NCBI GenBank assembly: GCA_041661045.1 | Contig: JBAZVE010000001.1 | Coordinates: forward strand, 120,001-152,000 | DNA from: Candidatus Saccharimonadota bacterium | GTDB lineage: Bacteria; Patescibacteriota; Gracilibacteria; UBA1369; 2-02-FULL-48-14 | Length of the DNA stretch: 32,000 nucleotides | Direction of reading: 5' to 3' | Part shown: positions 1 through 32,000 of the stretch, one piece after another | How the letters are laid out: each line of letters begins with the position of its first letter | Numbering within the stretch: the first letter of the stretch is position 1 | Made by a program: the position numbers and the translations under genes | Notes under the pieces: generated by a model | Seen by the model: the letters and a program-made list of their open reading frames with translations, nothing else | Databases searched by the model: none | What the model was told of the DNA's origin: nothing

Positions 1-492
1 GCCCCTCCGGCTGGACTCAATCCTTCCACTTTTGTTGTGGGATCCGCTTCGGCACTCGCAACGAATGGTGACGGCGTTGAGATTCCGCTCAAACCAGGAA
101 CTCACGAGCTTGATGGATACCCGGTTGAAACGGATGGCGGTGCCAGCGATGGCGGAAGCGCGGACGGTGGAGGCGCTGACGGTGGCAGTGCGGATGATAC
201 TGGCGGCGATGGTGGTGCAGTTGGTGATGGAGGTACGGTTGGTGATGGAGGAGCAGACGGTGGAGCTGATGGTGGTGGAACAGATACCGGTCTTGAAGAA
301 GATGGTGGAAGTACCGATGGTGGCGCCGAAGAACCTGGTGGGTGGAGCTGTAGCGTGTACAACCCTCAGACAGGAAGTATGGTGCCTTTGGTTGTGACCG
401 GTCTTGCCATGGCAGGACTTGTGGGACGACGAAGACAAAGTCCGAAAAAGAATGTGTCTTCCCAGCAAGCCCCTTTTAGAAAGGCGGCTTAG
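1..492 (+). CDS. Surface/secreted protein, C-terminal part (5' end outside window): Gly/Asp/Ala-rich short repeats, then a C-terminal TM helix and basic cluster
   Basis: Frame 1 is open from base 1 (APPAGLNPSTFVVGSASALATNGDG...). Repeats DGGASDGGSADGGGADGGSADD... Tail EEPGGWSCSVYNPQTGSMVPLVVTGLAMAGLVGRRRQS. Stop TAG at 490-492. Confidence 0.6.
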   Translation, partial: APPAGLNPSTFVVGSASALATNGDGVEIPLKPGTHELDGYPVETDGGASDGGSADGGGADGGSADDTGGDGGAVGDGGTVGDGGADGGADGGGTDTGLEEDGGSTDGGAEEPGGWSCSVYNPQTGSMVPLVVTGLAMAGLVGRRRQSPKKNVSSQQAPFRKAA

Positions 493-603
493 TCGAAAAT
501 ATGGCCTAATGTATCGCTCAAAGATGAGTTTGTCATACTCATCCAAAATGAGCAGATCGCCAAAGCTCAACGAGTGGTTTTTGAGAATGCCTCTAAAGTG
601 TAG
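493..603 (+). pseudogene. C-terminal remnant of a TrmB-family regulator paralog
   Basis: Frame-1 translation SKIWPNVSLKDEFVILIQNEQIAKAQRVVFENASKV* aligns with the C-terminus of the intact gene at 3401-3991 (..AIVSLKDELGVLIQNEHIAKAQRAVFENIG*). It has no start codon or N-terminal part and begins directly after the stop of the upstream gene. Confidence 0.6.
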
Positions 604-610
604 CTTCTTC

Positions 611-702
611 TCTAAACCACAAACTGTCATCCAATCCTGACGACAGTAAATGGGCCAAGAACCTGGACAAAGACGGGGGGGGAGAGAATAGTGTAGGCAA
701 TT
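611..702 (+). promoter_or_regulatory. Upstream leader copy A, shared with the RHS toxin gene (42-nt perfect core 611-652 plus ~50 nt diverged)
   Basis: 611-652 tctaaaccacaaactgtcatccaatcctgacgacagtaaatg is the exact reverse complement of 13886-13927. Similarity continues (cctggacaa, G-run, gagaatagt, ggcaatt) up to the ATG at 703. Confidence 0.65.
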
Positions 703-1323
703 ATGAAAATACCCATTCACAAGATAAGTGCTCTCCTCCTCCTTCACCTGATGGCTTTTGGTTTGGGCGTCAGCAGTGCTTCTGCTTATGATCTATATGG
801 TTATCAGTGGGACAGTAGCTCAGTGTCTTATTATATCAATAGTGCTTTTGCGAGTAGTTTTAAAACTGCGATGAAGACTTCTGATGCAAGTTGGGACGCC
901 GCAGGTGCGGATTTTAGCTTTAGTTATGCTGGGACTACGAGTTCAAATCCAAATGTTTTTTCTGGATATACTTCAGATTCCAGAAGTTCGATTGGTTATT
1001 ACAATGATGGATCTACGGGAGATGTGGCAGGTACTTGGGGCTTTACATCAGGTAGCTCCTTGACCGAAATAGATACCACCTTTAATACTTATTATGGGTT
1101 CACAACTATAGGAACTTCCGGCCAGTATGATGTGCAAAATACTATGACCCATGAATTTGGCCACTGGCTCATGCTAGATGATCTTACTTATAATGGAAGC
1201 CCGTCCTATTGTGCCTCTTCAGCGATGTCTACTATGTGTGGTCGCACTTATCCTGGAAACACCTATCAAAGGTCACTCAGAACCGATGATAAAAATGGTA
1301 TCAAGGCTATTTATGGGACTTGA
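703..1323 (+). CDS. Secreted matrixin-like (M10/M7-type) zinc metalloprotease
   Basis: Signal peptide MKIPIHKISALLLLHLMAFGLGVSSASA. Zinc motif HEFGHWLMLDD (HExxHxxxxxD). Matrixin-type C-terminal DDKNGIKAIYG. Confidence 0.85.
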   Translation: MKIPIHKISALLLLHLMAFGLGVSSASAYDLYGYQWDSSSVSYYINSAFASSFKTAMKTSDASWDAAGADFSFSYAGTTSSNPNVFSGYTSDSRSSIGYYNDGSTGDVAGTWGFTSGSSLTEIDTTFNTYYGFTTIGTSGQYDVQNTMTHEFGHWLMLDDLTYNGSPSYCASSAMSTMCGRTYPGNTYQRSLRTDDKNGIKAIYGT

Positions 1324-1340
1324 TTTATAACTTATAAAAT

Positions 1341-1931
1341 ATGGCATTGAACAGTAAAAACAGCGTGTTAATCCTTAGTCTCGGTACATTTTTGGCTTTA
1401 GGCTTTCTTTCCTCGAATTTTCTTTTTAAGAATAGGGCTATCCCAGTGACTAACGAGCCACCTACTACGGTGTCTTTTCATGCCTTAAGTATTGCGCGCG
1501 ATCTTGATTTGTACACACAGAGTGCCTCTCTCATTGTAATTGGCAGGGTAACAAAGGTGGGTGAACCTTATCTGGAAGATCAAGGTCTTGGTAGTAGACA
1601 AGAGGTCGAACTGGAACTGAGTGAAGTTCTGAAAGGAGATAGAAGTATGACCACGGTAAATGTGCTTGTTCGCGGCTATGAAATCGTTGAAGTTGATGGA
1701 GATGAGGCAACCATTATCCCCGGCAATGAGCCACCTTTATTTGTAGCGGGAGAGTATGTTCTCCTCTTCTTAGGAACAACCAGTCAGGGGGAATATGTGT
1801 CTTTTGCAGGCCCTTATGGTAAATACTTAATCGACAACGAGTTGAATGTGAGCAGCAGTGGCGACTTTTCAATGTCTCTCGAGGAGCTAAAGGAAAAGAT
1901 TAATGCAGTTTTGCAGTCTCAGCCCTTCTAA
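1341..1931 (+). CDS. Hypothetical N-terminally membrane-anchored protein, probably co-transcribed with the metalloprotease
   Basis: 196-aa ORF starting 17 nt after the protease stop. N-terminal hydrophobic segment VLILSLGTFLALGFLSSNFLF. No recognisable family. Confidence 0.55.
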   Translation: MALNSKNSVLILSLGTFLALGFLSSNFLFKNRAIPVTNEPPTTVSFHALSIARDLDLYTQSASLIVIGRVTKVGEPYLEDQGLGSRQEVELELSEVLKGDRSMTTVNVLVRGYEIVEVDGDEATIIPGNEPPLFVAGEYVLLFLGTTSQGEYVSFAGPYGKYLIDNELNVSSSGDFSMSLEELKEKINAVLQSQPF

Positions 1932-1972
1932 AAACCTGGTTTTTTTGGTATAATTAGGGGATTCATTTTGCT
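1923..1972 (+). promoter_or_regulatory. 50-bp repeat copy 1 with extended -10 promoter (TGGTATAAT) and palindrome AAAAACCTGGTTTTT
   Basis: cccttctaaaaacctggtttttttggtataattaggggattcattttgct is identical to 15596-15645. TATAAT at 1949-1954. It overlaps the stop codon of 1341-1931 and precedes the gene at 2013. Confidence 0.6.
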
Positions 1973-2012
1973 ATGTATGATGTTATTTTGCATTGCTTTT
2001 TAACATGATATA

Positions 2013-3233
2013 GTGCAAAATGAAATCATGGATGCTCAAGAGCCACAATACCATCGATCTATAGAACTCCCATCGAGCAGCTTTCTGCTCTTTGGACCAA
2101 GAGGTGTGGGTAAAAGCACATGGCTTCGTAAGACACTACCGAAGGATTCGCTTTTCATTGACCTTTTACACTATCCAACTTATTTAAGCCTAAGTAGAGA
2201 CCCAAGCCATCTGGAAGCCTTAATCAACACCAAAGATCCTCCACAGTGGGTTTGTATCGATGAAGTACAGAAAATTCCGCCCATTCTAGATGAAGTCCAC
2301 CGACTCATTGAGACTTATGGACTTCGTTTTGCCCTGAGTGGATCATCAGCCCGTAAACTCAAAAGAGGTGGAGCAAATCTATTGGCTGGCAGAGCATTGG
2401 CAATGGAAATGGAAACATTTTGCAGCGAAGAATTGGGGGAAGACTTTCATCTGGAAGAATCTATAGAGTGGGGAACCCTGCCCTTGGTCCAGAAAAAACT
2501 CAAAGAGAAGCTGACCACCGAAGCCATGGACACGCTTGAGACCTATGTATCGAGCTATCTTCGTGAAGAAATTAAGGAAGAAGGATTGGTACGCAAAGTA
2601 GATCCATTTTTGCGTTTTCTGGAAATAGCGGGCCTCATGAATGCCGAACAAATAAATTTGAGTGCTATAGCTCAACAAGCTGGCGTTCCAAGAAGTTCTA
2701 CAGAAACATACTTTTCAATTTTAGAAGACACCTTACTTACCTTTCGCTTACCAGCTTATCGACCACGAGTAAAAGTCCGGGAACAAACTCACCCCAAGCT
2801 CTATTGGTTTGATTCGGGAGTGGCCAGAGCGGCGGCCGGACTTTTGCGTGACCCAACAGACTCCACCTGGCAAGGTAAAGCTCTGGAGACTCTGATCTAT
2901 CATGAGCTCAGGGTCTACAATCAAAAATCCGGAAAACACAGGTCGATTTCATTTTATAAAACCAGCTCCGGACAAGAAATCGACTTTTTGATAGAAACTC
3001 AAAAAACAAGCTCCGACCAAAAAGCCGAAGTGGTACTCATAGAAGTAAAAAGATCAAAAACATGGAATGCCCGTTGGGAAAATCCTATGCGTTCCCTGAT
3101 GAGAATGAATAAAATGAGAGTTAAATCCGCTTATGGTGTGTATATGGGGAAAGAGTCTCTGTTTAAAGAAAATTTATCTATTCTACCAGCCGAGATTTTT
3201 TTAAAAAAACTCCATCAAGGAGAAGTTTTTTAG
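2013..3233 (+). CDS. AAA+ ATPase of the AAA_14/DUF4143 type (COG1373-like)
   Basis: Walker A LLFGPRGVGKSTWL, Walker B-like WVCIDEVQKIP, C-terminal DUF4143-like region. GTG start at 2013 (alternative ATG at 2028). Confidence 0.8.
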   Translation: MQNEIMDAQEPQYHRSIELPSSSFLLFGPRGVGKSTWLRKTLPKDSLFIDLLHYPTYLSLSRDPSHLEALINTKDPPQWVCIDEVQKIPPILDEVHRLIETYGLRFALSGSSARKLKRGGANLLAGRALAMEMETFCSEELGEDFHLEESIEWGTLPLVQKKLKEKLTTEAMDTLETYVSSYLREEIKEEGLVRKVDPFLRFLEIAGLMNAEQINLSAIAQQAGVPRSSTETYFSILEDTLLTFRLPAYRPRVKVREQTHPKLYWFDSGVARAAAGLLRDPTDSTWQGKALETLIYHELRVYNQKSGKHRSISFYKTSSGQEIDFLIETQKTSSDQKAEVVLIEVKRSKTWNARWENPMRSLMRMNKMRVKSAYGVYMGKESLFKENLSILPAEIFLKKLHQGEVF

Positions 3234-3400
3234 GTGACGAACTTAGCTTTTGGCGGGCTTACGGCTCGTTCTTGATTCCTCCAAATCTCCCCAAATTGTG
3301 GCCTAGGCCAGGTTAGCACATGCGGTAATGTTTTTGTGCAATGTCAAATGCTTGAGAAATGGCTTATAGAAGCTATTATTTGTTCTTCCTGTGAAATTCT

Positions 3401-3991
3401 ATGCTCTCAAAAGAACAGATGCTGCAAGCGCTCACTTCCCTGGGGTTCAGACCCAATGAAGCGCAGGTGTACCTCACGGTTTTAGAGCTCAAAGAAGCGC
3501 TCCCCGGTACTGTGGCGAGACGCTCCAAGCTCAAACGGTCCACCATTTATCTCCTTCTGGAGGGCTTGGAACAAAAGGGGCTTTTACAAAAGGTGCGGAA
3601 AAATGGAAATATCGTGTTTAAGGCCGGCTCACCGGAATCTTTTATTGCTCAAGAACAAAAGAAAAGCGAAGTACTCCAATCTTCCCTCAAGGCTCTCAGC
3701 TTTTCTCTCCCAAAGCTCTTTGCGACCTATGCTGCGGAGCTTTGTCCGTCAGAAATAACCATTTTTAAAGGAGAAAAAGGAGTCGAAAAAATTCTTTCGG
3801 AGTTGGGTAGGGACCGCAAGATGCTCTTGAGCTGGGATGAAAATGGAAAACGACAAAAAGGCATCATTGGTGTGTTTAATATTTATAGAGACAAGGTGGC
3901 CATTGTATCCCTCAAAGACGAGCTTGGTGTTCTCATTCAAAACGAACACATCGCCAAGGCCCAACGAGCGGTTTTTGAGAATATTGGATAA
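3401..3991 (+). CDS. TrmB-family HTH transcriptional regulator
   Basis: N-terminal wHTH typical of TrmB: LGFRPNEAQVYLTVLELKEALPGTVARRSKLKRSTIYLLLEGLEQKGLLQKV. Confidence 0.8.
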   Translation: MLSKEQMLQALTSLGFRPNEAQVYLTVLELKEALPGTVARRSKLKRSTIYLLLEGLEQKGLLQKVRKNGNIVFKAGSPESFIAQEQKKSEVLQSSLKALSFSLPKLFATYAAELCPSEITIFKGEKGVEKILSELGRDRKMLLSWDENGKRQKGIIGVFNIYRDKVAIVSLKDELGVLIQNEHIAKAQRAVFENIG

Positions 3992-4182
3992 CTACAGCCT
4001 GTTATCTCCCTTCAACACCAGCCAAACTCTTTTAAGTTACCTACAAATTTTTTGAAATGAAAGCCAGCGTACCAGAAGTATAGCCTTTTGTTATATTTCT
4101 TGTTGGTGTGACGGATTTTTATACCCTATCCAAATTCCACCTTTGAATTTATAAGTTTGATTCATGACTATTAGAAGTCTGT

Positions 4183-4530
4183 TTATTTTTCAAATGCAAG
4201 CCCTAAAAATTCTTTTTTTGAGCCAGTAAAAATTGTGCCTTTTTTATTTAATGTTTTATTAATCTTGCCTGTTTTTACTGCAATGTAAGCTGCATCACAT
4301 TCGGGGTCGTAACTTATACTGAGTTCATCTCCTTTTGAAAAATGAAAATCATTTACTATACATTTAGACTTGGTTTGATCCATCATGTCCAAAAGCTCTA
4401 TCCCTATAGTTTCACCAAGTGAATCTAAATCCACCATCAAATCAATGTTTTCAATTTTATGTGCACCCTCTGATGGTTTAAACTGGATTGAAAAAGTTTT
4501 ACCATTTTCAACAATATTTGGGTATTCCAT
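4183..4530 (-). CDS. DUF2283-like small protein (two degenerate units)
   Basis: Motifs LSISYDPECDAAYIAV and DLDSLGETIGIELLD resemble the DUF2283 pattern (YDxExDxxYI ... GxxxGIExL). Confidence 0.5.
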   Translation of the reverse strand: MEYPNIVENGKTFSIQFKPSEGAHKIENIDLMVDLDSLGETIGIELLDMMDQTKSKCIVNDFHFSKGDELSISYDPECDAAYIAVKTGKINKTLNKKGTIFTGSKKEFLGLAFEK

Positions 4531-4566
4531 GTGGGCTATGAGTTACTTAACTGTACAGGCTTGCCA

Positions 4567-4878
4567 CTAAGCAATGGGCAACAAAATGTATCTAGTCAAA
4601 ACCACACAAAGCAACGCGTATAGAACTATTAAAAGAACTTCTTCTCCTCTACTGATCGTTATCAACTTATTTTTTTTCTTATAGTAGTGAAAATAAAATC
4701 CGAAGAGAAATGCCATTAATAAAACAATACTTAATCTAACTAGGTTTGCCGCATCTATGTTTTCATAACTAAATCTATTGAACACGAGATAGCTAAGAAT
4801 AGAGAAAAAGACAAAGCCAGACACGAAAGTGGCACATAGAAGCAGCAAGTGTTTTAGAGCTTTGAAATGAGATTTCAT
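4567..4878 (-). CDS. Small membrane protein (about 3 TM helices)
   Basis: 103-aa ORF with hydrophobic stretches LLLLCATFVSGFVFFSILSYLVF, LVRLSIVLLMAFLFGFYF and VLLIVLYALLCVVL. No family recognised. Confidence 0.5.
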   Translation of the reverse strand: MKSHFKALKHLLLLCATFVSGFVFFSILSYLVFNRFSYENIDAANLVRLSIVLLMAFLFGFYFHYYKKKNKLITISRGEEVLLIVLYALLCVVLTRYILLPIA

Positions 4879-4896
4879 AATTTAGTTGTTAGATAT

Positions 4897-5289
4897 TTAT
4901 TCAACAGTATCGGGAACTTTTAATTCTTGGCCAACTTGAATCTGATTAGGGTAGTTGGATTTTGCTAGCGCATGAAGTTTTTTCGACACAGTCCTGGCTT
5001 CATCCCATGTGTAGCCAGTCATAGTATGCATTTCTTGTGGATCAACGATTTCTGCTGATATGTCAAAAATCTTCGACATAAGAATGATGTCATTTTCATC
5101 TATGCTAATCTCGATTACTTCATCTTCAGATCGATGACTTCCTATGAAATCACTAATCCTCCTACATTCTTCTTCTGATAGTTGGGTCCTTTGAATAAGC
5201 TCACTTAAACCAAAGGCGCCCAAGGGTACAGCTATAACTCTAATTATAATTTCTAATTCATCATGGGTAAGTAAAATTAATTTTGTCAT
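4897..5289 (-). CDS. Hypothetical acidic cytoplasmic protein with a weakly LysM-like C-terminus
   Basis: 130-aa ORF starting 18 nt upstream of the next gene's start. C-terminus ...SNYPNQIQVGQELKVPD resembles the end of a LysM domain. Confidence 0.5.
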   Translation of the reverse strand: MTKLILLTHDELEIIIRVIAVPLGAFGLSELIQRTQLSEEECRRISDFIGSHRSEDEVIEISIDENDIILMSKIFDISAEIVDPQEMHTMTGYTWDEARTVSKKLHALAKSNYPNQIQVGQELKVPDTVE

Positions 5290-5447
5290 AATGTGGTGAG
5301 TTAAAAACTATTAATGCAAATCATTGTCAAAAAAATCCTTTTCTTTTTCAGGTTGGAAGGCTGTCCCCTGATCTACATTGTTCGGATCGTGGATCACCAC
5401 AATAGTAATGATTTAAAAAATACCCGAGATTCCCTGCGAAAGTTTAT

Positions 5448-5747
5448 TTAGCTACTCTGTAACTTTACTCCACAGCGCGGGCAATGTTTAGGGTTAAAAT
5501 TCTTCCTCAAGTAAAATTCGCAAGCTGGGCAACGCCAATTTTTGAATGTAAAAACAACGGACCCCAAGAACATAAATACAAACAACATAGTCCAAGCGTC
5601 GTTTGGGGCACCAAGGAAAGTAATCCCCTCATCACTATTATTGAAAAATTGGAATCCAAAAACAATCACAAGCATCAGTGGCGTGACTATATAATATTGT
5701 TTTCGCTTTCTTTCCAGAAAATTTTGGATGATTTCGTACTCCTGCAT
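5448..5747 (-). CDS. Small membrane protein with a C-terminal zinc ribbon
   Basis: Two hydrophobic helices, then CPACEFYL...HCPRCGVKL (CxxC-N13-CxxC). Confidence 0.55.
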   Translation of the reverse strand: MQEYEIIQNFLERKRKQYYIVTPLMLVIVFGFQFFNNSDEGITFLGAPNDAWTMLFVFMFLGSVVFTFKNWRCPACEFYLRKNFNPKHCPRCGVKLQSS

Positions 5748-5756
5748 AATGTGGTC

Positions 5757-6296
5757 TTATTTTCTTGCTCTAAGTAATAATTTTACTTGAAGTAAATACA
5801 TTGGAATAAGTAACAACAATGAAATGGGAGATAACACTACTGTTACAAAAGAGAAGCCAAATATCAGTTCGACCCAGCCCGTTTTTTTCGTCAACCCCCC
5901 CATGGGATTTTTTAATTGGATTAAACTATAACCATGTAAAATGGTAAGCAAACCATATGTTATTCCAAAAGCTATATAAGCAGACGGATACTCATCGAGT
6001 TTTGAGGGATATGTGCTAATTTTTGGTAGATATACAAGAAGATCGTATGAAATATTAACCAAGATCAATAAAAAAGAGGAAACAGCGGTAACTTTACTAT
6101 TTTGTATTTGCCCCAAATAAATGAAGCCAGACAAAAACAGAGCATAACTAACGATTGATAAGAAAATCAGGGGGCCTAAGTTGAACTCAGGGAAATATGA
6201 ACCACCCTTGGCTTCTACTAGAAGTGTTAAAGGCACGCTTGAGATTAGTGATACTAACCCCGAGAAAGCAGCTAATTTAAAAAGATTTTTCTTCAT
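5757..6296 (-). CDS. Polytopic membrane protein; candidate immunity partner of the orphan RHS tip
   Basis: 179-aa ORF starting 7 nt after the stop of the orphan cassette. Five to six hydrophobic segments. No family recognised. Confidence 0.55.
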   Translation of the reverse strand: MKKNLFKLAAFSGLVSLISSVPLTLLVEAKGGSYFPEFNLGPLIFLSIVSYALFLSGFIYLGQIQNSKVTAVSSFLLILVNISYDLLVYLPKISTYPSKLDEYPSAYIAFGITYGLLTILHGYSLIQLKNPMGGLTKKTGWVELIFGFSFVTVVLSPISLLLLIPMYLLQVKLLLRARK

Positions 6297-6303
6297 AGTG
6301 CAT

Positions 6304-7248
6304 TTAGTTAGTATTTTCTTTTTCCGATTCTACCGGTATTCGAATCTCTTCACCAACATTAATAGTATTTGGATCTTCAAATCCATTAAACTCTGCAATT
6401 TCTTGATAGTCATCTCCAAAAAGTTCGTACATCGTATCGCCAGGTTGAACTGTATATACAGAATAGCCTCCCTCTTCATTATATGTAAGATCTTTTTCTT
6501 CTCCAAAAACAGTAATTAAGGTTTGTTCATAAACAAACATCCCAATTCTTACATACCAAGGTGCTTGGCCCTTTGTTGAGTGCCAGAGTACATCGTCCAT
6601 ATTGTTACTTATATCGCCATCATTGTGGTCGTTAGTTGGTCCGGAATTTATAAGGTCGCCAGAGTCACCTGCAGAAGGGATATCGCTAAAAAATGTTAGT
6701 AAATAACTCACAAATATTCCGATTGGAGTTTCTCCATCCGGATCTATATAGACAATTGGGTTATTTAAAGAATAAGAATAAAAATTCAACATCTGTGGGT
6801 CGAAGATTTTATTTTTCTTTAGAAATTCATTCATATCATTCGTGAATGTGAATTTCCTTTCAGCAAGGTCATCCAACTGTGCCGGATCCTGGCTGGAGAA
6901 TCTTCCTATCTCACTGTCATACCACCGGGCTTCGAAGTAGTAGAGGCCGAGGTCTTCATCGAGCTCTTTGTCTGTGAAGGAGTGCTCTGCGGGAGGCTCT
7001 CCGGTGCCGTCGTCCAGGGGAGTGTTTTGGAGCTCAGAGCCGTAGGGATAGTAGTCGTAAAGCTGGGTTACAAAACCATCCTCGTTCGTGATGAGGGCGG
7101 TTCCTCCCAAGTGGTCCTGGTGGAAATAGGAGAGGACTCCGTCTTCCAGTGCAGCCACCCTCTGGCCCCCGGCGAAGAGATAGCTGGTGAGGGTGCCGGG
7201 AGACACCGGTTCCGTTCCGCTGCCATCCGCTTTGCCGCGGAGTTCCAT
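6304..7248 (-). CDS. Orphan RHS C-terminal cassette: RHS core end plus a 141-aa variable tip with a LysM domain
   Basis: The frame stays open and homologous to the main RHS up to 7398 (NFNTAHTYSWNIKNQLASSGSKSFSYDASG...), bounded by an in-frame TGA at 7399-7401. The first ATG is at 7248. Core FTDKELDEDLGLYYFEARWYDSEIGRFSSQDP...NFYSYSLNNPIVYIDPDGE. LysM YTVQPGDTMYELFGDDYQEIAEFNGFEDPNTINVGEEIRIP. Confidence 0.8.
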   Translation of the reverse strand: MELRGKADGSGTEPVSPGTLTSYLFAGGQRVAALEDGVLSYFHQDHLGGTALITNEDGFVTQLYDYYPYGSELQNTPLDDGTGEPPAEHSFTDKELDEDLGLYYFEARWYDSEIGRFSSQDPAQLDDLAERKFTFTNDMNEFLKKNKIFDPQMLNFYSYSLNNPIVYIDPDGETPIGIFVSYLLTFFSDIPSAGDSGDLINSGPTNDHNDGDISNNMDDVLWHSTKGQAPWYVRIGMFVYEQTLITVFGEEKDLTYNEEGGYSVYTVQPGDTMYELFGDDYQEIAEFNGFEDPNTINVGEEIRIPVESEKENTN

Positions 7249-7433
7249 GAAGCGGTTGATGATGTAGTCCGTTGTGCCTTTTGTGCTGTCTGCCGTTTTG
7301 TAGCGGCTGCCTGAAGCATCGTAGGAGAAGGATTTAGAGCCGCTGGAAGCCAGCTGGTTCTTAATGTTCCAAGAATAAGTGTGGGCGGTGTTGAAATTTC
7401 AAGGAGCGATGATCTGAATTGATGGGGCACTTT

Positions 7434-8054
7434 TCACCATGAAAAAGAATTCTTAATGATTTTACCCAAAATATCCAACCAATTCAGCTCAGTGTCTGCA
7501 CCCACTTCGTAACAAGTACGAGCTTTCAAACAATCCTCTCCCGTGAGATCCATTTCAAACACCGCCCGATCAGTTTCAGGTATCTCTTCTAGAGATAAGT
7601 AATATTCCGCTTCACCACTTGTTATATCAAGCACAACAAACCTGGGGAGATCATTTTGGTCATCATACATTAGAATCTTTCCATTCGAAGTATCCACTCC
7701 TCCCCAGTAGCTTATATTTCCCTCTGCATCCGTTCCCGTACCCCTCTCAACATTTCCTTCTATGTATAGTTTATCTTCATGAAGTCTATACCAGTACAAG
7801 TATCGAACCAAATAATCATCATACTTAAAATCCATCAATTGGAGTTTCTCCATATCTGTGGGCCATCTCCAAACTTGGAACCTTCCATCACTAAAATGAA
7901 TATATTTATCTTGATCGTATATCTCATACTTTAAATTGGGATCTTTTTCAATGAAGATATAGGTTTCCAAGCAACCCCTAAAAAAGACTACTCCTAGAAG
8001 GACAAGGGCGATAATACCAACTGTCTTAGCCGTTTTTCTAGAAAGCTTATTCAT
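7434..8054 (-). CDS. N-terminally anchored 206-aa protein; candidate immunity protein of the main RHS tip
   Basis: ATG at 8054-8052 lies inside TATGAATAA, overlapping the RHS stop (8049-8047). Begins MNKLSRKTAKTVGIIALVLLGVVFFRGC. The longer 7434-8123 ORF would overlap the RHS gene by 77 nt. Confidence 0.65.
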   Translation of the reverse strand: MNKLSRKTAKTVGIIALVLLGVVFFRGCLETYIFIEKDPNLKYEIYDQDKYIHFSDGRFQVWRWPTDMEKLQLMDFKYDDYLVRYLYWYRLHEDKLYIEGNVERGTGTDAEGNISYWGGVDTSNGKILMYDDQNDLPRFVVLDITSGEAEYYLSLEEIPETDRAVFEMDLTGEDCLKARTCYEVGADTELNWLDILGKIIKNSFSW

Positions 8055-11000
8055 AGGTGTAATCAAAGTTAATGGATTCAGTAAATTCAGATATGAAGCC
8101 TGTGGTTTGTGCCGCAGCCGCACCAGTATTTAGTGCATCATATGTAGCCCCACCACTGTATTCAAATCCTGCATCGAAATGATACTTATCTGAAATGGAC
8201 ACATCTAAATCCCACGCACCATTTTCCAATTGGCTTCCCGTAACCTGCATCCCGGCTGTACCAATGGACATTTTCAAATCGGATGTTTCATTGAGACGCA
8301 GTCCCCTCTGCCCATCGGTACCTTCAATGGAAGTTTGCCCATTAAACTCTGCATTAGAAACAATTTCACCAACCTTGGATTGAAACTCATCCGTCCCCTT
8401 AATTGAATCAATCACATTCCCCCATTCAGACTGATTCCCTTCATTGATGCTCACGCTTCCGGGGTTCAGTTCAAGGGAGTGGGATAAGAGACTTGATGTG
8501 ATTGGGTTTGAAAACTGAAGACCCCATGCCAGTGTTAAACCTGCCGTATAGATTTCCCGCACACCTGGCACAAAAAATGTTGCCAGGTAGGTAGTTGTAG
8601 ATAACTCTCCCGTTGGATCTGTAATATTTACCGGATTATTCCTGCTGTAACTGTAGAAGTTCAAACTCTGCGGATCTGTGAGAATTTGGAAGATGCGGTC
8701 ATCCAGCTGGGCCGGGTCCTGGCTGGAGAAACGGCCTATGGCGCTGTCATACCACCGGGCTTCGAAATAGTAGAGGCCAAGGTCTTCATCGAGTTCTTTG
8801 TCGGTGAAGGAGTGGTCGGCGGGGGCAGGGCCGGAGCCGTCGTCCAGGGAGCTATCGAGGAGCTCGGAGCCGTAGGGATAGTAATCGTAAAGCTGGGTGA
8901 CGAAGCCTTCTTCGTTGGTGGTGAGGGCGGTGCCTCCCAAGTGGTCCTGGTGGTAATAAGTGAGGGCAGCATCTCCCACAGGAGTTTCCGGAGGGATTTT
9001 AAGTGCGGCCACTCTTTGGCTTCCCGCAAAGAGGTAATAGAGCTCCGTTCCATCGGAAGCGGGTTCGGAGCCGCTGCCATCCGCCTTGCCACGGAGTTCT
9101 CCGTAGCGGCCGAGGTAATAGTCCACGGTTCCCCTGGCAGAGTCCACCGTCTTCCAGCGGGTACCAGTGGCATCGTAACTGAAGGATTTACTTCCACTGC
9201 TGCTGAGCTGATTCTTTCTATCCCAGCTGTAGGTGTGAGCGGCATTGCCGGTGAGGTTTCCCTTGCTGTCGTAGGTGTATGCTATGCCATCCACAGAAGT
9301 CACGGCGTGGGGATTGGCGCCGCTGTGAGTGCCGGAAGAAGAACCGGTGCCCTCATAAAGCAGGCTGCCAATGTCGCTCTTGTACACCATGTTTCCAAGG
9401 CTGTCATACTCATAAGTCTCACTGTAGTCTCCTCCGCTTAGGCCGGTGGTCTCTGCGGAGAGCAGGCGATTCAAGTCATCGTAGGCATAGGAAATGGTTT
9501 TGGCCGTGGGGCTTGTGCTCGTGTCCAGAATCTCCAAAATGTTCCCGACATTGTCGTAGCTGTAGGAAAGATCCTGAATTTCCGTCCAGGAAGTGCTGGT
9601 GAAGAGAGGATCATAAATGCCCGTGGTGCTTTTGCCTGTGAGGCGATATGCCTGAGCGGGGTCGTAGACATTGGTGGTCACGGTGCCGTTCCCGTAAGTG
9701 GTGCTTGCCGTTTGGGAAGAGGGAGAATAGTCCATGTCGGAAACGATGTCTCGTAAAGTAGCGCCTGTCCCTTCGGTTACTTTTTCAAGAAGACCGGCTG
9801 TGTTGTATTCGTAATTTACGGTTGCTGCAAAAGAGGGATACGCAATCTTTTTCAGACGGCTGAGGACATCGTATTCATATTGAAAAATATACGGGATGGT
9901 GTCGAGCTTTCTTGTTTCTTTTGCAAGGTTCCCGAGGCTGTCGTATTTATCATTGATCACCGAGAAATTTGTCATCAAGATTTTGTGGATTTTGCCTACC
10001 CCATTGATCGCAGTATCGTAGACAAAGGAAACATCTTTGGCAGAAGTTCCGGCATCCCAATCTTCAAAAACCATCCGATTGAGCGGATCGTAGCCCCATG
10101 TGAGCGACTGGCCCGCGGGGTCCACTTGGGAGACTAGATTCCCATTTTTATCGTAGGTGTAAGTCCATTCTCCAAAATCCCCTTCGGCCGGATCATGGAG
10201 ATCTTCTTGCAGGGTTTTGCGCCCCAAAGAATCGTAGCCGAAGTTTCTTAAGTTGCCCTGGCTATCGGTAAGAGTGAGGAGCAGGCCACGGTCATCATAA
10301 TCGTAAGTCGTTGTGTAAGTATCTATTCCATTCTTCTCTCGTACGGCACTCAAAGCTCCGGCGGCGTTATAGAGATAGGTTTTGCTGTTTCCATTCCCAT
10401 CCGTGACCTCTTCCATCCATGGGGAATAGTCATGTGTTTCCGTAGAGACGGGGGTCACCACGGTGAGGGGCCGACTGAGTGCATCGTAAGACATTTCTGT
10501 GCTGTACGCAGAGGCGTCTCTACCAAATATGCTGCTTGAAGTTTCGTAAGGAAAACTTTGGCTGGCAAGGTTTCCCCGTTCGTCGTACCAAAAGTCTACG
10601 GTCGTGTAGACCCCGCCCTCTGCTGAAGTATTGCTTTGGATGGCCCGTCCGAGGCCGTCAAAATAACTTACGGTTTCCATGGAAATGCCATCCACCGTGC
10701 TTTCCGTGGAGACGGAGCTTGGGAAGGAGTCGTCATCGTAGCTGCTTGTAGACACCAGCACCGAAGTCCCAAAGGTGGGATGCGGAATGGAGCTTGTTAA
10801 CACTCGCCCAAAGCCGTCGTAAGTGTTTGAGCGCGTAAAGCCATTTGCGTCCACGGAGCTGAGGAGTTGTCCGGTAGCTGCTTCGTATACGGTACTCGTT
10901 GTTTGTGAAAGGGCATTCGTTGTGCTTGCTGGGTAAAGATTGTTTGAATCATAGTTCATGTCCAGCGCGTTTCCCTTGGCATCCACTACTCGCTCAACGA

Positions 11001-13821
11001 GTCCATAAGCATTGACTGTGTAGGTGGAGCCAAACCATTGATTCCCTTCACTGAGCCAAGATTTTTCACTCGTAAGATTCCCCGTGGAAACATTCCCGAG
11101 CGGGAGGCCGTCGTAGGTGCGACGGCTTTTAGCGATTGCGGAGCCGCTTGCATCTTTCAAGATCTCTTCTGAGATTTTGTTGCGAATTAGCCCGGAGCTG
11201 TCCGCTGCGTACGCATAGGATAGTACGGTTTTTTCGTGCGCATGAGGAATATCCACAAATCCTCCGCTGCTGTCCGCCGCCACTTCACCGAAGTTTGTAA
11301 CTTTAAATATATTTCCGTCCGCATCGTATTGATAAGTTGTAGCTTTGTCCTTGTGAGCGCTGCCACCGAAGTCCATGGAAACACTGGCGGTTTTGTACAC
11401 AAAATCATTTTCATAGCCAAGATCCAAGGTTTCCCACGAGTCCCAGACTCTTTGGAAAAGATTGCCGGACTCATCATAAACTTCCGTTTTATAGGCGCGG
11501 CCGATGAGTGGAAACTCTTCTTGATGGTAATAAGAAATGGTTTCCTTTCCCTCCTCACTGCGCGACACCGTTTCGAAGCCGGCGAACTGACGGTTCATTT
11601 CATCTTCATACAAATATTTTCCACCGGAGTAGTCGTAGGTGATGGTGCTTTCTTCCCCAAGGCCATCCGAAGTGGTGACACTGGAGACCAAGTTCATCAC
11701 AAAGGGCATGGCGGGGTTATCGAAAGAGGTGGAGGGCGCATAGGAAACTGTGGTTTCCGCCCCTTTGGAGTGATGAATGGTTTCGAGCAGTTCTGGAGTG
11801 GCGTTGTTGAGATACATTCTTTTAGTGCTGCCCCCATGGGACTCAGAAAAAACCACATCCGCAAAGTTATCCCCATCCACATCAAAAATCTGAACGCCTT
11901 TTGGGGTTCTATAACCTTCTGCAAAACTCACGGGGACCGTATAAGCACTGCCTTCGTCCCATCCCGTCCCATCTCCCTTATTAATATATACGGCATTCTC
12001 AATGCTGGAATCTGCCGAGTAAACAATGTCCGCTAAGCCATCTCCATTGACATCCACCATTTCTGCAACATCCATCATGATATCTCCGCTATCCCAGAAA
12101 TAGATTGGGATGCTATAACTACTTTCTTCAGTCCACCCCGTTCCATCGCCACGATTGAGATAAACAGATTGGTAGGGACTCCCTTGATACCTTGATTCTA
12201 TAATATCCACCAAGCCATCTCCATTAATGTCTGCCAGTTTTACACCCTCGTCATCCTCTCCTTCAGAATTAAAAATAACTGGTATGGATATCTCGCTCAC
12301 TTCTTCCCATGTTTCCATTTCTGGATTGAAGAGGTAGATATTCTTTGAAATACCACCGTGACTCAAAGACTGAACAAAGTCAGGGAAAGAGTCTCCATTG
12401 ATGTCCATAACACGAATCCCCTCATCGGCCATATAACCACTATTGAACCTTAGTGGAATCGAGTAAGTGGTGTCTTCAACCCAAGAGGAAGACGCCTCGT
12501 CAAAGATGTAGCCTACCCGAACATCGCTAGAGGATTCCATGGAAGCATAAACGATATCGTTGAATCCATCTCCGTTCAAATCACTCATACGCGTACCCCT
12601 CATATAATTTCCTCCTGTTCCCCAAAAAGAGACAGGAATTGAATAGCTTGTATCTTCGGTCCAGCCTGTTCCATCGCCGTTATTCACATAGACCTCTCGG
12701 TAAGTTCTTCCACTATCGTAGTAGGAATTGAGAAGATCCATAAATCCATCCCCATTGACATCACTGATGTCCACACCTTTATCTTCATTTCCTCCCTCCA
12801 CATAAAAATACACCGGGATCTCGTAGCCGCTTACTTCTTCCCAGCCTTTTTCGCTCTCGGAATATTCAAAACTTGTAGGGTGGAGCGTGCTTACTTCACC
12901 AGTCGTGCTTTGAGCGGATTCCGTGACAGAAGAGAGTAAGGATTGAACGGTGTCGTCCGGGGTGGAGTAATCGAGACTGTATTTTCGAGTCCATACCCCA
13001 TCAACAAATGCGGTGATCTCACTGACTCGATAATCGGTTTGAACTTCAAAGCCGGTATTGTAAAAAGAAGAAACATCTTCTCGGCTCTCCAAAGTGAATT
13101 CAATGGCAAAAGATCCATCGGTGGATCCATGTCCGGTATAATGGATGCTTTCTGGATAAATTTGCCCATTCTCTTCAAAGTATTCGTATCGTACAAAGTT
13201 ATCATTGGAGTCTCGCACTTCCTCAAGCATCCACTTGTAGACGCGGCTTGCATCTGCCGGGTCCTCTTGCCTACTTTCAGCGGCTGCCCCAAAACTATAA
13301 ACGGTTCCGGACTTATCTGTAACAGACCAAGAGTTGTCCGAATTGAATGAGTAATTTAGAAAAGAGCCATCCTCGACTTTACTGCTGTACTCCCCGTAAG
13401 GACTTCCACTTATGGGAACAAGCTCTCCACTGAGTGAAGAACTAAAATTGTTTTCGTCGTACATGGTATTTACACCGGTTTTGTTGAGTCGCGTGATTGC
13501 AGGGATACCCAGTGACCAACCGGATCCATAAAAACTATCCCAGCCCATGCCTTGGCTGTTGTAGTTTAGGCTGAGAGAGGGCTGCAAGCCACTGCGCCCC
13601 GCAGGCAGAGTGAGGGGAAGAGAATAAGTGAAAGCTCCACTAAAAGAGCTGTCTTGCGCACCTTGGTCCAATCGAACCCGACTGTTATTGATTTCGTAAG
13701 TCTGATCATAAAACCCTTCGTTGTTATTTGTAGCATCTGCAAAGCTTCTAGGCGCGAAACTTGTGAATGCAAAAAAACTCAGCAGAAGGGTGGATAGGGC
13801 TCTCACTTTTTGGCTGAGCAT
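8047..13821 (-). CDS. Secreted SpvB / FG-GAP / RHS-repeat polymorphic toxin (TcB-TcC-like fusion), 1,924 aa
   Basis: Signal peptide MLSQKVRALSTLLLSFFAFTSFAPRSFA. SpvB-like FTYSLPLTLPAGRSGLQPSLSLNYNSQG..GWSLGIPAITR. Six DxNGDGxxD FG-GAP/VCBS repeats (aa ~350-660). Many YD repeats. RHS core end ...YYFEARWYDSAIGRFSSQDP...NNPVNITDPTGE. Confidence 0.95.
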   Translation of the reverse strand: MLSQKVRALSTLLLSFFAFTSFAPRSFADATNNNEGFYDQTYEINNSRVRLDQGAQDSSFSGAFTYSLPLTLPAGRSGLQPSLSLNYNSQGMGWDSFYGSGWSLGIPAITRLNKTGVNTMYDENNFSSSLSGELVPISGSPYGEYSSKVEDGSFLNYSFNSDNSWSVTDKSGTVYSFGAAAESRQEDPADASRVYKWMLEEVRDSNDNFVRYEYFEENGQIYPESIHYTGHGSTDGSFAIEFTLESREDVSSFYNTGFEVQTDYRVSEITAFVDGVWTRKYSLDYSTPDDTVQSLLSSVTESAQSTTGEVSTLHPTSFEYSESEKGWEEVSGYEIPVYFYVEGGNEDKGVDISDVNGDGFMDLLNSYYDSGRTYREVYVNNGDGTGWTEDTSYSIPVSFWGTGGNYMRGTRMSDLNGDGFNDIVYASMESSSDVRVGYIFDEASSSWVEDTTYSIPLRFNSGYMADEGIRVMDINGDSFPDFVQSLSHGGISKNIYLFNPEMETWEEVSEISIPVIFNSEGEDDEGVKLADINGDGLVDIIESRYQGSPYQSVYLNRGDGTGWTEESSYSIPIYFWDSGDIMMDVAEMVDVNGDGLADIVYSADSSIENAVYINKGDGTGWDEGSAYTVPVSFAEGYRTPKGVQIFDVDGDNFADVVFSESHGGSTKRMYLNNATPELLETIHHSKGAETTVSYAPSTSFDNPAMPFVMNLVSSVTTSDGLGEESTITYDYSGGKYLYEDEMNRQFAGFETVSRSEEGKETISYYHQEEFPLIGRAYKTEVYDESGNLFQRVWDSWETLDLGYENDFVYKTASVSMDFGGSAHKDKATTYQYDADGNIFKVTNFGEVAADSSGGFVDIPHAHEKTVLSYAYAADSSGLIRNKISEEILKDASGSAIAKSRRTYDGLPLGNVSTGNLTSEKSWLSEGNQWFGSTYTVNAYGLVERVVDAKGNALDMNYDSNNLYPASTTNALSQTTSTVYEAATGQLLSSVDANGFTRSNTYDGFGRVLTSSIPHPTFGTSVLVSTSSYDDDSFPSSVSTESTVDGISMETVSYFDGLGRAIQSNTSAEGGVYTTVDFWYDERGNLASQSFPYETSSSIFGRDASAYSTEMSYDALSRPLTVVTPVSTETHDYSPWMEEVTDGNGNSKTYLYNAAGALSAVREKNGIDTYTTTYDYDDRGLLLTLTDSQGNLRNFGYDSLGRKTLQEDLHDPAEGDFGEWTYTYDKNGNLVSQVDPAGQSLTWGYDPLNRMVFEDWDAGTSAKDVSFVYDTAINGVGKIHKILMTNFSVINDKYDSLGNLAKETRKLDTIPYIFQYEYDVLSRLKKIAYPSFAATVNYEYNTAGLLEKVTEGTGATLRDIVSDMDYSPSSQTASTTYGNGTVTTNVYDPAQAYRLTGKSTTGIYDPLFTSTSWTEIQDLSYSYDNVGNILEILDTSTSPTAKTISYAYDDLNRLLSAETTGLSGGDYSETYEYDSLGNMVYKSDIGSLLYEGTGSSSGTHSGANPHAVTSVDGIAYTYDSKGNLTGNAAHTYSWDRKNQLSSSGSKSFSYDATGTRWKTVDSARGTVDYYLGRYGELRGKADGSGSEPASDGTELYYLFAGSQRVAALKIPPETPVGDAALTYYHQDHLGGTALTTNEEGFVTQLYDYYPYGSELLDSSLDDGSGPAPADHSFTDKELDEDLGLYYFEARWYDSAIGRFSSQDPAQLDDRIFQILTDPQSLNFYSYSRNNPVNITDPTGELSTTTYLATFFVPGVREIYTAGLTLAWGLQFSNPITSSLLSHSLELNPGSVSINEGNQSEWGNVIDSIKGTDEFQSKVGEIVSNAEFNGQTSIEGTDGQRGLRLNETSDLKMSIGTAGMQVTGSQLENGAWDLDVSISDKYHFDAGFEYSGGATYDALNTGAAAAQTTGFISEFTESINFDYTYE
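8050..8604 (-). other. Variable C-terminal tip (185 aa) of the RHS protein, after DPTGE
   Basis: Sequence after DPTGE (LSTTTYLATFFVPGVREIYTAGL...INFDYTYE) has no similarity to the orphan tip beyond the first ~12 residues and matches no family I recognise. Confidence 0.7.
8605..9249 (-). repeat. RHS core-end block homologous to the orphan cassette at 6730-7398
   Basis: The protein alignment is continuous from AHTYSW to DPxGE. DNA stretches are near-identical, e.g. gtcataccaccgggcttcgaa(a/g)tagtagaggcc(a/g)aggtcttcatcgag. Confidence 0.85.
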
Positions 13822-13834
13822 AGCACATTTATTA

Positions 13835-13927
13835 AATTGCCCTTACTATTCTCCACTGCCCCCGCCCTTGTCCAGGCTTTCGGCACATTTACTGTCGTCA
13901 GGATTGGATGACAGTTTGTGGTTTAGA
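13835..13927 (-). promoter_or_regulatory. Upstream leader copy B (inverted copy of 611-702) in front of the RHS gene
   Basis: 13886-13927 is the exact reverse complement of 611-652. Diverged similarity continues to 13835, and the RHS ATG follows at 13821. Confidence 0.65.
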
Positions 13928-13985
13928 AACTGGACGACATGAGCTTTTAGGCGTAGAGTACACTTAAATTTACCCCTTCCCCCTC

Positions 13986-15584
13986 ATGAAAAATATTCTT
14001 ATTGCCCTTCTGAGTCTTATGCTTGCCGTCCCTGGTGTGCTGGCGTCCGCCAATGCTGATATGAGCGACTCTGAGCTGGGAGAATATTTTATATTTGAGA
14101 CGGGGACCTGGTGGGATTATGTGAATTATATAGACACCGCTTCCGACTACGACACCTCAGAGATTACTTTTGTGGATGATATTGAAGATGCCACGACGCG
14201 TGCAGAGAGACTTCCCTGCAGAATTTCTCAATGTTTTAGCGTGGGTATGGGGCAAATCTACATCGAGTACTTTATAGAAGATGGGAAAATTTACATGGAT
14301 ACTTACGACGGGTACGACACGAATGATTTTCTGGTTTTCTCTCTTGATGGACTCGAGGATGTCCAAGTTGATGCATTGTGGGGATATCTTTTGGGTTATG
14401 ACAGTTTGAGTGGTTACGAGACCAGCATGCAATGTAGTGTGGACTTCGGAACTTACGCCTATCAAGGCTACGAAGGTGATTCCATCCAACACACTTGCAG
14501 CACTTTCCTAAAAGGTCCGGATGAAGTGGAACACCAAGTGGTGAGCTCCGAGTACTACTTGAGAGGCGTTGGGAAAGTCTTAACCGAGACCAAGCTCTAT
14601 CAGGACGGCGAGTGGCAAATCACTTATAGCCTTGTGCTCAATGAAACCAGCGTTGATTTGGAGGAAGTTGAAGGTCTGACTGAAGAAGCGGATGGAAAGG
14701 AAGTGATCGATACGGTGGTGGAAGAAATGAATGAAGAAGAAGAGGAAGAAGAGGAAGAAGAGGTGGTTTTGGCGGCGGAAGAAAGTAGCTTCTCCGATGT
14801 CGAATCGGATCACGATAACTACGCAGCGGTTGAATATCTCTACGAAGAAGGTGTGATTGGAGGATATGAGGATGGATCCTTTAAACCTGAGAATACCGTG
14901 AATCGTGCCGAGCTTCTGAAGATTTTGGTGGAAGGCCAGGGCATCACACCGGATGCAGAGCTCTATAAAAACTGTTTCCCCGATGTCACTACAGACTGGT
15001 ATGCCAAATATGTATGCTACGCCAAAAGCCAAGCGTGGATTTCCGGCTATAGCAACGGATACTTTCTTCCTGCCGATCCTGTAAATAAAGTGGAGGCCCT
15101 CAAAATGCTGCTCAATTCTCAAAGTATTGAGATCACCGTTGGAGACCAAAGCTCATTTGATGACTTCTCTGAGAATGAATGGTTCGCCCCTTATGTGGCC
15201 AAAGCTCAAGCACTTGGGATTTTGGAGGAAACCGGCAGTAGTTTTCATGCCGATGAGGATCGAACGCGTGGTGGCATCAGTGAAAATTTGTATCGGCTTC
15301 TCTTGAGTCTTCAGGTTGATGGCGTCTCCAGCGCCATGTCTGAAACTACTTGTCTGCAATACGACGCTTCCTTCGACCTGGATGAGTTCGAAGCAGAAAC
15401 GGAGGACATTATGGAGGCGTACGGATTTGAAGACATTTGGGCGATCGATGCCTTTATTGACCAGATTAGGGGCCTGGATATCTTTGAGCTTCTGTCTGCC
15501 CAACTGGAGATGGACCTTGAAGAAGAGTGTGGAGAATCCGTTGATGATGCTTCCGCGCTGGCTGAGGCCATGTTGGAGGAATAA
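13986..15584 (+). CDS. Secreted cell-surface protein with three SLH domains and an acidic linker
   Basis: Signal peptide MKNILIALLSLMLAVPGVLASANA. SLH motifs FSDVESDHDNYAAVEYLYEEGVIGGYEDGSFKPENTVNRAELLKIL, FPDVTTDWYAKYVCYAKSQAWISGYSNGYFLPADPVNKVEALKML and FDDFSENEWFAPYVAKAQALGIL. Confidence 0.85.
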   Translation: MKNILIALLSLMLAVPGVLASANADMSDSELGEYFIFETGTWWDYVNYIDTASDYDTSEITFVDDIEDATTRAERLPCRISQCFSVGMGQIYIEYFIEDGKIYMDTYDGYDTNDFLVFSLDGLEDVQVDALWGYLLGYDSLSGYETSMQCSVDFGTYAYQGYEGDSIQHTCSTFLKGPDEVEHQVVSSEYYLRGVGKVLTETKLYQDGEWQITYSLVLNETSVDLEEVEGLTEEADGKEVIDTVVEEMNEEEEEEEEEEVVLAAEESSFSDVESDHDNYAAVEYLYEEGVIGGYEDGSFKPENTVNRAELLKILVEGQGITPDAELYKNCFPDVTTDWYAKYVCYAKSQAWISGYSNGYFLPADPVNKVEALKMLLNSQSIEITVGDQSSFDDFSENEWFAPYVAKAQALGILEETGSSFHADEDRTRGGISENLYRLLLSLQVDGVSSAMSETTCLQYDASFDLDEFEAETEDIMEAYGFEDIWAIDAFIDQIRGLDIFELLSAQLEMDLEEECGESVDDASALAEAMLEE

Positions 15585-15595
15585 TACTGACGCAC

Positions 15596-15645
15596 CCCTT
15601 CTAAAAACCTGGTTTTTTTGGTATAATTAGGGGATTCATTTTGCT
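15596..15645 (+). promoter_or_regulatory. 50-bp repeat copy 2 with extended -10 promoter (TGGTATAAT at 15619-15627)
   Basis: Identical to 1923-1972. It lies 11 nt after the SLH gene stop and ends 3 nt before the cyclase GTG. Confidence 0.6.
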
Positions 15646-15648
15646 TTT

Positions 15649-17733
15649 GTGAAAAACTTAAAGAAAATTTGGTTTGGAGGAGTGGCGACGGCCGTGATTC
15701 TTGCGGCATGTTTGGGCTTTAGAGCCTCCGGAGTTTTGGAGGGGATGCAGCAGAATTTGAGCACCAAACTTTATAGTGAGAGAGAACTTCTGGAAGACAT
15801 TGTGATTGTGGCGATTGATGAAAAAAGTCTTTCTGCACCTGAGCAGGGTGGCTTAAGTGGATTTCAATCGTGGTCACGCAAGACTTATGCGGATACGCTG
15901 AGCACCATTGAAAAGGGGGAGCCGGCGGTGGTGTTTTTTGATGTTTTGTTTTCGTCGGAATCCAATGGAATTAAATCGGATGAATTGATCTCCACCGTCC
16001 AAGAAAGCGAAAGCCCCATGGCCTTTGCCGAAGCGGTGATTGCGTATGCTCAGAGTCCGCATCCCTATGACCAATATTTTGCGACTGTGCTGCGCCAGTA
16101 TGACAATGTTATCCTCATGAAAAATACGCTGGGAGTGGTGGCGTGGAATGGGCATGCGTTTGAAATTCCAGCGGAGACAAGACCTCTCGAATTGTTTGCA
16201 CAGGCCGCCAAGCTGGCGTTCACCACTGTGATTGATACTGAAGAAGGACAAAACTCCAGTATTATTTTTGCCATCCCCACTCAGTTTGAGCTGGATGGGG
16301 TCACCGAAGAACATATTGACCTGCAGTTGGCTCGTATTTACAAACAAAGCAAGGGCGAGGATTTGGAGGTTTTGGCGGAAGATGGAGAAATGCTCATCAA
16401 CTATGCGGCTCCGTCTTATAGCGTTCCCATGGTTTCTTTTTCCGATGTTTATTACTCCCGCGTGGATCCAAAAATCTTTGAGGGAAAAATTGTTTTGATT
16501 GGAGCCACGGCAGCACTTTTGCAGGATCGTCATTTCACTCCCATCGACTTGAATCGCCCCATGCCCGGAGTGGAAATTCACGCCCATGCCATACAAACTT
16601 TACTTGAGGGGAAATTCTTGCTGCACCAAGGTCTGGGTGGTTTCATCCTTTTGGTGGGTGGGCTTTCTTTGTTTTTTATGGCGGTGTTTTTGTGGACCCC
16701 GGTGCTTGTGGGCGGCGTGGCTTTGCTTATGGGGCTCGGTGCCTTCCCTTTTTATGCGCAATGGGCATTTAACCGAGGCACCGTTGTGAGTTTGATTTGG
16801 CCTGTGTTTGCCATGATTGCCGCCTTTTTAGCCGCACTGGCTTACCGAAATTTCACGGAGTTTGCGGAGAAGCGGAAACTCAAAAACGCATTCTCACACT
16901 ATGTTTCCCCCGAGCTTGCCGAGGAAATTACGGAGAAGCCTGAGAATTTAAAACTGGGAGGAGAACGAAGAAATATCACTGCATTGTTTTTGGATATCGA
17001 AAACTTCACCAACTTGAGTGAGGGGATGGAACCGCAGGAAGTGGTGAAGGTCATCAACACTTATTTTGATGCTCTGTCTCAAGTGATCATGCACTTTGGC
17101 GGAAGCGTGGACAAATACGAAGGCGATGCGATTATGGCGCTGTTTGGTGCGCCGGTTCCCAGCACGAATCATGCGATAGCGGCTTGCCACAGTGCTTTGG
17201 CGATTGTGGAAAAAATGAAGGAACTGAATGCGGAGACGGGCCACTCCTTAAAGATTCGGATTGGGCTGGCCACAGGAGATGCGATTGTGGGCAATATGGG
17301 ATCTTCCCAACGCTTTGATTACACCGCCATGGGCGACATTGTAAACACCGCTTCCCGCTTGGAAGGGGCCAATAAATTTTATGGCACCGGGATTTTGGTC
17401 AACGAAGGAACTTATGAAGCGGCGAAGGGGGAAATCTTTTTCCGATCGGTGGATCGAGTGTGCTTGAAAGGCAAGGATCAAGTGATTTCTATTTTCCAAG
17501 TTATGGGCCCGCAAGAGGGTGTGAGTGCGGATGGAAAAAAATTGGTGGAAGAGTGGAACAGCGCACTTGAAGACTATCGCAATGCGCGATGGGATGAGGC
17601 CGAAAAAAAGATGCAGGTGGTGCTCCAAAAACTTCCGGACGATGGCCCTGCTCAAACCCTTTTGGGGCGCATCACTCAACTGCGGCTACGACCTGGAAGC
17701 TGGGATGGAGTCTGGCGCTTTGACGAGAAGTAA
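15649..17733 (+). CDS. CHASE2 sensor domain-containing class III adenylate/guanylate cyclase
   Basis: N-terminal TM, extracytoplasmic CHASE2-like region, three TM helices (aa ~330-400). Cyclase motifs ITALFLDIENFTNLSE, KYEGDAIMALFGAP, IRIGLATGDAIVGNMGS and DYTAMGDIVNTASRLE. Confidence 0.9.
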   Translation: MKNLKKIWFGGVATAVILAACLGFRASGVLEGMQQNLSTKLYSERELLEDIVIVAIDEKSLSAPEQGGLSGFQSWSRKTYADTLSTIEKGEPAVVFFDVLFSSESNGIKSDELISTVQESESPMAFAEAVIAYAQSPHPYDQYFATVLRQYDNVILMKNTLGVVAWNGHAFEIPAETRPLELFAQAAKLAFTTVIDTEEGQNSSIIFAIPTQFELDGVTEEHIDLQLARIYKQSKGEDLEVLAEDGEMLINYAAPSYSVPMVSFSDVYYSRVDPKIFEGKIVLIGATAALLQDRHFTPIDLNRPMPGVEIHAHAIQTLLEGKFLLHQGLGGFILLVGGLSLFFMAVFLWTPVLVGGVALLMGLGAFPFYAQWAFNRGTVVSLIWPVFAMIAAFLAALAYRNFTEFAEKRKLKNAFSHYVSPELAEEITEKPENLKLGGERRNITALFLDIENFTNLSEGMEPQEVVKVINTYFDALSQVIMHFGGSVDKYEGDAIMALFGAPVPSTNHAIAACHSALAIVEKMKELNAETGHSLKIRIGLATGDAIVGNMGSSQRFDYTAMGDIVNTASRLEGANKFYGTGILVNEGTYEAAKGEIFFRSVDRVCLKGKDQVISIFQVMGPQEGVSADGKKLVEEWNSALEDYRNARWDEAEKKMQVVLQKLPDDGPAQTLLGRITQLRLRPGSWDGVWRFDEK

Positions 17734-18645
17734 GCCAGCTTTTTTCGCTTGGTCCCAATTGATCACCACGATCAACGAGCTGAGCAGAGTGAAGGCCAAG
17801 AAGAAGCCGTCGTATTTTGTCCAAGGTTCAATGAGCAAGATCGCGCTGAGTAGGGTTGGGAGTGTCACGGCATAAATGGCTGTTTTGTAGGAGGATTCAA
17901 ATGAATAAGGAACCTTCATGATGGCGCCCACCACCATGAGCACCAAGGCAAGGATGAGCAGGTAAAACATGCGCGCAAGCATCACCACAACAAAGGTGCC
18001 AATAAAGGCCAAGACCACCAAGAAAGGAATGAAATTGTTGAGTTTGGACCAGACCTCGTTCATCACTTGATCCACAACGGTTTTGTTGAGAACGGTATTT
18101 GGGGTGCCTTCCAGAGCGATGCTTTCCACTCGATTTTCTTCAGATTTCACCACCACGGAATCCTGGGTTAGCCATGCGAGTGTGTTGTAAGCCTTGAATT
18201 GTTCCAATGAAAAAGGAGTTTGTGTGTCCACCACCAAGATGCTGAAGGATTCCAAATCTATGGGTTCGGTGGCGCTGAGACCGTTTTCAAATTCCGTCTT
18301 GAACTCTCCGTCCCATTCTTCCGTCGATACAAAGTCATTCACGCGAAAATAGTAAGGCTCTTGCATGTTGGAGTGCGCCTTTCCATCTTGAATGGTGACC
18401 ACGAGTTCCTCGGGGTAAAAGTTGAGAACATTTGAGATGCTTTGCTCGATTTGATCTCTGTGCGTCAAGTAAGGAACGAGCACCAAGAAAATGCTGCACA
18501 GCAGCACGATGAGGGCGGTGAACCCCGCCAAATAACCAAAACTCTTTCCAAAAGATTGTCCGGGAATGCCGGCGTAGAAAGAGGGGGAATAAATGGACGA
18601 TGGAATGGACTTGAAAAAGCCGACGGACTTGGTTTTTTTGCTCAT
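17686..18645 (-). CDS. DUF1189-like polytopic membrane protein
   Basis: Start chosen at MSKKTKSVGFFKSIPSSIYSPSFYAGIPGQSFGKSFGYL (DUF1189-like N-terminus). The longer ORF to 18735 would overlap rsmI. The 3' end overlaps the cyclase 3' end by 48 nt. Confidence 0.65.
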   Translation of the reverse strand: MSKKTKSVGFFKSIPSSIYSPSFYAGIPGQSFGKSFGYLAGFTALIVLLCSIFLVLVPYLTHRDQIEQSISNVLNFYPEELVVTIQDGKAHSNMQEPYYFRVNDFVSTEEWDGEFKTEFENGLSATEPIDLESFSILVVDTQTPFSLEQFKAYNTLAWLTQDSVVVKSEENRVESIALEGTPNTVLNKTVVDQVMNEVWSKLNNFIPFLVVLAFIGTFVVVMLARMFYLLILALVLMVVGAIMKVPYSFESSYKTAIYAVTLPTLLSAILLIEPWTKYDGFFLAFTLLSSLIVVINWDQAKKAGLLLVKAPDSIPASRS

Positions 18646-18668
18646 GGGTATATGTGGATGCTCACATT

Positions 18669-19346
18669 TTACCACTGAAAGTTCGCTGGGGCCAAGAGCA
18701 GAACCATCTCCCCTTTCATGGGTTGTTTTTTGCAAAGTGTTTCGAGCTCGGCAAGCGTCCCGCGATGAAATGACTCATGTATTTTTGTGAGCTCCCGCGC
18801 AATGACCATGATGCGATCCGGTCCCAAGATTTCGCGCATCTGGCTGATGGTTTTTTGGAGGCGGTGAGGCGATTCGTAGAGCACGGTTGTGGAAGTGGAT
18901 TCCCGTAAAGATTCGAACAAAGTTTGGCGGCCTTTTTTTGCCGGGATGAAACCGAGGTAGACAAAAGCGTTCATGGGGAGGCCGCCGCCCATGAGTGCGG
19001 TAAGAAACGCTGCGGGGCCCGGAATGGGAACGATGGAGATTCCGGCGGCGACGGCGGCCTTGAGCAAAACCCAGGCCGGGTCGGAGATACCGGGGGTTCC
19101 GGCATCGGTGATGAGAGCGATGGATTTTCCGCTCCGCATTTCTTCGATCAAGGCATTGGCTTTGGCATCGGTGCTGTAACTGTGAAAACTGGTGCATGGC
19201 GTCTCAATGCCATAATGCTTGAGCAAAATTTGAGAGTGACGCGTGTCTTCCGCCGCAATGAGGTCCACCTCTTTTAAAGTGCGCAGTGCGCGCAGTGTGA
19301 TGTCTTCCAAATTTCCAATGGGAGTAGCAACCAAGTAGAGGCTCAT
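18669..19346 (-). CDS. rsmI: 16S rRNA (cytidine1402-2'-O)-methyltransferase
   Basis: MSLYLVATPIGNLEDITLRALRTLKEVDLIAAEDTRHSQILLKHYGI... is the typical RsmI (tetrapyrrole-methylase fold) N-terminus. Confidence 0.9.
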   Translation of the reverse strand: MSLYLVATPIGNLEDITLRALRTLKEVDLIAAEDTRHSQILLKHYGIETPCTSFHSYSTDAKANALIEEMRSGKSIALITDAGTPGISDPAWVLLKAAVAAGISIVPIPGPAAFLTALMGGGLPMNAFVYLGFIPAKKGRQTLFESLRESTSTTVLYESPHRLQKTISQMREILGPDRIMVIARELTKIHESFHRGTLAELETLCKKQPMKGEMVLLLAPANFQW

Positions 19347-20017
19347 TGTTTCCAGGGGTCAGAGGAATGGGTGATATGTGGACCTTTTAAGTACAGTGGC
19401 TCAACTGTGTTTTTTTCTTCCAGCTGCTCCACTCCGTGTGTCATCAACATCTCTCCAAGGGTCTGCAGTTCGTGACCTTCCACCACTCTCCACTTTTTTT
19501 CGAGTATGAGCGAGTGCAATTCTTCTTGCAGGGTTTCATTCAATTGTGCCACGACGCAAATGCCGCTTCCGTGCGGGTAGTCTTTGAGCAAAGGCGCAAG
19601 CATTCCCACCTTTATTTCTTCATCTTGGAATTGTACTCCGGCGTCCATGCGGCCTGCGTGCAAAATCACCAGGATCGGATCTGCAAGTGCCGCTTTTCTC
19701 CTTAAAAGCTCAAAGGTGTCGATGGCATAGAGCTTGGCGTGGAGCCCTTCCGCCAGAGCATTGGCAAAAGCAACTCCGGTACGAAGCGCCGTGAAGGAGC
19801 CCGGCCCTCGAACCACAATAATTTGCTTTATTTCTTCTTTTTGCGTGCCCGTTTCTTCCAAAAGTTTTTTTAAAAAAGCTGGTAATTCTTCCACCGCATT
19901 CCGTGTGTCGAGCCAAATTTTCTCGCTGATGAGCTCCCATTCGCCCGGACTGGCTGGGTTCTCACGCAAAAGCGCCATTTCGTGCTGAACCTGTGCGGTA
20001 TTGATGGCTAATATCAT
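19343..20017 (-). CDS. tsaB: tRNA threonylcarbamoyladenosine (t6A) biosynthesis protein TsaB
   Basis: ILAINTA..., IIVVRGPGSFTALRTGVAFANALAEGL. 4-nt overlaps with both neighbouring genes. Confidence 0.85.
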   Translation of the reverse strand: MILAINTAQVQHEMALLRENPASPGEWELISEKIWLDTRNAVEELPAFLKKLLEETGTQKEEIKQIIVVRGPGSFTALRTGVAFANALAEGLHAKLYAIDTFELLRRKAALADPILVILHAGRMDAGVQFQDEEIKVGMLAPLLKDYPHGSGICVVAQLNETLQEELHSLILEKKWRVVEGHELQTLGEMLMTHGVEQLEEKNTVEPLYLKGPHITHSSDPWKQ

Positions 20018-22851
20018 AGGGAAGAAAGTTCCACTCCAGTGTAGTAGTACTTGATGATTTCTTCAAATGACCAGCCTTCTTCCGCCAACGATTTTGCGCC
20101 ACAACCGGAGAGTCCCACCCCATGTCCCGCGAAGCTGCTGCTTTCACAATAGGGATCGGGAACAGAGATGAGGTAAGGGGTGTCGGTCCATCCCCAAACG
20201 GCTTTGGCGCTTTTTGTGGCCACTCCATCGGACTTGCTGAAGTAAGGAGTTTTGATGACTTTTCCTTTGTACGCCACCACCGTTCCTTCGGTTGCTTGAG
20301 CGGCTGCAACCACATTGGGGTGCCGCAGTTCATAGCCGTATCCCAAGTATTTTTGGAAAGTATTGGGGTCGTCTTCTCCATCGTAAGGCATGCCCGGGAA
20401 TTTATCGGCCTGAGTTAAATAGTAGTATGCGTAGCTGCGCGCGAGCACGGACATGGTTTTGAGTTTTTCCTCAGGCGTTTCATTGGTCTCTTCTGCCATT
20501 CCCATCAAATACTCTTCCAAAGGCAATTCATTGATGAGGATCGTTTCGTTCTCCACTTCGCGCACTTCGATGGTGCCGCGGAATTGATTATCATTGATGC
20601 TGGGATCCCACGATGCCTTTTGCTCCATGGTCATGATTTTCATGATTCCGCCATCCTCCGGCACAAAACGAATGGGTTCATCGCTGGTCCATCTTTTAGA
20701 GCCGGATGACACGGTAAACGATTCTCCCGGTGTCACACGCACTCGGCTGTTTGCCTTAAATGTTTCCAATTCTTCCTCCCCCGCATAAACCGCAAAACTT
20801 GTGGAGGAGCTCACAATGGGTGACCCCACTTCGTTGTTTGGAGTGAGTTTGATTCGAATGGGATTTTTGTAGGTGGTGGCCTCAAATTCTTCTTCCGCCC
20901 CCACGGTGATTTTTAGCGCATACGCATCGGTACTGAGATTGGAAGAGCCCAACCGTGGACGAATGGACAGGGTGTGTGTGCCTTCTTCTTCCGGAGCGGT
21001 GAGGCTAAAGAAAATGCGGCTGGTGGAACCCGGTTTGAGATTACTGAATGAGATGCGTGGAGTTCCCGTTTGCATGCCCTGCGCCTTGGTGAAGGCGAGA
21101 GAGAATGGATTGGATCCCGTAGCAGTCCATGTTTGCGTGCCGGTGTTTTTCACTTTAACCCAAATGTATTTTTCTTCACCAGGCTCAAAGTTCAAATCCT
21201 CGTAAGTTTCTTGAATGATTTCTTCATCCTCATCGTCATCGTCATTGTCGGAGCTGGAGGAGGAACCGGAACTTCTTGTTTTTTCCTTGCCCTCCACAAA
21301 GAATCCGAGGTCTATGATTTGTGCTCCTTTTTCCACTCCATTGATCATTGGCACGGCTTCAAAATAAGCCAGACCTCCCTCACTTGTAGCGGTCACGGAA
21401 AAAGTGAAGGTGGCGATTTTACCCGGAGCGACCGAAGTTTCCTTCATGGTGGCGACCCCTTTTTTGGAGTCCCTTGCCATGGTGATGATTTCATCGGCGT
21501 CCGCATCCGTATCCACCTTCAAGTAGGTGCTTGAGCTCCATGTTTCGGTTCCTGTGTTTTTAATTTTTAAAGATACACCCGCTTTCTTTCCGGAATCCAC
21601 AAGGATGAGTTCCCGATTCCCCTGTTCTTCGTAGGCAAATCGTCCGCTGGTTTTTTCTTCTTCCATCGCTGCGGAAACCATTTTGCGAATATCTTCCAAA
21701 TAGTCAAACGCGTAATCGCCTGGGCAGGCGGTGGCGTCCACATCCCGGTGGCCCAAAAGGTTATCCATTGTATTGCCGCGGTATTTGCCTCTTCCATCAA
21801 TGTCAATATCGTGGAGCTCTGCTTTTTCATAAATCAAGCCGGTGAGCGCTTGCATCATTTCTCCAGGCATTTGACTTTCTTCGTAATTCCCGATCAAAGC
21901 AATTCCCACGGTTCCCGTGTTGTATCCGGACGCATGCCCCGCCACCACTCCATCTTCCCCGGCACGGCCTTGAAACACCGTTCCATCTGGAGCAATGACG
22001 AAATTGTATCCAATGTCGCCCCAGCCGCGGGTGACCGCGTGGTAATAATAAATGGCGCGCATGGCTTCTTCGGGTTTCGTCAAACTGTCGGTGGTGGCCG
22101 TGTGGTGCACAATGATTTTCTTCACTTCTTTTGGATATGCTTGAGGCCACAAATAAGGATTCCCGTCTTCATCCGTTTCCACTTCCTCCACAATCTTCAA
22201 ATCGGGATCGGTCTCGGTGTATCCTTCGTTGGTTGAGGAGCTGAGGCTGGCATCGTAGTGCCGTTTGAGTAAGATTTCTTCATCGGCATTCCAGTCTTCA
22301 CGCGTTTCAATTTCTCCTTCATCTTTAAATACGAGTTTTTGCAGTTGATGCAGCGTGGAACTCTTTCCTCCATCCACGGCATCAAAAGAGACGCTGCTGA
22401 GCTTTGGCGTGACGGAAGTGTCTTCCGTGGCTAGGAAAACACGGTATTGGAAGGCTTCGCTCTCTCCCGTGATCACATAAGTCCATAAGTCTCCACTGTC
22501 TCCATCCGGATGATCTTCGTCCGCTTGCAGGGCTTGCCAGTCGGTCCATGTGCCTTCCGTGCTTCTAAAACGAATCTCAATGGAGGCGGAAGTGCCCTGA
22601 GGCAGGGCTTCCTCCCAGTTGAGACCCAGGAGTTCAAAGTTTTGATCGGCCTCATAAACGGTTGACACAAAACGGCGCTCGGTTTGGTAATGCGGCCCCA
22701 CTTCAATGATGGAAGCCAGAGGTTCCAAAGGCAGTTGCAGAACCTGATCCCCTTCAATATGAGTACTGTGGCTTGGGGTTCCGTGGCTCAGCACCACAAG
22801 GAGTGGCAGGACCAGGAGAGCACCGAAACTGAGTTTTTTGAAAGAATTCAT
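20014..22851 (-). CDS. Secreted peptidoglycan hydrolase fusion: N-acetylmuramoyl-L-alanine amidase (Amidase_2) plus two Ig-like modules plus a SpoIID/LytB domain
   Basis: Start at [24 protein letters not shown] (signal peptide). Amidase_2 [57 protein letters not shown]. SpoIID ..[62 protein letters not shown]. Confidence 0.9.
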
Positions 22852-22938
22852 CTTGTTATTATAACATTTTTTGAGCCTTTTCTCAATGCGGCGATTGTGA
22901 TAAACTTCCCACACTTTTTATTTAATTACAACTCCCCC

Positions 22939-23259
22939 ATGGCTACCATTGTTACAGATCAAAACTTTACGGATGAGGTTTTATCTTCTAAAGTCCCCGT
23001 TCTTGTTGATTTTTTTGCCGAATGGTGTGGGCCTTGCAAGATGATTGCTCCAGTTGTGGAAGAGCTGGCTCATGAATACGAAGGCAAGGCGAAGGTCGTG
23101 AAGTTGAATGTGGATGAATCTATGGACACCGCTCAAAAATATGGAGTGATGAGCATTCCTACTTTGATTTTCTTTAAGAACGGTGAAGAAGTGGACCGCA
23201 GTGTTGGCTTGATGTCCAAAGATGCAATGGGAGAAACCCTCGATCGTTTGGCGGCTTAG
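22939..23259 (+). CDS. trxA: Thioredoxin
   Basis: 106 aa, [38 protein letters not shown] (WCGPC active site). The upstream part of the 22684 ORF is antisense to the hydrolase gene. Confidence 0.93.
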
Positions 23260-23265
23260 CCTTCG

Positions 23266-23676
23266 CTACGCTTTGGCTTGTCTCTGAGCCTCTTTTTGGG
23301 CGCGCATGTCACAATCTTCGTTTTCGGGGTGGCCGTTGTGGCCTTTCACCCAGTTCCAGGAGATTTTTTTCCCTTGGATGAGGGGCGTTAGAAGCTCCCA
23401 AAGATCCAAATTCTTGTGGCGCTTCCAGTTTTTGGTGAGCGTGTTCAGCACCCAAGAAGAATCGCTGTAAAGCTCCATTTCTCGCTCTTCCGGGTGGGTT
23501 TTGGCCAACCATTTGAACGCTTCAATCACGGCGCTGAGTTCCATGCGGTTGTTGGTGGTGTACGGTTCCCCTCCCTGATCCCGATGAATTTTTCCATCGA
23601 TTTTTATGAGGGTAGCCCACGCTCCCGGCCCCGGATTTCCAAGGCAACTTCCGTCGGTGTAGATTTGAATCTTCAT
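23266..23676 (-). CDS. rnhA: Ribonuclease HI
   Basis: MKIQIYTDGSCLGNPGPGAWATLI..TNNRMELSAVIEAF..LYSDSSWVLN..WVKGHNGHPENEDCDMRAQ. Confidence 0.9.
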   Translation of the reverse strand: MKIQIYTDGSCLGNPGPGAWATLIKIDGKIHRDQGGEPYTTNNRMELSAVIEAFKWLAKTHPEEREMELYSDSSWVLNTLTKNWKRHKNLDLWELLTPLIQGKKISWNWVKGHNGHPENEDCDMRAQKEAQRQAKA

Positions 23677-23760
23677 GGACCCAATTGTAGCAAAGTTTTT
23701 TGGAATAAAAGAATTGACTTGAAAAAAGCTCCCCATCCCACTAAGATAAGCCAGCCTTTT

Positions 23761-23835
23761 GCGGGTGTCGTATAGTGGCTATTACCACAGCCTTCCAAGC
23801 TGTTGAGAGGGGTTCGATTCCCCTCACCCGCTCCA
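23761..23835 (+). tRNA. tRNA-Gly (anticodon UCC), CCA encoded
   Basis: Acceptor GCGGGTG/CACCCGC, anticodon stem ACAGC/GCTGT with loop CTTCCAA, T arm AGGGG-TTCGATT-CCCCT, discriminator T, CCA. 75 nt. Confidence 0.9.
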
Positions 23836-23838
23836 TTA

Positions 23839-23871
23839 AAAAACGGTGGCCCAAGGTGGCCAGCGGTTTTT
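23839..23871 (+). terminator. Imperfect GC stem-loop with a T-run after the tRNA (A-tract upstream, so possibly bidirectional)
   Basis: aaaaacggTGGCCcaaggtGGCCAgcggttttt: TGGCC/GGCCA stem with a 6-nt loop, extended by CG/CG and A:T pairs. Confidence 0.45.
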
Positions 23872-24000
23872 AACCGTAGTTGAAGGAGGGAAAGAGAACC
23901 CGTAGGGTTCGATACTCCCTAGGAGTGAGTGTCGCGGAAATCTGTGCGCACGCACACTTTTTGAATGGCGGATGGCTCTCTTAAGCCGAAATTTTGACCA

Positions 24001-24024
24001 AAATCTGTGCCCGGGCACAGATTT
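24001..24024. repeat. 24-nt perfect palindrome AAATCTGTGCCCGGGCACAGATTT; its half-site also occurs at 23938-23947
   Basis: The palindrome is self-complementary over all 24 nt. aaatctgtgc recurs as a direct copy 63 nt upstream. Confidence 0.8.
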
Positions 24025-24062
24025 CCATGACCGAGCGACGACGGGAGAGTGAGCGAAGCGAT

Positions 24063-24081
24063 ATTCCCCTCACCCGCTCCA
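24063..24081 (+). repeat. Direct duplicate of the tRNA-Gly 3' end (att-like core)
   Basis: attcccctcacccgctcca is identical to 23817-23835 (end of T loop, 3' T stem, 3' acceptor strand, CCA). Confidence 0.85.
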
Positions 24082-24105
24082 GACTATTAAAATTTTTAAT
24101 AGTCT
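24081..24105. repeat. 25-nt AT-rich perfect palindrome AGACTATTAAAA-T-TTTTAATAGTCT abutting the att-like repeat
   Basis: 12-nt arms are exact reverse complements. It lies 25 nt beyond the 3' end of the 24131 gene and could be a hairpin/terminator or a protein-binding site. Confidence 0.7.
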
Positions 24106-24130
24106 GCAGGACTTAGAGCTATTTTTGAAT

Positions 24131-25357
24131 TTAAGCGTCCATAAAATGGATCATGCCTTGGATGCCATTTGAATATACTTTTAGCCGTATTTCTTCATAG
24201 GGGCGTTGGATGGATCTCCCTTCTTCTATGATACTGGTTAGAGTTATTGCCTCTTTCTCTCCTCGAGGTGGCTTCCGAAAACCCATCTTCACTAAACTCA
24301 CGGGTGCTCTTTTTACCCACCTAAGATCCCCATGTGCAAGGATGGAAGTTTGATATGAAAGATAGGCACCTATGTTTCTAGGTTGCACCCACAGTGGTAA
24401 TGACTCTCTATTGTGGAATGTATTGAGCGCATAGGCGACCTGAGTTTCATTTTCACGTAATTGTAGGAATTCACGAATCGTTTCTTCTGAATTTCTGGTT
24501 GAAATATCAGGCGTTAGATCCGCTCGGTGCATCACTTCGGTTCCTTCAGGCCCTGTTAGTCCAAATGCGTCGAAAGGTCGAGTCACATCAAAGTAATCGC
24601 CGTCTAAATCTCTTGTAAGTCCCTCTAGGTCAAAATCAGCCGCTGGCTCGTGGGGCTTGAATAAACGCGCTTGGTAGAATAATACTCCTCCATTTCTTTC
24701 TCCCCATTCCATTTGGAAAGAGTGACTGTAGGGCATCAAGCCACTTTCTTGCACCTTTCTATATAATGCTAAAACCTTTTTGGTCACAGGGCTTAAGTCT
24801 CTATCAGCTTCTGTAAAAGTGTATTCTGAGAATTCATGTGCGATCCTAAAAACTCCTCTTTGGTGTGGATGCTCAATGATTGAACCCGATTGACCCTCAT
24901 TATGATCTTGGACGAGAATTCCTACCTGTCCATCAAAGGGTTTTCCCGTTTCATACTCCACATAGGCTGCCACATCTTCACTCGTGGAGTCGGCACGTAC
25001 CCTTTCAATGGCTGCGAGCACTGCATCCCTTCCGCGGACTTTTGCTTCACTTGGAATCACATCCACCATCCCAAATACATCCAAGGGGTGACAGGCGCGT
25101 ACTATTTTCTGTCGACTGAAGTCTATTCTTTCTAAAATTCGGACAGGGTCTTCGCCTGGAGCAAGGTAAACCGTGCCCGAAGGTAAATGTTCGCGAAGAT
25201 TTGCTTGAGTGTCCCGCAAAAATGCATGCGAGCCAGCTTTACTACCGCCCTTTTCCATTAAATATCTTCGAGCGTCTGCATTCTCCCAACGGATGCTTTC
25301 TGAACTCATTGCACTCGGAGTTTTGTAATAAGAATGAATCTTACACGAACTGCTCAT
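24131..25357 (-). CDS. PPDK_N/PEP-utilising-family ATP-grasp-like protein with an unassigned C-terminal half (no phospho-His swivel domain)
   Basis: GGSKAGSHAFL (cf. GGKxxxL), VGILVQDHNEGQSGSIIEHP (cf. vvVQxMvxxxxSGVxFTxxP), FQMEWGERNGGVLFYQARLFKP (cf. DIEWaxxxgxlyilQaRP). ATG at 25357 chosen; the track's TTG at 25366 and an ATG at 25309 are alternatives. Confidence 0.6.
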   Translation of the reverse strand: MSSSCKIHSYYKTPSAMSSESIRWENADARRYLMEKGGSKAGSHAFLRDTQANLREHLPSGTVYLAPGEDPVRILERIDFSRQKIVRACHPLDVFGMVDVIPSEAKVRGRDAVLAAIERVRADSTSEDVAAYVEYETGKPFDGQVGILVQDHNEGQSGSIIEHPHQRGVFRIAHEFSEYTFTEADRDLSPVTKKVLALYRKVQESGLMPYSHSFQMEWGERNGGVLFYQARLFKPHEPAADFDLEGLTRDLDGDYFDVTRPFDAFGLTGPEGTEVMHRADLTPDISTRNSEETIREFLQLRENETQVAYALNTFHNRESLPLWVQPRNIGAYLSYQTSILAHGDLRWVKRAPVSLVKMGFRKPPRGEKEAITLTSIIEEGRSIQRPYEEIRLKVYSNGIQGMIHFMDA

Positions 25358-25398
25358 GAGGGGCAATTTGATACATCAAAAACCCTGCTCCTTCAAAA

Positions 25399-25415
25399 AG
25401 GTTCTAATAGTGTCT
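25399..25415 (-). promoter_or_regulatory. Island upstream motif, degenerate copy (M1)
   Basis: Plus strand aggttctaatagtgtct matches the first 17 nt of the 31-nt motif with one mismatch. It sits upstream of a putative TTGAAG-N17-TATCAA promoter of the 24131-25357 gene. Confidence 0.5.
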
Positions 25416-25452
25416 CACAGTAAGGCTACTCTCTTTTGATGTTGTTCAGCCA

Positions 25453-25851
25453 CTAAGCACTGGCCCATCCCGACATCAATGCTAGAAATTGTGGTGCTGC
25501 TGGAGCTGATTTCGTTCCATTCATTACGGAGATAGAGCTTGGGCCTAAGACGACTGTAAAAGCTGGTTGATTTGGAGACTCACCTCTTGTAGGGTCATAG
25601 AAAAACATCTGTACCCTGCCTGGATCACCATCGGCAGATTTAACATCAAAGCTACTGGCTCCTAATTGAGTAGGTAGCCTTCTACCGTCCCTAACTGTTA
25701 TGGGTTCACCTGGGCGGCTTGCTTCACCTTGGGACCCTATGATGCCCTCGAGTTTTTGCATAAGGGTCGCACGGCCTGTATCCATTGGTGTACCTGTTGG
25801 GATGTTGGCACCACCTCCGACATAGCGACCTCCTTCTCTGGGTGTATCCAT
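25453..25851 (-). CDS. Hypothetical 132-aa soluble Gly/Pro/Ser-rich protein
   Basis: ORF with its own promoter (TTTGCA-N17-TATAAT). No hydrophobic segment and no recognisable family. Confidence 0.55.
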   Translation of the reverse strand: MDTPREGGRYVGGGANIPTGTPMDTGRATLMQKLEGIIGSQGEASRPGEPITVRDGRRLPTQLGASSFDVKSADGDPGRVQMFFYDPTRGESPNQPAFTVVLGPSSISVMNGTKSAPAAPQFLALMSGWASA

Positions 25852-25880
25852 GGGTGATATGGTTAAAATTTAGTATCGTA

Positions 25881-25909
25881 ATTATAGCATAAATTTTTTA
25901 TTATGCAAA
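25881..25909 (-). promoter_or_regulatory. Sigma70-like promoter of the 132-aa gene
   Basis: Minus strand TTTGCA (25909-25904), 17-nt spacer, TATAAT (25886-25881). ATG 31 nt downstream of the -10. Confidence 0.55.
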
Positions 25910-25938
25910 TTTGCCTTGCGGATGCTGCTCCCGCAGGT

Positions 25939-25969
25939 AGGTTCTAATAGCGTCTATAGTGCAGCTCCA
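25939..25969 (-). promoter_or_regulatory. Island upstream motif copy M2 (31 nt)
   Basis: Plus strand aggttctaatagcgtctatagtgcagctcca differs at one position from 30008-30038. Confidence 0.6.
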
Positions 25970-26030
25970 TCCTCGTCGCAGACGAGTCGTTCCCATTAAG
26001 GTGCCCCGAATGGGGTGATTTTTATTTTAT

Positions 26031-26771
26031 CTATGCATCTTGCATTACCCTCCTCTCTATTTGATCTAAGAGTATATCTGGCAAATCTCTTCGTTCACTC
26101 ACTTCTATCACCTCTTGTCCAGGCTGGAGTAGAAAAGTTTGTTTCGGCTTGAAGTTAACACCAACTATATTTGCTACAGCCAAGTCTTGCCTGTCCCGTT
26201 CCATTGATCTAGTCGCTTTTGCTAGGAGCTGCACCACGCTTGACTCTTCTGTAAGAAGCTTAAATCCTACCAGAAAAATTCCTTCACGAGTGGTTTTTAC
26301 TTGGGAAATAATTTTAGCAAGGGCAACTAAGTGTAAATCTAATCCATTTCCATCTGAGGCAATTTTCCCATCTACTTTTTGGGGTCCGTAGTCAGAAGCA
26401 GCCATCGCTAGAATGGCGATGTCCATATCTGGGCGAGCAACGCGCTCCAACAGACTCCTCTGATAATGATCAAAATCTGTAACAGGACTCAGGGTTAACC
26501 GGTCAGAAATGGCACGGTAGTTTTCAATTGCAGATCGTATTCTTTGCAATTCAGTTTCAATATCAACTTCTGGGTCTGCCATCAATTCTCTTCCAAATGG
26601 AAGCCTTGCATTTTCTGCATGGACATAATCAACTTTATGCCCCCTTAAAAGAGCTACTTCCGCGATAGCTGCACCCGTAGTTCCTTTGGAACGATTGGTT
26701 AGAATTCTGACGTCATCAACGGGTACCGCAGTGCCGCCACTCGAAATAACAAAATTTAGTGGTTTTCTCAT
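26031..26771 (-). CDS. CoaB/DFP-family ligase (phosphopantothenate--cysteine ligase-like), stand-alone
   Basis: FVISSGGTAVPVDDVRILTNRSKGTTGAAIAEVALLRGHKVDYV (cf. E. coli Dfp [26 protein letters not shown]). AMAASDYGPQKVDGKIAS..LDLHLVALAKII (cf. AAVADYR..KIKK..L.L..NPDI). FLVGFKLLTE, DLAVANIV. Confidence 0.78.
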   Translation of the reverse strand: MRKPLNFVISSGGTAVPVDDVRILTNRSKGTTGAAIAEVALLRGHKVDYVHAENARLPFGRELMADPEVDIETELQRIRSAIENYRAISDRLTLSPVTDFDHYQRSLLERVARPDMDIAILAMAASDYGPQKVDGKIASDGNGLDLHLVALAKIISQVKTTREGIFLVGFKLLTEESSVVQLLAKATRSMERDRQDLAVANIVGVNFKPKQTFLLQPGQEVIEVSERRDLPDILLDQIERRVMQDA

Positions 26772-27619
26772 GTAACAATTGCTAATGATTGTAAGGCCTG
26801 TCCTACTGATCCCTTCCCCAAGTTGTCAAATGCGACATGGACGGTAAACCGTGATCCTTCTTGCACCCAATACACATGTACTTCATCGGTCCCCACTACT
26901 TCGCCCCATTGAGGAGTCTTGTTACGGTGCACCACTCGCCCTGAAGTGAAAGGGTGCTCTGAATAAGGAACCTCTTCGGAGGTTTTTAAGTCGCCATGAA
27001 TAGCCATGGTCGTACCACGGTAGCGTCTAGCCAACTGAGGGACCATTCTTAGTTCTAGCGCTTGTACGCCCAGATTGCTTTTGATTTCAGGAATATGAGG
27101 ATGATTCAAGCCTGTATTTGGGACAATAAGGTCTTGTTCTGGATTCTCTTCAAAAAAAGTAACCCATTTTTTCCCACCCGTTGAGGCTCCACCAATGGCT
27201 TCAATATGAACCGCACTCCTAGTGTCGATTTGATTTCTTATAGGCCACAAGGCCAAGGAAGCGGCTGTAGCAAAACATCCCGGCCCGACAAGTCGAGTTG
27301 TTCCTTTTATAAGTTGTGGATTCAATTCTGGCAATGCATACTCCCATCCTTCTTTGCCTCGATGGATTCCAGAACAATCATAAATAACAAGACCGGGGTT
27401 GATGGCAGCTATTCCTTCTACTACCTCCAGACTATGCCTACGCGGAATGGCAGAGACTACTGCAGTGCAGTCCATCAAGGCTTTTACCTTTGCCTCGTAC
27501 GAAGCCGTTCTCCAATCTAGATCAGGGGACCCCAGTTCAAAATCTTCGTGTGAGTCAAGCCTCCTCACAAACTCCGCCCCAATTGGCCCTGTTTTTCCTA
27601 AAAGGAGTACTTTTTTCAT
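26768..27619 (-). CDS. ArgC/LysY-family N-acyl-gamma-glutamyl-phosphate reductase-like dehydrogenase (short form, 283 aa)
   Basis: MKKVLLLGKTGPIGAEF (NAD(P) fold). Active-site LVGPGCFATAASLALWPI (cf. ArgC VPGCYPTAAQLALKPL). IGGASTGGKK, NHPHIPEI, AFDNLGKGSVGQALQSL (cf. DNLLKGAAAQAVQ). ATGA overlap with the CoaB-like gene. Confidence 0.8.
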   Translation of the reverse strand: MKKVLLLGKTGPIGAEFVRRLDSHEDFELGSPDLDWRTASYEAKVKALMDCTAVVSAIPRRHSLEVVEGIAAINPGLVIYDCSGIHRGKEGWEYALPELNPQLIKGTTRLVGPGCFATAASLALWPIRNQIDTRSAVHIEAIGGASTGGKKWVTFFEENPEQDLIVPNTGLNHPHIPEIKSNLGVQALELRMVPQLARRYRGTTMAIHGDLKTSEEVPYSEHPFTSGRVVHRNKTPQWGEVVGTDEVHVYWVQEGSRFTVHVAFDNLGKGSVGQALQSLAIVT

Positions 27620-27620
27620 G

Positions 27621-28181
27621 TTATTTAATTAATTCGCTGGGCTCCCAGCTAAACATATCTCTAGTTACTCTACCCATTCCTTCTGGAGCCGACTCTCGTG
27701 GAAAATATCTATACTCTGTATGCTCATTAGATAGTTGGATCGCATTTGGATCACCCTCTACGTCAAGCAGATAGCCATGAACGACATAAAGTCGACCCCT
27801 CTTAACCTGTACCGCCCGCCTAACGGCAATTTTCCTTGCTACTACCGTGTTGAGAGCGGTTTCTTCAAAGGTTTCTCTCCTCACCGTTACATCTAATGGC
27901 TCTTTCCCAACGATATTCCCAGCTATTCTCAGAAACTCACGTCTCCCGCCTGGGAAACACCATTCGTTTGGGTATGATCTATCAAAGCTAGGTCTTTTCA
28001 AAAGCAACTTTTCCCCTAATGGATTCTGAATAATGCCTATTGCAACTTCAATAAGCTCCGGCTTGGCTCCACTTTCACACATGGCCACCCACAGTTCTCT
28101 TACCCTTTTCCATTCTGTTAAAGGGTCTTCAATTTCCTCTGCATGTGCCCACAATATGTTTTCCTTGGTCTCAATGGCCAT
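27621..28181 (-). CDS. Nudix hydrolase
   Basis: Nudix box GNIVGKEPLDVTVRRETFEETAL (Gx5Ex7REUxEExGU with G to A at the penultimate position). 1-nt gap to the ArgC-like start. Confidence 0.8.
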   Translation of the reverse strand: MAIETKENILWAHAEEIEDPLTEWKRVRELWVAMCESGAKPELIEVAIGIIQNPLGEKLLLKRPSFDRSYPNEWCFPGGRREFLRIAGNIVGKEPLDVTVRRETFEETALNTVVARKIAVRRAVQVKRGRLYVVHGYLLDVEGDPNAIQLSNEHTEYRYFPRESAPEGMGRVTRDMFSWEPSELIK

Positions 28182-28205
28182 TGCCTTCTTTAAAAATAGT
28201 TTCGC

Positions 28206-28237
28206 ATTTTGACACTTAATTTAGATCCTGTCAATCC
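28206..28237 (-). promoter_or_regulatory. Sigma70-like promoter upstream of the Nudix gene, paralogous to the promoter at 29959-29990
   Basis: Minus strand GGATTGACAggATCTAAAT...; TTGACA (28234-28229), 17-nt spacer, CAAAAT (28211-28206). Confidence 0.5.
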
Positions 28238-28279
28238 TTTCCAGACCCTCTTCAGGACTGTTTTTGCGCTTGTCTATGC

Positions 28280-29938
28280 TTACATTAGACTACCTGAATA
28301 CCAAGAATACAGAGCAGGTGGAGAACCTTCTTTCCAATGTCTTACCCGAGAGGAACCGTCTGAACTAAAAATAATATCCATTTCATTGAGGCCAGTTTCT
28401 GCATCTTTTCCCAACTGTAAGACTCCATGTTCTTCATCAAATACAATAAATCCACTTTGAATTGCACTTGAAACTCCTGTAAGAAAATTCGCCCTACGCG
28501 CGTTTGCGTTTGGAAATTTTTCTTGTAGTTTAGTGGTTAAAAACCTTACTGGATCTACATCCCCAACTTGCAATGCAATACTTCGCCTCACTAGCATTAA
28601 AGCCTCTCGTAATTCATTGTTGGTTTCTATTTCATTGGCATCCCAATTCTCTATTCTTCTACCACGAACGGATTCTGCATAGTTAGGGTCGAATATCATT
28701 CGAGCATAACGCTTTTGCAGATAATCAGGCAGATCGCTTGGTATAATGGGTTCGAGTTCTGAGGCTGGACGCCAATTTGGCAGACTTATAGCTAAACCAT
28801 TAGCTATATCTTGTCCGCGTGATGACCAGAGTTCAGAATAGTAGGATTCTAATTGAGTTCCTACGCTATCAAGTTCTTGGAGTATGGAAGGATATTCCCT
28901 GAAGTACCACCTGGCTCTGGCTATGTCTTGTCTTGCATAGACTACACTTCCAAAAATAAGATGATTCTTCCCTCTTGATATCTGGTCTTCTGTATATTGC
29001 TTGATCCTCTCCAGTAAAACTGTCCTGATAGCATCAGCGATGGATTGAGCCCTAGCTTCAGATTTGTCTTGCGTTTCACACAATTCAAGCGAAGCAAGAT
29101 TGACTGCTAAATCATGAACTGCTGAGCCAGTCGTTGAAAGTACCGGGTAACTAAGGGGTTGTTTAGTAATGTTACGGAATCTCTCGAGACTGGCCTCGAA
29201 TCGTGGGTTCAATAAATTGCTTGCGGTGGCCACCACTTGATCCTTGAGGTTTTTAGTACTAGCGAAATCTAGAAAAGCTTGAAGTGCCTCAACTTCCGCT
29301 AGCAATGCCCCATCCATATGGGAATATCTATGGAATGTGTCTTTGATACAATGCTTTACAATCTCAGGATTCGCTAAATTATCAGCTGTCAGCAACTCGT
29401 TGAGCCAATAGTTGTTATCTATGTCCGGAAAAAATTCGCTCATGTTCTCTCTTTCAACCCAGGCTAAATAAGGTGCTCCTTGAAAGCAGTGTGGAATATG
29501 TTCCGCTAACCTAGCAAAAGCCTGCTGCGCCACTTTGGGTGAACATCCGCACTCCTCGGCCATCCACCACAATATTTCGGAAAAATTTTCGGGCGATTTT
29601 ATTCGATTGACCCCAGCTAGTTTTTCATCATCCTCTCCTGCCCATTCAGATATTTCAGGATAGTACTTAGCTAAAATAATTCTGTTTCTCAAGCTCAATC
29701 CTCTTATAGCTTCAGGTGTCAGATATTCGTGGAGTGCCATAAAACAGCTAGCCTTTTCTTCCCATGTGAGACCCAGTTCATAAATATCAAAAAAGACCTT
29801 TGTGAATTCCCCAGGGTTATTTACTAAATCCTGGCCTCCCTTCTCTTTTGGATCACCAAACCCATAGGGAGTACTCCAGGTCGATTCCTCTGCTCCACGG
29901 AGCGGGGATGCAGTATGTTCAGATTGAGACTTACTCAT
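28280..29938 (-). CDS. Hypothetical 552-aa alpha-helical protein, paralog of the 30107-31510 product
   Basis: Shared blocks with the 467-aa protein: NPGEFTKVFF/DPGNFLTYFA, AKYYPEIS/AKYFPNLN, SEFFPDIDNNYW..NPEIVKHCI/REYFPDFDLQAW..HPEVVERIA. No family recognised. Confidence 0.7.
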   Translation of the reverse strand: MSKSQSEHTASPLRGAEESTWSTPYGFGDPKEKGGQDLVNNPGEFTKVFFDIYELGLTWEEKASCFMALHEYLTPEAIRGLSLRNRIILAKYYPEISEWAGEDDEKLAGVNRIKSPENFSEILWWMAEECGCSPKVAQQAFARLAEHIPHCFQGAPYLAWVERENMSEFFPDIDNNYWLNELLTADNLANPEIVKHCIKDTFHRYSHMDGALLAEVEALQAFLDFASTKNLKDQVVATASNLLNPRFEASLERFRNITKQPLSYPVLSTTGSAVHDLAVNLASLELCETQDKSEARAQSIADAIRTVLLERIKQYTEDQISRGKNHLIFGSVVYARQDIARARWYFREYPSILQELDSVGTQLESYYSELWSSRGQDIANGLAISLPNWRPASELEPIIPSDLPDYLQKRYARMIFDPNYAESVRGRRIENWDANEIETNNELREALMLVRRSIALQVGDVDPVRFLTTKLQEKFPNANARRANFLTGVSSAIQSGFIVFDEEHGVLQLGKDAETGLNEMDIIFSSDGSSRVRHWKEGSPPALYSWYSGSLM

Positions 29939-29958
29939 GATTTAGACTACGGTTGGCT

Positions 29959-29990
29959 AGTATAACAATAAGATTTAGATATGTCAATCC
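29959..29990 (-). promoter_or_regulatory. Sigma70-like promoter of the 552-aa gene
   Basis: Minus strand GGATTGACAtATCTAAAT; TTGACA (29987-29982), exactly 17 nt, TATACT (29964-29959). ATG 20 nt downstream. Confidence 0.6.
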
Positions 29991-30007
29991 TCCCGTGTCT
30001 CCAAAAA

Positions 30008-30038
30008 AGGTTCTAATAGCGTCTATGGTGCAGCTCCA
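30008..30038 (-). promoter_or_regulatory. Island upstream motif copy M3 (31 nt)
   Basis: Plus strand aggttctaatagcgtctatggtgcagctcca lies just upstream of the -35 of the 552-aa gene promoter. Confidence 0.6.
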
Positions 30039-30106
30039 AGAGGTTTACAGGTCAAAAGAACGAGATCCCAATATCTCCAAAATCAGCTTTTTGACCGTAA
30101 TCTGGG

Positions 30107-31510
30107 TCAGATGTCCCCCTTTATAGCTATACTCGGGAAAAGATCGCGAAGACTTGCGATGCGGGGATCTGGGTTAACTGTCGATCTGGCAGCATTACGG
30201 AAGAGACCTTGTACAGCGCCTATAACCCGTGGATCGTCGGTTACGGCCTCAGTAAGATATACCAGCTCACGGTCACTCCAATCCCTACCCCCGTTCAGCC
30301 AAGACAAAAAATTCTCAACACGATTAAAATTCAAAACAATGGGTGGCTTCAAATCTGGATCCCTATGAATAGCCACTTCCCTATCCAGCAAATAATCTCG
30401 GACTATTGGATCAGCCAAGAACATATCTGCCCATTGCTTGAGTTTTTCTGAATGACCTACTCGACTTCTATCTTTATCTCTTTCCCGTCCACTCATCTTT
30501 TGGAATTTGGCTCTCATCTCCGCTTCAATTCGGTCTATAATGGAAGCGATAGCGTCTTTTGTTTGTAAGGAGATTTCTCTTGATCCCTGTTCATCCACTA
30601 ACTGTTTAAGAAGAAGGGTTATTCCAACGAAAAAGGAGATAGTTGGTGTCGAGTGCAGAGCTTTAATATCCTGGTCGCGAACTGATCTAGACACTCCCTC
30701 AATTTCACCATTAAATCGCTTCATAAGTGCTTCTCGGGTCATAGCCCTAACAACTTCTTCCTTTTCATAGCGCTCAGCTAGAGTGAAAAAACTTTCCAAC
30801 TCAGCCAGCATTTCTTGTTCAGTAGGTGTAATCCTATACGGCCTACCCTGAATAGCATGAGCTATCCGTTCAACAACTTCAGGATGACTTTCTATGTCCT
30901 CCATGAGTCTGGGCTCCCAGGCTTGAAGGTCAAAATCTGGAAAATATTCTCGTATTTTACGCCGGTCAGTAAAGACCAGATCAGGCCTATCCCCCAAGAT
31001 TTCAGGTGTCTTTCCCTCTAATTTTTTCATGCATGCCTCTCCCACTTGTAGATTGCACCGGGACATAAGAATAGATCCGAGCAACTCATCATATGAAAGT
31101 GAGGGGTCACCTGTAGAAAGTCTTTCCAACTCACTGGTAAAGTAGCTTGGGAAGACAGCCTCCTCCTCCCCACTGATACTATTCAAGTTAGGGAAGTACT
31201 TGGCCAGTTCCCTTCTTATTGCATAAGAAGCCCTTTGAACAGACTCCACCAAAAGTTTACTGCGTTGACGATCACTTAGAAGTGCGTCCAAGGCATCAGC
31301 AATAATCTTTCTGTAATCCTCATCCTCTAAAAGGCGTGTATACTCCTGAGTGCGTGCAAAATAGGTAAGAAAGTTTCCGGGGTCTTTTTTAATCTCTTCG
31401 CAATGCCACAATGCTAATTCGCACTCGCCTTTTTTCCCTGTATCTGGTGCTTGATCTTTTAACATTTTTGGATTGGAGTAAATGGTCAATGCAGAGTCGG
31501 GACCTGCCAT
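30107..31510 (-). CDS. Hypothetical 467-aa alpha-helical protein, paralog of the 28280-29938 product
   Basis: Long ORF with TTGACA (31552-31547) upstream. Colinear similarity blocks to the 552-aa protein. No family recognised. Confidence 0.7.
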   Translation of the reverse strand: MAGPDSALTIYSNPKMLKDQAPDTGKKGECELALWHCEEIKKDPGNFLTYFARTQEYTRLLEDEDYRKIIADALDALLSDRQRSKLLVESVQRASYAIRRELAKYFPNLNSISGEEEAVFPSYFTSELERLSTGDPSLSYDELLGSILMSRCNLQVGEACMKKLEGKTPEILGDRPDLVFTDRRKIREYFPDFDLQAWEPRLMEDIESHPEVVERIAHAIQGRPYRITPTEQEMLAELESFFTLAERYEKEEVVRAMTREALMKRFNGEIEGVSRSVRDQDIKALHSTPTISFFVGITLLLKQLVDEQGSREISLQTKDAIASIIDRIEAEMRAKFQKMSGRERDKDRSRVGHSEKLKQWADMFLADPIVRDYLLDREVAIHRDPDLKPPIVLNFNRVENFLSWLNGGRDWSDRELVYLTEAVTDDPRVIGAVQGLFRNAARSTVNPDPRIASLRDLFPSIAIKGDI

Positions 31511-31606
31511 CGTTACTAGAAACTAGTCTATACTAAAACTTGATTTTGTCAAGCCCCCTATGGCTGGAAATGTTGAAACTCCACCCTCGTCCCAAACGAG
31601 TGTTTT

Positions 31607-32000
31607 CTAGCTCTTCTTGTAGCTCTGGATCAGGACCCCAAGCACAATAAGCACCAGCCCGATGATTGAAGAGATGAGGATCGGCTCTCCAACAAGGAAA
31701 TGGATGAAGATTAAGGAGGCAAAGGGCGTTAAAAAGACCAAATTCGAAACCTTGGCCGTTTCCCCAATCTCTAAGGCTTTGAACCAAAAAACAAAGGCCA
31801 GGCCGTTGGTGAAGAATCCAATCCACGCCAATCCTGCCACTTGCTTCATGTCCAGGCTGGGTATCTCTGAAAAGAACAAGACACTCAAAAGAACATAAAT
31901 AAAACCAAAAAGGTAATAGTAGAACATGGAGGAGAAAACTTCGTATTTTAGTTTTTTACCAAGCACCGAAAAAAGGCCGTAAACCATGGCTCCTGAAGCC
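31607..32000 (-). CDS. EamA/DMT-family transporter, C-terminal part (5' end outside window)
   Basis: The frame stays open to the window edge (..ASGAMVYGLFSVLGKK..). EamA-like ..GLAWIGFFTNGLAFVFWFKALEIGETAKVSNLVFLTPFASLIFIHFLVGEPI.. Confidence 0.8.
   Translation of the reverse strand, partial: ASGAMVYGLFSVLGKKLKYEVFSSMFYYYLFGFIYVLLSVLFFSEIPSLDMKQVAGLAWIGFFTNGLAFVFWFKALEIGETAKVSNLVFLTPFASLIFIHFLVGEPILISSIIGLVLIVLGVLIQSYKKS

Follow-up and report, generated by a model that had tools for sequence, protein, structure and literature searches.

A shared promoter module with an upstream palindrome, predicted in front of a secreted metalloprotease operon and an RHS toxin gene

Why should a secreted protease and a large RHS-family toxin, two otherwise unrelated genes, be preceded by the same piece of DNA? 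The question arises from a stretch of 32,000 nucleotides, hereafter called the window (GCA_041661045.1 JBAZVE010000001.1:120001-152000, deposited as Candidatus Saccharimonadota bacterium; all positions are counted from its first letter). A first-pass annotation had noticed an element of about 92 nt in front of both genes and had read it as one promoter or 5'-UTR module, possibly a cis-acting RNA leader. The answer that we find fairly probable from the sequence comparisons below is a DNA-level promoter module native to the operon of the metalloprotease (MP) and its partner p196, with a palindrome 16 nt before a sigma-70-type promoter and with a second, inverted copy that would have been captured in front of the RHS gene.

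The labels originally given to the two genes, metalloprotease and RHS, are upheld by their Pfam domains. MP (703-1323, + strand) matches Peptidase_M10 (PF00413) at 24.5 bits, the cut-off being 24, and carries a signal peptide and the zinc motif HEFGHWLML; H150, H154, and D196 are invariant in 28 homologues. The profile match together with an HExxHxxxxxH-type motif places MP among the M10 (matrixin-like) zinc metalloproteases. Its homologues number 47 among 5.8 billion proteins, and the close ones come from MAGs of Candidatus Peribacteria or 'Gracilibacteria', in the candidate phyla radiation. MP is followed in the operon by its constant partner p196 (1341-1931, +). The second gene (8047-13821, - strand) encodes an RHS-family polymorphic toxin of 1924 aa with SpvB, FG-GAP, TcdB_mid, RHS repeats, and a C-terminal tip; the Pfam matches (RHS_repeat at 2e-29, SpvB at 7e-23, FG-GAP_3, and TcdB_toxin_midN) are those of a polymorphic toxin. 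Divergent from it, on the other side of its copy of the element, lies an SLH-domain gene (13986-15584, +). Further genes in the window (RNase H, TsaB, an RsmI-like methylase, and a SpoIID-amidase) fit a small genome of the candidate-phyla-radiation type.

The repeat holds up in every respect in which it was checked. Positions 611-652 are, as first reported, the exact reverse complement of 13886-13927. The first copy (copy A, 611-702, +) is the upstream region of the MP-p196 operon, and the second (copy B, 13835-13927, -) lies inverted before the RHS gene, where it scores 75.5 bits with a covariance model of the element (R1). A repeat finder delimits inverted arms of 69 nt at 611-679 and 13859-13927 (91% complementary), and BLASTN of the window against itself aligns 611-702 with 13927-13835 at 86% over 93 columns; the similarity thus reaches 702 and 13835, nearly to each start codon. 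The three-quarters identity that had been estimated by eye beyond the identical part agrees with a global alignment, in which 42 identical columns are followed by 13 differences (gaps included) in 52, or about 75% identity. The distances to the start codons are likewise borne out, with 50 nt between 652 and the ATG at 703 and 64 nt between 13886 and the ATG at 13821.

Within the window, the 25-nt core ACTGTCATCCAATCCTGACGACAGT occurs exactly twice with up to three mismatches allowed, and it occurs in none of 100 dinucleotide-preserving shuffles. Exact scans for this core in genome, metagenome, and viral contig collections, from which the source genome is absent, gave 0 matches each. Degenerate operator scans of the window (TGTCA-N8-TGACA with 1 mismatch, and a longer pattern with 3 mismatches) found no further copy of the module, returning the two copies and one intragenic match at chance level. 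The first-pass annotation had itself named a generic dispersed repeat as the finding that would undo its reading; with two copies in 32 kb and none in the collections or loci searched, the element does not behave as one. Independent support comes from a Logan contig (L001, from SRR18595301, k=31), the only public contig with the exact protease. It covers window positions 623-1952 and ends exactly k-1 = 30 nt inside the exact repeats 611-652 and 1923-1972, which is how a k=31 assembly is expected to behave at true repeats, and the repeat is hereby confirmed as genuine. A small open reading frame on the opposite strand of the core (MTVCGLEKK... in copy A and MTVCGLETGRHELLGVEYT* in copy B) was considered and rejected as coding sequence, being unconserved beyond the repeat.

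What does the element contain? The promoter-like pattern first proposed within the core, cTGtCA-N17-TAAATg, is unconserved, and the orthologous regions described below read GTGTTG...TTTTTT at that place. The best promoter candidate for the protease operon lies further downstream (664-692, +) and consists of a -35 hexamer TGGACA at 664-669, a spacer of 17 nt, and a -10 hexamer AATAGT at 687-692, with a predicted start at about 698-700. Its twin would serve the RHS gene (13845-13874, -), with TGGACA at 13874-13869, a spacer of 18 nt, AATAGT at 13850-13845, and a predicted start near 13838. Both candidates match the sigma-70 consensus at 9 of 12 positions and have spacers within the 17 ± 1 nt of such promoters. 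The protease mRNA is accordingly predicted to carry a leader of some 3-4 nt, making it leaderless or nearly so, and the RHS mRNA an AT-rich leader of about 17 nt.

Since transcription is predicted to start at the 3' end of the module, the 42-nt core, like most of the 92 nt, would be upstream, untranscribed DNA, and the element is predicted to be a promoter with an upstream palindrome and not a 5'-UTR. Of the earlier reading, the shared, promoter-bearing module therefore stands, and the labels leader, 5'-UTR, and cis-acting RNA do not, as most of the element precedes the predicted start. Transcription beginning downstream of the element had been named beforehand as evidence against that reading; for the 42-nt core, this is where promoter prediction, as opposed to mapping, puts it. 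The proposed search for a matching leader family in Rfam likewise brought none to light: the whole window at the gathering threshold gave tRNA only, and positions 400-800 at E≤10 gave nothing relevant. Co-regulation of the two genes, on the other hand, is still a reasonable expectation, because two unrelated genes carry copies of one promoter-containing module, even if the common RNA element once invoked for it falls away. The protease operon and the RHS toxin gene are probably transcribed from equivalent promoters and would answer to whatever acts at the palindrome.

Some smaller features of these promoters deserve mention. Start codons in the window (e.g., at 1341, 4878, 5289, and 5747) are generally not preceded by a Shine-Dalgarno-like sequence, and several predicted promoters of the window lie 6-25 nt from the ATG, which suggests leaderless or Shine-Dalgarno-independent initiation in this lineage. 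Our literature searches on leaderless or Shine-Dalgarno initiation in Patescibacteria and on Rhs in Peregrinibacteria found nothing relevant. The 17-nt spacer of the protease promoter contains a G8 homopolymer (675-682), and the 18-nt spacer of copy B reads G5-C-A-G at this place. Slippage in the G8 tract would alter promoter spacing, as is known for the porA promoter of Neisseria with its poly-G tract; no length variation shows in L001, the one independent contig.

The comparison with relatives in the Peribacteria carries much of the argument. Upstream DNA of protease orthologues was gathered from eight places and resolves into seven distinct regions, of which the window is the seventh; the MP identities of the others are 82% (L007/L091, 'MP1'), 78% (L006), 75% (L171), 65% (L003), 64% (L008/L175, 'MP2'), and 61% (L009). 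Copy A is orthologous to all of these, and the layout is common to 7 of 7: a palindrome of 25-26 nt, exactly 16 nt, a -35-like T[AGT]GAC[AGT], 17 or 18 nt, and a -10-like hexamer (AATAGT, GATAGT, TATAGT, GACAGT, or TAGATT). From the -10 to the ATG there are 6-10 nt in the window, L007, L008, and L009, and 27-29 nt in L003, L006, and L171. In L178, whose protease is 53% identical to MP, TAGACA, 17 nt, TAGAAT, 10 nt, and the ATG follow one another, and the palindrome is absent. Hexamers and spacing are kept in the seven lineages plus L178, and the flanks are unalignable; as neutral DNA cannot be aligned at 53-82% protein identity, the hexamers and the two fixed spacings appear to be under constraint.

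The gene on the upstream side of the element differs from relative to relative. It encodes a CHASE2 cyclase in L003, L171, and probably L006, a 181-aa protein in L007, the surface protein X in L008, and a 365-aa protein after RuvB in L009, where ClpB lies downstream. Whichever gene adjoins, the element always accompanies MP-p196 among the relatives bearing it; it follows the operon and not the upstream gene, so it is not simply the terminator of the latter. As part of the overall explanation, and with the same fair likelihood, the module would be the native regulatory region of the MP-p196 operon, travelling with it between contexts. The two genes are mobile in other ways, too. MP-p196 is a duplicating two-gene module, of which two diverged copies flank the cyclase gene in the closest relative (L091 2856-8842), tandem protease/partner arrays exist in a more distant one (L174 154-3555), and the pair is found in at least six different genomic contexts overall. 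In another more distant relative (L172 3483-9331), the protease gene lies directly downstream of Cas12a (Cpf1)-Cas4-Cas1-Cas2, and the upstream palindrome module is absent.

The palindrome is imperfect and occupies 623-647 in copy A, where it reads ACTGTCATC-CAATCCT-GACGACAGT and ends 16 nt before the -35 hexamer. In copy B it spans 13891-13915, 16 nt from the -35 hexamer of the RHS gene and 15 nt from a weaker -35-like hexamer that faces the SLH gene. A 6-bp stem had already been described here; it is present and extends in full over nine positions, one of them an A.C mismatch on the gene strand. The arms read TGTCATC...GACGACA in the window and GTGTTGT...ACAACAC in L003/L006/L171. Across eight sequences, 83% of the cells in the stem pair, versus at most 69% with shifted partners, and three pairs are compensatory; these figures and the fixed spacing come from seven related lineages only, and shared ancestry could account for part of them. 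In 6 of 6 relatives (L007, L008, L006, L171, L003, and L009), a run of T4-T6 follows 0-1 nt after the hairpin. The window copies have TAAATG instead (reading ...GACAGTAAATG) and thus lack the U-run after the stem that marks an intrinsic terminator. Gene-strand hairpins of the window/L091 clade reach -7.5, -4.2, and -7.6 kcal/mol (z of -1.2, -1.1, and -0.4) and are no stabler than those of shuffled sequences, compared with -9 to -12 kcal/mol in the L006/L003/L009 clade.

The missing T-run and the weak hairpin of the window clade argue against a pure terminator role in this genome, and we infer that the palindrome is a protein-binding site. Weak hexamers combined with a palindrome at a fixed upstream distance suggest, more specifically, the site of an activator. 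We rate such an operator as the likelier role here, ahead of an RNA terminator or insulator; the compensatory pairs and T-runs fit an RNA or DNA hairpin as well as a protein site. In copy B, a single site could even serve two divergent promoters, those of RHS and SLH. The latter is putative (13931-13959, +; TGGACG, 17 nt, TAGAGT); it has 8 of 12 consensus matches, lies below the scan threshold, and was read by eye.

If copy A is the native one, how did the RHS gene come by its own? The first-pass annotation had proposed looking for the element upstream of other genes. With R1, 342 kb plus 36 kb of loci were searched, including 18-20 kb around the protease genes of relatives, and in these 378 kb the MP-upstream copies and the RHS copy of the window are the only ones (62-86 bits, the next best match scoring 15). 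The upstream DNA of the RHS homologues L087 and L090 is unrelated to the module, and homologues of the RHS N-terminus share no more than 50% identity and occur in unrelated contexts. A protein search with the RHS fragment of L003, whose gene is interrupted by a scaffold gap and has its N-terminal part off the locus, gave no match. The RHS copy thus appears lineage specific and secondary, on the basis of these more distant RHS genes and not of the closest syntenic one (L003). The two window copies are also much more similar to each other than either is to the version in L007 or L008, so that the duplication is younger than the split from the closest available relative. Similarity of the RHS copy stops at GGCAATT, which in copy A forms the last 7 nt before the protease ATG, an endpoint that fits copying from protease to RHS, the direction that we consider the likelier one.

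The differences between the copies are far from evenly spread. All 13 lie beyond column 42 (P=2e-4 if scattered uniformly), and within the diverged half neither hexamer contains any (P=0.019), with CCTGGACAA, GAGAATAGT, and GGCAATT all intact. This pattern marks, as judged from the alignment, a promoter that has stayed functional in both copies. Of the identical outer 42 nt, 12 nt on the 5' side and 5 nt on the 3' side of the palindrome are variable among the orthologues. Identity of such flanks exceeds what selection on the site would maintain and suggests that the copies underwent gene conversion or recently exchanged sequence.

The surroundings of both copies have been rearranged. A 53-nt direct repeat (D5, 52 of 53 positions identical) brackets a 13.7-kb island that contains the RHS gene. 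The right-hand repeat (15593-15645, +) is the native promoter of the CHASE2-cyclase gene, with a predicted extended -10 TGGTATAAT, and is conserved before the cyclase in L008 and L003; the left-hand one (1920-1972, +) is its duplicate at the left edge of the island and supplies the last 4 codons of p196. Between them lie an AAA_14/DUF4143 ATPase gene, a TrmB-like regulator gene, low-GC small genes, an orphan RHS cassette, the RHS gene, copy B, and the SLH gene. Deleting 1973-15645 would restore the order X, MP, p196, cyclase, as in L008/L091; the 13.7-kb stretch behaves like an insertion that has a copy of a duplicated resident promoter on each side. The orphan cassette (6304-7430, -) itself shares 73% identity over 494 nt with the end of the RHS core (8697-9190) and is fused to a LysM domain, followed by the low-GC (33-38%) small genes at 4-7 kb; such genes beside an orphan cassette are the usual toxin/immunity graveyard of RHS loci.

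The operon of the window is orthologous to the module that stands between the cyclase and DUF1189 genes in L003, L006, L171, and L091, which implies that it was relocated as well. In the window, the CHASE2 cyclase and DUF1189 genes are convergent and their 3' ends overlap by 48 nt (17686-17733); as relatives keep MP-p196 between the two, this overlap would be the other scar of the relocation. Between the end of the surface-protein gene X and copy A lies a pseudogene fragment of a TrmB-like regulator (493-603, +), consisting of the last ~35 codons and 82% identical in nucleotides to 3897-3982 of the intact gene (3401-3991). It directly abuts copy A, so the left side of copy A is a rearrangement junction. 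The region seems to have been reshuffled repeatedly, with junctions that coincide with promoter modules. Several paths fit (tandem duplication, Campbell-type integration at D5, and L/L' inversion, L and L' being copies A and B), and it would take a closer relative to decide among them.

Put together, the explanation that we prefer runs as follows. A palindrome of 25 nt would be held 16 nt upstream of a moderately good promoter (TGGACA, 17/18 nt, AATAGT). After the split from the closest available relative, an inverted second copy would have been gained before the RHS gene, during regional rearrangements that also duplicated the promoter of the neighbouring cyclase. With the palindrome and both hexamers intact in the two copies, the protease operon and RHS would be left with equivalent promoters. 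The most serious competitor, which we hold to be a minority possibility, accepts the duplicated promoter and takes the palindrome for an RNA hairpin. On the 5' side of the protease cassette, this hairpin would serve as an intrinsic terminator or insulator against read-through from any gene upstream, would need no regulatory protein, and would have been carried passively to RHS. The T-runs of the six relatives, the three compensatory pairs with their surplus of pairing over shifted partners (83% against at most 69%), and the hairpins of -9 to -12 kcal/mol in the L006/L003/L009 clade all speak for it. It has to contend with window copies that put TAAATG in place of the T-run and yet retain the palindrome perfectly, with hairpins in the window and L091 that shuffling matches, with a strict 16-nt distance to the -35 hexamer that a terminator does not need, and with a hairpin at copy B that receives no read-through from any gene. 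Much less credible is a common RNA leader (5'-UTR or cis-acting element) that would be transcribed from cTGtCA-N17-TAAATg or from further upstream, exerting post-transcriptional control over both mRNAs. The presence of a stem-loop and of similarity almost to both start codons would suit such a leader. The core promoter that it presupposes is, however, unconserved in the orthologues, conservation after the core amounts to two hexamers 17/18 nt apart (the footprint of a promoter rather than of an RNA structure), the -10 lies a mere 6-7 nt before the ATG in L007, L008, and L009, and Rfam is empty even at E≤10.

The inverted arrangement of the copies raises the further thought that they are the ends of an invertible 13.2-kb segment, or recombination sites, and that the biology lies in flipping. 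Inverted repeats with 42 perfect nt do flank these 13.2 kb, the strand of RHS relative to the cyclase is opposite to that in L003, and the contrast between the perfect outer 42 nt and the 75% of the inner part suggests gene conversion or recent exchange. We nonetheless give this reading very little weight: a Pfam search of 30 window ORFs shows neither a recombinase nor an invertase domain, both promoters lie within the repeats and face inward, so that flipping would alter the promoter of neither gene, and relatives carry the element as a single copy before MP. Equally improbable is that the element is a dispersed repeat or miniature mobile element, or that it arose as an artefact of assembly; in favour of this one might cite the palindrome, the sharp outer boundary, and the position at rearrangement junctions. 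Against it stand the two copies in 32 kb with 0 exact matches in the genome, metagenome, and viral collections, the orthologous, single-copy, and syntenic occurrence with MP in relatives, the finding of neither a transposase nor a target duplication, inner halves that have partly diverged and that each run on into their own gene, and an independent assembly that branches at exactly these repeats.

How does the preferred reading, a resident promoter duplicated before a second gene, compare with known systems? The nearest known category is promoter duplication and capture, by which genes are well known to come under common control, and the locus resembles it in that the resident promoter region occurs twice, the second time just before the start codon of an unrelated gene, in that the hexamers are kept while the spacers have diverged, and in that the locus also holds a duplicate of another resident promoter (D5). 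It departs from the usual picture in the perfect homogenization of the outer 42 nt next to an inner half that is ~25% diverged. Invertons share with it the inverted repeats (611-679 and 13859-13927) around a segment with surface or antagonism genes; unlike in invertons, no recombinase was found, the segment measures 13 kb instead of a few hundred bp, and the inward promoters within the repeats leave no ON/OFF logic. A MITE or IS end is not matched either, given two copies in the window, single-copy and syntenic occurrence in relatives, and no transposase or target duplication found. An insulated cassette, with a Rho-independent terminator followed by a promoter, is matched by the stem-loop and T-run upstream of the promoter in the six relatives; it is not matched by window copies without a T-run, by short and AU-rich stems, or by an invariant distance to the -35 hexamer.

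There is also a likeness to class I activator-dependent sigma-70 promoters, which CRP-dependent promoters exemplify. The module shares with them suboptimal hexamers and a TGT...ACA-type palindrome that is fixed upstream, with its centre at about -64/-65. A CRP/FNR-type site reads TGTGA-N6-TCACA and is centred at -41.5, -61.5, or -71.5. The module differs in carrying TGTCA-N8-TGACR (TGTCA-N8-TGACG in the window) or GTGTTGT-N10-ACAACAC, with a centre out of phase with -61.5, and no CRP-family gene was seen. As with CRP, a link to cyclic nucleotides may exist, since the operon adjoins a gene for a CHASE2 adenylate/guanylate cyclase in most relatives, and a nucleotide-responsive regulator is an attractive idea in this neighbourhood. 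Going one step further, one could imagine a dedicated, possibly cAMP-responsive factor that acts at the palindrome and governs a small contact or antagonism regulon of protease, RHS toxin, and SLH protein. The cAMP part would follow from the conserved linkage of the module with the CHASE2 sensor adenylate/guanylate cyclase, and the perfect identity between the copies would be kept by selection together with gene conversion. We regard both the factor with its regulon and this account of the identity as speculative, each standing well short of an even chance. The TrmB-like gene (3401-3991) and its pseudogene fragment were also considered as the source of the cognate regulator and set aside as a weak idea, no TrmB homologue being found near the element in relatives.

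The type of event is ordinary (promoter duplication and capture), and established ideas stand; the specific module has not been described before. If the reading is correct, a secreted zinc protease operon and an RHS toxin would be switched on from the same promoter and operator in a Peribacteria cell, a small and tractable example of the coordinated control of weaponry or host interaction in an uncultivated lineage with reduced genomes. We know of essentially no cis-regulatory logic described for this episymbiotic lineage of the candidate phyla radiation. The comparison would also offer a promoter model for the clade (a TWGACA-like -35, 17/18 nt, an nAYAGT-like -10, leaderless or near-leaderless starts, and no Shine-Dalgarno sequence) and would cast promoter modules as both the breakpoints and the units of duplication where an RHS island is remodelled.

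Two further features were met elsewhere in the window. Another shared upstream motif, GGAGCTGCACYATAGACGCTATTAGAACCT (gene strand), occurs at 25385-25415, 25925-25969, and 29994-30038 and precedes three unannotated genes on the - strand (24131-25366, 25453-25851, and 28280-29938); the protease/RHS pair is therefore not the only case of a repeated upstream module in this genome. Finally, a perfect 24-nt palindrome, AAATCTGTGCCCGGGCACAGATTT, lies at 24001-24024, nested in a larger inverted repeat (23931-24031) between a tRNA gene (23761-23832) and the 3' end of the gene at 24131-25366, and is probably a bidirectional terminator.

Follow-up and report, generated by a model that had tools for sequence, protein, structure and literature searches.

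Orphan rhs cassettes are textbook material for enterobacteria. Orphan rhs/cdi modules were described by Poole et al. (2011; PMC3150448), and in the rhs-CT(orphan)/rhsI(orphan) locus of Salmonella Typhimurium, STM0292, the main rhs gene and its immunity gene are immediately followed, in the same direction, by a core fragment truncated at its 5' end, a different CT and a further immunity gene (Koskiniemi et al., 2014; PMC3967940). The switching substrate with proven recombination in Salmonella spans 522 bp at 95% identity (PMC3967940). WapA-type RHS toxins of monoderm bacteria, with truncated "WapA-CT2" orphans, seen in Streptococcus suis (PMC12704120) and for WapA of B. subtilis, combine Sec export with an incomplete-core orphan behind the main gene and with LysM somewhere in the system. 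Small enzyme-less tips are also on record, as in the part of the survey by Zhang et al. (2012; PMC3482391) that treats non-catalytic CT domains, the two-helix W-TIP and the C-terminal OmpA-type domains among them.

The locus described here, which lies in a 32-kb window (the whole stretch of DNA that was analysed), resembles the Salmonella arrangement in its truncated core fragment, its distinct CT and its position and direction behind the main gene, and has a candidate immunity gene next to the CT. On the minus strand, the full-length main RHS gene (8047..13821; 1924 aa, defined by its ORF and translation) is followed by a 206-aa gene (7434..8054; ATG 8054, stop TGA 7434-7436) and then by an RHS frame of 365 codons, open throughout from 7398 to the TAA at 6304-6306. 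The block shared between main gene and orphan is about as long as in STM0292 (~520 nt), however, its identity is 80% (70% when codon-aligned) as against 95%, and the constant part gives way to the variable part just past the first DP motif, ~45 aa before DPxG is reached, rather than at PxxxxDPxGL as in Salmonella (PMC3967940). The carrier is a Sec-signal SpvB/TcdB/RHS fusion instead of a T6SS PAAR/VgrG-linked Rhs protein, two membrane-protein genes are the immunity candidates where Salmonella has one soluble immunity protein, and the host, unlike Salmonella, is a CPR bacterium.

The main gene encodes a Sec-type signal peptide, SpvB (Pfam, 7e-23), FG-GAP repeats (FG-GAP_3, 3e-22), TcdB_toxin_midN (5e-20), RHS repeats (RHS_repeat, 2e-29), an Rhs-associated core (TIGR03696, 69.7 bits) and a 185-aa tip. 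This tip has no match in a relaxed Pfam scan, and its family occurs as an orphan in another locus, L089 (E 3e-29). The TcB-TcC (BC) cocoon of ABC toxins is reportedly known from work by Busby and colleagues in 2013 and Meusch and colleagues in 2014. The main gene is like that cocoon in having SpvB, TcdB_midN, an FG-GAP beta-propeller, an RHS shell, an Rhs-associated core and two Asp-Pro motifs, but all of this is fused into one polypeptide that carries a Sec signal, and the scanned ORFs of the window include no recognisable TcA-like gene. The 206-aa gene, whose ATG overlaps the end of the main gene, is by position a candidate immunity gene for the main tip; its product has one N-terminal TM segment and no Pfam or NCBIfam match. 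Immunity-type neighbours and the orphan cassette together point to an interbacterial rather than an anti-eukaryote use of the main RHS protein.

The orphan frame begins with a core fragment of 177 codons (6868..7398, minus strand), of which 175 share homology with 8698..9246 of the main core, as local DNA alignment, codon alignment and tblastn show; the fragment includes the first DP motif, RFSSQDP. At the protein level, orphan residues 3-237 match main-gene positions 9246-8572 with 66% identity over 243 columns (tblastn, E 2e-91), and with the TIGR03696 Rhs_assc_core model the score is 63.9 bits (cut-off 32.5). The first part of the variable module (6730..6867), which is AT-rich, begins right after the first Asp-Pro motif, SQDPAQLDD, and carries a tip-family-specific loop (LAERKF...KNKIF) and its own second Asp-Pro cleavage motif, IDPDGE (DPQMLNFYSYSLNNPIVYIDPDGE); the 141-aa tip follows DPDGE (6307..6729) and ends in a LysM domain at its extreme C-terminus (6334..6456; Pfam PF01476, Foldseek). 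Alignment with the main tip stops past TFF. At the 5' end the frame is closed by an in-frame TGA (7399..7401) just upstream of the homology breakpoint at ~7392 and 32 nt past the TGA of the upstream gene, and its earliest ATG, GTG or TTG is ATG 7248, 50 codons in. The preliminary description had recognised the RHS-core homology, this stop, the missing start codon before 7248, the distinct tip with its terminal LysM and a membrane-protein gene 7 nt past the tip's stop codon, and all of these were borne out. The locus is no assembly artefact, since 11,973 nt are 100% identical in L001, a Logan assembly made independently, and tblastn with the last 500 aa of the main gene returns no other orphan cassette in the window. 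With a 3' core fragment lacking the 5' body and a start, a DPxG-type motif and a CT unrelated to the main CT, the locus is, as judged from this organisation, an orphan rhs-CT/immunity cassette, an established kind of toxin cassette.

The two core copies are far less alike than was first thought. Long stretches of near-identical DNA had been claimed, yet local alignment of 7388-6867 with 9242-8697 gives 404/506 identical positions (80%, gapped), codon alignment gives 70% nucleotide and 74% amino acid identity, and the longest exact match is 23 nt. Codon-aligned identity is 62-66% in the 5' half and reaches 80-89% in the last ~260 nt only; at synonymous sites, pS is 0.755 in the 5' half, which means saturation, and dS is 0.66 in the 3' half. 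The orphan core fragment thus appears to have diverged anciently from the main copy and to be no recent duplicate. Its GC content is 56% and its GC3 0.68-0.72, and GC3 falls sharply to 0.16-0.34 exactly at the core/variable junction. DNA homology to the main gene stops here, after SQDPAQLDD at 6868, and the boundary is placed identically in a related locus, L002. An insertion in the core had also been noted, LAERKF...KIF; the extra sequence is real (net +15 aa), however, it belongs to the variable module and not to the core, because it lies downstream of the end of DNA homology and is conserved among relatives of the LysM tip.

This divergence bears directly on tip switching. The alignment of the two DNA blocks, which the preliminary description had proposed as a check on its recombination substrate, falls far short of recombination-grade homology as set by the Salmonella benchmark, and this is part of what that description had named as refuting its proposal. 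The identity is too low for efficient recombination by RecA. High core homology is typical of active switching, although orphan status does not require it. Recombination between main gene and orphan would be rare in this genome with so diverged a block, and tip switching in it at present is improbable from the alignments. For the RHS lineage, switching is plausible: in L002 the main gene shares its core fragment with four orphans at 99-100% identity across 184-293 nt. The idea of a recombination substrate still stands for the lineage, in which the family of the window's main tip also turns up as an orphan (L089), and is weakened for this genome.

The LysM tip family is rare, with nine copies found (the window and eight relatives), all of them short ORFs. 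All seven copies with readable upstream sequence are 5'-truncated orphans behind another gene, retaining 190, 177, 115, 93, 64, 7 and 0 codons of open frame upstream of the variable module. The tip frame itself is uninterrupted in 9/9 copies (~140-185 codons, 45-84% amino acid identity). Between the window and L085 the tip dN/dS is 0.25 at dS 0.32, and elsewhere it is 0.13-0.17, which indicates that the tips are under purifying selection. The alternative of a decayed duplicate, named earlier as what might overturn the cassette reading, finds no support in these intact frames and ratios. The collections searched yielded no full-length RHS gene ending in this LysM tip, with sensitivity limited by cluster-hidden copies and by the word index, so deployment of the LysM tip has never been observed, even indirectly. 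When genome contigs were scanned with the full tip alignment, the matches listed (at least 80 loci) were all to generic LysM, their patterns lying inside LysM and hence uninformative. A scan of metagenome contigs with a non-LysM profile returned no relatives and missed the source contig itself, which implies that this collection is without the lineage.

The conserved module consists of three genes, for the tip, for a polytopic membrane protein of ~180 aa and for a two-TM zinc-ribbon protein of ~100 aa; in the window the latter two are a 179-aa protein with 4-5 hydrophobic TM segments (5757..6296, minus strand) and a 99-aa protein whose two TM segments are accompanied by a CPxC...CPxC zinc ribbon at the C-terminus (5448..5747, minus strand). 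The three genes recur together twice in L002 and in L083, and tip plus membrane gene recur in L086. Homologues of the 179-aa protein (35-43% identity) stand directly behind the LysM tips of these four cassettes, so that synteny of tip and candidate immunity gene is kept in the window and in all four, and homologues of the 99-aa protein (35-38% identity) come next in both L002 cassettes and in L083, where their genes overlap that of the membrane protein by 14-35 nt. With relaxed settings, Pfam gave generic zinc ribbons only for the immunity candidates. The first membrane protein gene had been put forward earlier as the candidate immunity gene, and its tight linkage to the tip is confirmed; the proposal was incomplete in that it missed the second conserved gene. 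Both membrane-protein genes are probable immunity genes.

We consider it probable that the cassette is a silent reserve tip for the RHS cocoon protein encoded upstream, which is Sec-secreted and TcB/TcC-like, in a code-11 host of the Gracilibacteria class of the CPR. The cassette is without an N-terminal body, an export signal or a usable start, and keeps the last 175 codons of the RHS core. In its present location the toxin part would not be produced, whereas read-through of the main operon, or another promoter, would supply both membrane proteins, which would protect the cell against relatives deploying this toxin. The tip would be deployed only after homologous recombination with the main gene's core; as the two copies are direct repeats, the event would delete ~1.83 kb comprising the main tip and its immunity gene.

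A rather unlikely alternative is that the cassette is an eroding relic, in which selection acts on the two membrane-protein genes only, as orphan immunity against neighbours, and the toxin fragment is shrinking 5' baggage that is never reused here. The ancient divergence of the core, with its 23-nt longest exact run, would suit such a relic, as would the tip being unseen on any full-length gene. Truncation points in the family that range from 190 codons to the inside of the variable module (L088) resemble progressive 5' erosion, and L087 has a membrane-protein homologue without a LysM tip in front. Neutral decay, however, should also give frameshifts or stops within the tips, and every tip frame is uninterrupted despite saturated synonymous sites, with a dN/dS of 0.25 in the sole unsaturated pair. 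The recombination blocks kept 99-100% identical in L002 are likewise at odds with a relic.

The tip opens with a hydrophobic helix; an acidic linker rich in Asp, Asn and Gly, with the conserved motifs DGD and NNxDD, a beta-meander and the LysM follow. Pfam places the LysM at orphan residues 315-355 (28.7 bits, above the gathering threshold of 20.9; E 1.3e-6), and model and fold search agree with the beta-alpha-alpha-beta fold of that family. An AF2 model of the tip has a mean pLDDT of 58, rising to 74-85 for residues ~70-134 only (~80-85 in the LysM segment, 89-132) and poor for residues 1-60, and the top PDB matches in Foldseek are all LysM (4uz3_B, probability 1.00, E 0.011). Since only the LysM part is confident, these models give no clue to the toxin fold, and Pfam, NCBIfam and the fold search reveal no recognisable toxin domain in the tip. 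Peptidoglycan binding by the LysM is predicted from family membership.

A muralytic activity, suggested earlier from the LysM, found no support: no hydrolase domain (lysozyme, amidase, NlpC/P60, M23 or transglycosylase) was found in the tip in Pfam or NCBIfam at E<=5, and the fold search yields LysM alone, so that peptidoglycan binding by itself is supported. We consider it very unlikely that the 141-aa tip is a LysM-targeted peptidoglycan hydrolase. LysM often accompanies wall hydrolases, and NCBIfam does report matches to ActS, NlpD and an M23 hydrolase family, though these are confined to the LysM region. Against this, the ~90 non-LysM residues match no Pfam family at E<=5, their profile searched by HMM against 1.84 billion representatives finds only members of the tip family itself and one irrelevant repeat protein (P0006), and the family has only three invariant non-LysM columns (N43, D45, G76). 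The polytopic immunity candidates, moreover, suggest a target at the membrane.

The spare-tip reading gives the tip, once exported and cleaved, a probably non-catalytic role at the target envelope, which is its weakest step. LysM would hold the tip on peptidoglycan, and the membrane or lipid-linked precursors of the wall would be the target of the hydrophobic helix and the beta-meander; action at membrane level would fit the membrane-embedded immunity candidates. In WapA, LysM forms N-terminal wall-anchoring repeats in the producer's protein, whereas here a single LysM sits at the extreme C-terminus of the cleaved tip and would thus act on the wall of the target. The non-catalytic W-TIP and OmpA-type domains offer a likeness in that the tip, too, is small, shows no sign of an enzyme, has a hydrophobic helix and ends in a domain that binds peptidoglycan; it has no sequence relationship to them. 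In the survey that describes them, OmpA is always extreme C-terminal, LysM is treated as an adhesion domain and section 36 describes no C-terminal LysM tip (Zhang et al., 2012; PMC3482391).

Whether the cassette could be translated where it stands depends on the genetic code. GenBank annotates a 378-aa protein (MFA6023720.1) from ATG 7440, which overlaps the stop of the upstream gene, reading the TGA at 7399-7401 as Gly under code 25; the JGI/Logan model is a 314-aa protein from ATG 7248. Code 25 was considered since the sources name Candidatus Gracilibacteria, and was rejected: in-frame TGA occurs 0 times in 8,604 codons of 20 window genes, which contain 647 GGN glycine codons, and 183 and 327 times in the other frames. 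Code 25 would lengthen five of the six TGA-ended genes by only 1-27 codons, and the sixth, which is the upstream immunity gene, would gain 121 codons that overlap the orphan in a different frame. Judged from the codon usage of the 32-kb window, TGA is a true stop and the genome uses code 11. The GenBank gene model hence rests on a code assignment that the sequence contradicts, and the same error is likely across the annotation of this MAG.

Three orphans (L002a, L083, L084) are closed by TAA, and the orphans have no start position in common. An internal start that seemed conserved, M/V-E-L at 7248 and also in L086 and L087, was considered and discarded, as other orphans are truncated downstream of 7248. 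Shine-Dalgarno motifs are absent before all window genes, which makes their absence before 7248 uninformative. A promoter and terminator scan gave counts no higher than shuffled sequence, and its best site, a promoter-like TGGAGA-16-TATAAT inside the tip (6505-6478), is unconserved in relatives and was therefore set aside. That the orphan is translated independently, from ATG 7440 or ATG 7248, and acts within the cell in a toxin-antitoxin-like module of the sort reported for Salmonella rhs orphans is most improbable: the GenBank product, the intact frame under purifying selection and the uninformative Shine-Dalgarno signal speak for it, but the TGA stop, the TAA-closed relatives, the unconserved start and a product lacking a signal peptide although LysM acts outside the cytoplasm all speak against it.

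Beyond the spare tip itself, a bolder and unlikely extension is that the LysM-ended module represents a new family of non-enzymatic toxins, wall-anchored and membrane-acting, with two-protein membrane immunity, kept almost exclusively silent by reduced-genome CPR of the code-11 Gracilibacteria class and deployed by programmed homologous recombination. This would proceed by deletion or duplication in direct arrays and by reversible inversion in loci of the L002 type, where the main gene and an array of four cassettes point towards each other and share core repeats of 99-100% identity, the inverted repeats at 2312-2604 and 9950-10242 of L002 (GCA_964476745.1) among them.

The locus adds an uncharacterised tip family in which only the C-terminal LysM is recognisable and which is paired with two membrane proteins. 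If toxic, it would be a rare peptidoglycan-binding and probably non-catalytic RHS payload. This genome, at 80% core identity, and L002, at 99-100%, form a natural pair for how long silent cassettes stay competent for recombination. Overall, the same orphan logic is found here in a ~1.3-Mb CPR genome with a Sec-secreted, TcB/TcC-like RHS protein.

The RHS locus is led by a full-length main gene (13821-8047, minus strand) of 1924 aa, whose product combines a Sec-type signal peptide with SpvB, FG-GAP, TcdB_toxin_midN and RHS-repeat domains and an Rhs-associated core (TIGR03696, 69.7 bits). This domain set and core make it a TcB/TcC-like fusion, an RHS cocoon protein whose tip is 185 aa long. Behind it on the same strand lie a 206-aa gene (8054-7434), the putative immunity gene of the main tip, and the orphan open frame (7398-6304), which TGA 7399-7401 closes off on its 5' side. 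A 179-aa gene with 4-5 hydrophobic segments (6296-5757) begins 7 nt past the stop codon of the orphan tip, and a 99-aa gene (5747-5448) is the last in this minus-strand series. A separate assembly (Logan, SRR18595301) matches the sequence at 100% identity across 11,973 nt, and the coordinates of the preliminary description were all correct to within 1-2 bases. What was described is indeed an orphan rhs-CT/immunity cassette, an element of known type (PMC3150448, PMC3967940, PMC3482391). An SLH-domain protein (13986-15584) flanks the locus and a 966-aa Amidase_2/SpoIID protein (20014-22914) lies further along; such envelope genes fit a CPR cell that has a wall and an S-layer.

The sources call the organism Candidatus Gracilibacteria, and GenBank models the orphan ORF as a 378-aa protein (MFA6023720.1; 6304-7440, minus strand) with ATG 7440 as its start and TGA 7399-7401 translated as glycine (code 25). 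The JGI and Logan model is 314 aa and starts at ATG 7248, the earliest ATG, GTG or TTG in the orphan frame. No in-frame TGA occurs in 20 genes of the window (8,604 codons, with 647 GGN glycine codons), against 183 and 327 in the other two frames. When the six TGA-ended genes are extended under code 25, five gain just 1-27 codons and the sixth, the 206-aa gene, gains 121 codons, which overlap the orphan but in another frame. Code 25 was rejected for the window on account of the absent in-frame TGA and the short read-throughs, which argue for code 11, and TGA 7399-7401 is therefore a genuine stop. The 13 codons from ATG 7440 to this TGA bear no resemblance to the main gene, homology to which starts at about 7392 (NTAHTYSW). 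Most likely the taxon label gave rise to the 378-aa model and, given the codon statistics, the GenBank annotation of the whole MAG was probably made with the wrong table. A product from ATG 7248 would be without any export signal, and start positions are not conserved among orphans. The lack of a Shine-Dalgarno motif before 7248 is evidence neither way, since none of the window's genes has one. None of 22 start codons inspected in the window follows a Shine-Dalgarno-like motif, the upstream regions being just AT-rich, which suggests Shine-Dalgarno-independent initiation in the source organism.

Orphan residues 3-237 align with positions 9246-8572 of the main gene at 66% identity (tblastn E 2e-91), and the orphan frame has its own TIGR03696 match (63.9 bits). 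The DNA of the two blocks had been described as near-identical, but 7388-6867 and 9242-8697 agree at 404/506 positions (80%) in a gapped local alignment. Codon-aligned, the core fragments share 74% of protein and 70% of DNA positions, with DNA identity at 62-66% in the 5' half and reaching 80-89% only over the final ~260 nt; the maximal exact match is 23 nt (6936-6914 = 8766-8744). Synonymous divergence is saturated in the 5' half (pS 0.755) and reaches dS 0.66 in the 3' half, with an overall dN/dS of ~0.14. By these figures, the orphan core fragment is not a young duplicate of the main gene but diverged long ago under mostly purifying selection, which fits an origin in another functional rhs gene or very long residence in place. 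A Salmonella main/orphan pair shown to recombine shares a 522 bp block at 95% identity (PMC3967940), whereas the window pair reaches only 80% gapped or 70% codon-aligned. With identity this low the cassette, proposed as a recombination substrate, is a poor one in this genome. Recombination here would, as the repeats are direct, delete ~1.83 kb, and with it the main tip together with the putative immunity gene for that tip.

Relatives in other genomes bear on tip movement within the lineage. L002, a locus in GCA_964476745.1, carries a homologous main gene (1690-7646, minus strand) and, facing it ~7 kb apart, an array of orphan cassettes (9950-14707, plus strand) whose four core fragments are 99-100% identical to its main core over 184-293 nt. 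Because these repeats are inverted, recombination between them would turn the gene body around to join a different tip and allow reversible switching, although the repeats may instead reflect an assembly artefact. The family of the window's main tip (8050-8604) recurs as a 5'-truncated orphan on the groundwater contig L089 (ERZ1292622; 1359-2150), where the full length of the tip aligns at 31% identity (E 3e-29). Depending on the genome, tips of this RHS lineage thus sit in the main or in the orphan position. Together, the L002 cores and the L089 orphan make the displacement-and-switching model well founded for the lineage, the window being a locus with a worn-down recombination handle.

DNA homology and GC content both break directly after SQDPAQLDD (6868), and the near-identical blocks of L002 stop at the same residue (DPAQMD|D). 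GC3 falls from 0.68-0.72 in the orphan core to 0.16-0.34 in the tip, with a similar step in the main gene (0.65-0.68 to 0.36-0.50). The segment LAERKFTFTNDMNEFLKKNKIF, reported as an insertion in the core, does exist but belongs to the variable module, as it lies downstream of this junction and is conserved among the tip's relatives. The variable module brings a second Asp-Pro motif of its own (DPQMLNFYSYSLNNPIVYIDPDGE), and the junction therefore lies ~45 residues upstream of that motif, which itself marks the junction in enterobacterial Rhs. The 3' core regions (8700-9620, which is the final ~900 nt of the main core, and 6868-7398 in the orphan) have a GC3 of 0.65-0.72, with 0.38-0.59 in the remaining main gene and 0.16-0.36 in the tips. 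The 3' core is compositionally distinct in both copies, which poses the question of foreign origin or GC-biased conversion.

The LysM tip is rare. A word-indexed search of 5.8 billion clusters returned four relatives apart from the window's own protein, one more (P0007) came from running the non-LysM part as a full HMM search against 1.84 billion representatives, a core-fragment search added another (P0009), and L002 holds a second tip copy. All are short ORFs. In 7/7 copies with readable upstream DNA (window, L002a, L002c, L083, L084, L086 and L088) the frame is stopped by TAA or TGA and placed behind another gene, the open frame upstream of the variable module measuring 190, 177, 115, 93, 64, 7 or 0 codons. 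None of the relatives found has the tip fused to a full-length RHS gene, though a cluster representative with a different tip could conceal one. Tip frames are intact in every copy and the proteins remain 45-84% identical despite saturated synonymous sites; the sole unsaturated pair, the window and L085, gives dS 0.32 and dN/dS 0.25. The family is thus under purifying selection rather than decaying, and the cassette is no decayed duplicate.

The tip after IDPDGE is 141 aa and, as previously recognized, ends in a LysM domain (final ~45 residues; PF01476, 28.7 bits, E 1.3e-6). An AF2 model built on a 6-sequence alignment has a mean pLDDT of 58; it gives confidence only to residues ~70-134, a small beta-meander packed against the LysM fold, and predicts a hydrophobic N-terminal helix (residues 2-15) followed by a disordered acidic linker. 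Foldseek against the PDB matched LysM domains only, and outside LysM the family has just three invariant columns (N43, D45, G76), which is unlike an enzyme; the suggested muralytic activity is without support. These features tentatively favor a non-catalytic, wall-binding toxin acting on the membrane or on lipid-linked precursors, in line with the membrane-embedded immunity candidates. This reading resembles the "non-catalytic, pore-forming and peptidoglycan-binding" tips catalogued among polymorphic toxins (PMC3482391).

The membrane-protein gene 7 nt downstream had been put forward as the candidate immunity gene; a second conserved gene was overlooked. Homologues of both follow LysM tips in L002 (twice) and L083, at 35-43% identity for the 179-aa protein and 35-38% for the 99-aa protein, and there the two genes overlap by 14-35 nt; in L086 the membrane gene is present before the contig ends. 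The 99-aa protein has two TM segments and a C-terminal CPxC...CPxC zinc ribbon, and neither protein matched a Pfam, NCBIfam or collection family, generic zinc ribbons aside. The cassette therefore comprises three genes: the tip, the membrane protein and the zinc-ribbon protein. In L087 (3163-3717) a homologue of the membrane protein follows a different orphan tip and that tip's 127-aa membrane protein with no LysM tip ahead; it may stand alone as an orphan immunity gene, or else be a chimera of graph assembly. Further along the window, a 130-aa ORF (5289-4897, minus strand) ends in a LysM-like last strand (PNQIQVGQELKVP; BLASTP E 6e-4 to the orphan tip across 13 residues) and precedes a 103-aa protein with 3-4 TM segments (4878-4567, minus strand). 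The pair (4567-5289) may be another degenerate tip/immunity remnant or small unrelated genes.

The cassette combines a new tip family with a two-gene membrane immunity candidate and an unusual junction position, and it does so in a CPR genome. Its most interesting aspects extend in part beyond the window, namely a LysM tip family that is exclusively orphan and a possible inversion switch in L002.

Follow-up and report, generated by a model that had tools for sequence, protein, structure and literature searches.

The window, a 32,000-nucleotide stretch of DNA from an uncultured ultra-small CPR (Peribacteria-like) bacterium, carries the locus of a secreted polymorphic Rhs toxin assigned to the TcdB/TcaC class, and its main protein belongs to an already described toxin class that works without a TcA syringe. 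The whole explanation, to which we assign a probability of roughly 0.6, comprises a TcdB/TcaC-class polymorphic Rhs toxin, a colicin M-like tip, an immunity gene and a spare cassette. Judging from its modelled fold, the tip probably acts on lipid II, a precursor of the cell wall, attacking it from the outer side of the target membrane.

The main gene (8047–13821, minus strand) is, as the earlier note had stated, one open reading frame of 1,924 amino acids; it runs from ATG to TAA, and the same product was called independently in NCBI and Logan. Translation table 11 is appropriate because TGA serves as a stop in six of 26 ORFs. The N-terminus, MLSQKVR-ALSTLLLSFFAFTSFA-PRSFA followed by DA, shows the n/h/c arrangement expected for a Sec signal peptide. 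By inspection of the sequence, this predicted peptide spans residues 1–28 (13738–13821, minus strand) with cleavage after SFA, and a hydrophobic N-terminus is kept across an alignment of 20 homologues. The remaining domains follow on the same strand. The SpvB/TcB N-terminal domain (residues 59–224; 13150–13647) was recognized by Pfam SpvB (7.4e-23) and matches the TcdB1, YenB and SpvB chains. A six-bladed FG-GAP/VCBS β-propeller (residues ~340–662; 11836–12804; FG-GAP_3, 2.8e-22; FG-GAP, 3.9e-13) contains exactly six D-x-N/D-G-D-x-x-x-D motifs, starting at residues 354, 414, 473, 531, 590 and 647, which are also visible in the DNA as six repeats (family D2) spaced by 171–180 nt. The TcdB middle/N region (residues 640–756; 11554–11904; TcdB_toxin_midN, 4.6e-20) leads into the YD/RHS repeat shell (residues ~757–1646; 8884–11553; Pfam RHS_repeat, 2e-29; NCBIfam YD_repeat_2x) and the Rhs-associated core (residues 1647–1738; 8608–8883; NCBIfam Rhs_assc_core TIGR03696, 1.9e-18). 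The profile searches suggested in the earlier note (SpvB, TcdB middle, FG-GAP, RHS_repeat and core) all gave matches in the main protein. The core strings quoted there, ARWYDSAIGRFSSQDP and NNPVNITDPTGE, are both found in the protein.

The core ends in PxxxxDPxG (NNPVNITDPTG), the presumed self-cleavage site, in which P1730, D1735 and G1738 do not vary across 20 homologues; a role of this motif in cleavage has been described (PMC7861908). In PDB sequence comparisons the N-terminus matched TcdB1 and YenB, residues 1357–1738 matched residues 261–663 of TccC2, and the RHS shell resembled both TccC2 and the T6SS Rhs shells 8qja, 7q97 and 8cp6. These matches support the proposal that the protein would form a TcB–TcC-like fused cocoon.

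The toxin tip (residues 1739–1924; 8050–8607, minus strand) is variable among relatives, as had been claimed, but its length is 186 residues counted after DPTG rather than 185. No Pfam family matched it, and the colicin M family PF14859 was unmatched even at E ≤ 10. The module occurs in 88 cluster representatives, at the extreme C-terminus in 86 of them, and the carriers scanned were mostly Rhs proteins. An AF2 model built from a 43-sequence alignment (pLDDT 87.8, pTM 0.81) was compared with the PDB using Foldseek. The top 12 matches all belonged to the colicin M family (BtpeA-CTD, pectocins M1 and M2, ColM, syringacin M and PaeM); the top ten had probabilities of 0.82–1.00, and the later matches were unrelated folds at ≤0.5. 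The Foldseek TM-scores were modest (0.31–0.51), with E-values of ~1e-3. Alignment of the tip against a nine-sequence ColM profile in hhalign gave E = 7.9e-5 and a score of 33.5, with a probability of only 61%; 30 column-shuffled control profiles scored at most 15.3. The tip motifs are HSLxxNP, GD, NGxW and D-K-Y-H-F (the last at 8176–8190). The GD, NGxW and D-K-Y motifs were paired with ColM, D-K-Y corresponding to ColM D226-K-Y228, and in an extended alignment of low confidence the histidine of HSL lies opposite that of ColM AHY. We therefore regard the domain (residues ~1771–1924; 8050–8511, minus strand) as a remote relative of colicin M, as suggested by fold and profile comparison.

This likeness to the family (ColM, PaeM, syringacin M and pectocins M1/M2; PF14859) lies in the predicted fold and in the alignment of the helix-His, GD, NGxW and D-x-Y motifs, whereas the receptor-binding and translocation domains of colicin M are replaced by the Rhs cocoon. 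Another protein, P0234, combines a genuine PF14859 ColM domain with an Rhs-type core. A novel toxin domain that forms polymorphic-toxin tips has been assigned to the colicin M fold; its partners are immunity proteins that are anchored in the membrane and act outside the cytoplasm (Burroughs, Aravind et al., eLife 2025; PMC12419801). The window tip resembles that domain in fold, tip position and immunity type, a likeness short of established sequence-family identity; the published examples are fused to cystatin-like lipoproteins and have BamE-like immunity, in contrast to the SpvB–RHS carrier here.

Immediately downstream lies a candidate cognate immunity gene (7434–8054, minus strand; 206 residues), the ATG of which overlaps the last codons and stop of the toxin gene (ATGAATAA). 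Its product has one N-terminal TM helix (residues 7–35) and a predicted outward-facing domain. All seven tip-family loci examined encode, after the toxin, a protein of 143–234 residues with a single N-terminal TM helix, separated by ≤13 nt or overlapping. Homology can be detected among most of these proteins: the one in the window matched those of loci L088 (5.7e-10), L087 (4e-8), L003 (7e-7) and L086 (6e-5), with no significant match to L084 or L085. The arrangement would be that of Cmi, the colicin M immunity protein, which is likewise anchored by one helix with its domain outside (PMC5821083); the window domain differs in having no detectable Cmi/YebF similarity. Because a membrane-anchored immunity-type protein follows the toxin, as for colicin M, the tip probably acts outside the target cytoplasmic membrane without a translocator.

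A possible but rather unlikely alternative keeps the same cocoon and immunity system and assigns the colicin M-like fold to another envelope-directed activity than that of a lipid II phosphatase. Only part of the ColM signature DxYDx5HR is kept: the window reads D-K-Y-H, with D229 replaced by His, the fourth position is D, N or H across the tip family, and the family alignment has no conserved H-R downstream of D-x-Y, so that the tip enzyme could have a different mode of action or be inactive. The lack of a Pfam ColM match also fits, degenerate-motif ColM-like domains of uncertain activity are documented (PMC5821083), and an outward-facing immunity protein suits any extracytoplasmic target. 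Against this, the near-invariant Asp and Tyr of the tip are aligned to catalytic residues of ColM (D226 and Y228), a conserved His and GD are aligned as well, and all significant fold matches are lipid II-degrading bacteriocins or their T6SS relative. The activities conceivable for such a tip include binding of another lipid carrier, membrane perturbation and a hydrolase reaction of unknown kind.

In the preferred lipid II reading, the 1,924-residue precursor would be exported by Sec, as its signal peptide suggests, and by homology would fold outside the cell into a TcB–TcC-type RHS cocoon shut by the six-bladed propeller. The aspartyl-protease motif of the core, given its conserved residues, would cut after DPTG and leave the 186-residue tip inside. 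As a divergent colicin M-like domain, the tip would most likely degrade or bind lipid II at the outer face of the target cytoplasmic membrane, and would therefore need neither a TcA channel nor access to the cytoplasm. The producer would be protected by the product of the overlapping gene, with one N-terminal helix and its domain outward in a Cmi-type topology. The targets would be other bacteria (competitors, kin or the host cell), and the cocoon might be opened on them by a receptor acting at the propeller gate. We infer all four of signal peptide, self-cleavage, encapsulation and immunity from sequence. Should the tip indeed be colicin M-like and have its site of action outside the target membrane, its delivery would largely cease to be a problem; same-chassis relatives bear nuclease tips that must enter the cytoplasm, and the statement that no translocator is needed therefore covers the window tip only and not the whole family.

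The definition of the TcdB/TcaC trafficking class (Zhang, de Souza, Anantharaman, Iyer & Aravind, 2012; PMC3482391) fits the locus exactly: a signal peptide, SpvB, an integrin-like β-propeller, RHS repeats and a variable C-terminal toxin, accompanied by a neighbouring immunity gene and by spare toxin cassettes. The absence of TcA, remarked on in the earlier note, is consequently no anomaly. An orphaned ABC toxin was considered and rejected on the same combination of signal peptide, SpvB, propeller, RHS and variable tip. The locus departs from the 2012 account in its phylum, since CPR/Patescibacteria are not in the published list, and in its tip and immunity families, which lack Pfam models apart from one DUF3997 match among the seven downstream proteins.

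As had been noted, no TcA, T6SS or T7SS family matched any window ORF scanned. A TcA gene immediately outside was also sought: the 42 kb examined around the main gene (the window and 10 kb beyond its right end) contained none, and the 17 largest non-Rhs ORFs sampled in the flanks of 80 related loci included no TcA-like gene. That the protein is the B–C subunit of a conventional ABC (Tc) toxin with eukaryotic targets, its TcA lying elsewhere in the 1.3-Mb genome beyond the 42 kb searched, is very improbable. Canonical TcB is not known to have a signal peptide. The protein does share with the Tc B–C cocoons (TcdB2–TccC3, TcdB1–TccC2 and YenB–YenC) the SpvB N-terminus, six-bladed propeller, TcdB_midN, RHS shell and TccC-like core with PxxxxDPxG, and natural B–C fusions occur (for example B. 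pseudomallei ABA52082.1), as do tcC genes at a distance from tcA (PMC7861908). However, it carries a signal peptide, in contrast to Tc toxins, for which release by lysis is reported (PMC10847048); TcdB_toxin_midC was not detected; an immunity gene and orphan cassette mark a system dangerous to bacteria; the modelled tip fold appears antibacterial, not anti-eukaryotic; and Tc loci are ~96% in Proteobacteria in the Tc survey (PMC7861908).

Relatives of the main protein (31–57% identity) diverge only after the core. Their tips include colicin E5, Ntox44, Ntox21, HNH, barnase-type RNase, VanY/M15, Ntox28, Tox-REase-7 and EndoU, and five related loci have Barstar genes near the Rhs gene; in the one checked, Barstar follows the end of the Rhs gene directly. 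By this sequence comparison the chassis is polymorphic, with the tip swapped, including for ordinary antibacterial tips, which also argues against an ABC toxin. CPR/Patescibacteria account for nearly all of the 120 best homologues and of the 80 best genomic loci. The divergent SLH protein reported next to the gene was confirmed (13986–15584; SLH, 4.8e-26), but the suggested delivery link to an SLH-anchored envelope found no backing: no SLH gene recurs beside the relatives. A teneurin-like surface adhesion or recognition protein aiding host attachment of the ultra-small cell, with a vestigial or signalling tip, is highly unlikely: CPR bacteria are typically episymbionts, teneurins reuse the RHS-plus-propeller scaffold for adhesion and FG-GAP propellers frequently bind ligands, but the self-cleavage motif is invariant, in relatives known nucleases and peptidases take the place of the tip, 7/7 loci have a tightly linked immunity-type gene that co-varies with it, and the Pfam scan found no SLH, LPXTG or TM anchor in the mature protein.

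WapA of Bacillus subtilis and the T6SS Rhs effectors (RhsA, Tse5 and Rhs1) likewise enclose a self-cleaved C-terminal toxin in an RHS cocoon, with an immunity gene directly downstream and orphan cassettes. WapA is exported by Sec without a dedicated injector. The window protein differs from WapA in its TcB-type SpvB and propeller cap, and from the T6SS effectors in that the Pfam scan gave neither a PAAR nor a VgrG domain and detected no T6SS genes in the window.

The small neighbouring proteins of the earlier note are present, but their informative role, that of an overlapping immunity candidate, an orphan Rhs core with tip and a multi-pass membrane protein, had been missed. The orphan cassette (6304–7395, minus strand; Rhs_assc_core, 3e-18) consists of a core fragment, ~83% identical in DNA to the main gene, and its own tip of ~140 residues ending in LysM (1e-6 / 2e-7, Pfam). 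The core is start-less, the first start codon being the Met at 7248; of 64 related loci, 23 likewise have orphan core fragments downstream. The orphan tip is followed directly by a 179-residue multi-pass membrane protein (5757–6296, minus strand), with several TM segments by hydropathy and no Pfam match, which is a candidate immunity protein by position only. The two would form a spare toxin/immunity cassette that could replace the active tip by recombination via the shared core sequence. The GC content is 54–56% in the cores versus 34–44% in the tips and immunity genes, with a sharp fall at each core/tip junction. This drop, the overlapping downstream gene and the start-less orphan core with its tip, all passed over in the earlier note, are standard features of the TcdB/TcaC class. 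The low-GC island appears to continue into a tail of 31–39% GC (4183–5747, minus strand) that may belong to the system, where four small ORFs encoding a TM plus zinc-ribbon protein, a 130-residue protein, a 103-residue multi-TM protein and a DUF2283 protein may be further immunity genes or orphan remnants.

The main gene lies on the minus strand at 8047-13821 and is an ATG-to-TAA open reading frame of 1,924 uninterrupted codons; the same 1,924-residue product was present in the NCBI and Logan gene calls for the identical sequence. Profile searches matched all of the domains that the earlier note had listed for this ORF, with SpvB at residues 59-224 (7.4e-23), the Rhs-associated core TIGR03696 at residues 1647-1738 (1.9e-18), and FG-GAP_3 (2.8e-22), FG-GAP (3.9e-13) and RHS_repeat (2e-29) in addition; TcdB_toxin_midN was placed at residues 640-756 (4.6e-20). 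The DxNGDGxxD motif, for which six copies had been claimed, begins exactly six times (residues 354, 414, 473, 531, 590 and 647), corresponding to six propeller blades that appear in the DNA as six repeats with a spacing of 171-180 nt. In comparisons with solved structures, residues 60-146 matched TcdB1 and YenB and residues 1357-1738 matched residues 261-663 of TccC2; the RHS shell also matched Rhs proteins of type VI secretion systems (T6SS). The core ends in NNPVNITDPTG, with P1730, D1735 and G1738 invariant among the 20 aligned homologues. This end reads as the TcC-type aspartyl motif PxxxxDxxG, which is required for self-cleavage of TcC (PMC7861908), and cleavage would fall between DPTG and E. 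The variable tip that follows comprises 186 residues, not the 185 reported previously, and its families differ among relatives. The N-terminus consists of MLSQKVR, ALSTLLLSFFAFTSFA and PRSFA|DA, and the homologues in the same alignment likewise start with a hydrophobic stretch. The signal peptide of the earlier note is retained as a Sec-like N-terminus, as judged by eye from the sequence.

Rhs effectors of the T6SS carry an N-terminal PAAR or VgrG-binding domain and are accompanied by T6SS genes, whereas profile searches found no PAAR, VgrG or T6SS family in the main protein or the window, in line with the initial reading. Of the features of Tc (ABC) toxins, the TcC-type core with its self-cleavage motif is present; for the TcB-type cap, SpvB, FG-GAP and TcdB_toxin_midN were matched, but TcdB_toxin_midC was not reported for the main protein at E ≤ 0.01. 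A Tc complex also has TcA in its locus or genome, whereas none was found in the regions examined here. In a tc operon, tcA would sit upstream of the toxin gene. The genes upstream of this one encode a divergent SLH protein, then a CHASE2 adenylate cyclase (15649-17733), a DUF1189 protein and a methyltransferase, followed further upstream by a TsaB-like protein, a 966-residue protein with Amidase_2, Ig-like/CARDB repeats and SpoIID (20014-22914, minus strand) and RNase H. The rest of the window and the 10 kb past its right end contain housekeeping genes or small unmatched genes. No TcA family was matched among the window ORFs or immediately outside, in those 10 kb, which agrees with the earlier note in that no TcA-like partner is in view.

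The search was extended to the flanks of 80 related loci (up to 10 kb per side), which contain 140 non-Rhs stop-to-stop ORFs of at least 500 residues; the 17 largest were scanned and gave no TcA match. Their products include RpoB, RpoC, LeuRS, ClpB, an AddA-type helicase, an IS66 transposase, surface Ig/fn3 proteins, an LCAT-type lipase, a KAP NTPase and an amidase-SpoIID protein, while two showed marginal matches only (CBM_5_12 and DUF4082) and three had no Pfam match. These three large ORFs adjoin Rhs genes in CPR/MAG loci (L022, 1,995 residues, 2-5986, cut off at the locus end; L013, 1,179 residues, 2774-6310; L073, 1,129 residues, 2994-6380), and there is a slim chance that one of them encodes a very divergent partner protein. 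Clustering of all flank ORFs of the 80 loci revealed no conserved partner gene or translocator-like family. The families that do recur are histidine kinases (17 loci), ABC transporters, recombinases, IS200 transposases, Barstar and TrmB regulators (seven loci, this window included). SLH proteins do not recur in these flanks, and the proposed link of the toxin to an SLH-anchored envelope is not supported.

Some of the neighbours deserve separate mention. In the 17 loci (L014, L020, L021, L025 and 13 others) the kinases, with HisKA and HATPase_c domains, are encoded no more than 10 kb away from the Rhs gene, and no histidine kinase gene is present in this window; their recurrence could reflect regulation of the toxin or merely the size of the family. 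A Patescibacteria MAG encodes a 1,107-residue counterpart of the amidase-SpoIID protein with the same architecture (L023, 21213-24533), at a distance of about 5 kb from its Rhs gene, and the CHASE2 adenylate cyclase recurs close to the Rhs gene in L002, L006 and L023. Together these two recurrences hint at partially conserved synteny.

The locus is a TcdB/TcaC-class polymorphic Rhs toxin of the textbook type, and conceptually it changes nothing; the earlier note described the anatomy correctly, but its framing as a Tc toxin that lacks its partner does not fit the locus. The class, which has been reported from many bacterial phyla and from Euryarchaeota (PMC3482391), combines a signal peptide, SpvB and an integrin-like β-propeller with RHS repeats that run to the Rhs core and a variable C-terminus. 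All of these are present in the main protein, the signal peptide as a prediction, and the locus also contains a candidate for the adjacent co-varying immunity gene and, at 6304-7395, an orphan cassette sharing core sequence. Natural B-C fusions and tcC genes distant from tcA are likewise known (PMC7861908). New in the present locus are its occurrence in CPR, an immunity family not described before and the tip with its remote likeness to colicin M.

The chassis of SpvB, propeller and RHS repeats is very common in CPR/Patescibacteria. Of the 120 best protein homologues, those with a name are in the majority CPR/Patescibacteria (Gracilibacteria, Falkowbacteria, Komeilibacteria, Paceibacterota and Parcubacteria among them), and CPR labels likewise prevail among the 80 best genomic loci; across these two sets a minority comes from other lineages, for example Bradyrhizobium, Bacteroidales, Niastella and Methanoperedens, and TPA MAGs with a Gammaproteobacteria label number about ten. 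The relatives all keep the SpvB, FG-GAP and RHS chassis, and in the alignment of 20 homologues divergence starts after the core. Ten sampled C-termini of relatives contained PT-TG, colicin E5 tRNase, Ntox44, Ntox21, HNH, a barnase-type ribonuclease, VanY/M15 peptidase, Ntox28, Tox-REase-7 and EndoU, and the tips of relatives fall into nine different Pfam toxin families. Barstar genes are found near the Rhs gene in five related loci, directly after the Rhs end in the example that was checked, and 23 of 64 related loci have downstream orphan core fragments, which form arrays with as many as four members. In the closest Peribacteria relative (L003), the full-length Rhs protein (874-7173) has a short hydrophobic Gly/Ala-rich tip (…GFILVGIISGIAAVATSWIPGAGEVFAWIAFGSFAAAGVIE…) and is followed by a 180-residue multi-TM protein. 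The arrangement resembles that of a toxin which inserts into membranes and is paired with an immunity protein in the membrane, and envelope-directed tips may therefore be common in the clade. Full-text literature searches retrieved no paper that deals with RHS toxins of CPR/Patescibacteria.

The tip (residues 1739-1924) has no match in Pfam or NCBIfam, and Pfam Colicin_M (PF14859) did not match it even at E ≤ 10. Run exhaustively against 1.84 billion cluster representatives, phmmer returned 88 matches at E ≤ 1e-3, 28 of them at E ≤ 1e-10, in proteins of 82-3,258 residues; the match ends about 30 residues or less from the C-terminus in 86 of the 88. RHS repeats are present in eight of ten family members scanned, in one case together with SpvB and FG-GAP; a Peptidase_C39 domain was found in one, and two gave no match. 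One representative is from Candidatus Uhrbacteria. A Peribacteria Rhs protein (L007, 13-5805) matches the tip profile twice, at its C-terminus (residues 1765-1927) and internally (residues 1345-1467), which may reflect a duplicated module or an assembly artefact. An alignment of 43 tip sequences shows the motifs L-x-HSL-x-x-NP, GDL, NG-x-W and D-x-Y-[DNH]-F, the last followed by NN-x-A-x-x-x-Q-x-x-G-x-I-x-x-Y; D111 is invariant and D141, Y143 and Q168 are nearly so (tip numbering).

Without an alignment, AlphaFold2 gave an unusable tip model (pLDDT 32); with the 43-sequence alignment the model was confident (pLDDT 87.8, pTM 0.81). The 12 best matches of this model in a Foldseek search of the PDB all belong to the colicin M family, with BtpeA-CTD of Bacteroides fragilis at the top (E 9.6e-4, probability 1.00, TMq 0.51) and pectocin M1, colicin M, pectocin M2, syringacin M and PaeM among the others; beyond these 12 come unrelated folds at a probability of 0.5 or below. 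At the sequence level, a search of PDB sequences with the tip-alignment profile returned a single match at chance level. Profile-profile comparison was performed with a ColM-domain profile of nine sequences, which included colicin M (differing at one residue from the deposited PDB sequence), five database homologues, syringacin M and PaeM. In hhalign it aligned with the tip profile at E 7.9e-5 (probability 61%, score 33.5), while 30 column-shuffled templates scored at most 15.3. The alignment pairs the tip GD with the GD of ColM, NGAW with NGSW and D-K-Y-H-F with D226-K-Y228-D229-F of ColM; in a low-confidence extension, the histidine of HSL pairs with the invariant histidine of the ColM AHY.

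The catalytic signature of ColM is DxYDx5HR (PMC5821083). The tip family keeps its first D and its Y near-invariant, but the second D is variable (His in the window) and the H-R is missing; in the window tip no H-R occurs five residues after D1876-K-Y1878-H-F. The predicted tip model shares the fold of the colicin M family, whereas the PF14859 match and the complete DxYDx5HR of that family are absent. On this evidence we class the tip as a remote colicin M-fold domain that fails the strict tests of Pfam-family membership, the resemblance of the model being well supported but remote. Hydrolysis of lipid II, at the undecaprenol-pyrophosphate bond, is the leading hypothesis for its activity. Colicin M domains are established building blocks of polymorphic toxins and are paired with diverse membrane-associated immunity proteins (PMC5821083), and a 2025 study mentions a new toxin domain with the colicin M fold, whose immunity proteins are anchored in the membrane (PMC12419801); our tip resembles the latter, by description only, in its fold and in its membrane-anchored partner.

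The candidate immunity gene (206 residues; 8054-7434, minus strand) starts 8 nt before the end of the toxin ORF, the terminal …ACC TAT GAA TAA of which contains its overlapping start, ATGAATAA. Its product has a positively charged N-terminus, a single strong hydrophobic helix (residues 7-35) and a soluble domain with a C-x5-C pair near the C-terminus. It was compared across seven tip loci, namely the window, the orphan cassette of L003 (a Peribacteria MAG) and five retrieved loci encoding four Rhs proteins (three with an SpvB cap) and one Peptidase_C39 protein from Uhrbacteria. In all seven a protein of 143-234 residues with a charged N-terminus and one N-terminal TM helix follows the toxin gene on the same strand, overlapping it or after a gap of 0-13 nt. 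Most of these proteins are detectably homologous to each other. The window protein matches those of L088 (5.7e-10 over 174 residues), L087 (4e-8), L003 (7e-7) and L086 (6e-5); the same search gave no significant match to L084 or L085, of which the former is linked via L086-L088 and the latter only marginally. A motif near the C-terminus, [VI][LI][DN][IT]-x-[ST]G[EDA], occurs in six of the seven, L085 being the exception. One member of the family matches DUF3997, with no other Pfam match, and the immunity domain found nothing below E 0.8 among PDB sequences.

Tight linkage of the toxin module to a co-varying small protein argues for a toxin-immunity pair, here one for which Pfam has no models (88 tip representatives; a TM-anchored partner at 7/7 loci), and the 206-residue protein would be the cognate immunity protein that protects against the tip. 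Its N-terminus is predicted to lie inside and its domain outside the membrane. Cmi, which confers immunity to colicin M, consists of a periplasmic domain that a single helix anchors in the membrane (PMC5821083), and this single-helix anchor with an outside domain is the topology predicted for the 206-residue protein; the likeness points to action of the tip outside the cytoplasm. In the Uhrbacteria locus (L086, 3001-5325; MBI4599212.1) the colicin M-like tip is carried by a 535-residue Peptidase_C39 protein without RHS repeats and is still directly followed by the homologous TM-anchored protein; the pair therefore moves between delivery scaffolds.

The neighbours described in the earlier note as small proteins are indeed present, but the overlapping immunity-type gene, an orphan cassette and a break in GC content had been missed. 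Core homology restarts 39 nt past the stop of the 206-residue gene, and the orphan core reads NTAHTYSWNIKNQLASSGSKSFSYDASG… compared with GNAAHTYSWDRKNQLSSSGSKSFSYDATG… in the main gene; a 282-nt stretch is 83% identical. The orphan Rhs cassette (6304-7395, minus strand; Rhs core 3e-18) has an in-frame stop upstream and no start before the M at 7248. Its tip of about 140 residues is unlike the main tip and ends in a peptidoglycan-binding LysM domain; the portion outside LysM (about 90 residues) gave no match. A multi-pass membrane protein of 179 residues (5757-6296, minus strand) lies directly after it, and this arrangement suggests a second envelope-directed toxin-immunity pair. The GC content falls from 56% at the main core end to 44% in the tip, with 38% in the gene that follows, and again from 54% in the orphan core to 35% in the orphan tip and 34% in the membrane protein, staying at 31-39% on to position 4183. 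This low-GC tail (4183-5747, minus strand) holds four small ORFs, encoding a 99-residue TM protein with a C-terminal zinc ribbon, a 130-residue protein, a 103-residue multi-TM protein and a 115-residue DUF2283 protein, which may be immunity genes left from earlier cassettes. The layout is that of a classic Rhs locus, in which the core is conserved, tip/immunity cassettes are acquired horizontally and a spare cassette remains silent. Judging from the core identity of about 83%, tips would be exchanged by recombination across it. A promoter and terminator scan of 4000-14200 was uninformative, with counts equal to the shuffled expectation.

The mechanism we propose builds on features that follow directly from the sequence and its statistics (the domain architecture with its polymorphic chassis, the GC break, the orphan cassette and the tip family, together with the tip-partner linkage, the fold-level resemblance to colicin M and the absence of TcA from the regions examined). 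The main protein would be exported by Sec, fold extracellularly into a closed cocoon and cleave itself between DPTG and E; upon contact with a target the tip would be released and might attack lipid II or another target outside the cytoplasm, the 206-residue protein would confer protection, and new tips would be gained through the shared core. In Tc toxins the gate opens when the propeller docks onto TcA; here a surface receptor on the target may replace that docking as the trigger. As the target of the main protein is probably outside the cytoplasm, the absence of TcA has a simple explanation. The nuclease tips of relatives must reach the cytoplasm without TcA, so that the argument that no translocator is needed covers this tip only.

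As what appears to be a remote colicin M-fold branch, the tip yields a testable hypothesis, namely attack on lipid II from outside the membrane. The commitment of 6-9 kb to one toxin gene and spare cassettes in genomes near 1 Mb suggests that antagonism matters to the lifestyle. A broader proposal, which we consider unlikely, is that Sec-exported, TcA-independent B-C cocoon toxins are a signature weapon of the CPR/Patescibacteria, episymbionts whose genomes measure about 1 Mb, for use against the bacteria that carry them. Instead of docking onto TcA as in Tc toxins, the propeller would serve as a gate that a receptor on the target surface opens, and the toxin described here would set free an enzyme that destroys lipid II and lyses the host or prey cell. 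If true, this would be a new mode of opening for Rhs cocoons and would offer a first molecular entry point to the way in which CPR cells kill or exploit their hosts.

Some 'Candidatus Gracilibacteria' translate UGA as Gly. In the window TGA is the stop of six of the 26 ORFs, some of them at tight gene junctions, and the standard bacterial code therefore applies. Code 25 was rejected on this count and also because readthrough of the TGA of the immunity gene would run out of frame over the orphan Rhs core. The 120-residue ORF in frame beyond that TGA (7068-7430, minus strand), which overlaps the orphan core out of frame, is spurious under code 11; it would count as an extension of the immunity gene only if UGA were wrongly read as sense, as the 'Gracilibacteria' label might suggest. 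The main protein has an identical entry in an NCBI MAG that bears the label 'Candidatus Gracilibacteria bacterium', and the closest relatives among species-representative genomes (53-56% identity) are MAGs labelled 'Candidatus Peribacteria'.

Follow-up and report, generated by a model that had tools for sequence, protein, structure and literature searches.

The 1924-aa gene at positions 8047..13821 (minus strand) of the 32,000-nucleotide stretch of DNA analysed here, in the following called the window, is together with its downstream neighbour an RHS (TcB/TcC-type) polymorphic toxin locus, and it probably combines a 185-aa C-terminal tip directed against lipid II, or against a related target in the envelope, with an anchored immunity protein facing the outside of the cytoplasmic membrane. 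The genome that carries it is probably patescibacterial. As judged from sequence comparisons, the tip is a member of a real, previously unannotated and widely scattered family of C-terminal toxins, and both profile searches and modelling suggest that this family is remotely related to the catalytic domain of colicin M. The toxin/immunity logic of the locus is ordinary.

The RHS carrier and its overlap with the next gene

Translation of the 1924-aa ORF yields a TcB-TcC-like fusion in which an N-terminal Sec-type signal peptide (MLSQKVRALSTLLLSFFAFTSFAPRSFA/DA, read by eye) is followed by SpvB, an FG-GAP propeller, TcdB_toxin_midN, RHS repeats and finally the tip. By its Pfam matches (RHS_repeat 2e-29, SpvB 7e-23, FG-GAP_3 3e-22, TcdB_toxin_midN 5e-20) the protein has both the RHS/YD-repeat shell and the SpvB/TcdB N-terminal plug of TcB-TcC-like toxins. 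Its C-terminal end reads ...NNPVNITDPTGE/LSTTTYLATFF...INFDYTYE before the stop codon, where ...NNPVNITDPTGE is the autoproteolysis motif region of the RHS core and closes with DPTGE (8605..8619, minus strand), the end of the conserved C-terminal core and the boundary between shell and tip; position 8619, at which the region singled out by the earlier note ended, is the D of this motif. The core sequence ...YFEARWYDSAIGRFSSQDP...YSRNNPVNITDPTGE stands directly before the tip and provides the DPxG core of RHS toxins. A YSRNNPVN..DPxG core also precedes the tip domain in many members of the family, and in one relative (P0014 in L093) the RHS architecture and the tip family are both as in the 1924-aa protein.

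With Tc-toxin BC subunits and RHS effectors such as TcdB-TccC, YenBC and RhsA the locus shares SpvB, the FG-GAP propeller, TcdB_midN and the RHS cocoon as well as the DPxG core, the variable tip, the downstream immunity gene and the orphan tip array. It differs from them by its N-terminal Sec signal, which points to simple export from a cell of the monoderm type, and in that neither TcA nor VgrG/PAAR nor any other known delivery partner was seen in the 32-kb window. The orphan RHS C-terminal cassette (6304..7398, minus strand) adjoins the immunity gene on its downstream side and consists of a homologous RHS core followed by a different tip ending in LysM (1e-6), the in-frame homology running on upstream without a start codon. 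Displaced or alternative tip arrays typically look like this. The orphan tip is followed directly by a gene at 5757..6296 (minus strand), which codes for a 179-aa polytopic membrane protein with several hydrophobic segments (by eye) and no Pfam match, a candidate immunity protein for the orphan tip.

The gene following the RHS gene (7434..8054, minus strand) begins inside TATGAATAA. In the reverse complement of 8040-8064 the RHS gene ends with GAT TAC ACC TAT GAA TAA and the ATG of the next ORF occupies 8054-8052, resulting in an 8-nt overlap ATGAATAA (8047..8054, minus strand) that places the start of the immunity gene inside the last codons and the stop of the RHS gene. This confirms, with both genes on the minus strand, the earlier note's description of a tip after DPTGE and an overlapping gene for a 206-aa protein. 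The overlap is kept in three of three close loci, and an identical ATGAATAA is found in L001 (Hainich groundwater) and L002 (Logan SRR22387935), two contigs from metagenomes that are independent of each other; since both the gene pair and the overlap recur there, the pairing is more than chance. The translational coupling that had been deduced from the overlap is compatible with these observations, and the 206-aa gene is probably coupled to the RHS gene in this way, no obvious Shine-Dalgarno sequence being present upstream of its start. An alternative GTG start at 8123 (229 aa) was rejected because the homologues begin at the MNK of the ATG.

The tip family and its likeness to colicin M

The tip (8050..8604, minus strand) is made up of a hydrophobic/amphipathic linker helix (residues 1-31) and a conserved domain (residues ~32-184), whose colicin-M-like core, supported by Foldseek, hhalign and a reciprocal HMM test, extends over 8053..8511 (minus strand). 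It has no sequence match in Pfam, NCBIfam, PHROGs or the PDB. Likewise, no meaningful family was obtained when 58 of its relatives were scanned against Pfam, NCBIfam and PHROGs, and searching the PDB by sequence and by profile, both with the tip and with the family alignment A2, gave only noise. A word-indexed homology search returned one match and a metagenome scan the L001 contig only, a search of GTDB-representative genome contigs gave nothing, and no match to the family was found by tblastn in the phages of INPHARED or the plasmids of PLSDB. The family surfaced only with an exhaustive HMMER search, by which about 100 cluster representatives were retrieved at E<1e-3 and 40 at E<1e-10. The domain is C-terminal in nearly all real hits (exceptions with tails are P0032, P0043, P0065 and P0072), its carriers being proteins with RHS/YD cores, MuF (PF04233), Peptidase_C39 or LamG as well as short secreted proteins, and its hosts Patescibacteria-like bacteria and Firmicutes.

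As the earlier note had proposed, the tip was subjected to structure prediction and profile comparison, and the resulting AlphaFold2 model is colicin-M-like (pLDDT 89.2, pTM 0.82, with the N-terminal 11 residues of low confidence; a model from a 2-sequence alignment had a pLDDT of 33). It is an alpha+beta structure with a long beta-hairpin, and it shares with the colicin M family this hairpin, the DxYD motif and a helix-strand C-terminal half. Of its best 12 Foldseek matches in the PDB, 11 are colicin-M-family chains (colicin M, pectocin M1/M2, syringacin M and PaeM; probability up to 0.98) and one is the BtpeA CTD, making the colicin M family the best and essentially only structural neighbours among these matches, with scores that are moderate (E about 2e-3, TM 0.37-0.51, rmsd 6-10 A). 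A fold search of BFVD with the model gave nothing convincing. Since the model displays the catalytic-domain fold of colicin M, a colicin-M-like fold can be ascribed to the tip; the previous statement that it matches no toxin family therefore holds for sequence searches in the four databases named above but not at the level of the fold.

In profile-profile comparisons by hhalign, the tip family aligns with six colicin-M-family catalytic domains at a probability of 76-81% (E 1-2e-5, 35-64 columns) as opposed to 0.2% in the reversed control, the aligned parts being the beta-hairpin, G..NGxW and DxYDF; the six-member alignment was needed, as the probability was only 7% with a single colicin M sequence. 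In the reciprocal test, the colicin M HMM matched 14 of 130 tip-family domains at E<0.01 and one in the reversed control. The profile likeness extends at most over the C-terminal two-thirds, and the N-terminal halves of the two families have no profile similarity, which is why a match seen by eye between HSLxxNP of the tip and HYLFGNG of colicin M was dropped. The Pfam profile Colicin_M (PF14859) does not match the tip at E<=1, nor is it among the 25 most-matched families in the scan of the 58 relatives at E<=10.

[quoted passage not shown] Colicin M itself hydrolyses lipid II outside the cytoplasmic membrane, and D226, Y228, D229, H235 and R236 of its DxYDx5HR signature are essential (PMC5821083, PMC8469651), the metal being ligated by D226, which like Y228 is also listed as essential in the later review (PMC8469651). 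The counterpart of colicin M D226-K-Y228-D229-F in the tip is D139-K-Y141-H142-F-D144 (8173..8190, minus strand; GATAAGTATCATTTCGAT), as aligned by hhalign with DKYDF. Within the family D139 (99%) and Y141 (96%) are near-invariant, and position 142 is D in 78%, N in 20% and H in 1%, the His being found in the tip and its two closest relatives in place of colicin M D229. The DxYDx5HR signature is incomplete, in that D139 and Y141 are kept and no counterpart of the HR dyad (H235/R236) exists anywhere in the tip family. In turn, H42, S43, P48, D109, N159 and Q166 are conserved in the tip family and missing from colicin M.

Because the HR dyad is absent and a His occupies position 142, a different substrate has to be considered. 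The tip might combine a colicin-M-like fold with other chemistry, acting on another polyprenyl-phosphate-linked intermediate (the carriers of wall teichoic acid, S-layer glycan or capsule) or killing by binding or sequestering lipid II without hydrolysis. This is unlikely, even though it would agree with the departure from the colicin M signature (PMC5821083, PMC8469651), with the conserved residues peculiar to the tip family and with the ability of catalytically dead pectocin M1 still to lyse cells (PMC5821083). Against the lipid II reading it counts that colicin M domains with degenerate motifs, e.g., PmnH, have been reported to be inactive (PMC8469651). Against the alternative stands the near-invariance of the counterparts of Y228 and of D226, the metal ligand and most critical residue of colicin M, whereas an extracytoplasmic immunity protein fits this explanation and the lipid II reading alike. 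A broader version, to which we likewise give little credence, is that within the colicin M fold the family represents a branch both distinct and ancient, distributed as cargo of RHS/MuF/YD carriers in monoderms and Patescibacteria, with a catalytic constellation (H42/S43, D109, D139, Y141, N159, Q166; no HR dyad) and a conserved immunity family of its own, its target being a polyprenyl-linked precursor of the envelope that takes the place of lipid II or is attacked besides it. In this version the tip might, in an episymbiotic patescibacterial cell, be aimed at the wall synthesis of the host bacterium rather than at kin.

The candidate immunity gene

The 206-aa protein starts with MNKLSRKTAKTVGIIALVLLGVVFFRGC and contains one Kyte-Doolittle hydrophobic segment (residues 7-35), in agreement with the single N-terminal anchor noted previously, which follows a K/R-rich N-terminus and covers residues ~11-27 (7974..8024, minus strand). 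Its orientation is presumably positive-inside, so that the candidate immunity protein would be composed of an N-in/C-out signal-anchor and an extracytoplasmic domain. The latter carries a pair of cysteines, C175-L-K-x-R-T-C181 (7512..7532, minus strand), which is invariant in the 3-sequence alignment A4 and possibly forms a disulfide. No sequence match was found in Pfam, NCBIfam, PHROGs or the PDB, and a PDB profile search with A4 gave only noise. A lipoprotein reading of FFRGC was discarded, as its lipobox departs from the canonical form and L001 lacks the Cys.

In its genomic context and in sequence comparisons, the gene shows the behaviour expected of a cognate immunity gene, and neutralisation of the tip is predicted. 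The linkage of tip and downstream gene is kept in three close and seven distant loci, and an N-terminal TM anchor or signal is present in the downstream protein in 10 of the 10 loci examined. Most of these downstream genes belong to one remote family, the CPR-type and Firmicutes-type proteins being remotely homologous (hhalign 82-89%). The gene also co-varies with the toxin. L001 and L002 are 57-60% identical to this locus in the tip and 41-56% in the downstream protein, and in L001 the tip has decayed (pseudogenised) while the immunity gene next to it is still intact. The earlier proposal that the immediately downstream gene is the immunity candidate is thus borne out by its constant adjacency, co-variation, integrity next to the decayed tip and distant counterparts, while the envelope- or periplasm-acting tip postulated with it gains independent support from the colicin-M-like modelled fold and the catalytic-motif region of the sequence.

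Colicin M immunity proteins resemble the 206-aa protein in being extracytoplasmic, N-terminally anchored and equipped with two Cys (PMC5821083). Homology to Cmi, the YebF-like immunity protein of colicin M (PF13995), was rejected at an hhalign probability of 1-12% and with no Pfam match of the 206-aa protein, and the architecture is analogous only, the two being unrelated in sequence.

That the colicin M likeness is an artefact of modelling or searching, with a different fold, a different and possibly cytoplasmic target and an accessory factor instead of an immunity protein downstream, appears improbable, since the fold search, the profile-profile comparison with its reversed control and the reciprocal HMM test converge on one family and one motif and since all ten downstream proteins are exported or anchored. 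Very improbable is a membrane-inserting or pore-forming toxin whose hydrophobic N-terminal stretch YLATFFVPGVREIYTAGLTLAWGLQF would be blocked from insertion by the anchored protein: residues 1-31 are indeed hydrophobic and membrane-anchored immunity proteins are typical of pore formers, too (PMC5821083), but the conserved part of the tip is soluble, of the alpha+beta type, and contains invariant acidic residues, the L002 copy has no hydrophobic stretch at all and yet keeps domain and immunity gene, and Foldseek gave no structural match of the model to pore-forming colicins.

Proposed mode of action and implications

According to the favoured lipid II reading, the RHS protein would be exported by Sec with its YD-repeat shell enclosing the 185-aa tip, which, as in established RHS/TcC biology, would be released by cleavage at the conserved core ending in ...DPTGE. 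By analogy with colicin M, the tip might then act on the outer face of the cytoplasmic membrane of the target cell, where it would attack lipid II or a close relative of it among the envelope precursors linked to undecaprenyl pyrophosphate. By separating the sugar-peptide head group from its lipid carrier, it would bring wall synthesis to a stop; in the DxY(D/N/H)F motif, the putatively metal-binding D139 (Asp) and also Y141 (Tyr) may take part in catalysis. The type-II anchored, extracytoplasmic 206-aa protein would neutralise the toxin on the membrane surface of the producer, which has lipid II to protect because wall enzymes (Amidase_2 and SpoIID) are encoded in the window.

The colicin M family is comparable to the tip in being a C-terminal toxin module with a site of action, for the tip by analogy, outside the cytoplasmic membrane. 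It differs by its TonB-dependent bacteriocin carrier, as opposed to the RHS shell or the MuF/YD/C39 proteins, and by its proteobacterial hosts, as opposed to Patescibacteria-like bacteria and Firmicutes. A functional analogue is TelC/TipC of Streptococcus intermedius, a T7SS LXG toxin and lipid II phosphatase of the Lipocone superfamily (PMC5555719, PMC6193138, PMC12419801), which is likewise polymorphic-toxin cargo in monoderms, degrades lipid II outside the membrane and is paired with an anchored extracellular immunity protein (PMC5555719, PMC6193138, PMC12419801). However, it differs in fold and export (T7SS/LXG versus Sec and RHS shell), and the tip does not have the Lipocone fold, TelC being absent from the best 50 Foldseek PDB matches. 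The highest TM-score to the tip model is that of the BtpeA CTD in the BtpeA CTD-BtpiA complex of the Bacteroides fragilis T6SS (PDB 9jdi; TMq 0.51, probability 0.97), which likewise forms the C-terminal cargo of a polymorphic effector and was solved with its immunity protein. No sequence relationship between the two was detectable, the A2 profile giving no match at E<=10, and a biochemical activity of BtpeA/BtpiA was not found in the literature searched.

In the reviews of 2018 (PMC5821083) and 2021 (PMC8469651), lipid II hydrolases of the colicin M type appear only as TonB-dependent bacteriocins of Proteobacteria. If the tip family is a working relative, Firmicutes and the ultra-small Patescibacteria would also employ the colicin M fold, as cargo delivered by contact or by secretion, together with an immunity family that is new and a catalytic motif in which two residues thought to be essential in colicin M are missing. 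The tip family would then be a natural experiment on which residues of colicin M are truly required, and would add to the weapons known to be directed against lipid II, which is a validated antibiotic target. It would further provide a candidate-phylum bacterium with a toxin for which the envelope is the predicted target, a subject on which literature searches found almost nothing.

Carrier gene and boundaries of the toxin tip

The RHS gene (8047..13821, minus strand) translates into a protein of 1924 aa in which Pfam recognises SpvB, FG-GAP, TcdB_toxin_midN and RHS repeats, and which begins, as read by eye, with a Sec-like signal; it is a TcB-TcC-type fusion. Its C-terminus reads ...YSRNNPVNITDPTGE, followed by 185 residues (LSTTTYLATFF...INFDYTYE*), and translation places the DPTGE motif at 8605-8619 and the tip at 8050-8604 (both minus strand), so that the coordinates given in the earlier note are exact. 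The RHS core has a G + C content of 0.49, and along the locus the value declines to 0.44 in the tip, 0.38 in the gene for the 206-aa protein and 0.35 further downstream, as is usual for toxin/immunity cassettes that are exchangeable.

The 206-aa gene is followed at once by an orphan RHS C-terminal cassette (6304-7398, minus strand), which begins at about 7398 without a start codon of its own ahead of an internal Met. In its core this cassette is homologous to the C-terminus of the main RHS protein (about 70-80% similar by eye), and its tip is short, differs from the main tip and ends in a LysM domain (Pfam 1e-6). Small membrane proteins are encoded after it, in a run of small genes with a G + C content of 0.35 (4183-6296, minus strand) coding for a 179-aa polytopic membrane protein, a 99-aa protein with a TM segment plus zinc-ribbon, a 130-aa protein, a 103-aa protein (TM) and a DUF2283 protein; these may represent a stack of orphan immunity genes. 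Elsewhere in the window, two adjacent large ORFs of 552 and 467 aa (28280-29938 and 30107-31510, minus strand) have no Pfam match and may be paralogues, as they have motifs alike by eye, e.g., ...YFPD(I/F)D...W....

A tip family resembling colicin M

With respect to sequence libraries, the tip remains as unassigned as the earlier note had found it, there being no match in Pfam, NCBIfam, PHROGs or the PDB sequences; by HMMER, fold and profile comparisons, however, it joins an unannotated colicin-M-like family. When 1.84 billion cluster representatives were searched exhaustively with a two-sequence profile (HMMER), about 100 were matched at E<1e-3 and 40 at E<1e-10; a word-indexed search with the tip, covering 5.8 billion proteins, gave one relative. 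The matched domain comprises tip residues of about 32-184 and forms the extreme C-terminus in nearly all real hits, the proteins carrying it ranging from 77 to 3258 aa. Among these are RHS/YD proteins, including P0014 (2059 aa, locus L093) with an SpvB/FG-GAP/YD architecture like that of the window's RHS protein, as well as a MuF-domain protein (P0115), one Peptidase_C39 protein, one LamG protein and short secreted proteins; Firmicutes-like gut assemblies are the source of many members. In P0032 (354 aa), which is among the few representatives with a non-C-terminal toxin domain, that domain is followed by about 190 residues that include a signal-like segment and, at the C-terminus, a TM helix; this protein is probably a toxin-immunity read-through or a gene-call fusion.

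Across 130 family domains the most conserved positions (tip numbering) are H42 (82%), S43 (94%), P48 (96%), D109 (98%), L110 (94%), W131 (91%), D139 (99%), Y141 (96%), F/Y143, N159 (85%) and Q166 (88%). Position 142 is D in 78% and N in 20%, His being found solely in the subfamily of the window's tip.

An AlphaFold2 model of the tip, built from a 58-sequence alignment, reached a pLDDT of 89.2 and a pTM of 0.82 and was poor in the first 11 residues only. The best 12 Foldseek matches in the PDB were colicin M (ColM; 2xtr, 2xtq, 3da4), pectocins M1 and M2, syringacin M, PaeM and, as the sole entry from outside the ColM family, the BtpeA CTD-BtpiA complex of a Bacteroides fragilis T6SS effector. 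For this predicted structure the scores are moderate (probability up to 0.98, E of about 2e-3, query-normalised TM 0.22-0.51) and the list of matches is strikingly uniform. In profile comparisons, the tip family was aligned by hhalign with six ColM-type catalytic domains (ColM, pectocin M1, pectocin M2, syringacin M, and Serratia and Pantoea plasmid homologues) at a probability of 76-81% and E of 1-2e-5, compared to 0.2% and 0.33 for a reversed ColM control. The aligned regions are the long beta-hairpin (G...NGxW) and the DxYDF motif, to which the 58-sequence run adds the last helix and strand. Run without filters against the 130 domains, the ColM HMM found 14 at E<0.01 and 36 at E<0.1 (best 1.2e-5), against one reversed sequence at E<0.01, some alignments spanning about 100 of the 150 model positions. 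The N-terminal halves of the two families showed no similarity in the profile comparison, and an HxLxxN match seen there by eye was dropped for this reason. Taken together, a true relationship between the tip family and the ColM fold is very likely.

The downstream gene as immunity candidate

The gene for the 206-aa protein (7434..8054, minus strand) adjoins the RHS gene and has its ATG within the 3' end of the latter (reverse complement near 8047-8064: GAT TAC ACC TAT GAA TAA), the two overlapping by 8 nt (ATGAATAA). Its product has a single hydrophobic segment by Kyte-Doolittle analysis (residues 7-35), preceded by a K/R-rich N-terminus. Both the start/stop overlap and the single N-terminal anchor had been proposed from sequence inspection and were confirmed here.

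The close tip subfamily is found in three loci, namely the window, L001 from Hainich groundwater and L002 from a Logan assembly (the Logan contig L003 is identical to the window), and downstream gene and overlap are kept in all three. In L001, in-frame stops interrupt the RHS core and tip (1-627; in ...NFY*YIRNNPVNLVYPS*ELT... and after DYGSMG) and the overlapping homologue of the immunity candidate (628-1218) is intact, as would be expected if selection maintains an immunity gene. Further along the same contig (1809-3096) is a second orphan RHS tip, accompanied by small membrane proteins of its own. In L002 the toxin domain (1-513) is fused straight to YARNNPVN, without the ITDPTGE cleavage motif (DPxGE) and the hydrophobic linker of about 25 residues; either a recombination junction or a deletion may account for this arrangement, which would leave the tip uncleavable.

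In a comparison of ten family loci (the window, L001, L002, L004, L005, L006 and L090-L093), the downstream product had an N-terminal transmembrane or signal segment in every case. The three close homologues are 41-56% identical and have an invariant C-L-K-x-R-T-C pair, and the five Firmicutes proteins are mutually homologous in 9/10 pairs (BLASTP E from 1e-21 to 3e-4). The CPR-type and Firmicutes-type profiles in turn align with a probability of 82-89% (hhalign, E 1e-5 to 2e-6), including a common C-terminal SLEEFxExEQ-like motif; the 189-aa protein of L006 matched none of the other downstream proteins. In nine of the ten loci, all but L006, toxin and downstream gene thus form a module that is passed on jointly across phyla. 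The proposal that the cognate immunity gene lies immediately downstream is thus supported by linkage, homology and the intact copy in L001. In L005, the called downstream gene (4981-5703, 240 aa) ends in a piece (...LELGALANNAAVYSQKT...NFYTTR) similar to the final 30 residues of the toxin domain, which points to a second toxin copy that has decayed and whose remnant was fused to the downstream gene in gene calling.

The 206-aa protein is unrelated to Cmi, a known ColM immunity protein. Like the 206-aa protein, known ColM immunity proteins combine an N-terminal anchor with an extracytoplasmic domain having two Cys.

Catalytic residues and proposed activity

Colicin M cleaves lipid II between undecaprenol and pyrophosphate and requires a divalent cation; its essential residues are D226, Y228, D229, H235 and R236, with D226 as the metal ligand (PMC8469651, PMC5821083). 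D226 and Y228 correspond to D139 and Y141 of the tip, which are almost invariant across the family, D229 corresponds to H142 (D or N elsewhere in the family), and H235 and R236 have no counterpart throughout. The tip thus falls outside PF14859 (Colicin_M), matching neither its signature nor the Pfam model; most likely it has its ancestry and fold in common with that family.

The tip would accordingly attack lipid II, or a related polyprenyl-PP-linked precursor, outside the cytoplasmic membrane, and in a monoderm-type target it could reach lipid II without crossing a membrane. The same principle of attack from outside is known from TelC of the Streptococcus intermedius T7SS, a lipid II phosphatase of Gram-positive bacteria, which is, however, structurally unrelated to the tip (PMC5555719, PMC12419801). 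We regard it as more likely than not that the family consists of envelope-precursor (lipid II) hydrolases and that the 206-aa protein neutralises the tip. An Amidase_2 plus SpoIID wall enzyme is likewise encoded in the window, indicating that the producer makes peptidoglycan. The producer probably belongs to the Patescibacteria, the RsmI encoded nearby having its best genome match, at 60% identity, in a Patescibacteria MAG. Divergently oriented to the RHS gene is a gene (13986-15584, plus strand) for a secreted protein that is very acidic and has an SLH domain (Pfam SLH 5e-26); this fits an S-layer-bearing, monoderm-type producer envelope.

Sequence, fold and locus comparisons thus support the earlier note overall, in its observations as well as its chain of reasoning, and newly place the tip of this RHS protein, from a probable Patescibacteria genome, among the colicin-M-like toxins of an unannotated family whose candidate immunity partner is conserved and anchored.

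What the first reader, a model, noticed from the sequence alone, without database searches (positions are those of the whole stretch)
23817..24105. tRNA-Gly 3' end duplicated 227 bp downstream, flanking a palindrome-rich non-coding spacer (att-like scar at the island boundary)
The last 19 nt of tRNA-Gly(UCC) (attcccctcacccgctcca, 23817-23835) recur exactly at 24063-24081. Duplication of the segment from the T loop to CCA is the classic footprint of tyrosine-integrase integration into a tRNA gene. The enclosed 227 bp encode no plausible protein. They contain a terminator-like hairpin, three copies of AAATCTGTGC (23938, 24001, and inverted at 24015, the last two forming a 24-nt perfect palindrome), and then a 25-nt perfect palindrome that abuts the second repeat. 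These could be arm-type protein-binding sites. No integrase is present, so this is either a decayed island or satellite remnant, or the left border of the 7.4-kb cluster that follows.
Basis: partly seen in the sequence, partly recalled or inferred. Interest (0 to 1): 0.6.

Follow-up and report, generated by a model that had tools for sequence, protein, structure and literature searches.

The report
Structured mini-insert at tRNA-Gly end
The exact 19-base copy of the tRNA-Gly 3' end is real, but the DNA it encloses is a conserved, folded non-coding module that recurs at this tRNA in related Peribacteria (candidate-phyla-radiation, CPR) genomes and is swapped or lost exactly at the 19-base repeat, so it is not a decayed integration scar.

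Summary
All sequence observations are confirmed: tRNA-Gly(UCC) at 23761-23835, its last 19 nt repeated exactly at 24063-24081, the terminator hairpin and both palindromes.

The genome is a Peribacteria ("Gracilibacteria") CPR bacterium. Six relatives, seven with the window, carry the same layout behind the same RNase H-tRNA-Gly pair. The layout is a terminator hairpin, then a 129-208 nt element ("X"), which in six of the seven ends in the exact 19-mer, followed by another hairpin.

X is more conserved than the neighbouring RNase H gene. It folds into helices P0-P5, of which P1-P4 are backed by compensatory changes: 196 Watson-Crick, 6 G.U and 2 mismatched pairs.

The sequences that follow each 19-mer are recombined between genomes exactly at the 19-mer. 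One genome has two units in tandem. One has a HicBA cassette flanked by X's 3' half plus the 19-mer. Other relatives lack X.

No recombinase lies in the window or next to any X. A sister lineage has a large serine recombinase abutting the same tRNA.

Best reading: a non-autonomous, tRNA-Gly-targeted recombination module carrying a structured RNA-like element with no Rfam match. The main rival is a stand-alone tRNA-derived ncRNA.

The parts
23719..23747 (+). Sigma-70-like promoter of tRNA-Gly (TTGAAA-17-TAAGAT)
   Evidence: It is the only promoter-like site in 23200-24700, and none lies in front of X.
23761..23835 (+). tRNA-Gly(UCC), intact, with encoded CCA
   Evidence: ARAGORN; Rfam RF00005, 59.4 bits.
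23817..23835 (+). Core copy 1: the last 19 nt of the tRNA, from T-loop A58 to CCA
23836..23873 (+). Terminator-like hairpin 'termW' directly after the tRNA
   Evidence: It is 37/38 identical in L066. Other genomes have a different hairpin at this position.
23874..24081 (+). Element X, subtype X1 (208 nt): purine-rich leader, helices P0-P5, and a tail equal to core copy 2
   Evidence: Alignment A2, RNAalifold, pair counts, nhmmer E=1.5e-42, fold z=-4.4.
23889..23893 (+). P0 5' strand (GGAAA), pairing with TTCCC at 24064-24068 inside core copy 2
   Evidence: 86% of cells paired. There is no covariation because the 3' side is invariant. L048 keeps ATATTCCCC but has lost the rest of the 19-mer.
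23896..23910 (+). P1 hairpin GAACCC-GTA-GGGTTC
   Evidence: Relatives extend it with nested stems and GAA/GCA/GCAA loops. L048 has a U.G pair.
23915..23919 (+). P3 5' strand CTCCC, pairing with GGGAG at 24043-24047
   Evidence: Compensatory changes: other X1 units have CTCAC/GTGAG, L062 has GCAGCC/GGCTGT and L066 has GCTC/GAGC.
23920..23930 (+). Conserved internal-loop block TAGGAGYGAGK
   Evidence: Its complementarity to the 3' tail is not above chance.
23931..23935 (+). P4 5' strand GTCGC, pairing with GCGAC at 24035-24039
   Evidence: L048 has GUUGC/GUGAC, with two wobble pairs.
23936..24026 (+). P2, the hypervariable apical hairpin. Outer stem GGAAATCTGTGC/GCACAGATTTCC. In the window it holds a duplicated hairpin: a first copy whose 3' arm has decayed, plus the perfect palindrome 24001-24024, with 63-nt start-to-start spacing.
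   Evidence: P2 has seven different stem sequences in seven genomes, all paired. The first copy scores as an internal terminator-like site at 23943-23956.
24027..24062 (+). Conserved 3' block ATGACCGAGCGACGACGGGAGAGTGAGCGAAGCGAT, including the P4 and P3 3' strands and the small P5 hairpin at 24053-24059
   Evidence: In L062 this block plus P2 plus the core is duplicated around HicBA.
24063..24081 (+). Core copy 2, the exact 19-mer and 3' end of X
   Evidence: It is exact in 6 of the 7 genomes that carry X.
24081..24105 (.). 25-nt AT-rich palindrome ('hpAT') after core copy 2
   Evidence: L056 has a homologous sequence, AAGTATTAAAATTTTTAATAGTTTG, after its second core.
24131..31510 (-). Variable 7.4-kb gene cluster: 411 aa, 132 aa, CoaB-like, ArgC/Asd-like reductase, NUDIX, 552 aa and 467 aa. 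It is context, not shown to be part of the element.
   Evidence: L066 has a 184-aa ORF plus an APH kinase here, while the flanking EamA is 90% identical. No third core was found.

Best explanation
The two 19-mers bound a small non-autonomous insertion module in the 3' end of tRNA-Gly(UCC). The module is a terminator hairpin followed by a roughly 130-210 nt structured non-coding element, X, whose last 19 nt restore or duplicate the tRNA 3' end.

**Shown**
- The same module family sits at this site in seven Peribacteria genomes.
- It is under constraint, or recently exchanged, and folds into conserved helices.
- Flanking sequences are reassorted exactly at the 19-mer.
- Units occur in tandem, and X's 3' half plus the core brackets a HicBA cassette.
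- Related genomes lack X.

**Inferred**
- The 19-mer is the crossover core of a site-specific recombinase encoded elsewhere. The module is then gained, lost and stacked like a cis-mobilizable (integrase-less, att-flanked) element.
- A candidate enzyme class is the large serine recombinase that abuts the same tRNA-Gly in a sister lineage. A P4-type tyrosine integrase is equally possible.
- X itself is most likely made as a + strand RNA by read-through from the tRNA promoter, or it acts as folded single-stranded DNA. Its role (module cargo, recombination accessory or guide) is unknown.
For: **Recurrence at one site.** X follows tRNA-Gly next to RNase H in the window, L048, L056, L062, L065, L066 and L070 (nhmmer E 1e-25 to 1e-42).

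**Constraint.** X's conserved blocks are 82-94% identical to the window's, against 74-78% for RNase H DNA.

**Structure.**
- RNAalifold recovers helices P0, P1, P3, P4, P5 and the base of P2.
- 90.7% of cells are paired, against 32-53% when partners are slid.
- Seven pairs carry double changes, against 2.4 +/- 1.2 in shuffles (0 of 500 reach it).
- A manual parse gives 196 Watson-Crick, 6 G.U, 1 A.C and 1 other pair. P2 is different in all 7 units.

**Core-delimited shuffling.**
- Window: core | termW | X1 | core | hpAT
- L066: core | termW | X2 | core | term56-like
- L056: core | term56 | X1 | core | hpAT
- L058: core | term56 | no X

**Tandem and cassette forms.**
- L070 has X1 followed by a truncated X2.
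- In L062, HicBA is flanked by near-identical repeats of about 120 nt made of P2, the 3' block and the core.

**Absence.** X is absent in L047/L067-69, L058-61 and L071.

**Recombinase candidate.** A 490-aa large serine recombinase lies on the reverse strand and ends within about 20 nt of the same tRNA in L047/L067-69.

[quoted passage not shown] Their serine recombinase lies next to attL, and 15 of 31 islands have no integration module (PMC3146451).
Against: - No recombinase lies in the 32-kb window or within 5-10 kb of any X copy.
- The serine-recombinase island in L047 shares no sequence with X, and its far-end repeat was not seen in 9.8 kb.
- No circular or extrachromosomal copy was found in viral, phage or plasmid collections.
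- A covarying multi-helix fold is not what integrase arm sites look like.
- L056 and L058 share the same post-tRNA hairpin although only L056 has X. Simple insertion at the first core therefore does not explain every genome without assuming an ancestral two-unit array.
- The two L062 repeats are about 98% identical, which fits local duplication as well as integration.
- Only seven genomes are available, so the covariation statistics are modest.
Confidence: 0.45

Rival explanations
1. X is a stand-alone host non-coding RNA gene that arose from a partial tRNA-Gly duplication. The 19-nt tail is a functional tRNA-like 3' end, for example for 3' processing, CCA maintenance or protein recognition. 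Each RNA gene has its own terminator. Copy-number changes come from ordinary unequal or homologous recombination, not from a dedicated recombinase.
For: - Covarying helices, GNRA-type and triloop caps on P1 extensions, and G.U pairs favouring the + strand 6 to 1.
- A hairpin follows every 19-mer, just as one follows the tRNA.
- P0 uses the TTCCC of the 19-mer, and L048 keeps exactly that part.
- No recombinase is nearby.
Against: - No promoter lies in front of X, and the tRNA terminator sits upstream of it.
- The window's X contains an internal terminator-like hairpin.
- Neither ARAGORN nor the Rfam tRNA model sees a tRNA-like fold.
- Folding energy does not pick a strand.
- X is missing from close relatives (L058, L047).
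- A 19-nt repeat is short for RecA-driven exchange, yet breakpoints fall exactly there.
- HicBA is bracketed by X halves.
Confidence: 0.3
2. The 19-mer at 24063 is the inner border of the 7.4-kb cluster 24131-31510. That cluster would be an integrated island whose integrase and far-end repeat have been lost.
For: The cluster is replaced by other genes in the closest relative, L066, while EamA beyond it is 90% identical. GC content is slightly lower than upstream.
Against: - There is no third copy of the core or of X anywhere in the window.
- The cluster has no mobile-element, phage or integrase signatures.
- The homology break between the window and L066 lies inside X, after the leader, not at the 19-mer.
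Confidence: 0.1
3. The spacer is a neutral, decaying scar of an old integrase-mediated insertion. It would have no present function.
For: The exact direct repeat of a tRNA 3' end, with no integrase present, is the classic picture. Partial tRNAs as scars are common, for example in tycheposon islands (10.1101/2020.12.28.424599).
Against: - Neutral DNA would not stay 82-94% identical where RNase H DNA is 74-78% identical.
- It would not keep four or five helices through compensatory changes.
- It would not keep the outer 19-mer perfect in 6 of 7 genomes.
Confidence: 0.05

Closest known systems
Genomic islands integrated in the 3' end of tRNA or tmRNA genes, in particular the Dehalococcoides ssrA-specific islands (PMC3146451)
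   Same: - An exact repeat of about 20 nt of the RNA gene's 3' end bounds each unit, and the RNA gene stays intact.
- Units occur in tandem downstream of the gene.
- About half of the units lack any integration gene.
- In the sister lineage L047/L067, a large serine recombinase lies on the reverse strand directly against the RNA gene, as DsiB does.
   Different: - The unit here is only about 170-250 bp, carries no gene, and consists of a conserved folded element.
- No recombinase is linked to any X copy.
- The target is tRNA-Gly in a CPR bacterium.
Cis-mobilizable elements (CIMEs): att-flanked, integrase-less derivatives of integrative elements, moved by accretion with an autonomous element (my own knowledge; the concept is cited in PMC3146451)
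   Same: Flanked by two copies of the attachment core, with no recombination or transfer genes. Tandem arrangement with other units.
   Different: CIMEs are kilobases long and are recognisably deleted versions of a known parent element. No parent is known here, and the interior is under structural constraint rather than being a remnant.
Tycheposon islands of Prochlorococcus (10.1101/2020.12.28.424599)
   Same: tRNA-anchored flexible islands, with stacked integrations and scattered partial tRNAs.
   Different: There the partial tRNAs are scars next to tyrosine-recombinase elements. No conserved structured module ends in the partial tRNA.
Integron attC sites and integrase-less attC clusters (CALINs) (my own knowledge)
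   Same: Structure is conserved while sequence varies. There is a variable terminal hairpin, a toxin-antitoxin cassette is bracketed by the sites, and no integrase is adjacent.
   Different: No R'/R'' core sites (GTTRRRY / RYYYAAC) were found. The crossover candidate is a tRNA 3' end lying outside the hairpin, and no IntI is present.
tRNA-like RNAs (tmRNA tRNA-like domain, viral tRNA-like structures) in Rfam clan CL00001
   Same: The 3' end is identical to the T-stem 3' strand, acceptor 3' strand and CCA of a tRNA.
   Different: There is no acceptor 5' strand or cloverleaf, and nothing scores with tRNA or tmRNA models.

Membership tests
tRNA-targeting integrative element (attL/attR) | The insert is flanked by direct repeats identical to the tRNA 3' end, and the tRNA is left intact. 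| tested here: met
   The same holds in L056, L062, L065, L066 and L070.
tRNA-targeting integrative element (attL/attR) | Integrase or recombinase gene inside the element, next to an att site. | tested here: not met
   No recombinase domain in the window or in the flanks of other X loci.
tRNA-targeting integrative element (attL/attR) | Empty site in related genomes, with the post-insert flank joined to the tRNA. | tested here: met
   The first 20 nt after L066's second core (AAGAAAACTAAGATACCCCG) match the sequence directly after the tRNA in L056 (19/20) and L058 (18/20). L058 has no X.
tRNA-targeting integrative element (attL/attR) | Excised circular form, or recombination demonstrated at the core. 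| not testable with these tools
   This needs raw reads or experiments.
Cis-mobilizable element (CIME) | Two att sites and no recombination or transfer genes. | tested here: met
   The unit contains only a hairpin plus X.
Cis-mobilizable element (CIME) | A related autonomous element uses the same att site. | tested here: inconclusive
   A large serine recombinase island abuts the same tRNA-Gly in L047/L067-69. It shows no similarity to X and no far-end repeat within reach.
Known structured RNA family (Rfam 15) | Match to a covariance model. | tested here: not met
   Only the tRNA scores. Nothing consistent falls on X at E<=10 in the window or at E<=5 in L065, L066 and L070.
tRNA or tRNA-like gene | Cloverleaf with an acceptor stem formed by the 5' and 3' ends. 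| tested here: not met
   ARAGORN finds one tRNA only, and Rfam finds no second tRNA-clan hit. Leader similarity to the tRNA and loop-to-tail complementarity are not above chance.
Integron attC site | R''/R' core sites (RYYYAAC ... GTTRRRY) closing an imperfect hairpin, with IntI nearby or an attC array. | tested here: not met
   Neither motif occurs in 23836-24110 or in four other units. No integron integrase was found.

The most novel reading that the evidence does not exclude
X, together with the 19-nt tRNA-Gly core, is the recombination site of an undescribed cassette-capture system in CPR bacteria. It would be functionally analogous to an integron platform but anchored on a tRNA 3' end. 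The folded X 3' half (variable hairpin plus conserved block) would play the attC-like role, possibly as RNA or single-stranded DNA that helps a trans-encoded recombinase find the tRNA-Gly core. Small cassettes such as HicBA, or X itself, would be inserted, stacked and excised there.
Probability: 0.12. Interest if true: 0.8.

Novelty: new variant of a known kind. Interest (0 to 1): 0.55.

Why it matters
Mobile-element biology in CPR/Patescibacteria is barely charted. These reduced genomes have few recognisable integrases.

A gene-less, structurally constrained module that is stacked, swapped and lost exactly at a tRNA 3'-end repeat would point to one of two things:
- a minimal "landing pad" that lets cassettes, here toxin-antitoxin genes, accumulate behind an essential tRNA without breaking it; or
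- a new structured RNA with a tRNA-mimicking 3' end.

Either would add a new non-coding family for Peribacteria. Either would also give a concrete handle, a 19-nt core plus a defined fold, for finding the recombinase and testing tRNA-anchored gene flux in these organisms.

Tried and rejected
- **Exact-protein look-ups with the longest ORFs** failed. The shorter RNase H start worked.
- **Viral scan for the 19-mer** gave 45 hits. Most are phage tRNA-Gly genes. Six contigs carry 45-nt partial tRNAs typical of phage att sites, unrelated to X.
- **The metagenome scan** returned two true X loci and two chance hits inside a coding gene (L063, L064).
- **Viral scans for X blocks** found nothing real. 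Phage and plasmid BLAST found nothing.
- **Further RNase H look-ups** mostly returned contigs that stop inside the tRNA.
- **X's leader derived from the tRNA variable loop and T-stem.** Not significant.
- **The conserved loop GGAGCGAGTG pairs with the tail or mimics the acceptor 5' strand.** Not above shuffles.
- **Strand assignment by folding energy** is ambiguous. Only the G.U count favours the + strand.
- **Minus-strand reading as a retroelement primer-binding site** complementary to the tRNA 3' end. Set aside, because no reverse transcriptase is present, wobble pairs favour the + strand, and there is no consistent minus-strand transcription.
- **Riboswitch or leader for Fic.** Set aside, because Fic has its own strong promoter after the hairpin.
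- **Integron attC.** No core sites.
- **A homologue of the L067 serine recombinase** in a viral contig had no tRNA next to it.

Full report
**1.
- ARAGORN and Rfam find a single tRNA, tRNA-Gly(UCC), at 23761-23835 on the + strand.
- Its last 19 nt, ATTCCCCTCACCCGCTCCA (23817-23835), recur exactly at 24063-24081. No other match with up to three mismatches exists in the window, and none appeared in 100 shuffles.
- Also present as described are the terminator-like hairpin 23836-23873, the three AAATCTGTGC copies, the perfect 24-nt palindrome 24001-24024 and the 25-nt palindrome 24081-24105.
- The 227-bp spacer has no ORF above 60 aa.

**2. Context.**
- The gene upstream, on the minus strand, is RNase HI.
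- An identical RNase H is on record from an NCBI MAG named Candidatus Gracilibacteria, on a 1.3-Mb contig.
- The nearest genomes are Peribacteria/Gracilibacteria MAGs.
- The block RNase H-thioredoxin-amidase/SpoIID-TsaB-methylase-DUF1189 is syntenic across them.
- What lies on the other side of the tRNA varies: Fic, HicBA, ParE/MazE, TerC, or the window's seven-gene cluster.
- No recombinase domain was found among the 32 window ORFs scanned with Pfam, nor in the cluster ORFs scanned with PHROGs and NCBIfam.

**3. The spacer is a conserved element, not a scar.**
- Six other loci show the same layout behind the same RNase H-tRNA-Gly pair: L048, L056, L062, L065, L066 and L070. The layout is a hairpin, then an element I call X (129-208 nt) which, in every locus except L048, ends in the exact 19-mer.
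- L048 keeps X up to ATATTCCCC but has lost the last 12 nt.
- nhmmer scores for X range from E=1e-25 to 1e-42.
- X's alignable blocks are 82-94% identical to the window's, while RNase H DNA is 74-78% identical.
- X has two subtypes. X1 is in the window, L056, L065, L048 and the first unit of L070. X2 is in L062, L066 and the second unit of L070.
- Rfam finds nothing on X in the window or in three other loci. Phage, plasmid and IMG/VR searches find nothing either.

**4. X is folded.** RNAalifold on the seven units gives these helices:

| Helix | Pairing | Window coordinates |
|---|---|---|
| P0 | purine-rich leader with TTCCC of the 19-mer | 23889-93 / 24064-68 |
| P1 | GAACCC / GGGTTC | 23896-901 / 23905-10 |
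| P3 | CTCCC / GGGAG | 23915-19 / 24043-47 |
| P4 | GTCGC / GCGAC | 23931-35 / 24035-39 |
| P2 | apical hairpin | outer stem 23936-47 / 24015-26 |
| P5 | small hairpin | 24053-59 |

- On this structure 90.7% of cells pair, against 32-53% when partners are slid. Seven pairs carry changes on both sides, against 2.4 +/- 1.2 in shuffles, a value reached by 0 of 500 shuffles.
- A hand parse of the helices gives 196 Watson-Crick, 6 G.U, 1 A.C and 1 other pair.
- P3 has four different sequences: CTCCC/GGGAG, CTCAC/GTGAG, GCAGCC/GGCTGT and GCTC/GAGC. P4 has three. P2 is different in all seven genomes.
- P1 is lengthened in three genomes by nested stems capped with GAA, GCA or GCAA loops.
In the window that hairpin is duplicated, with 63-nt start-to-start spacing.
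- Folding energy does not choose a strand. The 6-to-1 excess of G.U over A.C favours the + strand, as RNA or single-stranded DNA, but this is a small sample.
- No promoter precedes X. Transcription, if any, would be read-through from the tRNA promoter, and that step is inferred.

**5. The 19-mer behaves as a recombination core.** The sequence after each copy is modular:

| Genome | Arrangement |
|---|---|
| window | core - termW - X1 - core - hpAT |
| L066 | core - termW - X2 - core - term56-like |
| L056 | core - term56 - X1 - core - hpAT |
| L058 | core - term56, no X |

- The first 20 nt after L066's second core match those directly after the tRNA in L056 (19/20) and L058 (18/20). This is the signature of an insertion at the core.
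- L070 has a complete X1 unit followed by a second hairpin and a truncated X2.
- In the complete genome CP064962.1 (L062), a HicB-HicA pair with its own promoter is bracketed by two near-identical repeats of about 120 nt. Each repeat consists of P2, the 3' block and the 19-mer, and the outer core has one mismatch.
- X is absent in L047/L067-69, L058-61 and L071.
- L066 is the window's closest relative: EamA is 90% identical in protein, and the RNase H-tRNA spacer is 88% identical. Yet it has the other X subtype and different genes between X and EamA.

**6. Which enzyme?**
- None is linked to X.
- In L047/L067-69, a 490-aa large serine recombinase (Resolvase + Recombinase + Zn ribbon) lies on the reverse strand. 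It ends within about 20 nt of the same tRNA-Gly and is followed by LexA-like and MmeI-type genes.
- That layout matches the Dehalococcoides ssrA islands. [quoted passage not shown]
- This is a lead, not a demonstration. That island shares nothing with X, and its far end is outside the DNA I could fetch.
- A P4-type tyrosine integrase would fit the 19-nt identity equally well (my own knowledge).

**7. Verdict.**
- The best-supported reading (about 0.45) is a gene-less, att-flanked module family specific for the tRNA-Gly 3' end. It is gained, lost and stacked by recombination at the 19-nt core through a recombinase acting in trans. Its body is a structurally constrained element, probably an RNA.
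- The main rival (about 0.3) is a host ncRNA derived from a partial tRNA-Gly copy, reshuffled by ordinary recombination.
- The reading that the 19-mer is the left border of the 7.4-kb cluster lacks a second boundary (about 0.1).
- The neutral-scar reading is contradicted by the conservation and covariation (about 0.05).
- Tested and not met: tRNA-like fold, integron attC sites, and any Rfam family.
- Two tempting ideas did not beat chance: that the leader derives from the tRNA, and that a loop pairs with the tail.

**8. Limits.** Only seven units from related genomes are available. There is no expression or read-level data. Whether the folded species is RNA or DNA remains open.

Noticed in passing
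window 8047-13821 (-) and 4000-6500: A 1924-aa SpvB/TcdB/FG-GAP/RHS-repeat toxin-like protein. It is followed by a low-GC stretch (0.33-0.36) of small unannotated ORFs, which may be immunity genes or orphan toxin tips.
   Followed up: no
window 24131-31510 (-): A seven-gene minus-strand cluster: four proteins with no family match (411, 132, 552 and 467 aa) plus CoaB-like, ArgC/Asd-like reductase and NUDIX genes. The closest relative, L066, has a 184-aa ORF and an APH-type kinase here instead, while the EamA gene beyond is 90% identical.
   Followed up: partly
L047 about 8000-9800 and L067:1-5928: In a sister lineage, a large serine recombinase ends within about 20 nt of the same tRNA-Gly. A LexA/S24-like repressor, a DUF2188 protein and an MmeI-type restriction-modification enzyme lie behind it. 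This looks like an integrated island at the same site.
   Followed up: partly
L062:4970-5607 (-): In the complete Peregrinibacteria genome CP064962.1, a HicB-HicA toxin-antitoxin pair is bracketed by two repeats of about 120 nt, roughly 98% identical, made of X's 3' half plus the 19-mer. The outer core has one C-to-T change.
   Followed up: yes
L066:7814-7887 (-): A 74-nt tRNA-like sequence with a G3.U70 pair and an ACCA end. It scores 38 bits on the tmRNA model, below threshold, and ARAGORN does not call it. It could be a degenerate tRNA-Ala or a stand-alone tmRNA-type tRNA-like domain.
   Followed up: partly
L001, L057, L097-L100 (contig ends): Six independent Logan assemblies of relatives end at this locus, about 110-160 nt upstream of RNase H. 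Where checked, the break falls inside the tRNA-Gly gene (L057, L097). That fits an assembly-graph branch point here, caused either by shared tRNA sequence or by population heterogeneity downstream.
   Followed up: no
L012, L041, L014, L015/L021, L026, L039 (IMG/VR): Viral contigs carry partial tRNA-Gly copies of about 45 nt, from the anticodon stem to CCA, without a full tRNA. One contig has the copy at both ends. These are classic phage attachment sites on tRNA-Gly and are unrelated to X.
   Followed up: partly
L058:5335-5824: Relatives that lack X carry a MazE-like/ParE-like toxin-antitoxin pair between tRNA-Gly and Fic. Small addiction modules are therefore a recurrent occupant of this slot.
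   Followed up: no

Follow-up and report, generated by a model that had tools for sequence, protein, structure and literature searches.

In the whole 32,000-nucleotide stretch of DNA analysed here (the window), a Nudix hydrolase gene, an ArgC-like reductase gene and a CoaB-like ligase gene, divergent copies of known enzyme kinds, make up a conserved unit found in a few uncultured Gracilibacteria/Peribacteria. Tentatively, with a probability of about 0.4, we read this trio as a three-gene accessory operon that is vertically inherited in a small Gracilibacteria/Peribacteria sub-lineage and would encode a coupled module for carboxylate activation and reduction or ligation, outside arginine biosynthesis and outside the standard CoaB-CoaC route. 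The initial annotation had proposed a pathway of five genes; two of these, orf132 and the ATP-grasp gene orf392, are neighbours only and lie outside the conserved unit. All five open reading frames (ORFs) are co-directional on the minus strand (24131-28181):

28206..28234, minus strand: promoter-like site TTGACA-17-CAAAAT with TG (consensus scan, 10/12 matches)
27621..28181, minus strand: Nudix hydrolase, 186 aa (Pfam NUDIX, E 1e-10)
26768..27619, minus strand: ArgC-like NAD(P)H-dependent acyl-phosphate-type reductase, 283 aa (Pfam Semialdhyde_dh and Semialdhyde_dhC_1)
26031..26771, minus strand: CoaB-like (DFP C-terminal domain) carboxylate-nucleotidyl ligase, 246 aa (Pfam DFP, E 7e-29)
25453..25851, minus strand: orf132, near-orphan small protein (no family match, one homologue)
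24131..25309, minus strand: orf392, stand-alone ATP-grasp protein (AlphaFold2 and Foldseek fold match)

Direct reading of the sequence places a 1-nt gap at 27620 between the Nudix and ArgC-like genes (TAA-c-ATG) and an ATGA overlap at 26771-26768, where the CoaB-like ATG lies over the ArgC-like stop codon. This organism does use TGA as a stop: it ends 6 of the 27 ORFs, and reading through it adds short extensions only; the overlap is therefore real. The layout first described (five co-directional genes, the 1-nt gap, the 4-nt overlap and a GPGCFATA motif) is thus present as such. The promoter-like site (28234-28206) precedes the Nudix start codon by about 25 nt and is positional evidence only, because the regional total of such sites is not above chance.

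The trio recurs in four lineages of Gracilibacteria/Peribacteria. Its loci are the window (L001), L002, L011, L012 (L003 and L008 being the same lineage) and L070, with identities of 56-73%, and Nudix orthologues at 56-61% identity adjoin the ArgC-like/CoaB-like pair in L002, L011, L012 and L070. The Nudix gene precedes the pair in the window, L002 and L011 and follows it in L012 and L070; since its side differs between lineages, the three genes have been kept together despite rearrangement. Wherever both genes are intact, the 4-nt overlap is found (L002 10004/10001; L011 10852/10849; L012 967/964; L070 3535/3532); ArgC-like and CoaB-like genes are translationally coupled throughout. The trio has diverged from that of L002 to the same extent as the adjacent RNase J (71%), which fits vertical descent. 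The initial annotation had treated the three genes as one unit, and their co-occurrence in related genomes bears this out.

The usual arg and CoA partner genes, reported earlier as missing next door, are indeed absent from the window and from every related locus. CoaC is absent within 10 kb of every trio locus; a CoaC homologue lies beside the CoaB match in 17 of 51 CoaB-related GTDB loci. A close relative of the CoaB-like protein occurs in just one other GTDB species representative, and scanning JGI metagenomes with the profile of the ArgC-like clade gave no members. Our literature search found no description of the Nudix/ArgC-like/CoaB-like combination, in line with the earlier remark that it is not a described system.

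The ArgC-like protein matches Pfam Semialdhyde_dh (E 5e-9) and Semialdhyde_dhC_1 (E 8e-16) and carries GxxGxxG, the catalytic Cys115 (GPGCFATA, invariant throughout its clade) and the NHPHIPE histidines. It scores 119 bits against TIGR01850, whose equivalog cut-off is 233.6 bits, and its clade stands on a long branch next to short-form ArgC and shares on average 26% identity with 33 other ArgC proteins. The catalytic and phosphate-site residues are retained in the clade; where all of those 33 proteins have one particular Tyr, the clade has Pro167, and deletion has removed a second Tyr, which 94% of them carry.

The CoaB-like protein reaches 95 bits against NF005231 (cut-off 265 bits) and 86 against TIGR02114 (cut-off 217 bits). 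The equivalents of mycobacterial CoaB R207, N211, D281 and the loop lysine (PMC7794376) are invariant in the CoaB-like proteins. Its best PDB match is 2gk4 (E 2.5e-33), a conserved hypothetical protein by its deposition, which is monofunctional, CoaB-sized and has a DFP domain; named PPCS enzymes come next. Because this closest solved relative is monofunctional and CoaB-sized, there is room for ordinary PPCS activity. The protein also retains Asn26, which, by E. coli N210 mutant work, reportedly serves the amide-forming second half-reaction, suggesting that amine ligation is still done by the CoaB-like enzyme, rather than hand-off of the intermediate. Both enzymes are likely active, as judged from the invariance of the Cys/His, phosphate-site and GxxGxxG motifs and of the CoaB R/N/D/K residues.

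The Nudix protein has an intact RExxEE catalytic helix, a variable insertion of 9-15 residues between FPGGRR(D/E) and KEPL, and, at the N-terminus, a conserved extension (EEIExPETxW) some 40 aa long. Its best PDB relative is a MutT-related protein without known substrate. NUDT7 matches it solely over the stretch LLLKR(S/P)xxDRSxPxxWCFPGG (E 0.77), whose spacing is presumably that of the CoA-Nudix signature; the same stretch matches the MutT-related 3grn better, so this signature is not specific.

Carboxylate activation, reduction and ligation can reasonably be proposed for the trio only. The CoaB-like enzyme would activate a small-molecule carboxylate as an acyl-nucleotide (acyl-CMP or acyl-AMP), which would chemically be an acyl phosphate anhydride, and the ArgC-like enzyme would accept the activated acyl group on Cys115 for NAD(P)H reduction to an aldehyde. 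Less probably, the ArgC-like enzyme would make an amine or aldehyde partner for the ligase to join. Our guess is that the Nudix protein might free the substrate from a nucleotide-linked precursor or clear a nucleotide by-product. Acyl phosphates made by amino-acid kinases are known substrates of ArgC-family enzymes; we know of no ArgC-family enzyme that uses acyl-nucleotides. Also counting against coupled reduction, an ArgC-like gene of the same clade in L009 has no CoaB partner, its next gene encoding a PlsC-type acyltransferase. Peribacteria are reported to be without most amino-acid and cofactor biosynthesis, and arginine synthesis is not reported for them (PMC4736985).

It is rather unlikely that the trio instead serves CoA. 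The CoaB-like protein would then act as the true, monofunctional phosphopantothenate-cysteine (or -amine) ligase of the lineage and the Nudix protein as a CoA, dephospho-CoA or acyl-CoA diphosphatase, and the ArgC-like protein would supply or process one moiety, as a salvage or shortcut to 4'-phosphopantetheine where the full pathway is missing. The full set of conserved CoaB catalytic residues, the kinship with 2gk4 and then with PPCS enzymes, the K-I-x-S loop and the spacing of the Nudix stretch all agree with this. However, CoaC, CoaA, CoaD and CoaE genes are absent from every trio locus, the Nudix signature lacks specificity, the trio is far too rare in Gracilibacteria for a core cofactor step, and to our knowledge no CoA step requires an acyl-phosphate reductase.

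The five-gene pathway is improbable. In it, an acyl phosphate would come from the ATP-grasp protein, possibly with orf132 serving as a carrier or substrate, and would be reduced by the ArgC-like enzyme; ligation would fall to the CoaB-like enzyme and trimming to the Nudix protein. This reading gains from the fact that orf392 is a confident ATP-grasp protein. The AlphaFold2 model (pLDDT 91) has 1kbl (PPDK) and 5hv3/5hv6 as top Foldseek matches (E 3e-8 to 5e-8), with Ddl and LysX next. Profile searches gave the expected domains NUDIX, Semialdhyde_dh/Semialdhyde_dhC_1 and DFP by Pfam, and neither PPDK_N nor any other Pfam match in orf392, even at E<=10; the PPDK_N likeness is therefore one of predicted fold only. 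The four family assignments of the initial annotation (Nudix, ArgC-like, CoaB-like and PPDK_N-like ATP-grasp) hold, the last being the least obvious: its swivel-less ATP-grasp fold stands, and the proposed length of 408 aa is corrected to 392 aa (ATG at 25309), in agreement with gene calls, 37 homologues and the L004 orthologue.

As a pathway member, on the other hand, orf392 fails. Its family has at least 37 homologues (32-78% identity); the organism is named for two of these, which belong to Gracilibacteria and Peregrinibacteria MAGs. The family is more widespread than the trio: it occurs without the trio in unrelated neighbourhoods (L004, L005, L006, L063 and L065), and L002 and L012 have the trio without it. 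L002 has a Pyr_redox_2 gene in its place. L012 (Peribacteria) does carry, co-directional and 1.3 kb downstream of the trio, a gene for DUF3182, a different family with an ATP-grasp fold (PMC4431377), but DUF3182 and orf392 have no detectable homology. An AAK-type kinase is absent. Overall, orf392 is an adjacent but independent gene of a family without a name.

The 132-aa protein is also hard to place in such a pathway. orf132 has no Pfam, NCBIfam, PHROG or PADLOC match and one homologue (43% identity, 127 aa) among 1.84 billion representatives. The fold predicted by AlphaFold2 (pLDDT 76) matches nothing in the PDB, LysW-/ACP-type carriers included (best E 0.26), and the protein is without an acidic tail, which speaks against the carrier role once suggested for it. 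It is absent from all related loci and flanked by two direct copies of CTATTAGAACCT; probably it is a local insertion.

The motif shared upstream of orf132 and the ATP-grasp gene, already noted in the initial annotation, is confirmed: CTATTAGAACCTnnnTGnnGGAGCAG occurs exactly twice (0 expected), once upstream of each. The box has a third, more complete copy upstream of orf552, outside 24131-28181:

25939..25969, minus strand: full 31-nt box TGGAGCTGCACTATAGACGCTATTAGAACCT, directly preceding the orf132 promoter
25909-25881, minus strand: orf132 promoter TTTGCA-17-TATAAT (consensus scan)
25399..25417, minus strand: partial box (TGAGACACTATTAGAACCT), upstream of orf392
30008..30038, minus strand: third copy, full box, upstream of the promoter of orf552 (552-aa gene)
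29987-29959, minus strand: orf552 promoter TTGACA-17-TATACT (consensus scan)

The L004 orthologue of orf392 has the full box. That orf132, orf392 and orf552 have a promoter-proximal box in common in this genome would suit the five-gene pathway, but the box is absent from the trio loci L002 and L011.

Still less probably, ordinary but divergent housekeeping ArgC and CoaB genes would have come to lie by chance beside a house-cleaning Nudix gene in a compact genome. In favour are the canonical catalytic motifs and the fact that CPR orthologues frequently fall below equivalog cut-offs. Against this, the trio was kept through rearrangement with ATGA coupling in four lineages, is rare within the class, has no pathway partner genes nearby and has lost conserved ArgC tyrosines, and the Peribacteria report is again silent on arginine synthesis (PMC4736985).

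The initial annotation placed the genes directly after a tRNA att-like scar:

23761..23835, plus strand: tRNA-Gly (TCC) (ARAGORN; Rfam tRNA, 59 bits)
24063..24081, minus strand: scar, an exact 19-nt repeat of the 3' end of tRNA-Gly (0.01 expected by chance)

The exact copy is there, but it does not bound the genes. Compared with L004, 246 nt are inserted between the ATP-grasp gene and the tRNA; the copy forms the distal end of this insertion, and the repeats bracket 227 nt only, with all five genes outside. Judging from the same adjacency in L004, orf392 next to tRNA-Gly is the ancestral arrangement. It is very improbable that the trio is mobile or defence-island cargo integrated at tRNA-Gly: the tRNA duplicate, the occurrence close to the trio of Fic, RhuM, transposase and AAA_21/RloB genes (L011, L012 and L008), a weak PADLOC PDC-S07 match of the Nudix protein (E 4e-5) and a drop in GC content by a few per cent past the tRNA are outweighed by the position of the repeats, the ancestral tRNA adjacency, the absence of an integrase, the chromosomal backbone indicated by TerC/EamA-trio synteny and RNase J-like divergence, the failure to find relatives on viral contigs or in phage records, and the lack of PADLOC matches for the ArgC-like and CoaB-like proteins.

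Set beside known systems, the accessory operon that we favour would combine an ArgC-like clade that, in contrast to ArgC, is without the conserved substrate-side tyrosines and keeps the catalytic residues, with a CoaB-like protein whose K-I-x-S loop is similar to the one in human PPCS and 2gk4. Its neighbour orf392 is predicted to share the fold of the PPDK N-terminal and rifampin phosphotransferase ATP-domain, but is without swivel-His or PEP-binding domains.

Five co-directional ORFs were confirmed at the locus singled out by the initial annotation:

28181–27621, minus strand: Nudix gene, ORF of 186 aa
27619–26768, minus strand: ArgC-like gene, ORF of 283 aa
26771–26031, minus strand: CoaB-like gene, ORF of 246 aa
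25851–25453, minus strand: orf132, ORF
25309–24131, minus strand: orf392, the ATP-grasp gene, ORF of 392 aa

A single base separates the Nudix stop from the ArgC-like start, and the ArgC-like stop and the CoaB-like start share the bases ATGA, as originally read. The genetic code was checked because the source MAG is labelled Candidatus Gracilibacteria. Code 25, in which TGA is read as glycine and the ATGA stop would be abolished, was rejected: TGA terminates 6 of the 27 ORFs, with short read-through extensions, and ORFs of 966 and 1924 aa run uninterrupted in the window. TGA is therefore a stop in the window and the overlap is genuine. The family assignments were accurate, Pfam returning NUDIX, Semialdhyde_dh/Semialdhyde_dhC_1 and DFP. 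Our analysis thus confirms the sequence observation behind the finding with three corrections, namely the start of orf392 (25309, giving 392 aa in place of 408), the PPDK_N HMM, which does not match, and a third copy of the upstream motif.

The proposed five-gene unit proved to be smaller than claimed: the Nudix, ArgC-like and CoaB-like genes do co-occur in related loci, and these three, not five, form the conserved unit. In a search of 5.8 billion clusters, the CoaB-like protein has six close relatives (39–73% identity) and the ArgC-like protein four (61–67%), beyond which the next matches are ordinary ArgC or CoaBC at ~30% identity. The order is Nudix-ArgC-CoaB in two related loci from other genomes (L002 and L011) and ArgC-CoaB-Nudix in the Peribacteria locus L012 (same lineage as L003 and L008) and in L070, while the 4-nt ArgC/CoaB overlap is found in every locus with both genes intact. 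That the three genes are kept despite an altered order, together with the conserved translational coupling, argues for a functional link. Locus L009 is an exception: its ArgC-like gene, a member of the clade, has a PlsC-type acyltransferase gene after it, where the contig ends. Only one other species among 185,579 species representatives carries a close CoaB-like relative, and scanning JGI metagenomes with the profile of the ArgC-like clade yielded no clade member; its only three matches, at 33% identity, are apparently ordinary ArgC.

The trio adjoins slots of variable gene content. The upstream slot contains a 420-aa gene without known family in L070, an aldolase and three genes without known family in L002, and Fic in L011; in L012, RhuM/Fic and then DUF3182 lie downstream of the trio. 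In the window the upstream slot holds two genes:

28280–29938, minus strand: orf552
30107–31510, minus strand: orf467

These two are paralogues (23% identity, E 1e-10) without a significant match in Pfam, PHROG or PADLOC, nor, for orf552, in NCBIfam. The gene orf552 may be co-transcribed with the trio.

The ArgC-like protein carries the semialdehyde dehydrogenase NAD-binding and dimerisation domains (PF01118, E 5e-9; PF22698, E 8e-16), and it scores below the curated equivalog cut-offs of TIGR01850 (119 against 233.6 bits) and TIGR01851 (80.6 against 229.85). The CoaB-like protein has a DFP C-terminal domain (PF04127, E 7e-29) and likewise falls below NF005231 (95 against 265), TIGR02114 (86 against 217) and TIGR00521 (74 against 220). 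Scores of about half the NCBIfam cut-offs or less are among the points by which, judged by their sequences, these two proteins are not the housekeeping enzymes. The 32-kb window has no arg or CoA gene at all, and neither there nor within 10 kb in the related loci does argB, argD or argJ/E occur. Peribacteria have been reported to make only Ala, Ser and Gly, with many cofactor pathways and the arginine pathway missing (PMC4736985). The initial annotation did not recognise the combination as a described system, and our search agrees: in the searchable literature we found no description of the ArgC-like/CoaB-like pair and no paper naming the three families together, and neither a CoaB paralogue with a non-CoA role nor the CoA metabolism of Peribacteria came up.

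Neighbour joining puts the ArgC-like clade on a long branch next to short-form ArgC; on average its members are 26% identical to 33 other ArgC, which are 37% identical to one another. The clade keeps the GxxGxxG, PGC, HxH-PE, phosphate-site and DNLxKG motifs, with GPGC115, NH173PH175, GGASTGGKK, RG and DNLGKG invariant. On the other hand, a Tyr present in all 33 other ArgC is Pro167 in the clade, and a second, conserved in 94% of them, is deleted. Both residues are probably substrate contacts, and their loss suggests that the substrate pocket of the reductase is altered. The closest relative outside the clade is a 303-aa ArgC-like protein (30% identity; contig L071, 3706–4617). Around its gene are numerous small ORFs without annotation as well as genes for an R2K-type ATP-grasp protein and a 2OG-Fe(II) oxygenase; the context looks phage-like or island-like.

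In the CoaB-like clade, R22, N26, D127 and K136 are invariant and map to R207, N211, D281 and the KxKK loop of mycobacterial CoaB (PMC7794376). The main rival explanation builds on this resemblance and holds that the trio is a CoA-related salvage variant whose ligase is a true PPCS. Like monofunctional CoaB/PPCS, the protein has the DFP C-terminal domain, a similar size, the conserved R, N, D and K, and the K-I-x-S loop, and its closest solved relatives are 2gk4, the nearest, and named PPCS enzymes. It differs from these enzymes in scoring 86–95 bits against cut-offs of 217–265, and its gene never adjoins CoaC and is always overlapped by the ArgC-like gene. Neither the window nor the 10 kb around any trio locus has a CoaC homologue; among CoaB-related loci of GTDB representatives, CoaC lies beside the CoaB match in 17 of 51. 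Altogether we regard a salvage role as possible but rather doubtful.

The nearest outgroup of the CoaB-like clade, at 34–39% identity, belongs to a sister clade of stand-alone proteins, 29–39% identical to that of the window, from Isosphaeraceae and other Planctomycetota (loci L013, L014, L016, L017, L018 and L026, with the CoaB-like gene around position 10000 in most). There the gene always lies beside a divergently oriented UxaC-like gene (glucuronate isomerase family), and three of the loci also carry an adjoining O-acyltransferase (Acyl_transf_3) gene. An ArgC-like partner was sought beside these genes and not found, the conserved neighbour being the UxaC-like gene, and no Nudix gene lies near them. 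This sister clade may represent a second non-CoA use of the CoaB fold, perhaps on sugar acids. In a further CoaB-like homologue, P0006, Trp occupies an invariant Gly of the family (e.g. SWWT for SGGT), the pattern expected when a table with TGA=Trp is applied to the DNA of a TGA-as-Gly organism (code 25). Recoded Gracilibacteria thus appear to have members of the family, too.

The Nudix protein (PF00293, E 1e-10) has the catalytic helix (REUxEE) as a conserved RE(T/V)(F/Y)EET, preceded by a loop with a variable insertion of 9–15 residues. CoA-specific Nudix enzymes (NuCoA) bear the signature LLTxR[SA]x3Rx3Gx3FPGG ahead of the Nudix box. Our protein agrees with it in spacing, in LL, in both Arg and in FPGG, and departs from it at the Thr and the Gly. 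NUDT7 matches the protein at E 0.77 and a MutT-related protein with a similar stretch at 3e-8, so that the signature is not a specific marker.

The reading that we prefer, with a probability of roughly 0.4, is that the trio forms a carboxylate-to-aldehyde module, or one whose reductase makes an amide partner, with the Nudix protein as an auxiliary. It starts from the conserved coupled trio, the intact catalytic sites and the altered reductase pocket, and borrows its reaction steps from the chemistry of the families. A CoaB-type enzyme would turn a carboxylate into an acyl-nucleotide, which is an acyl phosphate anhydride; the Cys of an ArgC-type enzyme attacks acyl phosphates, and the resulting thioester would be reduced. 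The coupled pair could in this way generate an aldehyde from a carboxylate, with the CoaB-like enzyme in place of the usual kinase. Alternatively, the ligase might join the product of the reductase through an amide bond. The Nudix protein might free the substrate from a nucleotide conjugate or clear a by-product.

A bolder proposal, which we offer tentatively and consider unlikely as it stands, is that the ArgC-like and CoaB-like proteins constitute a two-protein carboxylate reductase, in which a PPCS-fold enzyme makes an acyl-cytidylate or acyl-adenylate and a GAPDH-fold thiol reductase accepts the acyl-nucleotide directly, where an acyl phosphate would be usual. The aldehyde would then be made with neither kinase nor carrier domain, and the Nudix protein would feed or proofread the nucleotide-linked species. 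We know of only one demonstrated reaction for the CoaB (DFP) fold. Such a reductase, if real, would be its first shown non-CoA function; it would also add a new substrate class to the ArgC family, in a host-dependent CPR lineage.

More generally, a conserved and translationally coupled ArgC-like/CoaB-like pair would point to new enzymology. It lies outside any arginine or CoA context, and the substrate side of its reductase appears altered. Acyl-nucleotide reduction or a new amide-linked metabolite could be its chemistry. The pair could also mean a metabolic shortcut in these reduced, host-dependent CPR bacteria, whose acquisition of cofactors and nutrients is poorly understood. Since the module is small (~2.2 kb, three soluble proteins), it is directly testable by heterologous expression.

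A full pathway of five genes, in which orf132 and orf392 act together with the trio, is improbable. The orf132 protein matches no known family, the gene is absent from all related loci, and a search of 1.84 billion representatives gave one homologue (43% identity). Its structure model (pLDDT 76) has no significant PDB match. The initial annotation had considered it a possible carrier; nothing LysW-like or carrier-like appears in the sequence or the model. As proposed, orf132 and orf392 share an upstream motif (two exact matches against none expected), a 31-nt box of which we located the following copies:

30008–30038: box TGGAGCTGCACYATAGACGYTATTAGAACCT, 31 nt, just upstream of the orf552 -35 element; the third and more complete copy
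25939–25969: box TGGAGCTGCACYATAGACGYTATTAGAACCT, just upstream of the orf132 -35 element
25399–25417: degraded copy, upstream of orf392
about 136–166 of the related locus L004: full copy, upstream of the orf392 orthologue

The box is absent from L002 and L011. Direct copies of its core, CTATTAGAACCT, flank orf132; the left copy has the 5' half of the box and the right copy the promoter-side flank, and in L004 these two parts form a single unit upstream of the orf392 orthologue. From this comparison of a split with a single unit we infer that an insertion placed orf132 and its own promoter between the box and the promoter of orf392. The box itself could be an operator or activator site controlling a small regulon, or else a trace of recombination or duplication. 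A riboswitch or other known RNA was considered both for the box and for the tRNA-proximal element described below; Rfam returned only the tRNA.

As for orf392, the description as a swivel-less PPDK_N-like ATP-grasp protein holds at the level of the fold and fails at that of the HMM. There is no PPDK_N (PF01326) match, no Pfam match at E<=10 and no PDB sequence-profile match, and its 37 homologues have no Pfam domain either. The AlphaFold2 model is confident (pLDDT 91), and its best Foldseek matches are pyruvate phosphate dikinase and the ATP-binding domain of rifampin phosphotransferase (top matches 1kbl, 5hv3, 5hv6, 1ggo and 1dik, E 3e-8 to 1e-7), which is why the original call is right for the fold; D-Ala-D-Ala ligases and LysX follow, LysX at rank 24 as a generic ATP-grasp likeness only. 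Nearly all 392 aa align to the PPDK N-terminal region (E 3e-8 to 5e-8, 271–365 aligned columns for the PPDK and rifampin phosphotransferase ATP domains), and QME...YQAR resembles, on reading the sequence, the PPDK Mg-ATP motif DxE...QxR. The protein differs from PPDK in the lack of HMM-level similarity, in TM-scores of only 0.34–0.43, and in having neither the swivel phosphohistidine domain nor the substrate domain; no PEP-utilizers domain was found in orf392 or its neighbours.

The orf392 family is confined to relatives of this lineage and is seen in unrelated neighbourhoods without the trio; a search for conserved neighbours found none common to L004, L005, L006, L063 and L065. In L004 the orthologue (76% identity) adjoins the same tRNA-Gly, RNase H and thioredoxin genes, which indicates that the position of orf392 in the window is ancestral and independent of the trio. 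The protein defines a well-conserved, so far unnamed ATP-grasp family in this bacterial group, the two homologues with an organism name coming from a Gracilibacteria and a Peregrinibacteria MAG. DUF3182 is, as we understand it, an ATP-grasp family that Pfam describes as restricted to Proteobacteria. A full-length member (E 4e-49; L012, 3590–4672) is encoded in the Peribacteria genome two genes and 1.3 kb downstream of the L012 trio, the one observation that still leaves some room for the five-gene pathway. This different ATP-grasp family (DUF3182, PMC4431377) shows no homology to orf392 (hhalign probability 0.1%).

That the trio genes merely lie together by chance is very improbable in view of their joint conservation across rearranged loci. 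Least probable of all is that they are mobile or defence cargo. A scar of tRNA-Gly(TCC) (23761–23835) exists as described, the last 19 nt of the gene recurring exactly at 24063–24081. It does not mark a boundary of the gene cluster: only 227 nt without an ORF separate the repeats, and all five genes are found beyond them. When the window is aligned with L004, its stretch from the orf392 stop to the repeat matches the one that in L004 runs from the orf392 stop to the tRNA. The window thus has 246 additional nt (227 nt plus the repeat) at the 3' end of the tRNA, an insertion that L004 lacks. Since the five genes are outside it, they do not form the cargo of a repeat-bounded island; in a tRNA-integrated island, by comparison, repeats bracket the cargo and an integrase is present, an arrangement that this locus lacks. 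The divergence of the trio from L002 (57–73%) is like that of the flanking RNase J (71%), and one flank of the trio repeatedly carries TerC and EamA genes, which points to chromosomal, vertically inherited genes. A phage-collection tblastn returned only canonical ArgC and CoaB(C)-type matches (24–29% identity, apparently bacterial DNA), IMG/VR scans with the ArgC-like and orf392 profiles gave no match, and PADLOC gave a weak generic Nudix match only; viral and defence origins were rejected.

The insertion (23836–24062) holds a non-coding element of ~100 nt, with a conserved core at about 23836–23940. By eye and in alignment it is nearly identical to L004 40–135, upstream of the orf392 box, in contrast to the proteins of the two loci, which are only 46–76% identical. 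It abuts TGGAGC in both. Its folding z is about -3.3 whichever strand is taken, and a bidirectional terminator-like hairpin forms its end. We consider a small mobile or structured RNA element possible.

Elsewhere in the window, one long gene stands out:

8047–13821, minus strand: gene of a 1924-aa protein with SpvB, TcdB-mid, FG-GAP and RHS-repeat domains

These domains identify a Tc/RHS-type toxin, and short ORFs past the 3' end of the gene (7434–8123 and others) might be immunity or alternative-tip genes. A GC trough at 4001–7000 (0.34–0.38 against 0.45–0.52 in the flanks) spans a number of small ORFs, among them DUF2283 and a LysM protein, and this segment may be foreign.

Among known systems, the preferred reading comes close to the kinase-reductase pairs ArgB/ArgC, LysZ/LysY, ProB/ProA and Ask/Asd, in which two enzymes convert a carboxylate to a mixed anhydride and then reduce it to an aldehyde. 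The reductase is likewise a Cys-dependent NAD(P)H enzyme of the semialdehyde-dehydrogenase fold, and shares PGC, HxH-PE and DNLxKG with ArgC. So far as we know, ArgC-type reductases have been described solely as acting after amino-acid kinases; the trio, by contrast, has no gene of the amino-acid-kinase fold, and the coupled partner is a CoaB-type nucleotidyl-transferring ligase. The reductase also differs from ArgC in lacking the two conserved Tyr and in scoring half of the family cut-off.

The arginine and LysW pathways differ further, as no ArgD/J or LysW/X/J/K genes accompany the trio. LysW carries a zinc ribbon and finishes in an acidic Glu tail, whereas orf132 lacks a Cys4 motif and its C-terminus reads ...MSGWASA. 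The LysW system places LysX (a RimK-type ligase), LysZ (a kinase) and LysJ/LysK beside LysY; the cluster has no such set, and no AA_kinase, aminotransferase or peptidase gene is found in it.

Carboxylic acid reductases (CAR, Lys2-type) would offer an analogy, and no more than that, in net chemistry, if the proposed mechanism is right: an NTP-dependent acyl-nucleotide is formed and then reduced to an aldehyde with NAD(P)H. They combine an adenylation domain, a carrier and a reductase domain, whose folds (ANL adenylation, SDR-type R domain) are unrelated to the DFP and GAPDH-like folds found here, and no phosphopantetheinyl carrier accompanies the trio.

Follow-up and report, generated by a model that had tools for sequence, protein, structure and literature searches.

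The locus described here comes closest to integron cassette arrays and CALINs, the latter being arrays of integron attC sites without an integrase, to the tycheposons of Prochlorococcus and to the attachment sites of large serine recombinases (LSRs). With cassette arrays and CALINs it shares co-oriented copies of a site between single accessory genes or small gene groups, in an array that has no recombinase gene. attC sites have inverted core sites (R″/R′) that fold into an imperfect palindrome. The motif, by contrast, is conserved in sequence, and for 29 copies the best match to an inverted partner, sought over 160 nt, does not rise above background. No integron integrase was seen, and it is a tRNA 3′ end and not attI to which the array is tied.

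Tycheposons integrate at tRNA genes, with newcomers pushing older elements deeper into the island (bioRxiv 10.1101/2020.12.28.424599). The present locus likewise shows integration at a tRNA gene, older elements that are pushed further away, partial tRNA copies at the junctions and a build-up of degenerated, recombinase-less remnants and cargo. Whereas the tycheposon site is a partial tRNA of ~40 nt, the junctions here combine 5-7 nt of tRNA sequence with a conserved, element-derived sequence of 18-25 nt. The units are also very small (0.5-4 kb), those in the window are without a recombinase, the hosts are candidate phyla radiation bacteria, and the likely enzyme is a serine and not a tyrosine recombinase. 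LSR attP and attB sites, as described by the A118/LI integrase model (PMC3783163), resemble the motif in having a half-site of ~25 bp that bears a 9-bp motif in its distal part. In our case no dyad symmetry with a P′ arm was detectable.

Motif copies in the window

The window, by which we mean the whole 32,000-nt stretch that was analysed, carries the sequence AGGTTCTAATAGCGTCTAT(A/G)GTGCAGCTCCA on the plus strand at 25939-25969 (copy B) and 30008-30038 (copy C). The two copies are identical at 30 of 31 positions, with an A/G difference at position 20, and no occurrence of the 31-mer is expected by chance (100 shuffles), which bears out the sequence-only reading in which these two sites were first described. 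The degenerate third copy that it had placed at 25399 is confirmed by an exact match to the 17-nt core AGGTTCTAATAGYGTCT. This core occurs at 25399, 25939 and 30008, always on the plus strand, at an expected count of 0.08 when up to three mismatches are allowed. In this copy A (25399-25429, plus strand) the core AGGTTCTAATAGTGTCT is intact and the tail has diverged (CACAGTAAGGCTAC versus ATAGTGCAGCTCC); the shared flanking CTGCTCC upstream of copies A and B was also found as claimed. We further recognised a fourth, decayed copy D at about 31551-31583 (plus strand), a distal junction with the sequence AAGCCCCCTATGGCTGGAAATGTTGAAACTCCA. Its tail ATGTTGAAACTCCA and the hairpin that follows (CTCGTCCCAAACGAG plus a T-run, 31586-31610) can be aligned with their counterparts in copy B. 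A profile made from 29 family copies detected none besides the three with the core on either strand of the 32 kb.

All four copies lie on the plus strand, co-oriented with and 1.56-7.7 kb downstream of a tRNA-Gly(TCC) gene (23761-23835). Copy B consists of 25 nt of conserved element end followed by a GCTCCA core, which is the 3′ end of the tRNA-Gly as well as of copies B and C; copy D ends in CTCCA. Among the loci from other metagenomes (L numbers), the copy of L006 is identical to copy B at 31/31 positions, and copy a of L038/L052 is identical to copy C at 31/31 positions. L038 has right flanks homologous to that of copy C, in which AGAACGAGATC is located at about +40.

Several simple identities of the motif were considered and rejected. 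It has no T-arm pairing and ARAGORN finds nothing at the motif, so it is not a tRNA pseudogene. No attC-like or terminal-inverted-repeat partner of the motif was found, and by eye there is no consistent -35/-10 pair of a sigma-70 promoter inside it in either orientation. As for a structured RNA, Rfam 15 gave only tRNAs on the window and 27 loci, and eight single-sequence folds had no common structure.

Probable insertions at the tRNA-Gly gene

The tRNA-Gly(TCC) gene (plus strand, recognised by both ARAGORN and Rfam, with the 3′ end ...CACCCGCTCCA) is the integration target and is 100% identical to the tRNA of L006. Comparison of two relatives is decisive for the reading of this position. In L128 the tRNA-Gly, ending in GCTCCA, is directly followed by AAGAAAACTAAGATGCCCCGTGAGGGGTATTTTTG, a palindrome called E and the 29-mer CCATGACCGAGCGACGACGTGAGAGTGAG. 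In L006 a tRNA of identical sequence precedes 1.1 kb of new DNA, which has its own terminator and a gene for a 296-aa protein; after this come the 31-mer ending in GCTCCA, ATTCAAACTAAGATGCCCCGAATGGGGTGTTTTT, E and the same 29-mer. The two loci thus represent an insertion polymorphism in which the old tRNA flank was displaced to the far side of the insert. Copy B of the window has the same old terminator on its 3′ side: the segment 25970-26027 (plus strand) contains the hairpin CTCGTCGCAGACGAG and then the intrinsic terminator GCCCCGAATGGGGTG with a T-run, its homologues are the flanks immediately 3′ of the genuine tRNA-Gly in L128 and 3′ of the motif in L006, and the terminator is in plus-strand orientation, antisense to the cargo genes. 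The bracketed suggestion of the sequence-only reading that the motif might be a recombinase site is therefore supported, as the motif marks insertion junctions beside a duplicated tRNA 3′ end.

The L006 insert is flanked on both sides by a short direct repeat, and its left end has a weak inverted copy (GCACT-TAGAC versus GCACTATAGAC). Both features would suit a DDE-type transposon or MITE with tRNA 3′ ends as its target, of which the motif would be the terminal repeat and GCTCCA the target-site duplication. However, a test for inverted repeats over 15 junctions was not significant, an inverted partner is absent within 160 nt of 29 copies, and there is no transposase among ~80 flanking ORFs, so we regard this origin as quite improbable. 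Intrinsic terminators on the same strand 3′ of the motif are present at six loci (window copy B, L006, L055, L062, L084 and L045), as might be expected if the motif were part of a conserved small RNA or 3′-UTR element of a plus-strand transcript. These terminators are nevertheless accounted for as displaced tRNA terminators, and the motif matches no Rfam family at gathering or permissive thresholds, the window copies fold with z-scores of only -0.3 to -0.9, and there is no conserved upstream promoter. An RNA element is accordingly the least credible of the explanations considered and very improbable.

The DNA between the tRNA and the first cargo gene has several parts. The segment 23836-24062 (plus strand), whose homologues follow the tRNA in L128 and the motif in L006, was left by an earlier insert. 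It comprises a terminator (TGGCCCAAGGTGGCCA with a T-run), a fragment resembling a tRNA T-arm, and E, the palindrome ATCTGTGC-N-GCACAGAT, in two copies. Next, at 24063-24082 (plus strand), comes t′, in which 20 nt of the tRNA-Gly 3′ end, from T-loop to CCA, are duplicated exactly. This structure, which is also present in L128, is the junction of a different type of insertion with its crossover in the T-loop. The next element is the palindrome GACTATTAAAATTTTTAATAGTC (24083-24105, plus strand), a conserved hairpin 3′ of the tRNA-Gly end that is located directly 3′ of the intact tRNA-Gly in L052, with a T-run, and after t′ in L128; it is probably the tRNA-Gly terminator, and it is not a motif half-site. 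The likeness of the motif to the arms of this palindrome (24081-24105), proposed from the sequence and considered here as that of a related half-site, is at chance level (shuffle p = 0.19).

Cargo genes and their predicted promoters

The cargo of all insertions is encoded on the minus strand. Insertion 1 (24131-25309) encodes a protein of 392 aa without a family match, or of 408 aa when read from a start at 25357; the start at 25309, beside copy A, is the likelier one, and the L029 gene call is also 392 aa. The 408-aa gene beside the tRNA was considered as an integrase and rejected, as it matches no recombinase family. Insertion 2 (25453-25851) encodes a 132-aa protein, again without a family match, with a predicted promoter at 25909-25881. 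Insertion 3 (26031-29938, predicted promoter 29987-29959) has four genes, encoding a CoaB-like protein (26031-26771), an ArgC-like protein (26768-27619), a NUDIX protein (27621-28181) and a 552-aa protein (28280-29938). Insertion 4 (30107-31510) encodes a 467-aa protein that is distantly paralogous to the 552-aa one (23% identity) and unrelated to the 436-aa gene in the same position of L128. No other relative of the 552-aa protein was found among 5.8 billion proteins, and so there are no orthologous promoters to compare. Between the orthologous loci (window, L127, L128 and L129) the cargo is wholly different.

Every copy in the window is situated upstream of an oppositely oriented cargo gene, and this arrangement had led to the proposal of a common transcription factor operator that defines the island as one regulon. 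The claim that the motif is just upstream of each -35 element is weaker than that of the motif itself: copies C and B are 20 and 29 nt from the -35 elements of good sigma-70-like predicted promoters, and no promoter is predicted at copy A. The proximity follows from the orientation of the cargo: its genes all face the tRNA, which places their promoters at the motif-bearing end of the element. Also compatible with an operator are three copies in L093 that have -35-like hexamers, judged by eye in the alignment, 6-12 nt downstream, and a motif-like sequence that precedes the LSR start by 35-50 nt in L136 and L140. However, the motif has no conserved position or orientation with respect to genes. 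In L006, L038, L093, L005, L090 and L010 the motif is found 3′ or 5′ of genes, on either strand and as close as 17 nt to a start codon, and the single copy of L128 follows a Fic gene and adjoins the 3′ end of a convergent gene. When the orthologous tRNA-Gly loci were checked for conservation of the motif, L127 and L129 lacked it, and no regulator gene was found in the island of the window. An operator also leaves the strict co-orientation with the tRNA, the duplicated tRNA core and the displaced tRNA flank unexplained. The regulon reading is thus not supported, and we consider it unlikely.

Distribution of the motif

About 30 copies from other metagenomes (clustered) have a common 18-nt core, and they are present in MAGs labelled Peribacteria and Daviesbacteria, among others. 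Matches in viral contigs are mostly coding or due to chance; L099 and L117 may be family members but were uninformative. Copies within a locus are always co-oriented (8/8 multi-copy loci, 12/12 extra copies). Nine loci (window, L006, L052, L128, L090, L049, L061, L019 and L005) have a co-oriented tRNA gene 0.65-1.6 kb before the first copy; in the eight besides the window the distance is 0.65-1.3 kb. Similarity between copies stops sharply at AGGTTC on the left and GCTCCA on the right. The tails tend toward tRNA 3′ ends, with GCTCCA for Gly, GCGGAGC for Asn and CGCCCAA for His, which corresponds to a duplicated core of 5-7 nt. In a permutation test of tails against neighbouring tRNAs the agreement was statistically modest (3/120, p about 0.025), and the tail of L061 fits tRNA-Asn better than its neighbouring tRNA-Gln. 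The cargo at these loci consists of typical accessory genes (Fic, RelBE, GNAT, restriction-modification, GmrSD and NUDIX). These loci directly show where the junction lies, that the core is duplicated and the flank displaced, that copies are co-oriented and linked to tRNA genes, and that the cargo varies. A literature search with the motif sequence returned unrelated primers only.

Attachment-site-like geometry and a probable recombinase

Although no recombinase gene was found in or beside the stack of the window, relatives provide a candidate. In the close relative L132 an LSR gene shares 12 nt with the 3′ end of tRNA-Gly, and at four further loci with an LSR of this family the gene overlaps the 3′ end of a tRNA-Asn (4/4), which brings the loci where such genes abut a tRNA 3′ end to 5/5. 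A search over 8 kb at the four tRNA-Asn loci detected no far junction that carries the 18-mer. In L042 the end of an LSR gene is 45 nt from a motif copy, and the site of this LSR itself may be a neighbouring repeat (GAAATAGTGAGTRGC..GGTAGG) and not the motif. Relatives of the LSR sought in viral contigs yielded a single locus, which was uninformative.

The spacing of GGTTC to the core is 14 nt in tRNA-Gly versus 19 nt in the motif, and 13 versus 18 nt for tRNA-Asn, a difference of +5 bp in both cases which effectively counts as one observation, tRNA geometry being fixed. It matches the rule for LSR sites that the zinc-ribbon-domain motif is 5 bp further out in attP than in attB (PMC3783163). 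As in LSR sites, the distal GGTTC is thus closer to the centre in the target than in the element, while the inner motif GTCC/GTCY is equidistant from the core in both. If the enzyme is an LSR, AGGTTCTAA would represent the zinc-ribbon-domain motif of a P half-site and YRNCGTCYA its linker and recombinase-domain motif, and the GGTTC of the tRNA T-arm would be the same distal motif, moved 5 bp towards the crossover in the manner of attB. We know of no prior description of a tRNA T-arm in the role of the attB distal motif. Over 15 junctions the motif and the left-end sequences showed no significant dyad symmetry; only copy C and L038 a and b have an inverted AGAAC at a 37-39-nt spacer, and a homologous flank is common to all three. 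These internal junctions look P-P′-like, unlike what strict attP × attB recombination by an LSR predicts.

We infer the class of the enzyme, as well as the exact crossover point and whether the segments are still mobile. Because LSR genes abut tRNA 3′ ends at 5/5 loci of relatives and the +5-bp difference follows attP-versus-attB geometry, the enzyme is probably an LSR of a family common in Patescibacteria.

Probable serial insertion at tRNA 3′ ends

We consider it likely that the motif is the end of small integrative segments inserted at tRNA 3′ ends and that the window contains a stack of such insertions, most likely made by an LSR. The motif would be an attP-derived P half-site plus the few 3′-terminal tRNA bases (GCTCCA for tRNA-Gly) of which the crossover makes a second copy. 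With each insertion, the sequence of the new segment would come to lie 3′ of the tRNA, and the previous junction, the old tRNA flank and its terminator would be pushed further off. Repeated events would thus give a co-oriented stack in the order tRNA, cargo, motif, cargo, motif and so on. The region of 23.8-31.6 kb in the window would then be a stack of four or five cargo-only insertions, none of which now has a recombinase gene.

A wider scheme is possible, although we put it forward only tentatively. A family of LSR elements throughout the candidate phyla radiation would target the universal T-arm GGTTC and the last acceptor bases of tRNAs with a P half-site that mimics the target but is expanded by 5 bp. 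Only the innermost bases would change when an element switches tRNA (Gly, Asn, Gln and His), and the elements would leave integron-like stacks of cargo cassettes without recombinase that may still be mobilised in trans. Serial insertion at tRNA genes is a known process; the end sequence widely shared in candidate phyla radiation bacteria is most likely new.

Candidate phyla radiation bacteria have tiny genomes, and how they gain genes is poorly understood. The locus offers a concrete route, in which small cargo blocks are stacked on tRNA 3′ ends and marked by an 18-nt sequence common to distant lineages. With the motif as a simple search key, such tRNA hot spots can be located, as can the limits of horizontally acquired genes in fragmented MAGs. 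If the serine recombinase reading is true, the natural pairs of element sites and tRNA targets would show how one recombinase family is retargeted, a question of current interest for programmable integrases.

Motif copies in the window

A 31-mer, AGGTTCTAATAGCGTCTAT(A/G)GTGCAGCTCCA, occurs on the + strand at 25939-25969 (copy B) and 30008-30038 (copy C), the two being identical at 30 of 31 positions, with no occurrence expected in shuffled sequence. Its 17-nt core, AGGTTCTAATAGYGTCT, has three exact matches, at 25399 (copy A), 25939 and 30008, all on the + strand, against an expected count of 0.08 even with 3 mismatches permitted. When both strands of the 32 kb were scanned with a profile built from 29 family copies, no additional copies were found. 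Alignment of the intergenic regions revealed a decayed copy D at about 31551-31583, whose tail and following hairpin match those of copy B. The observation made in the sequence-only reading, two near-identical 31-nt copies and a degenerate third, is confirmed and extended by a fourth. The motif is antisense to the genes annotated from 24.1 to 31.5 kb, all of which lie on the - strand.

Seven genes come after tRNA-Gly(TCC) (23761-23835, +) in the window, and the last 20 nt of this tRNA are duplicated at 24063-24082 (t'). Integrase, transposase and regulator genes are all absent from the interval running from tRNA-Gly through the cargo, that is, the genes interspersed with the motif copies. Two cargo proteins (392/408 and 132 amino acids) match no family. 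The 552-aa and 467-aa proteins are distant paralogues of each other, the former matching only itself among 5.8 billion proteins. The cargo also includes CoaB-like, ArgC-like and NUDIX genes (26031-28181, -), which score far under curated equivalog cut-offs, are grouped with proteins of unknown function, and may constitute a cargo-borne small-molecule pathway. A second assembly of the locus shows that the EamA gene at the right edge of the window is followed by TerC and other housekeeping genes.

Occurrence and placement of the motif in other genomes

With the 17-mer as query, 28 loci were obtained from a collection of one genome per species, most of them chance matches; scanning metagenomes yielded 64. 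The full 31 nt of copy B recur in L006, a Peribacteria MAG in which the side with amidase/SpoIID, RNase H and tRNA-Gly is shared with the window (coding DNA 65-71% identical, tRNA 100% identical). Copy C is found exactly in L038/L052, 690 nt downstream of tRNA-Gly, with a second motif copy after a Fic gene. Some 20 other loci carry AAAY-AGGTTCTAAYRNCGTCYA, then 6-9 variable bases and GGAGC or a similar short block. The copies cluster, two or three per 1-5 kb, and are uniformly oriented within the locus in all eight multi-copy loci. An 85-nt unit, consisting of two motif copies 55 nt apart and a conserved 30-nt spacer, is common to three unrelated contexts (L034 395-467, L049 169-236 and L067 832-904); it is less stable in folding than its own shuffles (z = +1.95).

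The flanking genes have mixed accessory functions (Fic, RelBE-like, GNAT, ankyrin, GDSL lipase, restriction-modification, GmrSD, KAP NTPase, NUDIX). Across loci the motif lies 5' or 3' of genes, in divergent and convergent gaps and on either strand, and in L090 it is 17 nt from two start codons. This varying placement rules out a fixed promoter-proximal role, and the earlier proposal of a common regulator whose binding site defines the island as one regulon is not supported. A regulatory side-role is possible, and motif-like sequence does lie upstream of the start of large serine recombinase (LSR) genes in two loci, L136 and L140. A search of the motif loci against Rfam matched the motif to no family at any threshold, eight folded motif instances had no common structure, and the window copies gave folding z-scores of -0.3 to -0.9. 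An attC site or transposon end was also considered and rejected, as no inverted partner of such kind was detected. A literature search for the motif sequence found no such sequence.

Insertion junctions at orthologous tRNA-Gly loci

Orthologous loci were retrieved via homologues of the 966-aa amidase. All have the order TerC, a variable part, tRNA-Gly, RNase H, thioredoxin and amidase, and the variable part differs completely between them. It holds one 335-aa gene in L127, Fic, EamA, Phd and a 321-aa gene in L129, and Fic followed by one motif copy in L128. The motif is absent from L127 and L129, so that conservation at orthologous loci did not hold for it. The 436-aa gene in the corresponding place in L128 is unrelated to the 467-aa and 552-aa proteins of the window.

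The junctions themselves are most clearly seen by comparing L128 and L006. After the genuine tRNA end ...CACCCGCTCCA, L128 has AAGAAAACTAAGATGCCCCGTGAGGGGTATTTTTG and then a palindrome-bearing block ending in CCATGACCGAGCGACGACGTGAGAGTGAG. In L006 the identical tRNA is followed by new DNA, with its own terminator and a 296-aa gene, and then by the 31-mer ending in GCTCCA, after which come ATTCAAACTAAGATGCCCCGAATGGGGTGTTTTT, the palindrome and the same 29-mer as in L128. The flanks therefore place a 1.1-kb segment exactly between the GCTCCA of the tRNA and its former flank, the right end of the segment being AGGTTCTAATAGCGTCTATAGTGCA followed by a second GCTCCA. The same old terminator, in + strand orientation, stands after copy B of the window. 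The recombinase site that the sequence-only reading had mentioned as a bracketed alternative gains support from this comparison of tRNA ends and displaced flanks.

The sequences found after GCTCCA in this clade are as follows: a hairpin and T-run, reported by a terminator scan, after the tRNA of the window; an AT palindrome and T-run after that of L052, the palindrome recurring after t' both in the window and in L128; another hairpin and T-run after that of L006; and the GCCCCGAATGGGGTG terminator after copy B and the L006 motif. The pattern is consistent with every such GCTCCA having at one time served as the functional end of the tRNA gene. The 24083-24105 palindrome, earlier likened to the motif, resembles the latter at chance level and is one of these conserved hairpins. 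Flank similarity among copies extends rightward of the motif and is not seen leftward (L038 a/b, L093 j1/j3, L005 copies 1 and 2), as expected if the motif ends one unit on its right and the next unit starts immediately.

The palindrome of the displaced flanks, the E element (ATCTGTGC-N3-5-GCACAGAT, then CCATGACCGAGCGACGACG), is found between tRNA-Gly and t' in the window (23931-23963 and 23999-24031), at about 1620-1645 in L006 and 8905-8925 in L128, and in L038. In relatives it is met again upstream of genes for Fic and Phd-like proteins, and it has the look of an operator for cargo of toxin-antitoxin type.

Relation to tRNA genes

Nine independent loci have a co-oriented tRNA gene at a distance of 0.65-1.6 kb upstream of their first motif copy: tRNA-Gly in the window, L006, L052 and L128, tRNA-Asn in L090, tRNA-Val and tRNA-Ile together with a tRNA-Asn 3' fragment in L049, tRNA-Gln in L061 and L019, and tRNA-His in L005. 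At about 45 tRNA genes per megabase, a random site would show this arrangement just a few per cent of the time. The tail of the motif, which is variable, also tends to look like a tRNA 3' end, with ...GCAGCTCCA beside tRNA-Gly ending in ...CCGCTCCA, ...GGGGGAGC beside tRNA-Asn ending in ...GCGGAGC, and ...CGCCCAA beside tRNA-His ending in ...CGCCC|AA. A permutation test of tails against neighbouring tRNA over five tRNA classes gave 3 of 120. The L061 tail fits tRNA-Asn better than its neighbouring tRNA-Gln, and GCGGAGC, the most frequent tail of all, is the 3' end of tRNA-Asn. L049 additionally carries tRNA 3'-half fragments between intact tRNA genes (about 1420-1445 and 1530-1575, - strand), namely the tRNA-Asn end GTTCGAGTCCTGCCTGCGGAGC and another T-arm-plus-acceptor piece; these are further insertion scars.

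Candidate recombinase and probable mechanism

We infer from the relatives that LSR is the enzyme class responsible for the insertions. In L132, of which a flank protein is 68% identical, a 490-aa LSR gene is convergent with tRNA-Gly, with a 12-nt overlap at the 3' end of the tRNA, and a second site, ...CATAGAGGCA|GCTCCA, lies 1.7 kb away. A 92-nt inverted repeat (135-226 and 1776-1867, 99% complementary) starting exactly at GCTCCA brackets this serine recombinase gene adjoining tRNA-Gly, which would be explained either by an invertible segment or by a fold-back that arose in assembly between integrated and excised forms. The end of a homologous LSR (28% identity, E = 6e-54) in L042 is 45 nt away from a motif copy, and the real site of this LSR may be a neighbouring repeat rather than the motif. 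The LSR family has more than 2500 members, and many of the source-named ones are labelled as Patescibacteria lineages. The 3' end of the LSR gene overlaps that of a convergent tRNA-Asn in four of four further loci; in none of these was an 18-mer-bearing far junction found within 8 kb.

In L042 (300-720) and L137 (about 7670-8000), both from AT-rich genomes, the homologous LSR genes are preceded by roughly 400 nt of GC-rich non-coding sequence in which similar blocks (...GGATCACGGAAC..., ...CCCTGTACCGCGGGATCAC...) occur. This stretch could be a structured RNA; L042 gave no Rfam match at the gathering threshold.

Between GGTTC and the shared core, tRNA-Gly has 14 nt and the motif 19 nt; the corresponding lengths for tRNA-Asn are 13 and 18 nt. 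GTCC/GTCY is equidistant from the end in tRNA and motif alike. At LSR sites the zinc-ribbon-domain motif, the distal one, is 5 bp nearer the centre in attB than in attP and the inner motif stays in place (PMC3783163); the spacing of motif and tRNA fits this rule. The 18-mer would then be the protein-contacted part of a P half-site, with crossover within the last bases of the tRNA. A search for P/P' symmetry detected none. Copy C and L038 a and b are internal junctions resembling complete P-P' sites, which strict attP x attB recombination would not be expected to produce.

Other features of the window

A 53-nt intergenic repeat (98% identity, 1920-1972 and 15593-15645), CAsCCCTTCTAAAAACCTGGTTTTTTTGGTATAATTAGGGGATTCATTTTGCT, looks like a duplicated promoter or leader, because it contains an extended -10-like element (TGGTATAAT) and precedes two genes of the + strand that are unrelated to each other. 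The arms of a 69-nt inverted repeat (611-679 and 13859-13927, 91% complementary), 13 kb apart, are upstream of an ORF at 703-1323 (+) and of a 1924-aa ORF at 8047-13821 (-). The latter has internal repeats of about 177 nt and a 282-nt segment in common with a neighbouring gene (8697-8978 and 6867-7148, 83% identity).

Candidatus Gracilibacteria is a name associated with UGA read as glycine. The source bears this label, yet the window, read with the standard bacterial code, gives long and contiguous ORFs; the stop codon of the 467-aa gene is TGA, and the relatives are labelled Peribacteria or Peregrinibacteria.

Implications

Most likely, the island consists of four or five cargo-only insertions stacked downstream of tRNA-Gly, with the motif as the mark of their junctions. 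Serial insertion that moves older elements deeper is a described model of tRNA-linked islands, among them the islands that tycheposons build (bioRxiv 10.1101/2020.12.28.424599), and the stack in the window is like these in its serial insertion beside a tRNA. The process is thus of a known kind, and the junction sequence is a new and widely conserved one in candidate-phyla-radiation bacteria, where a serine-recombinase mechanism is probable.
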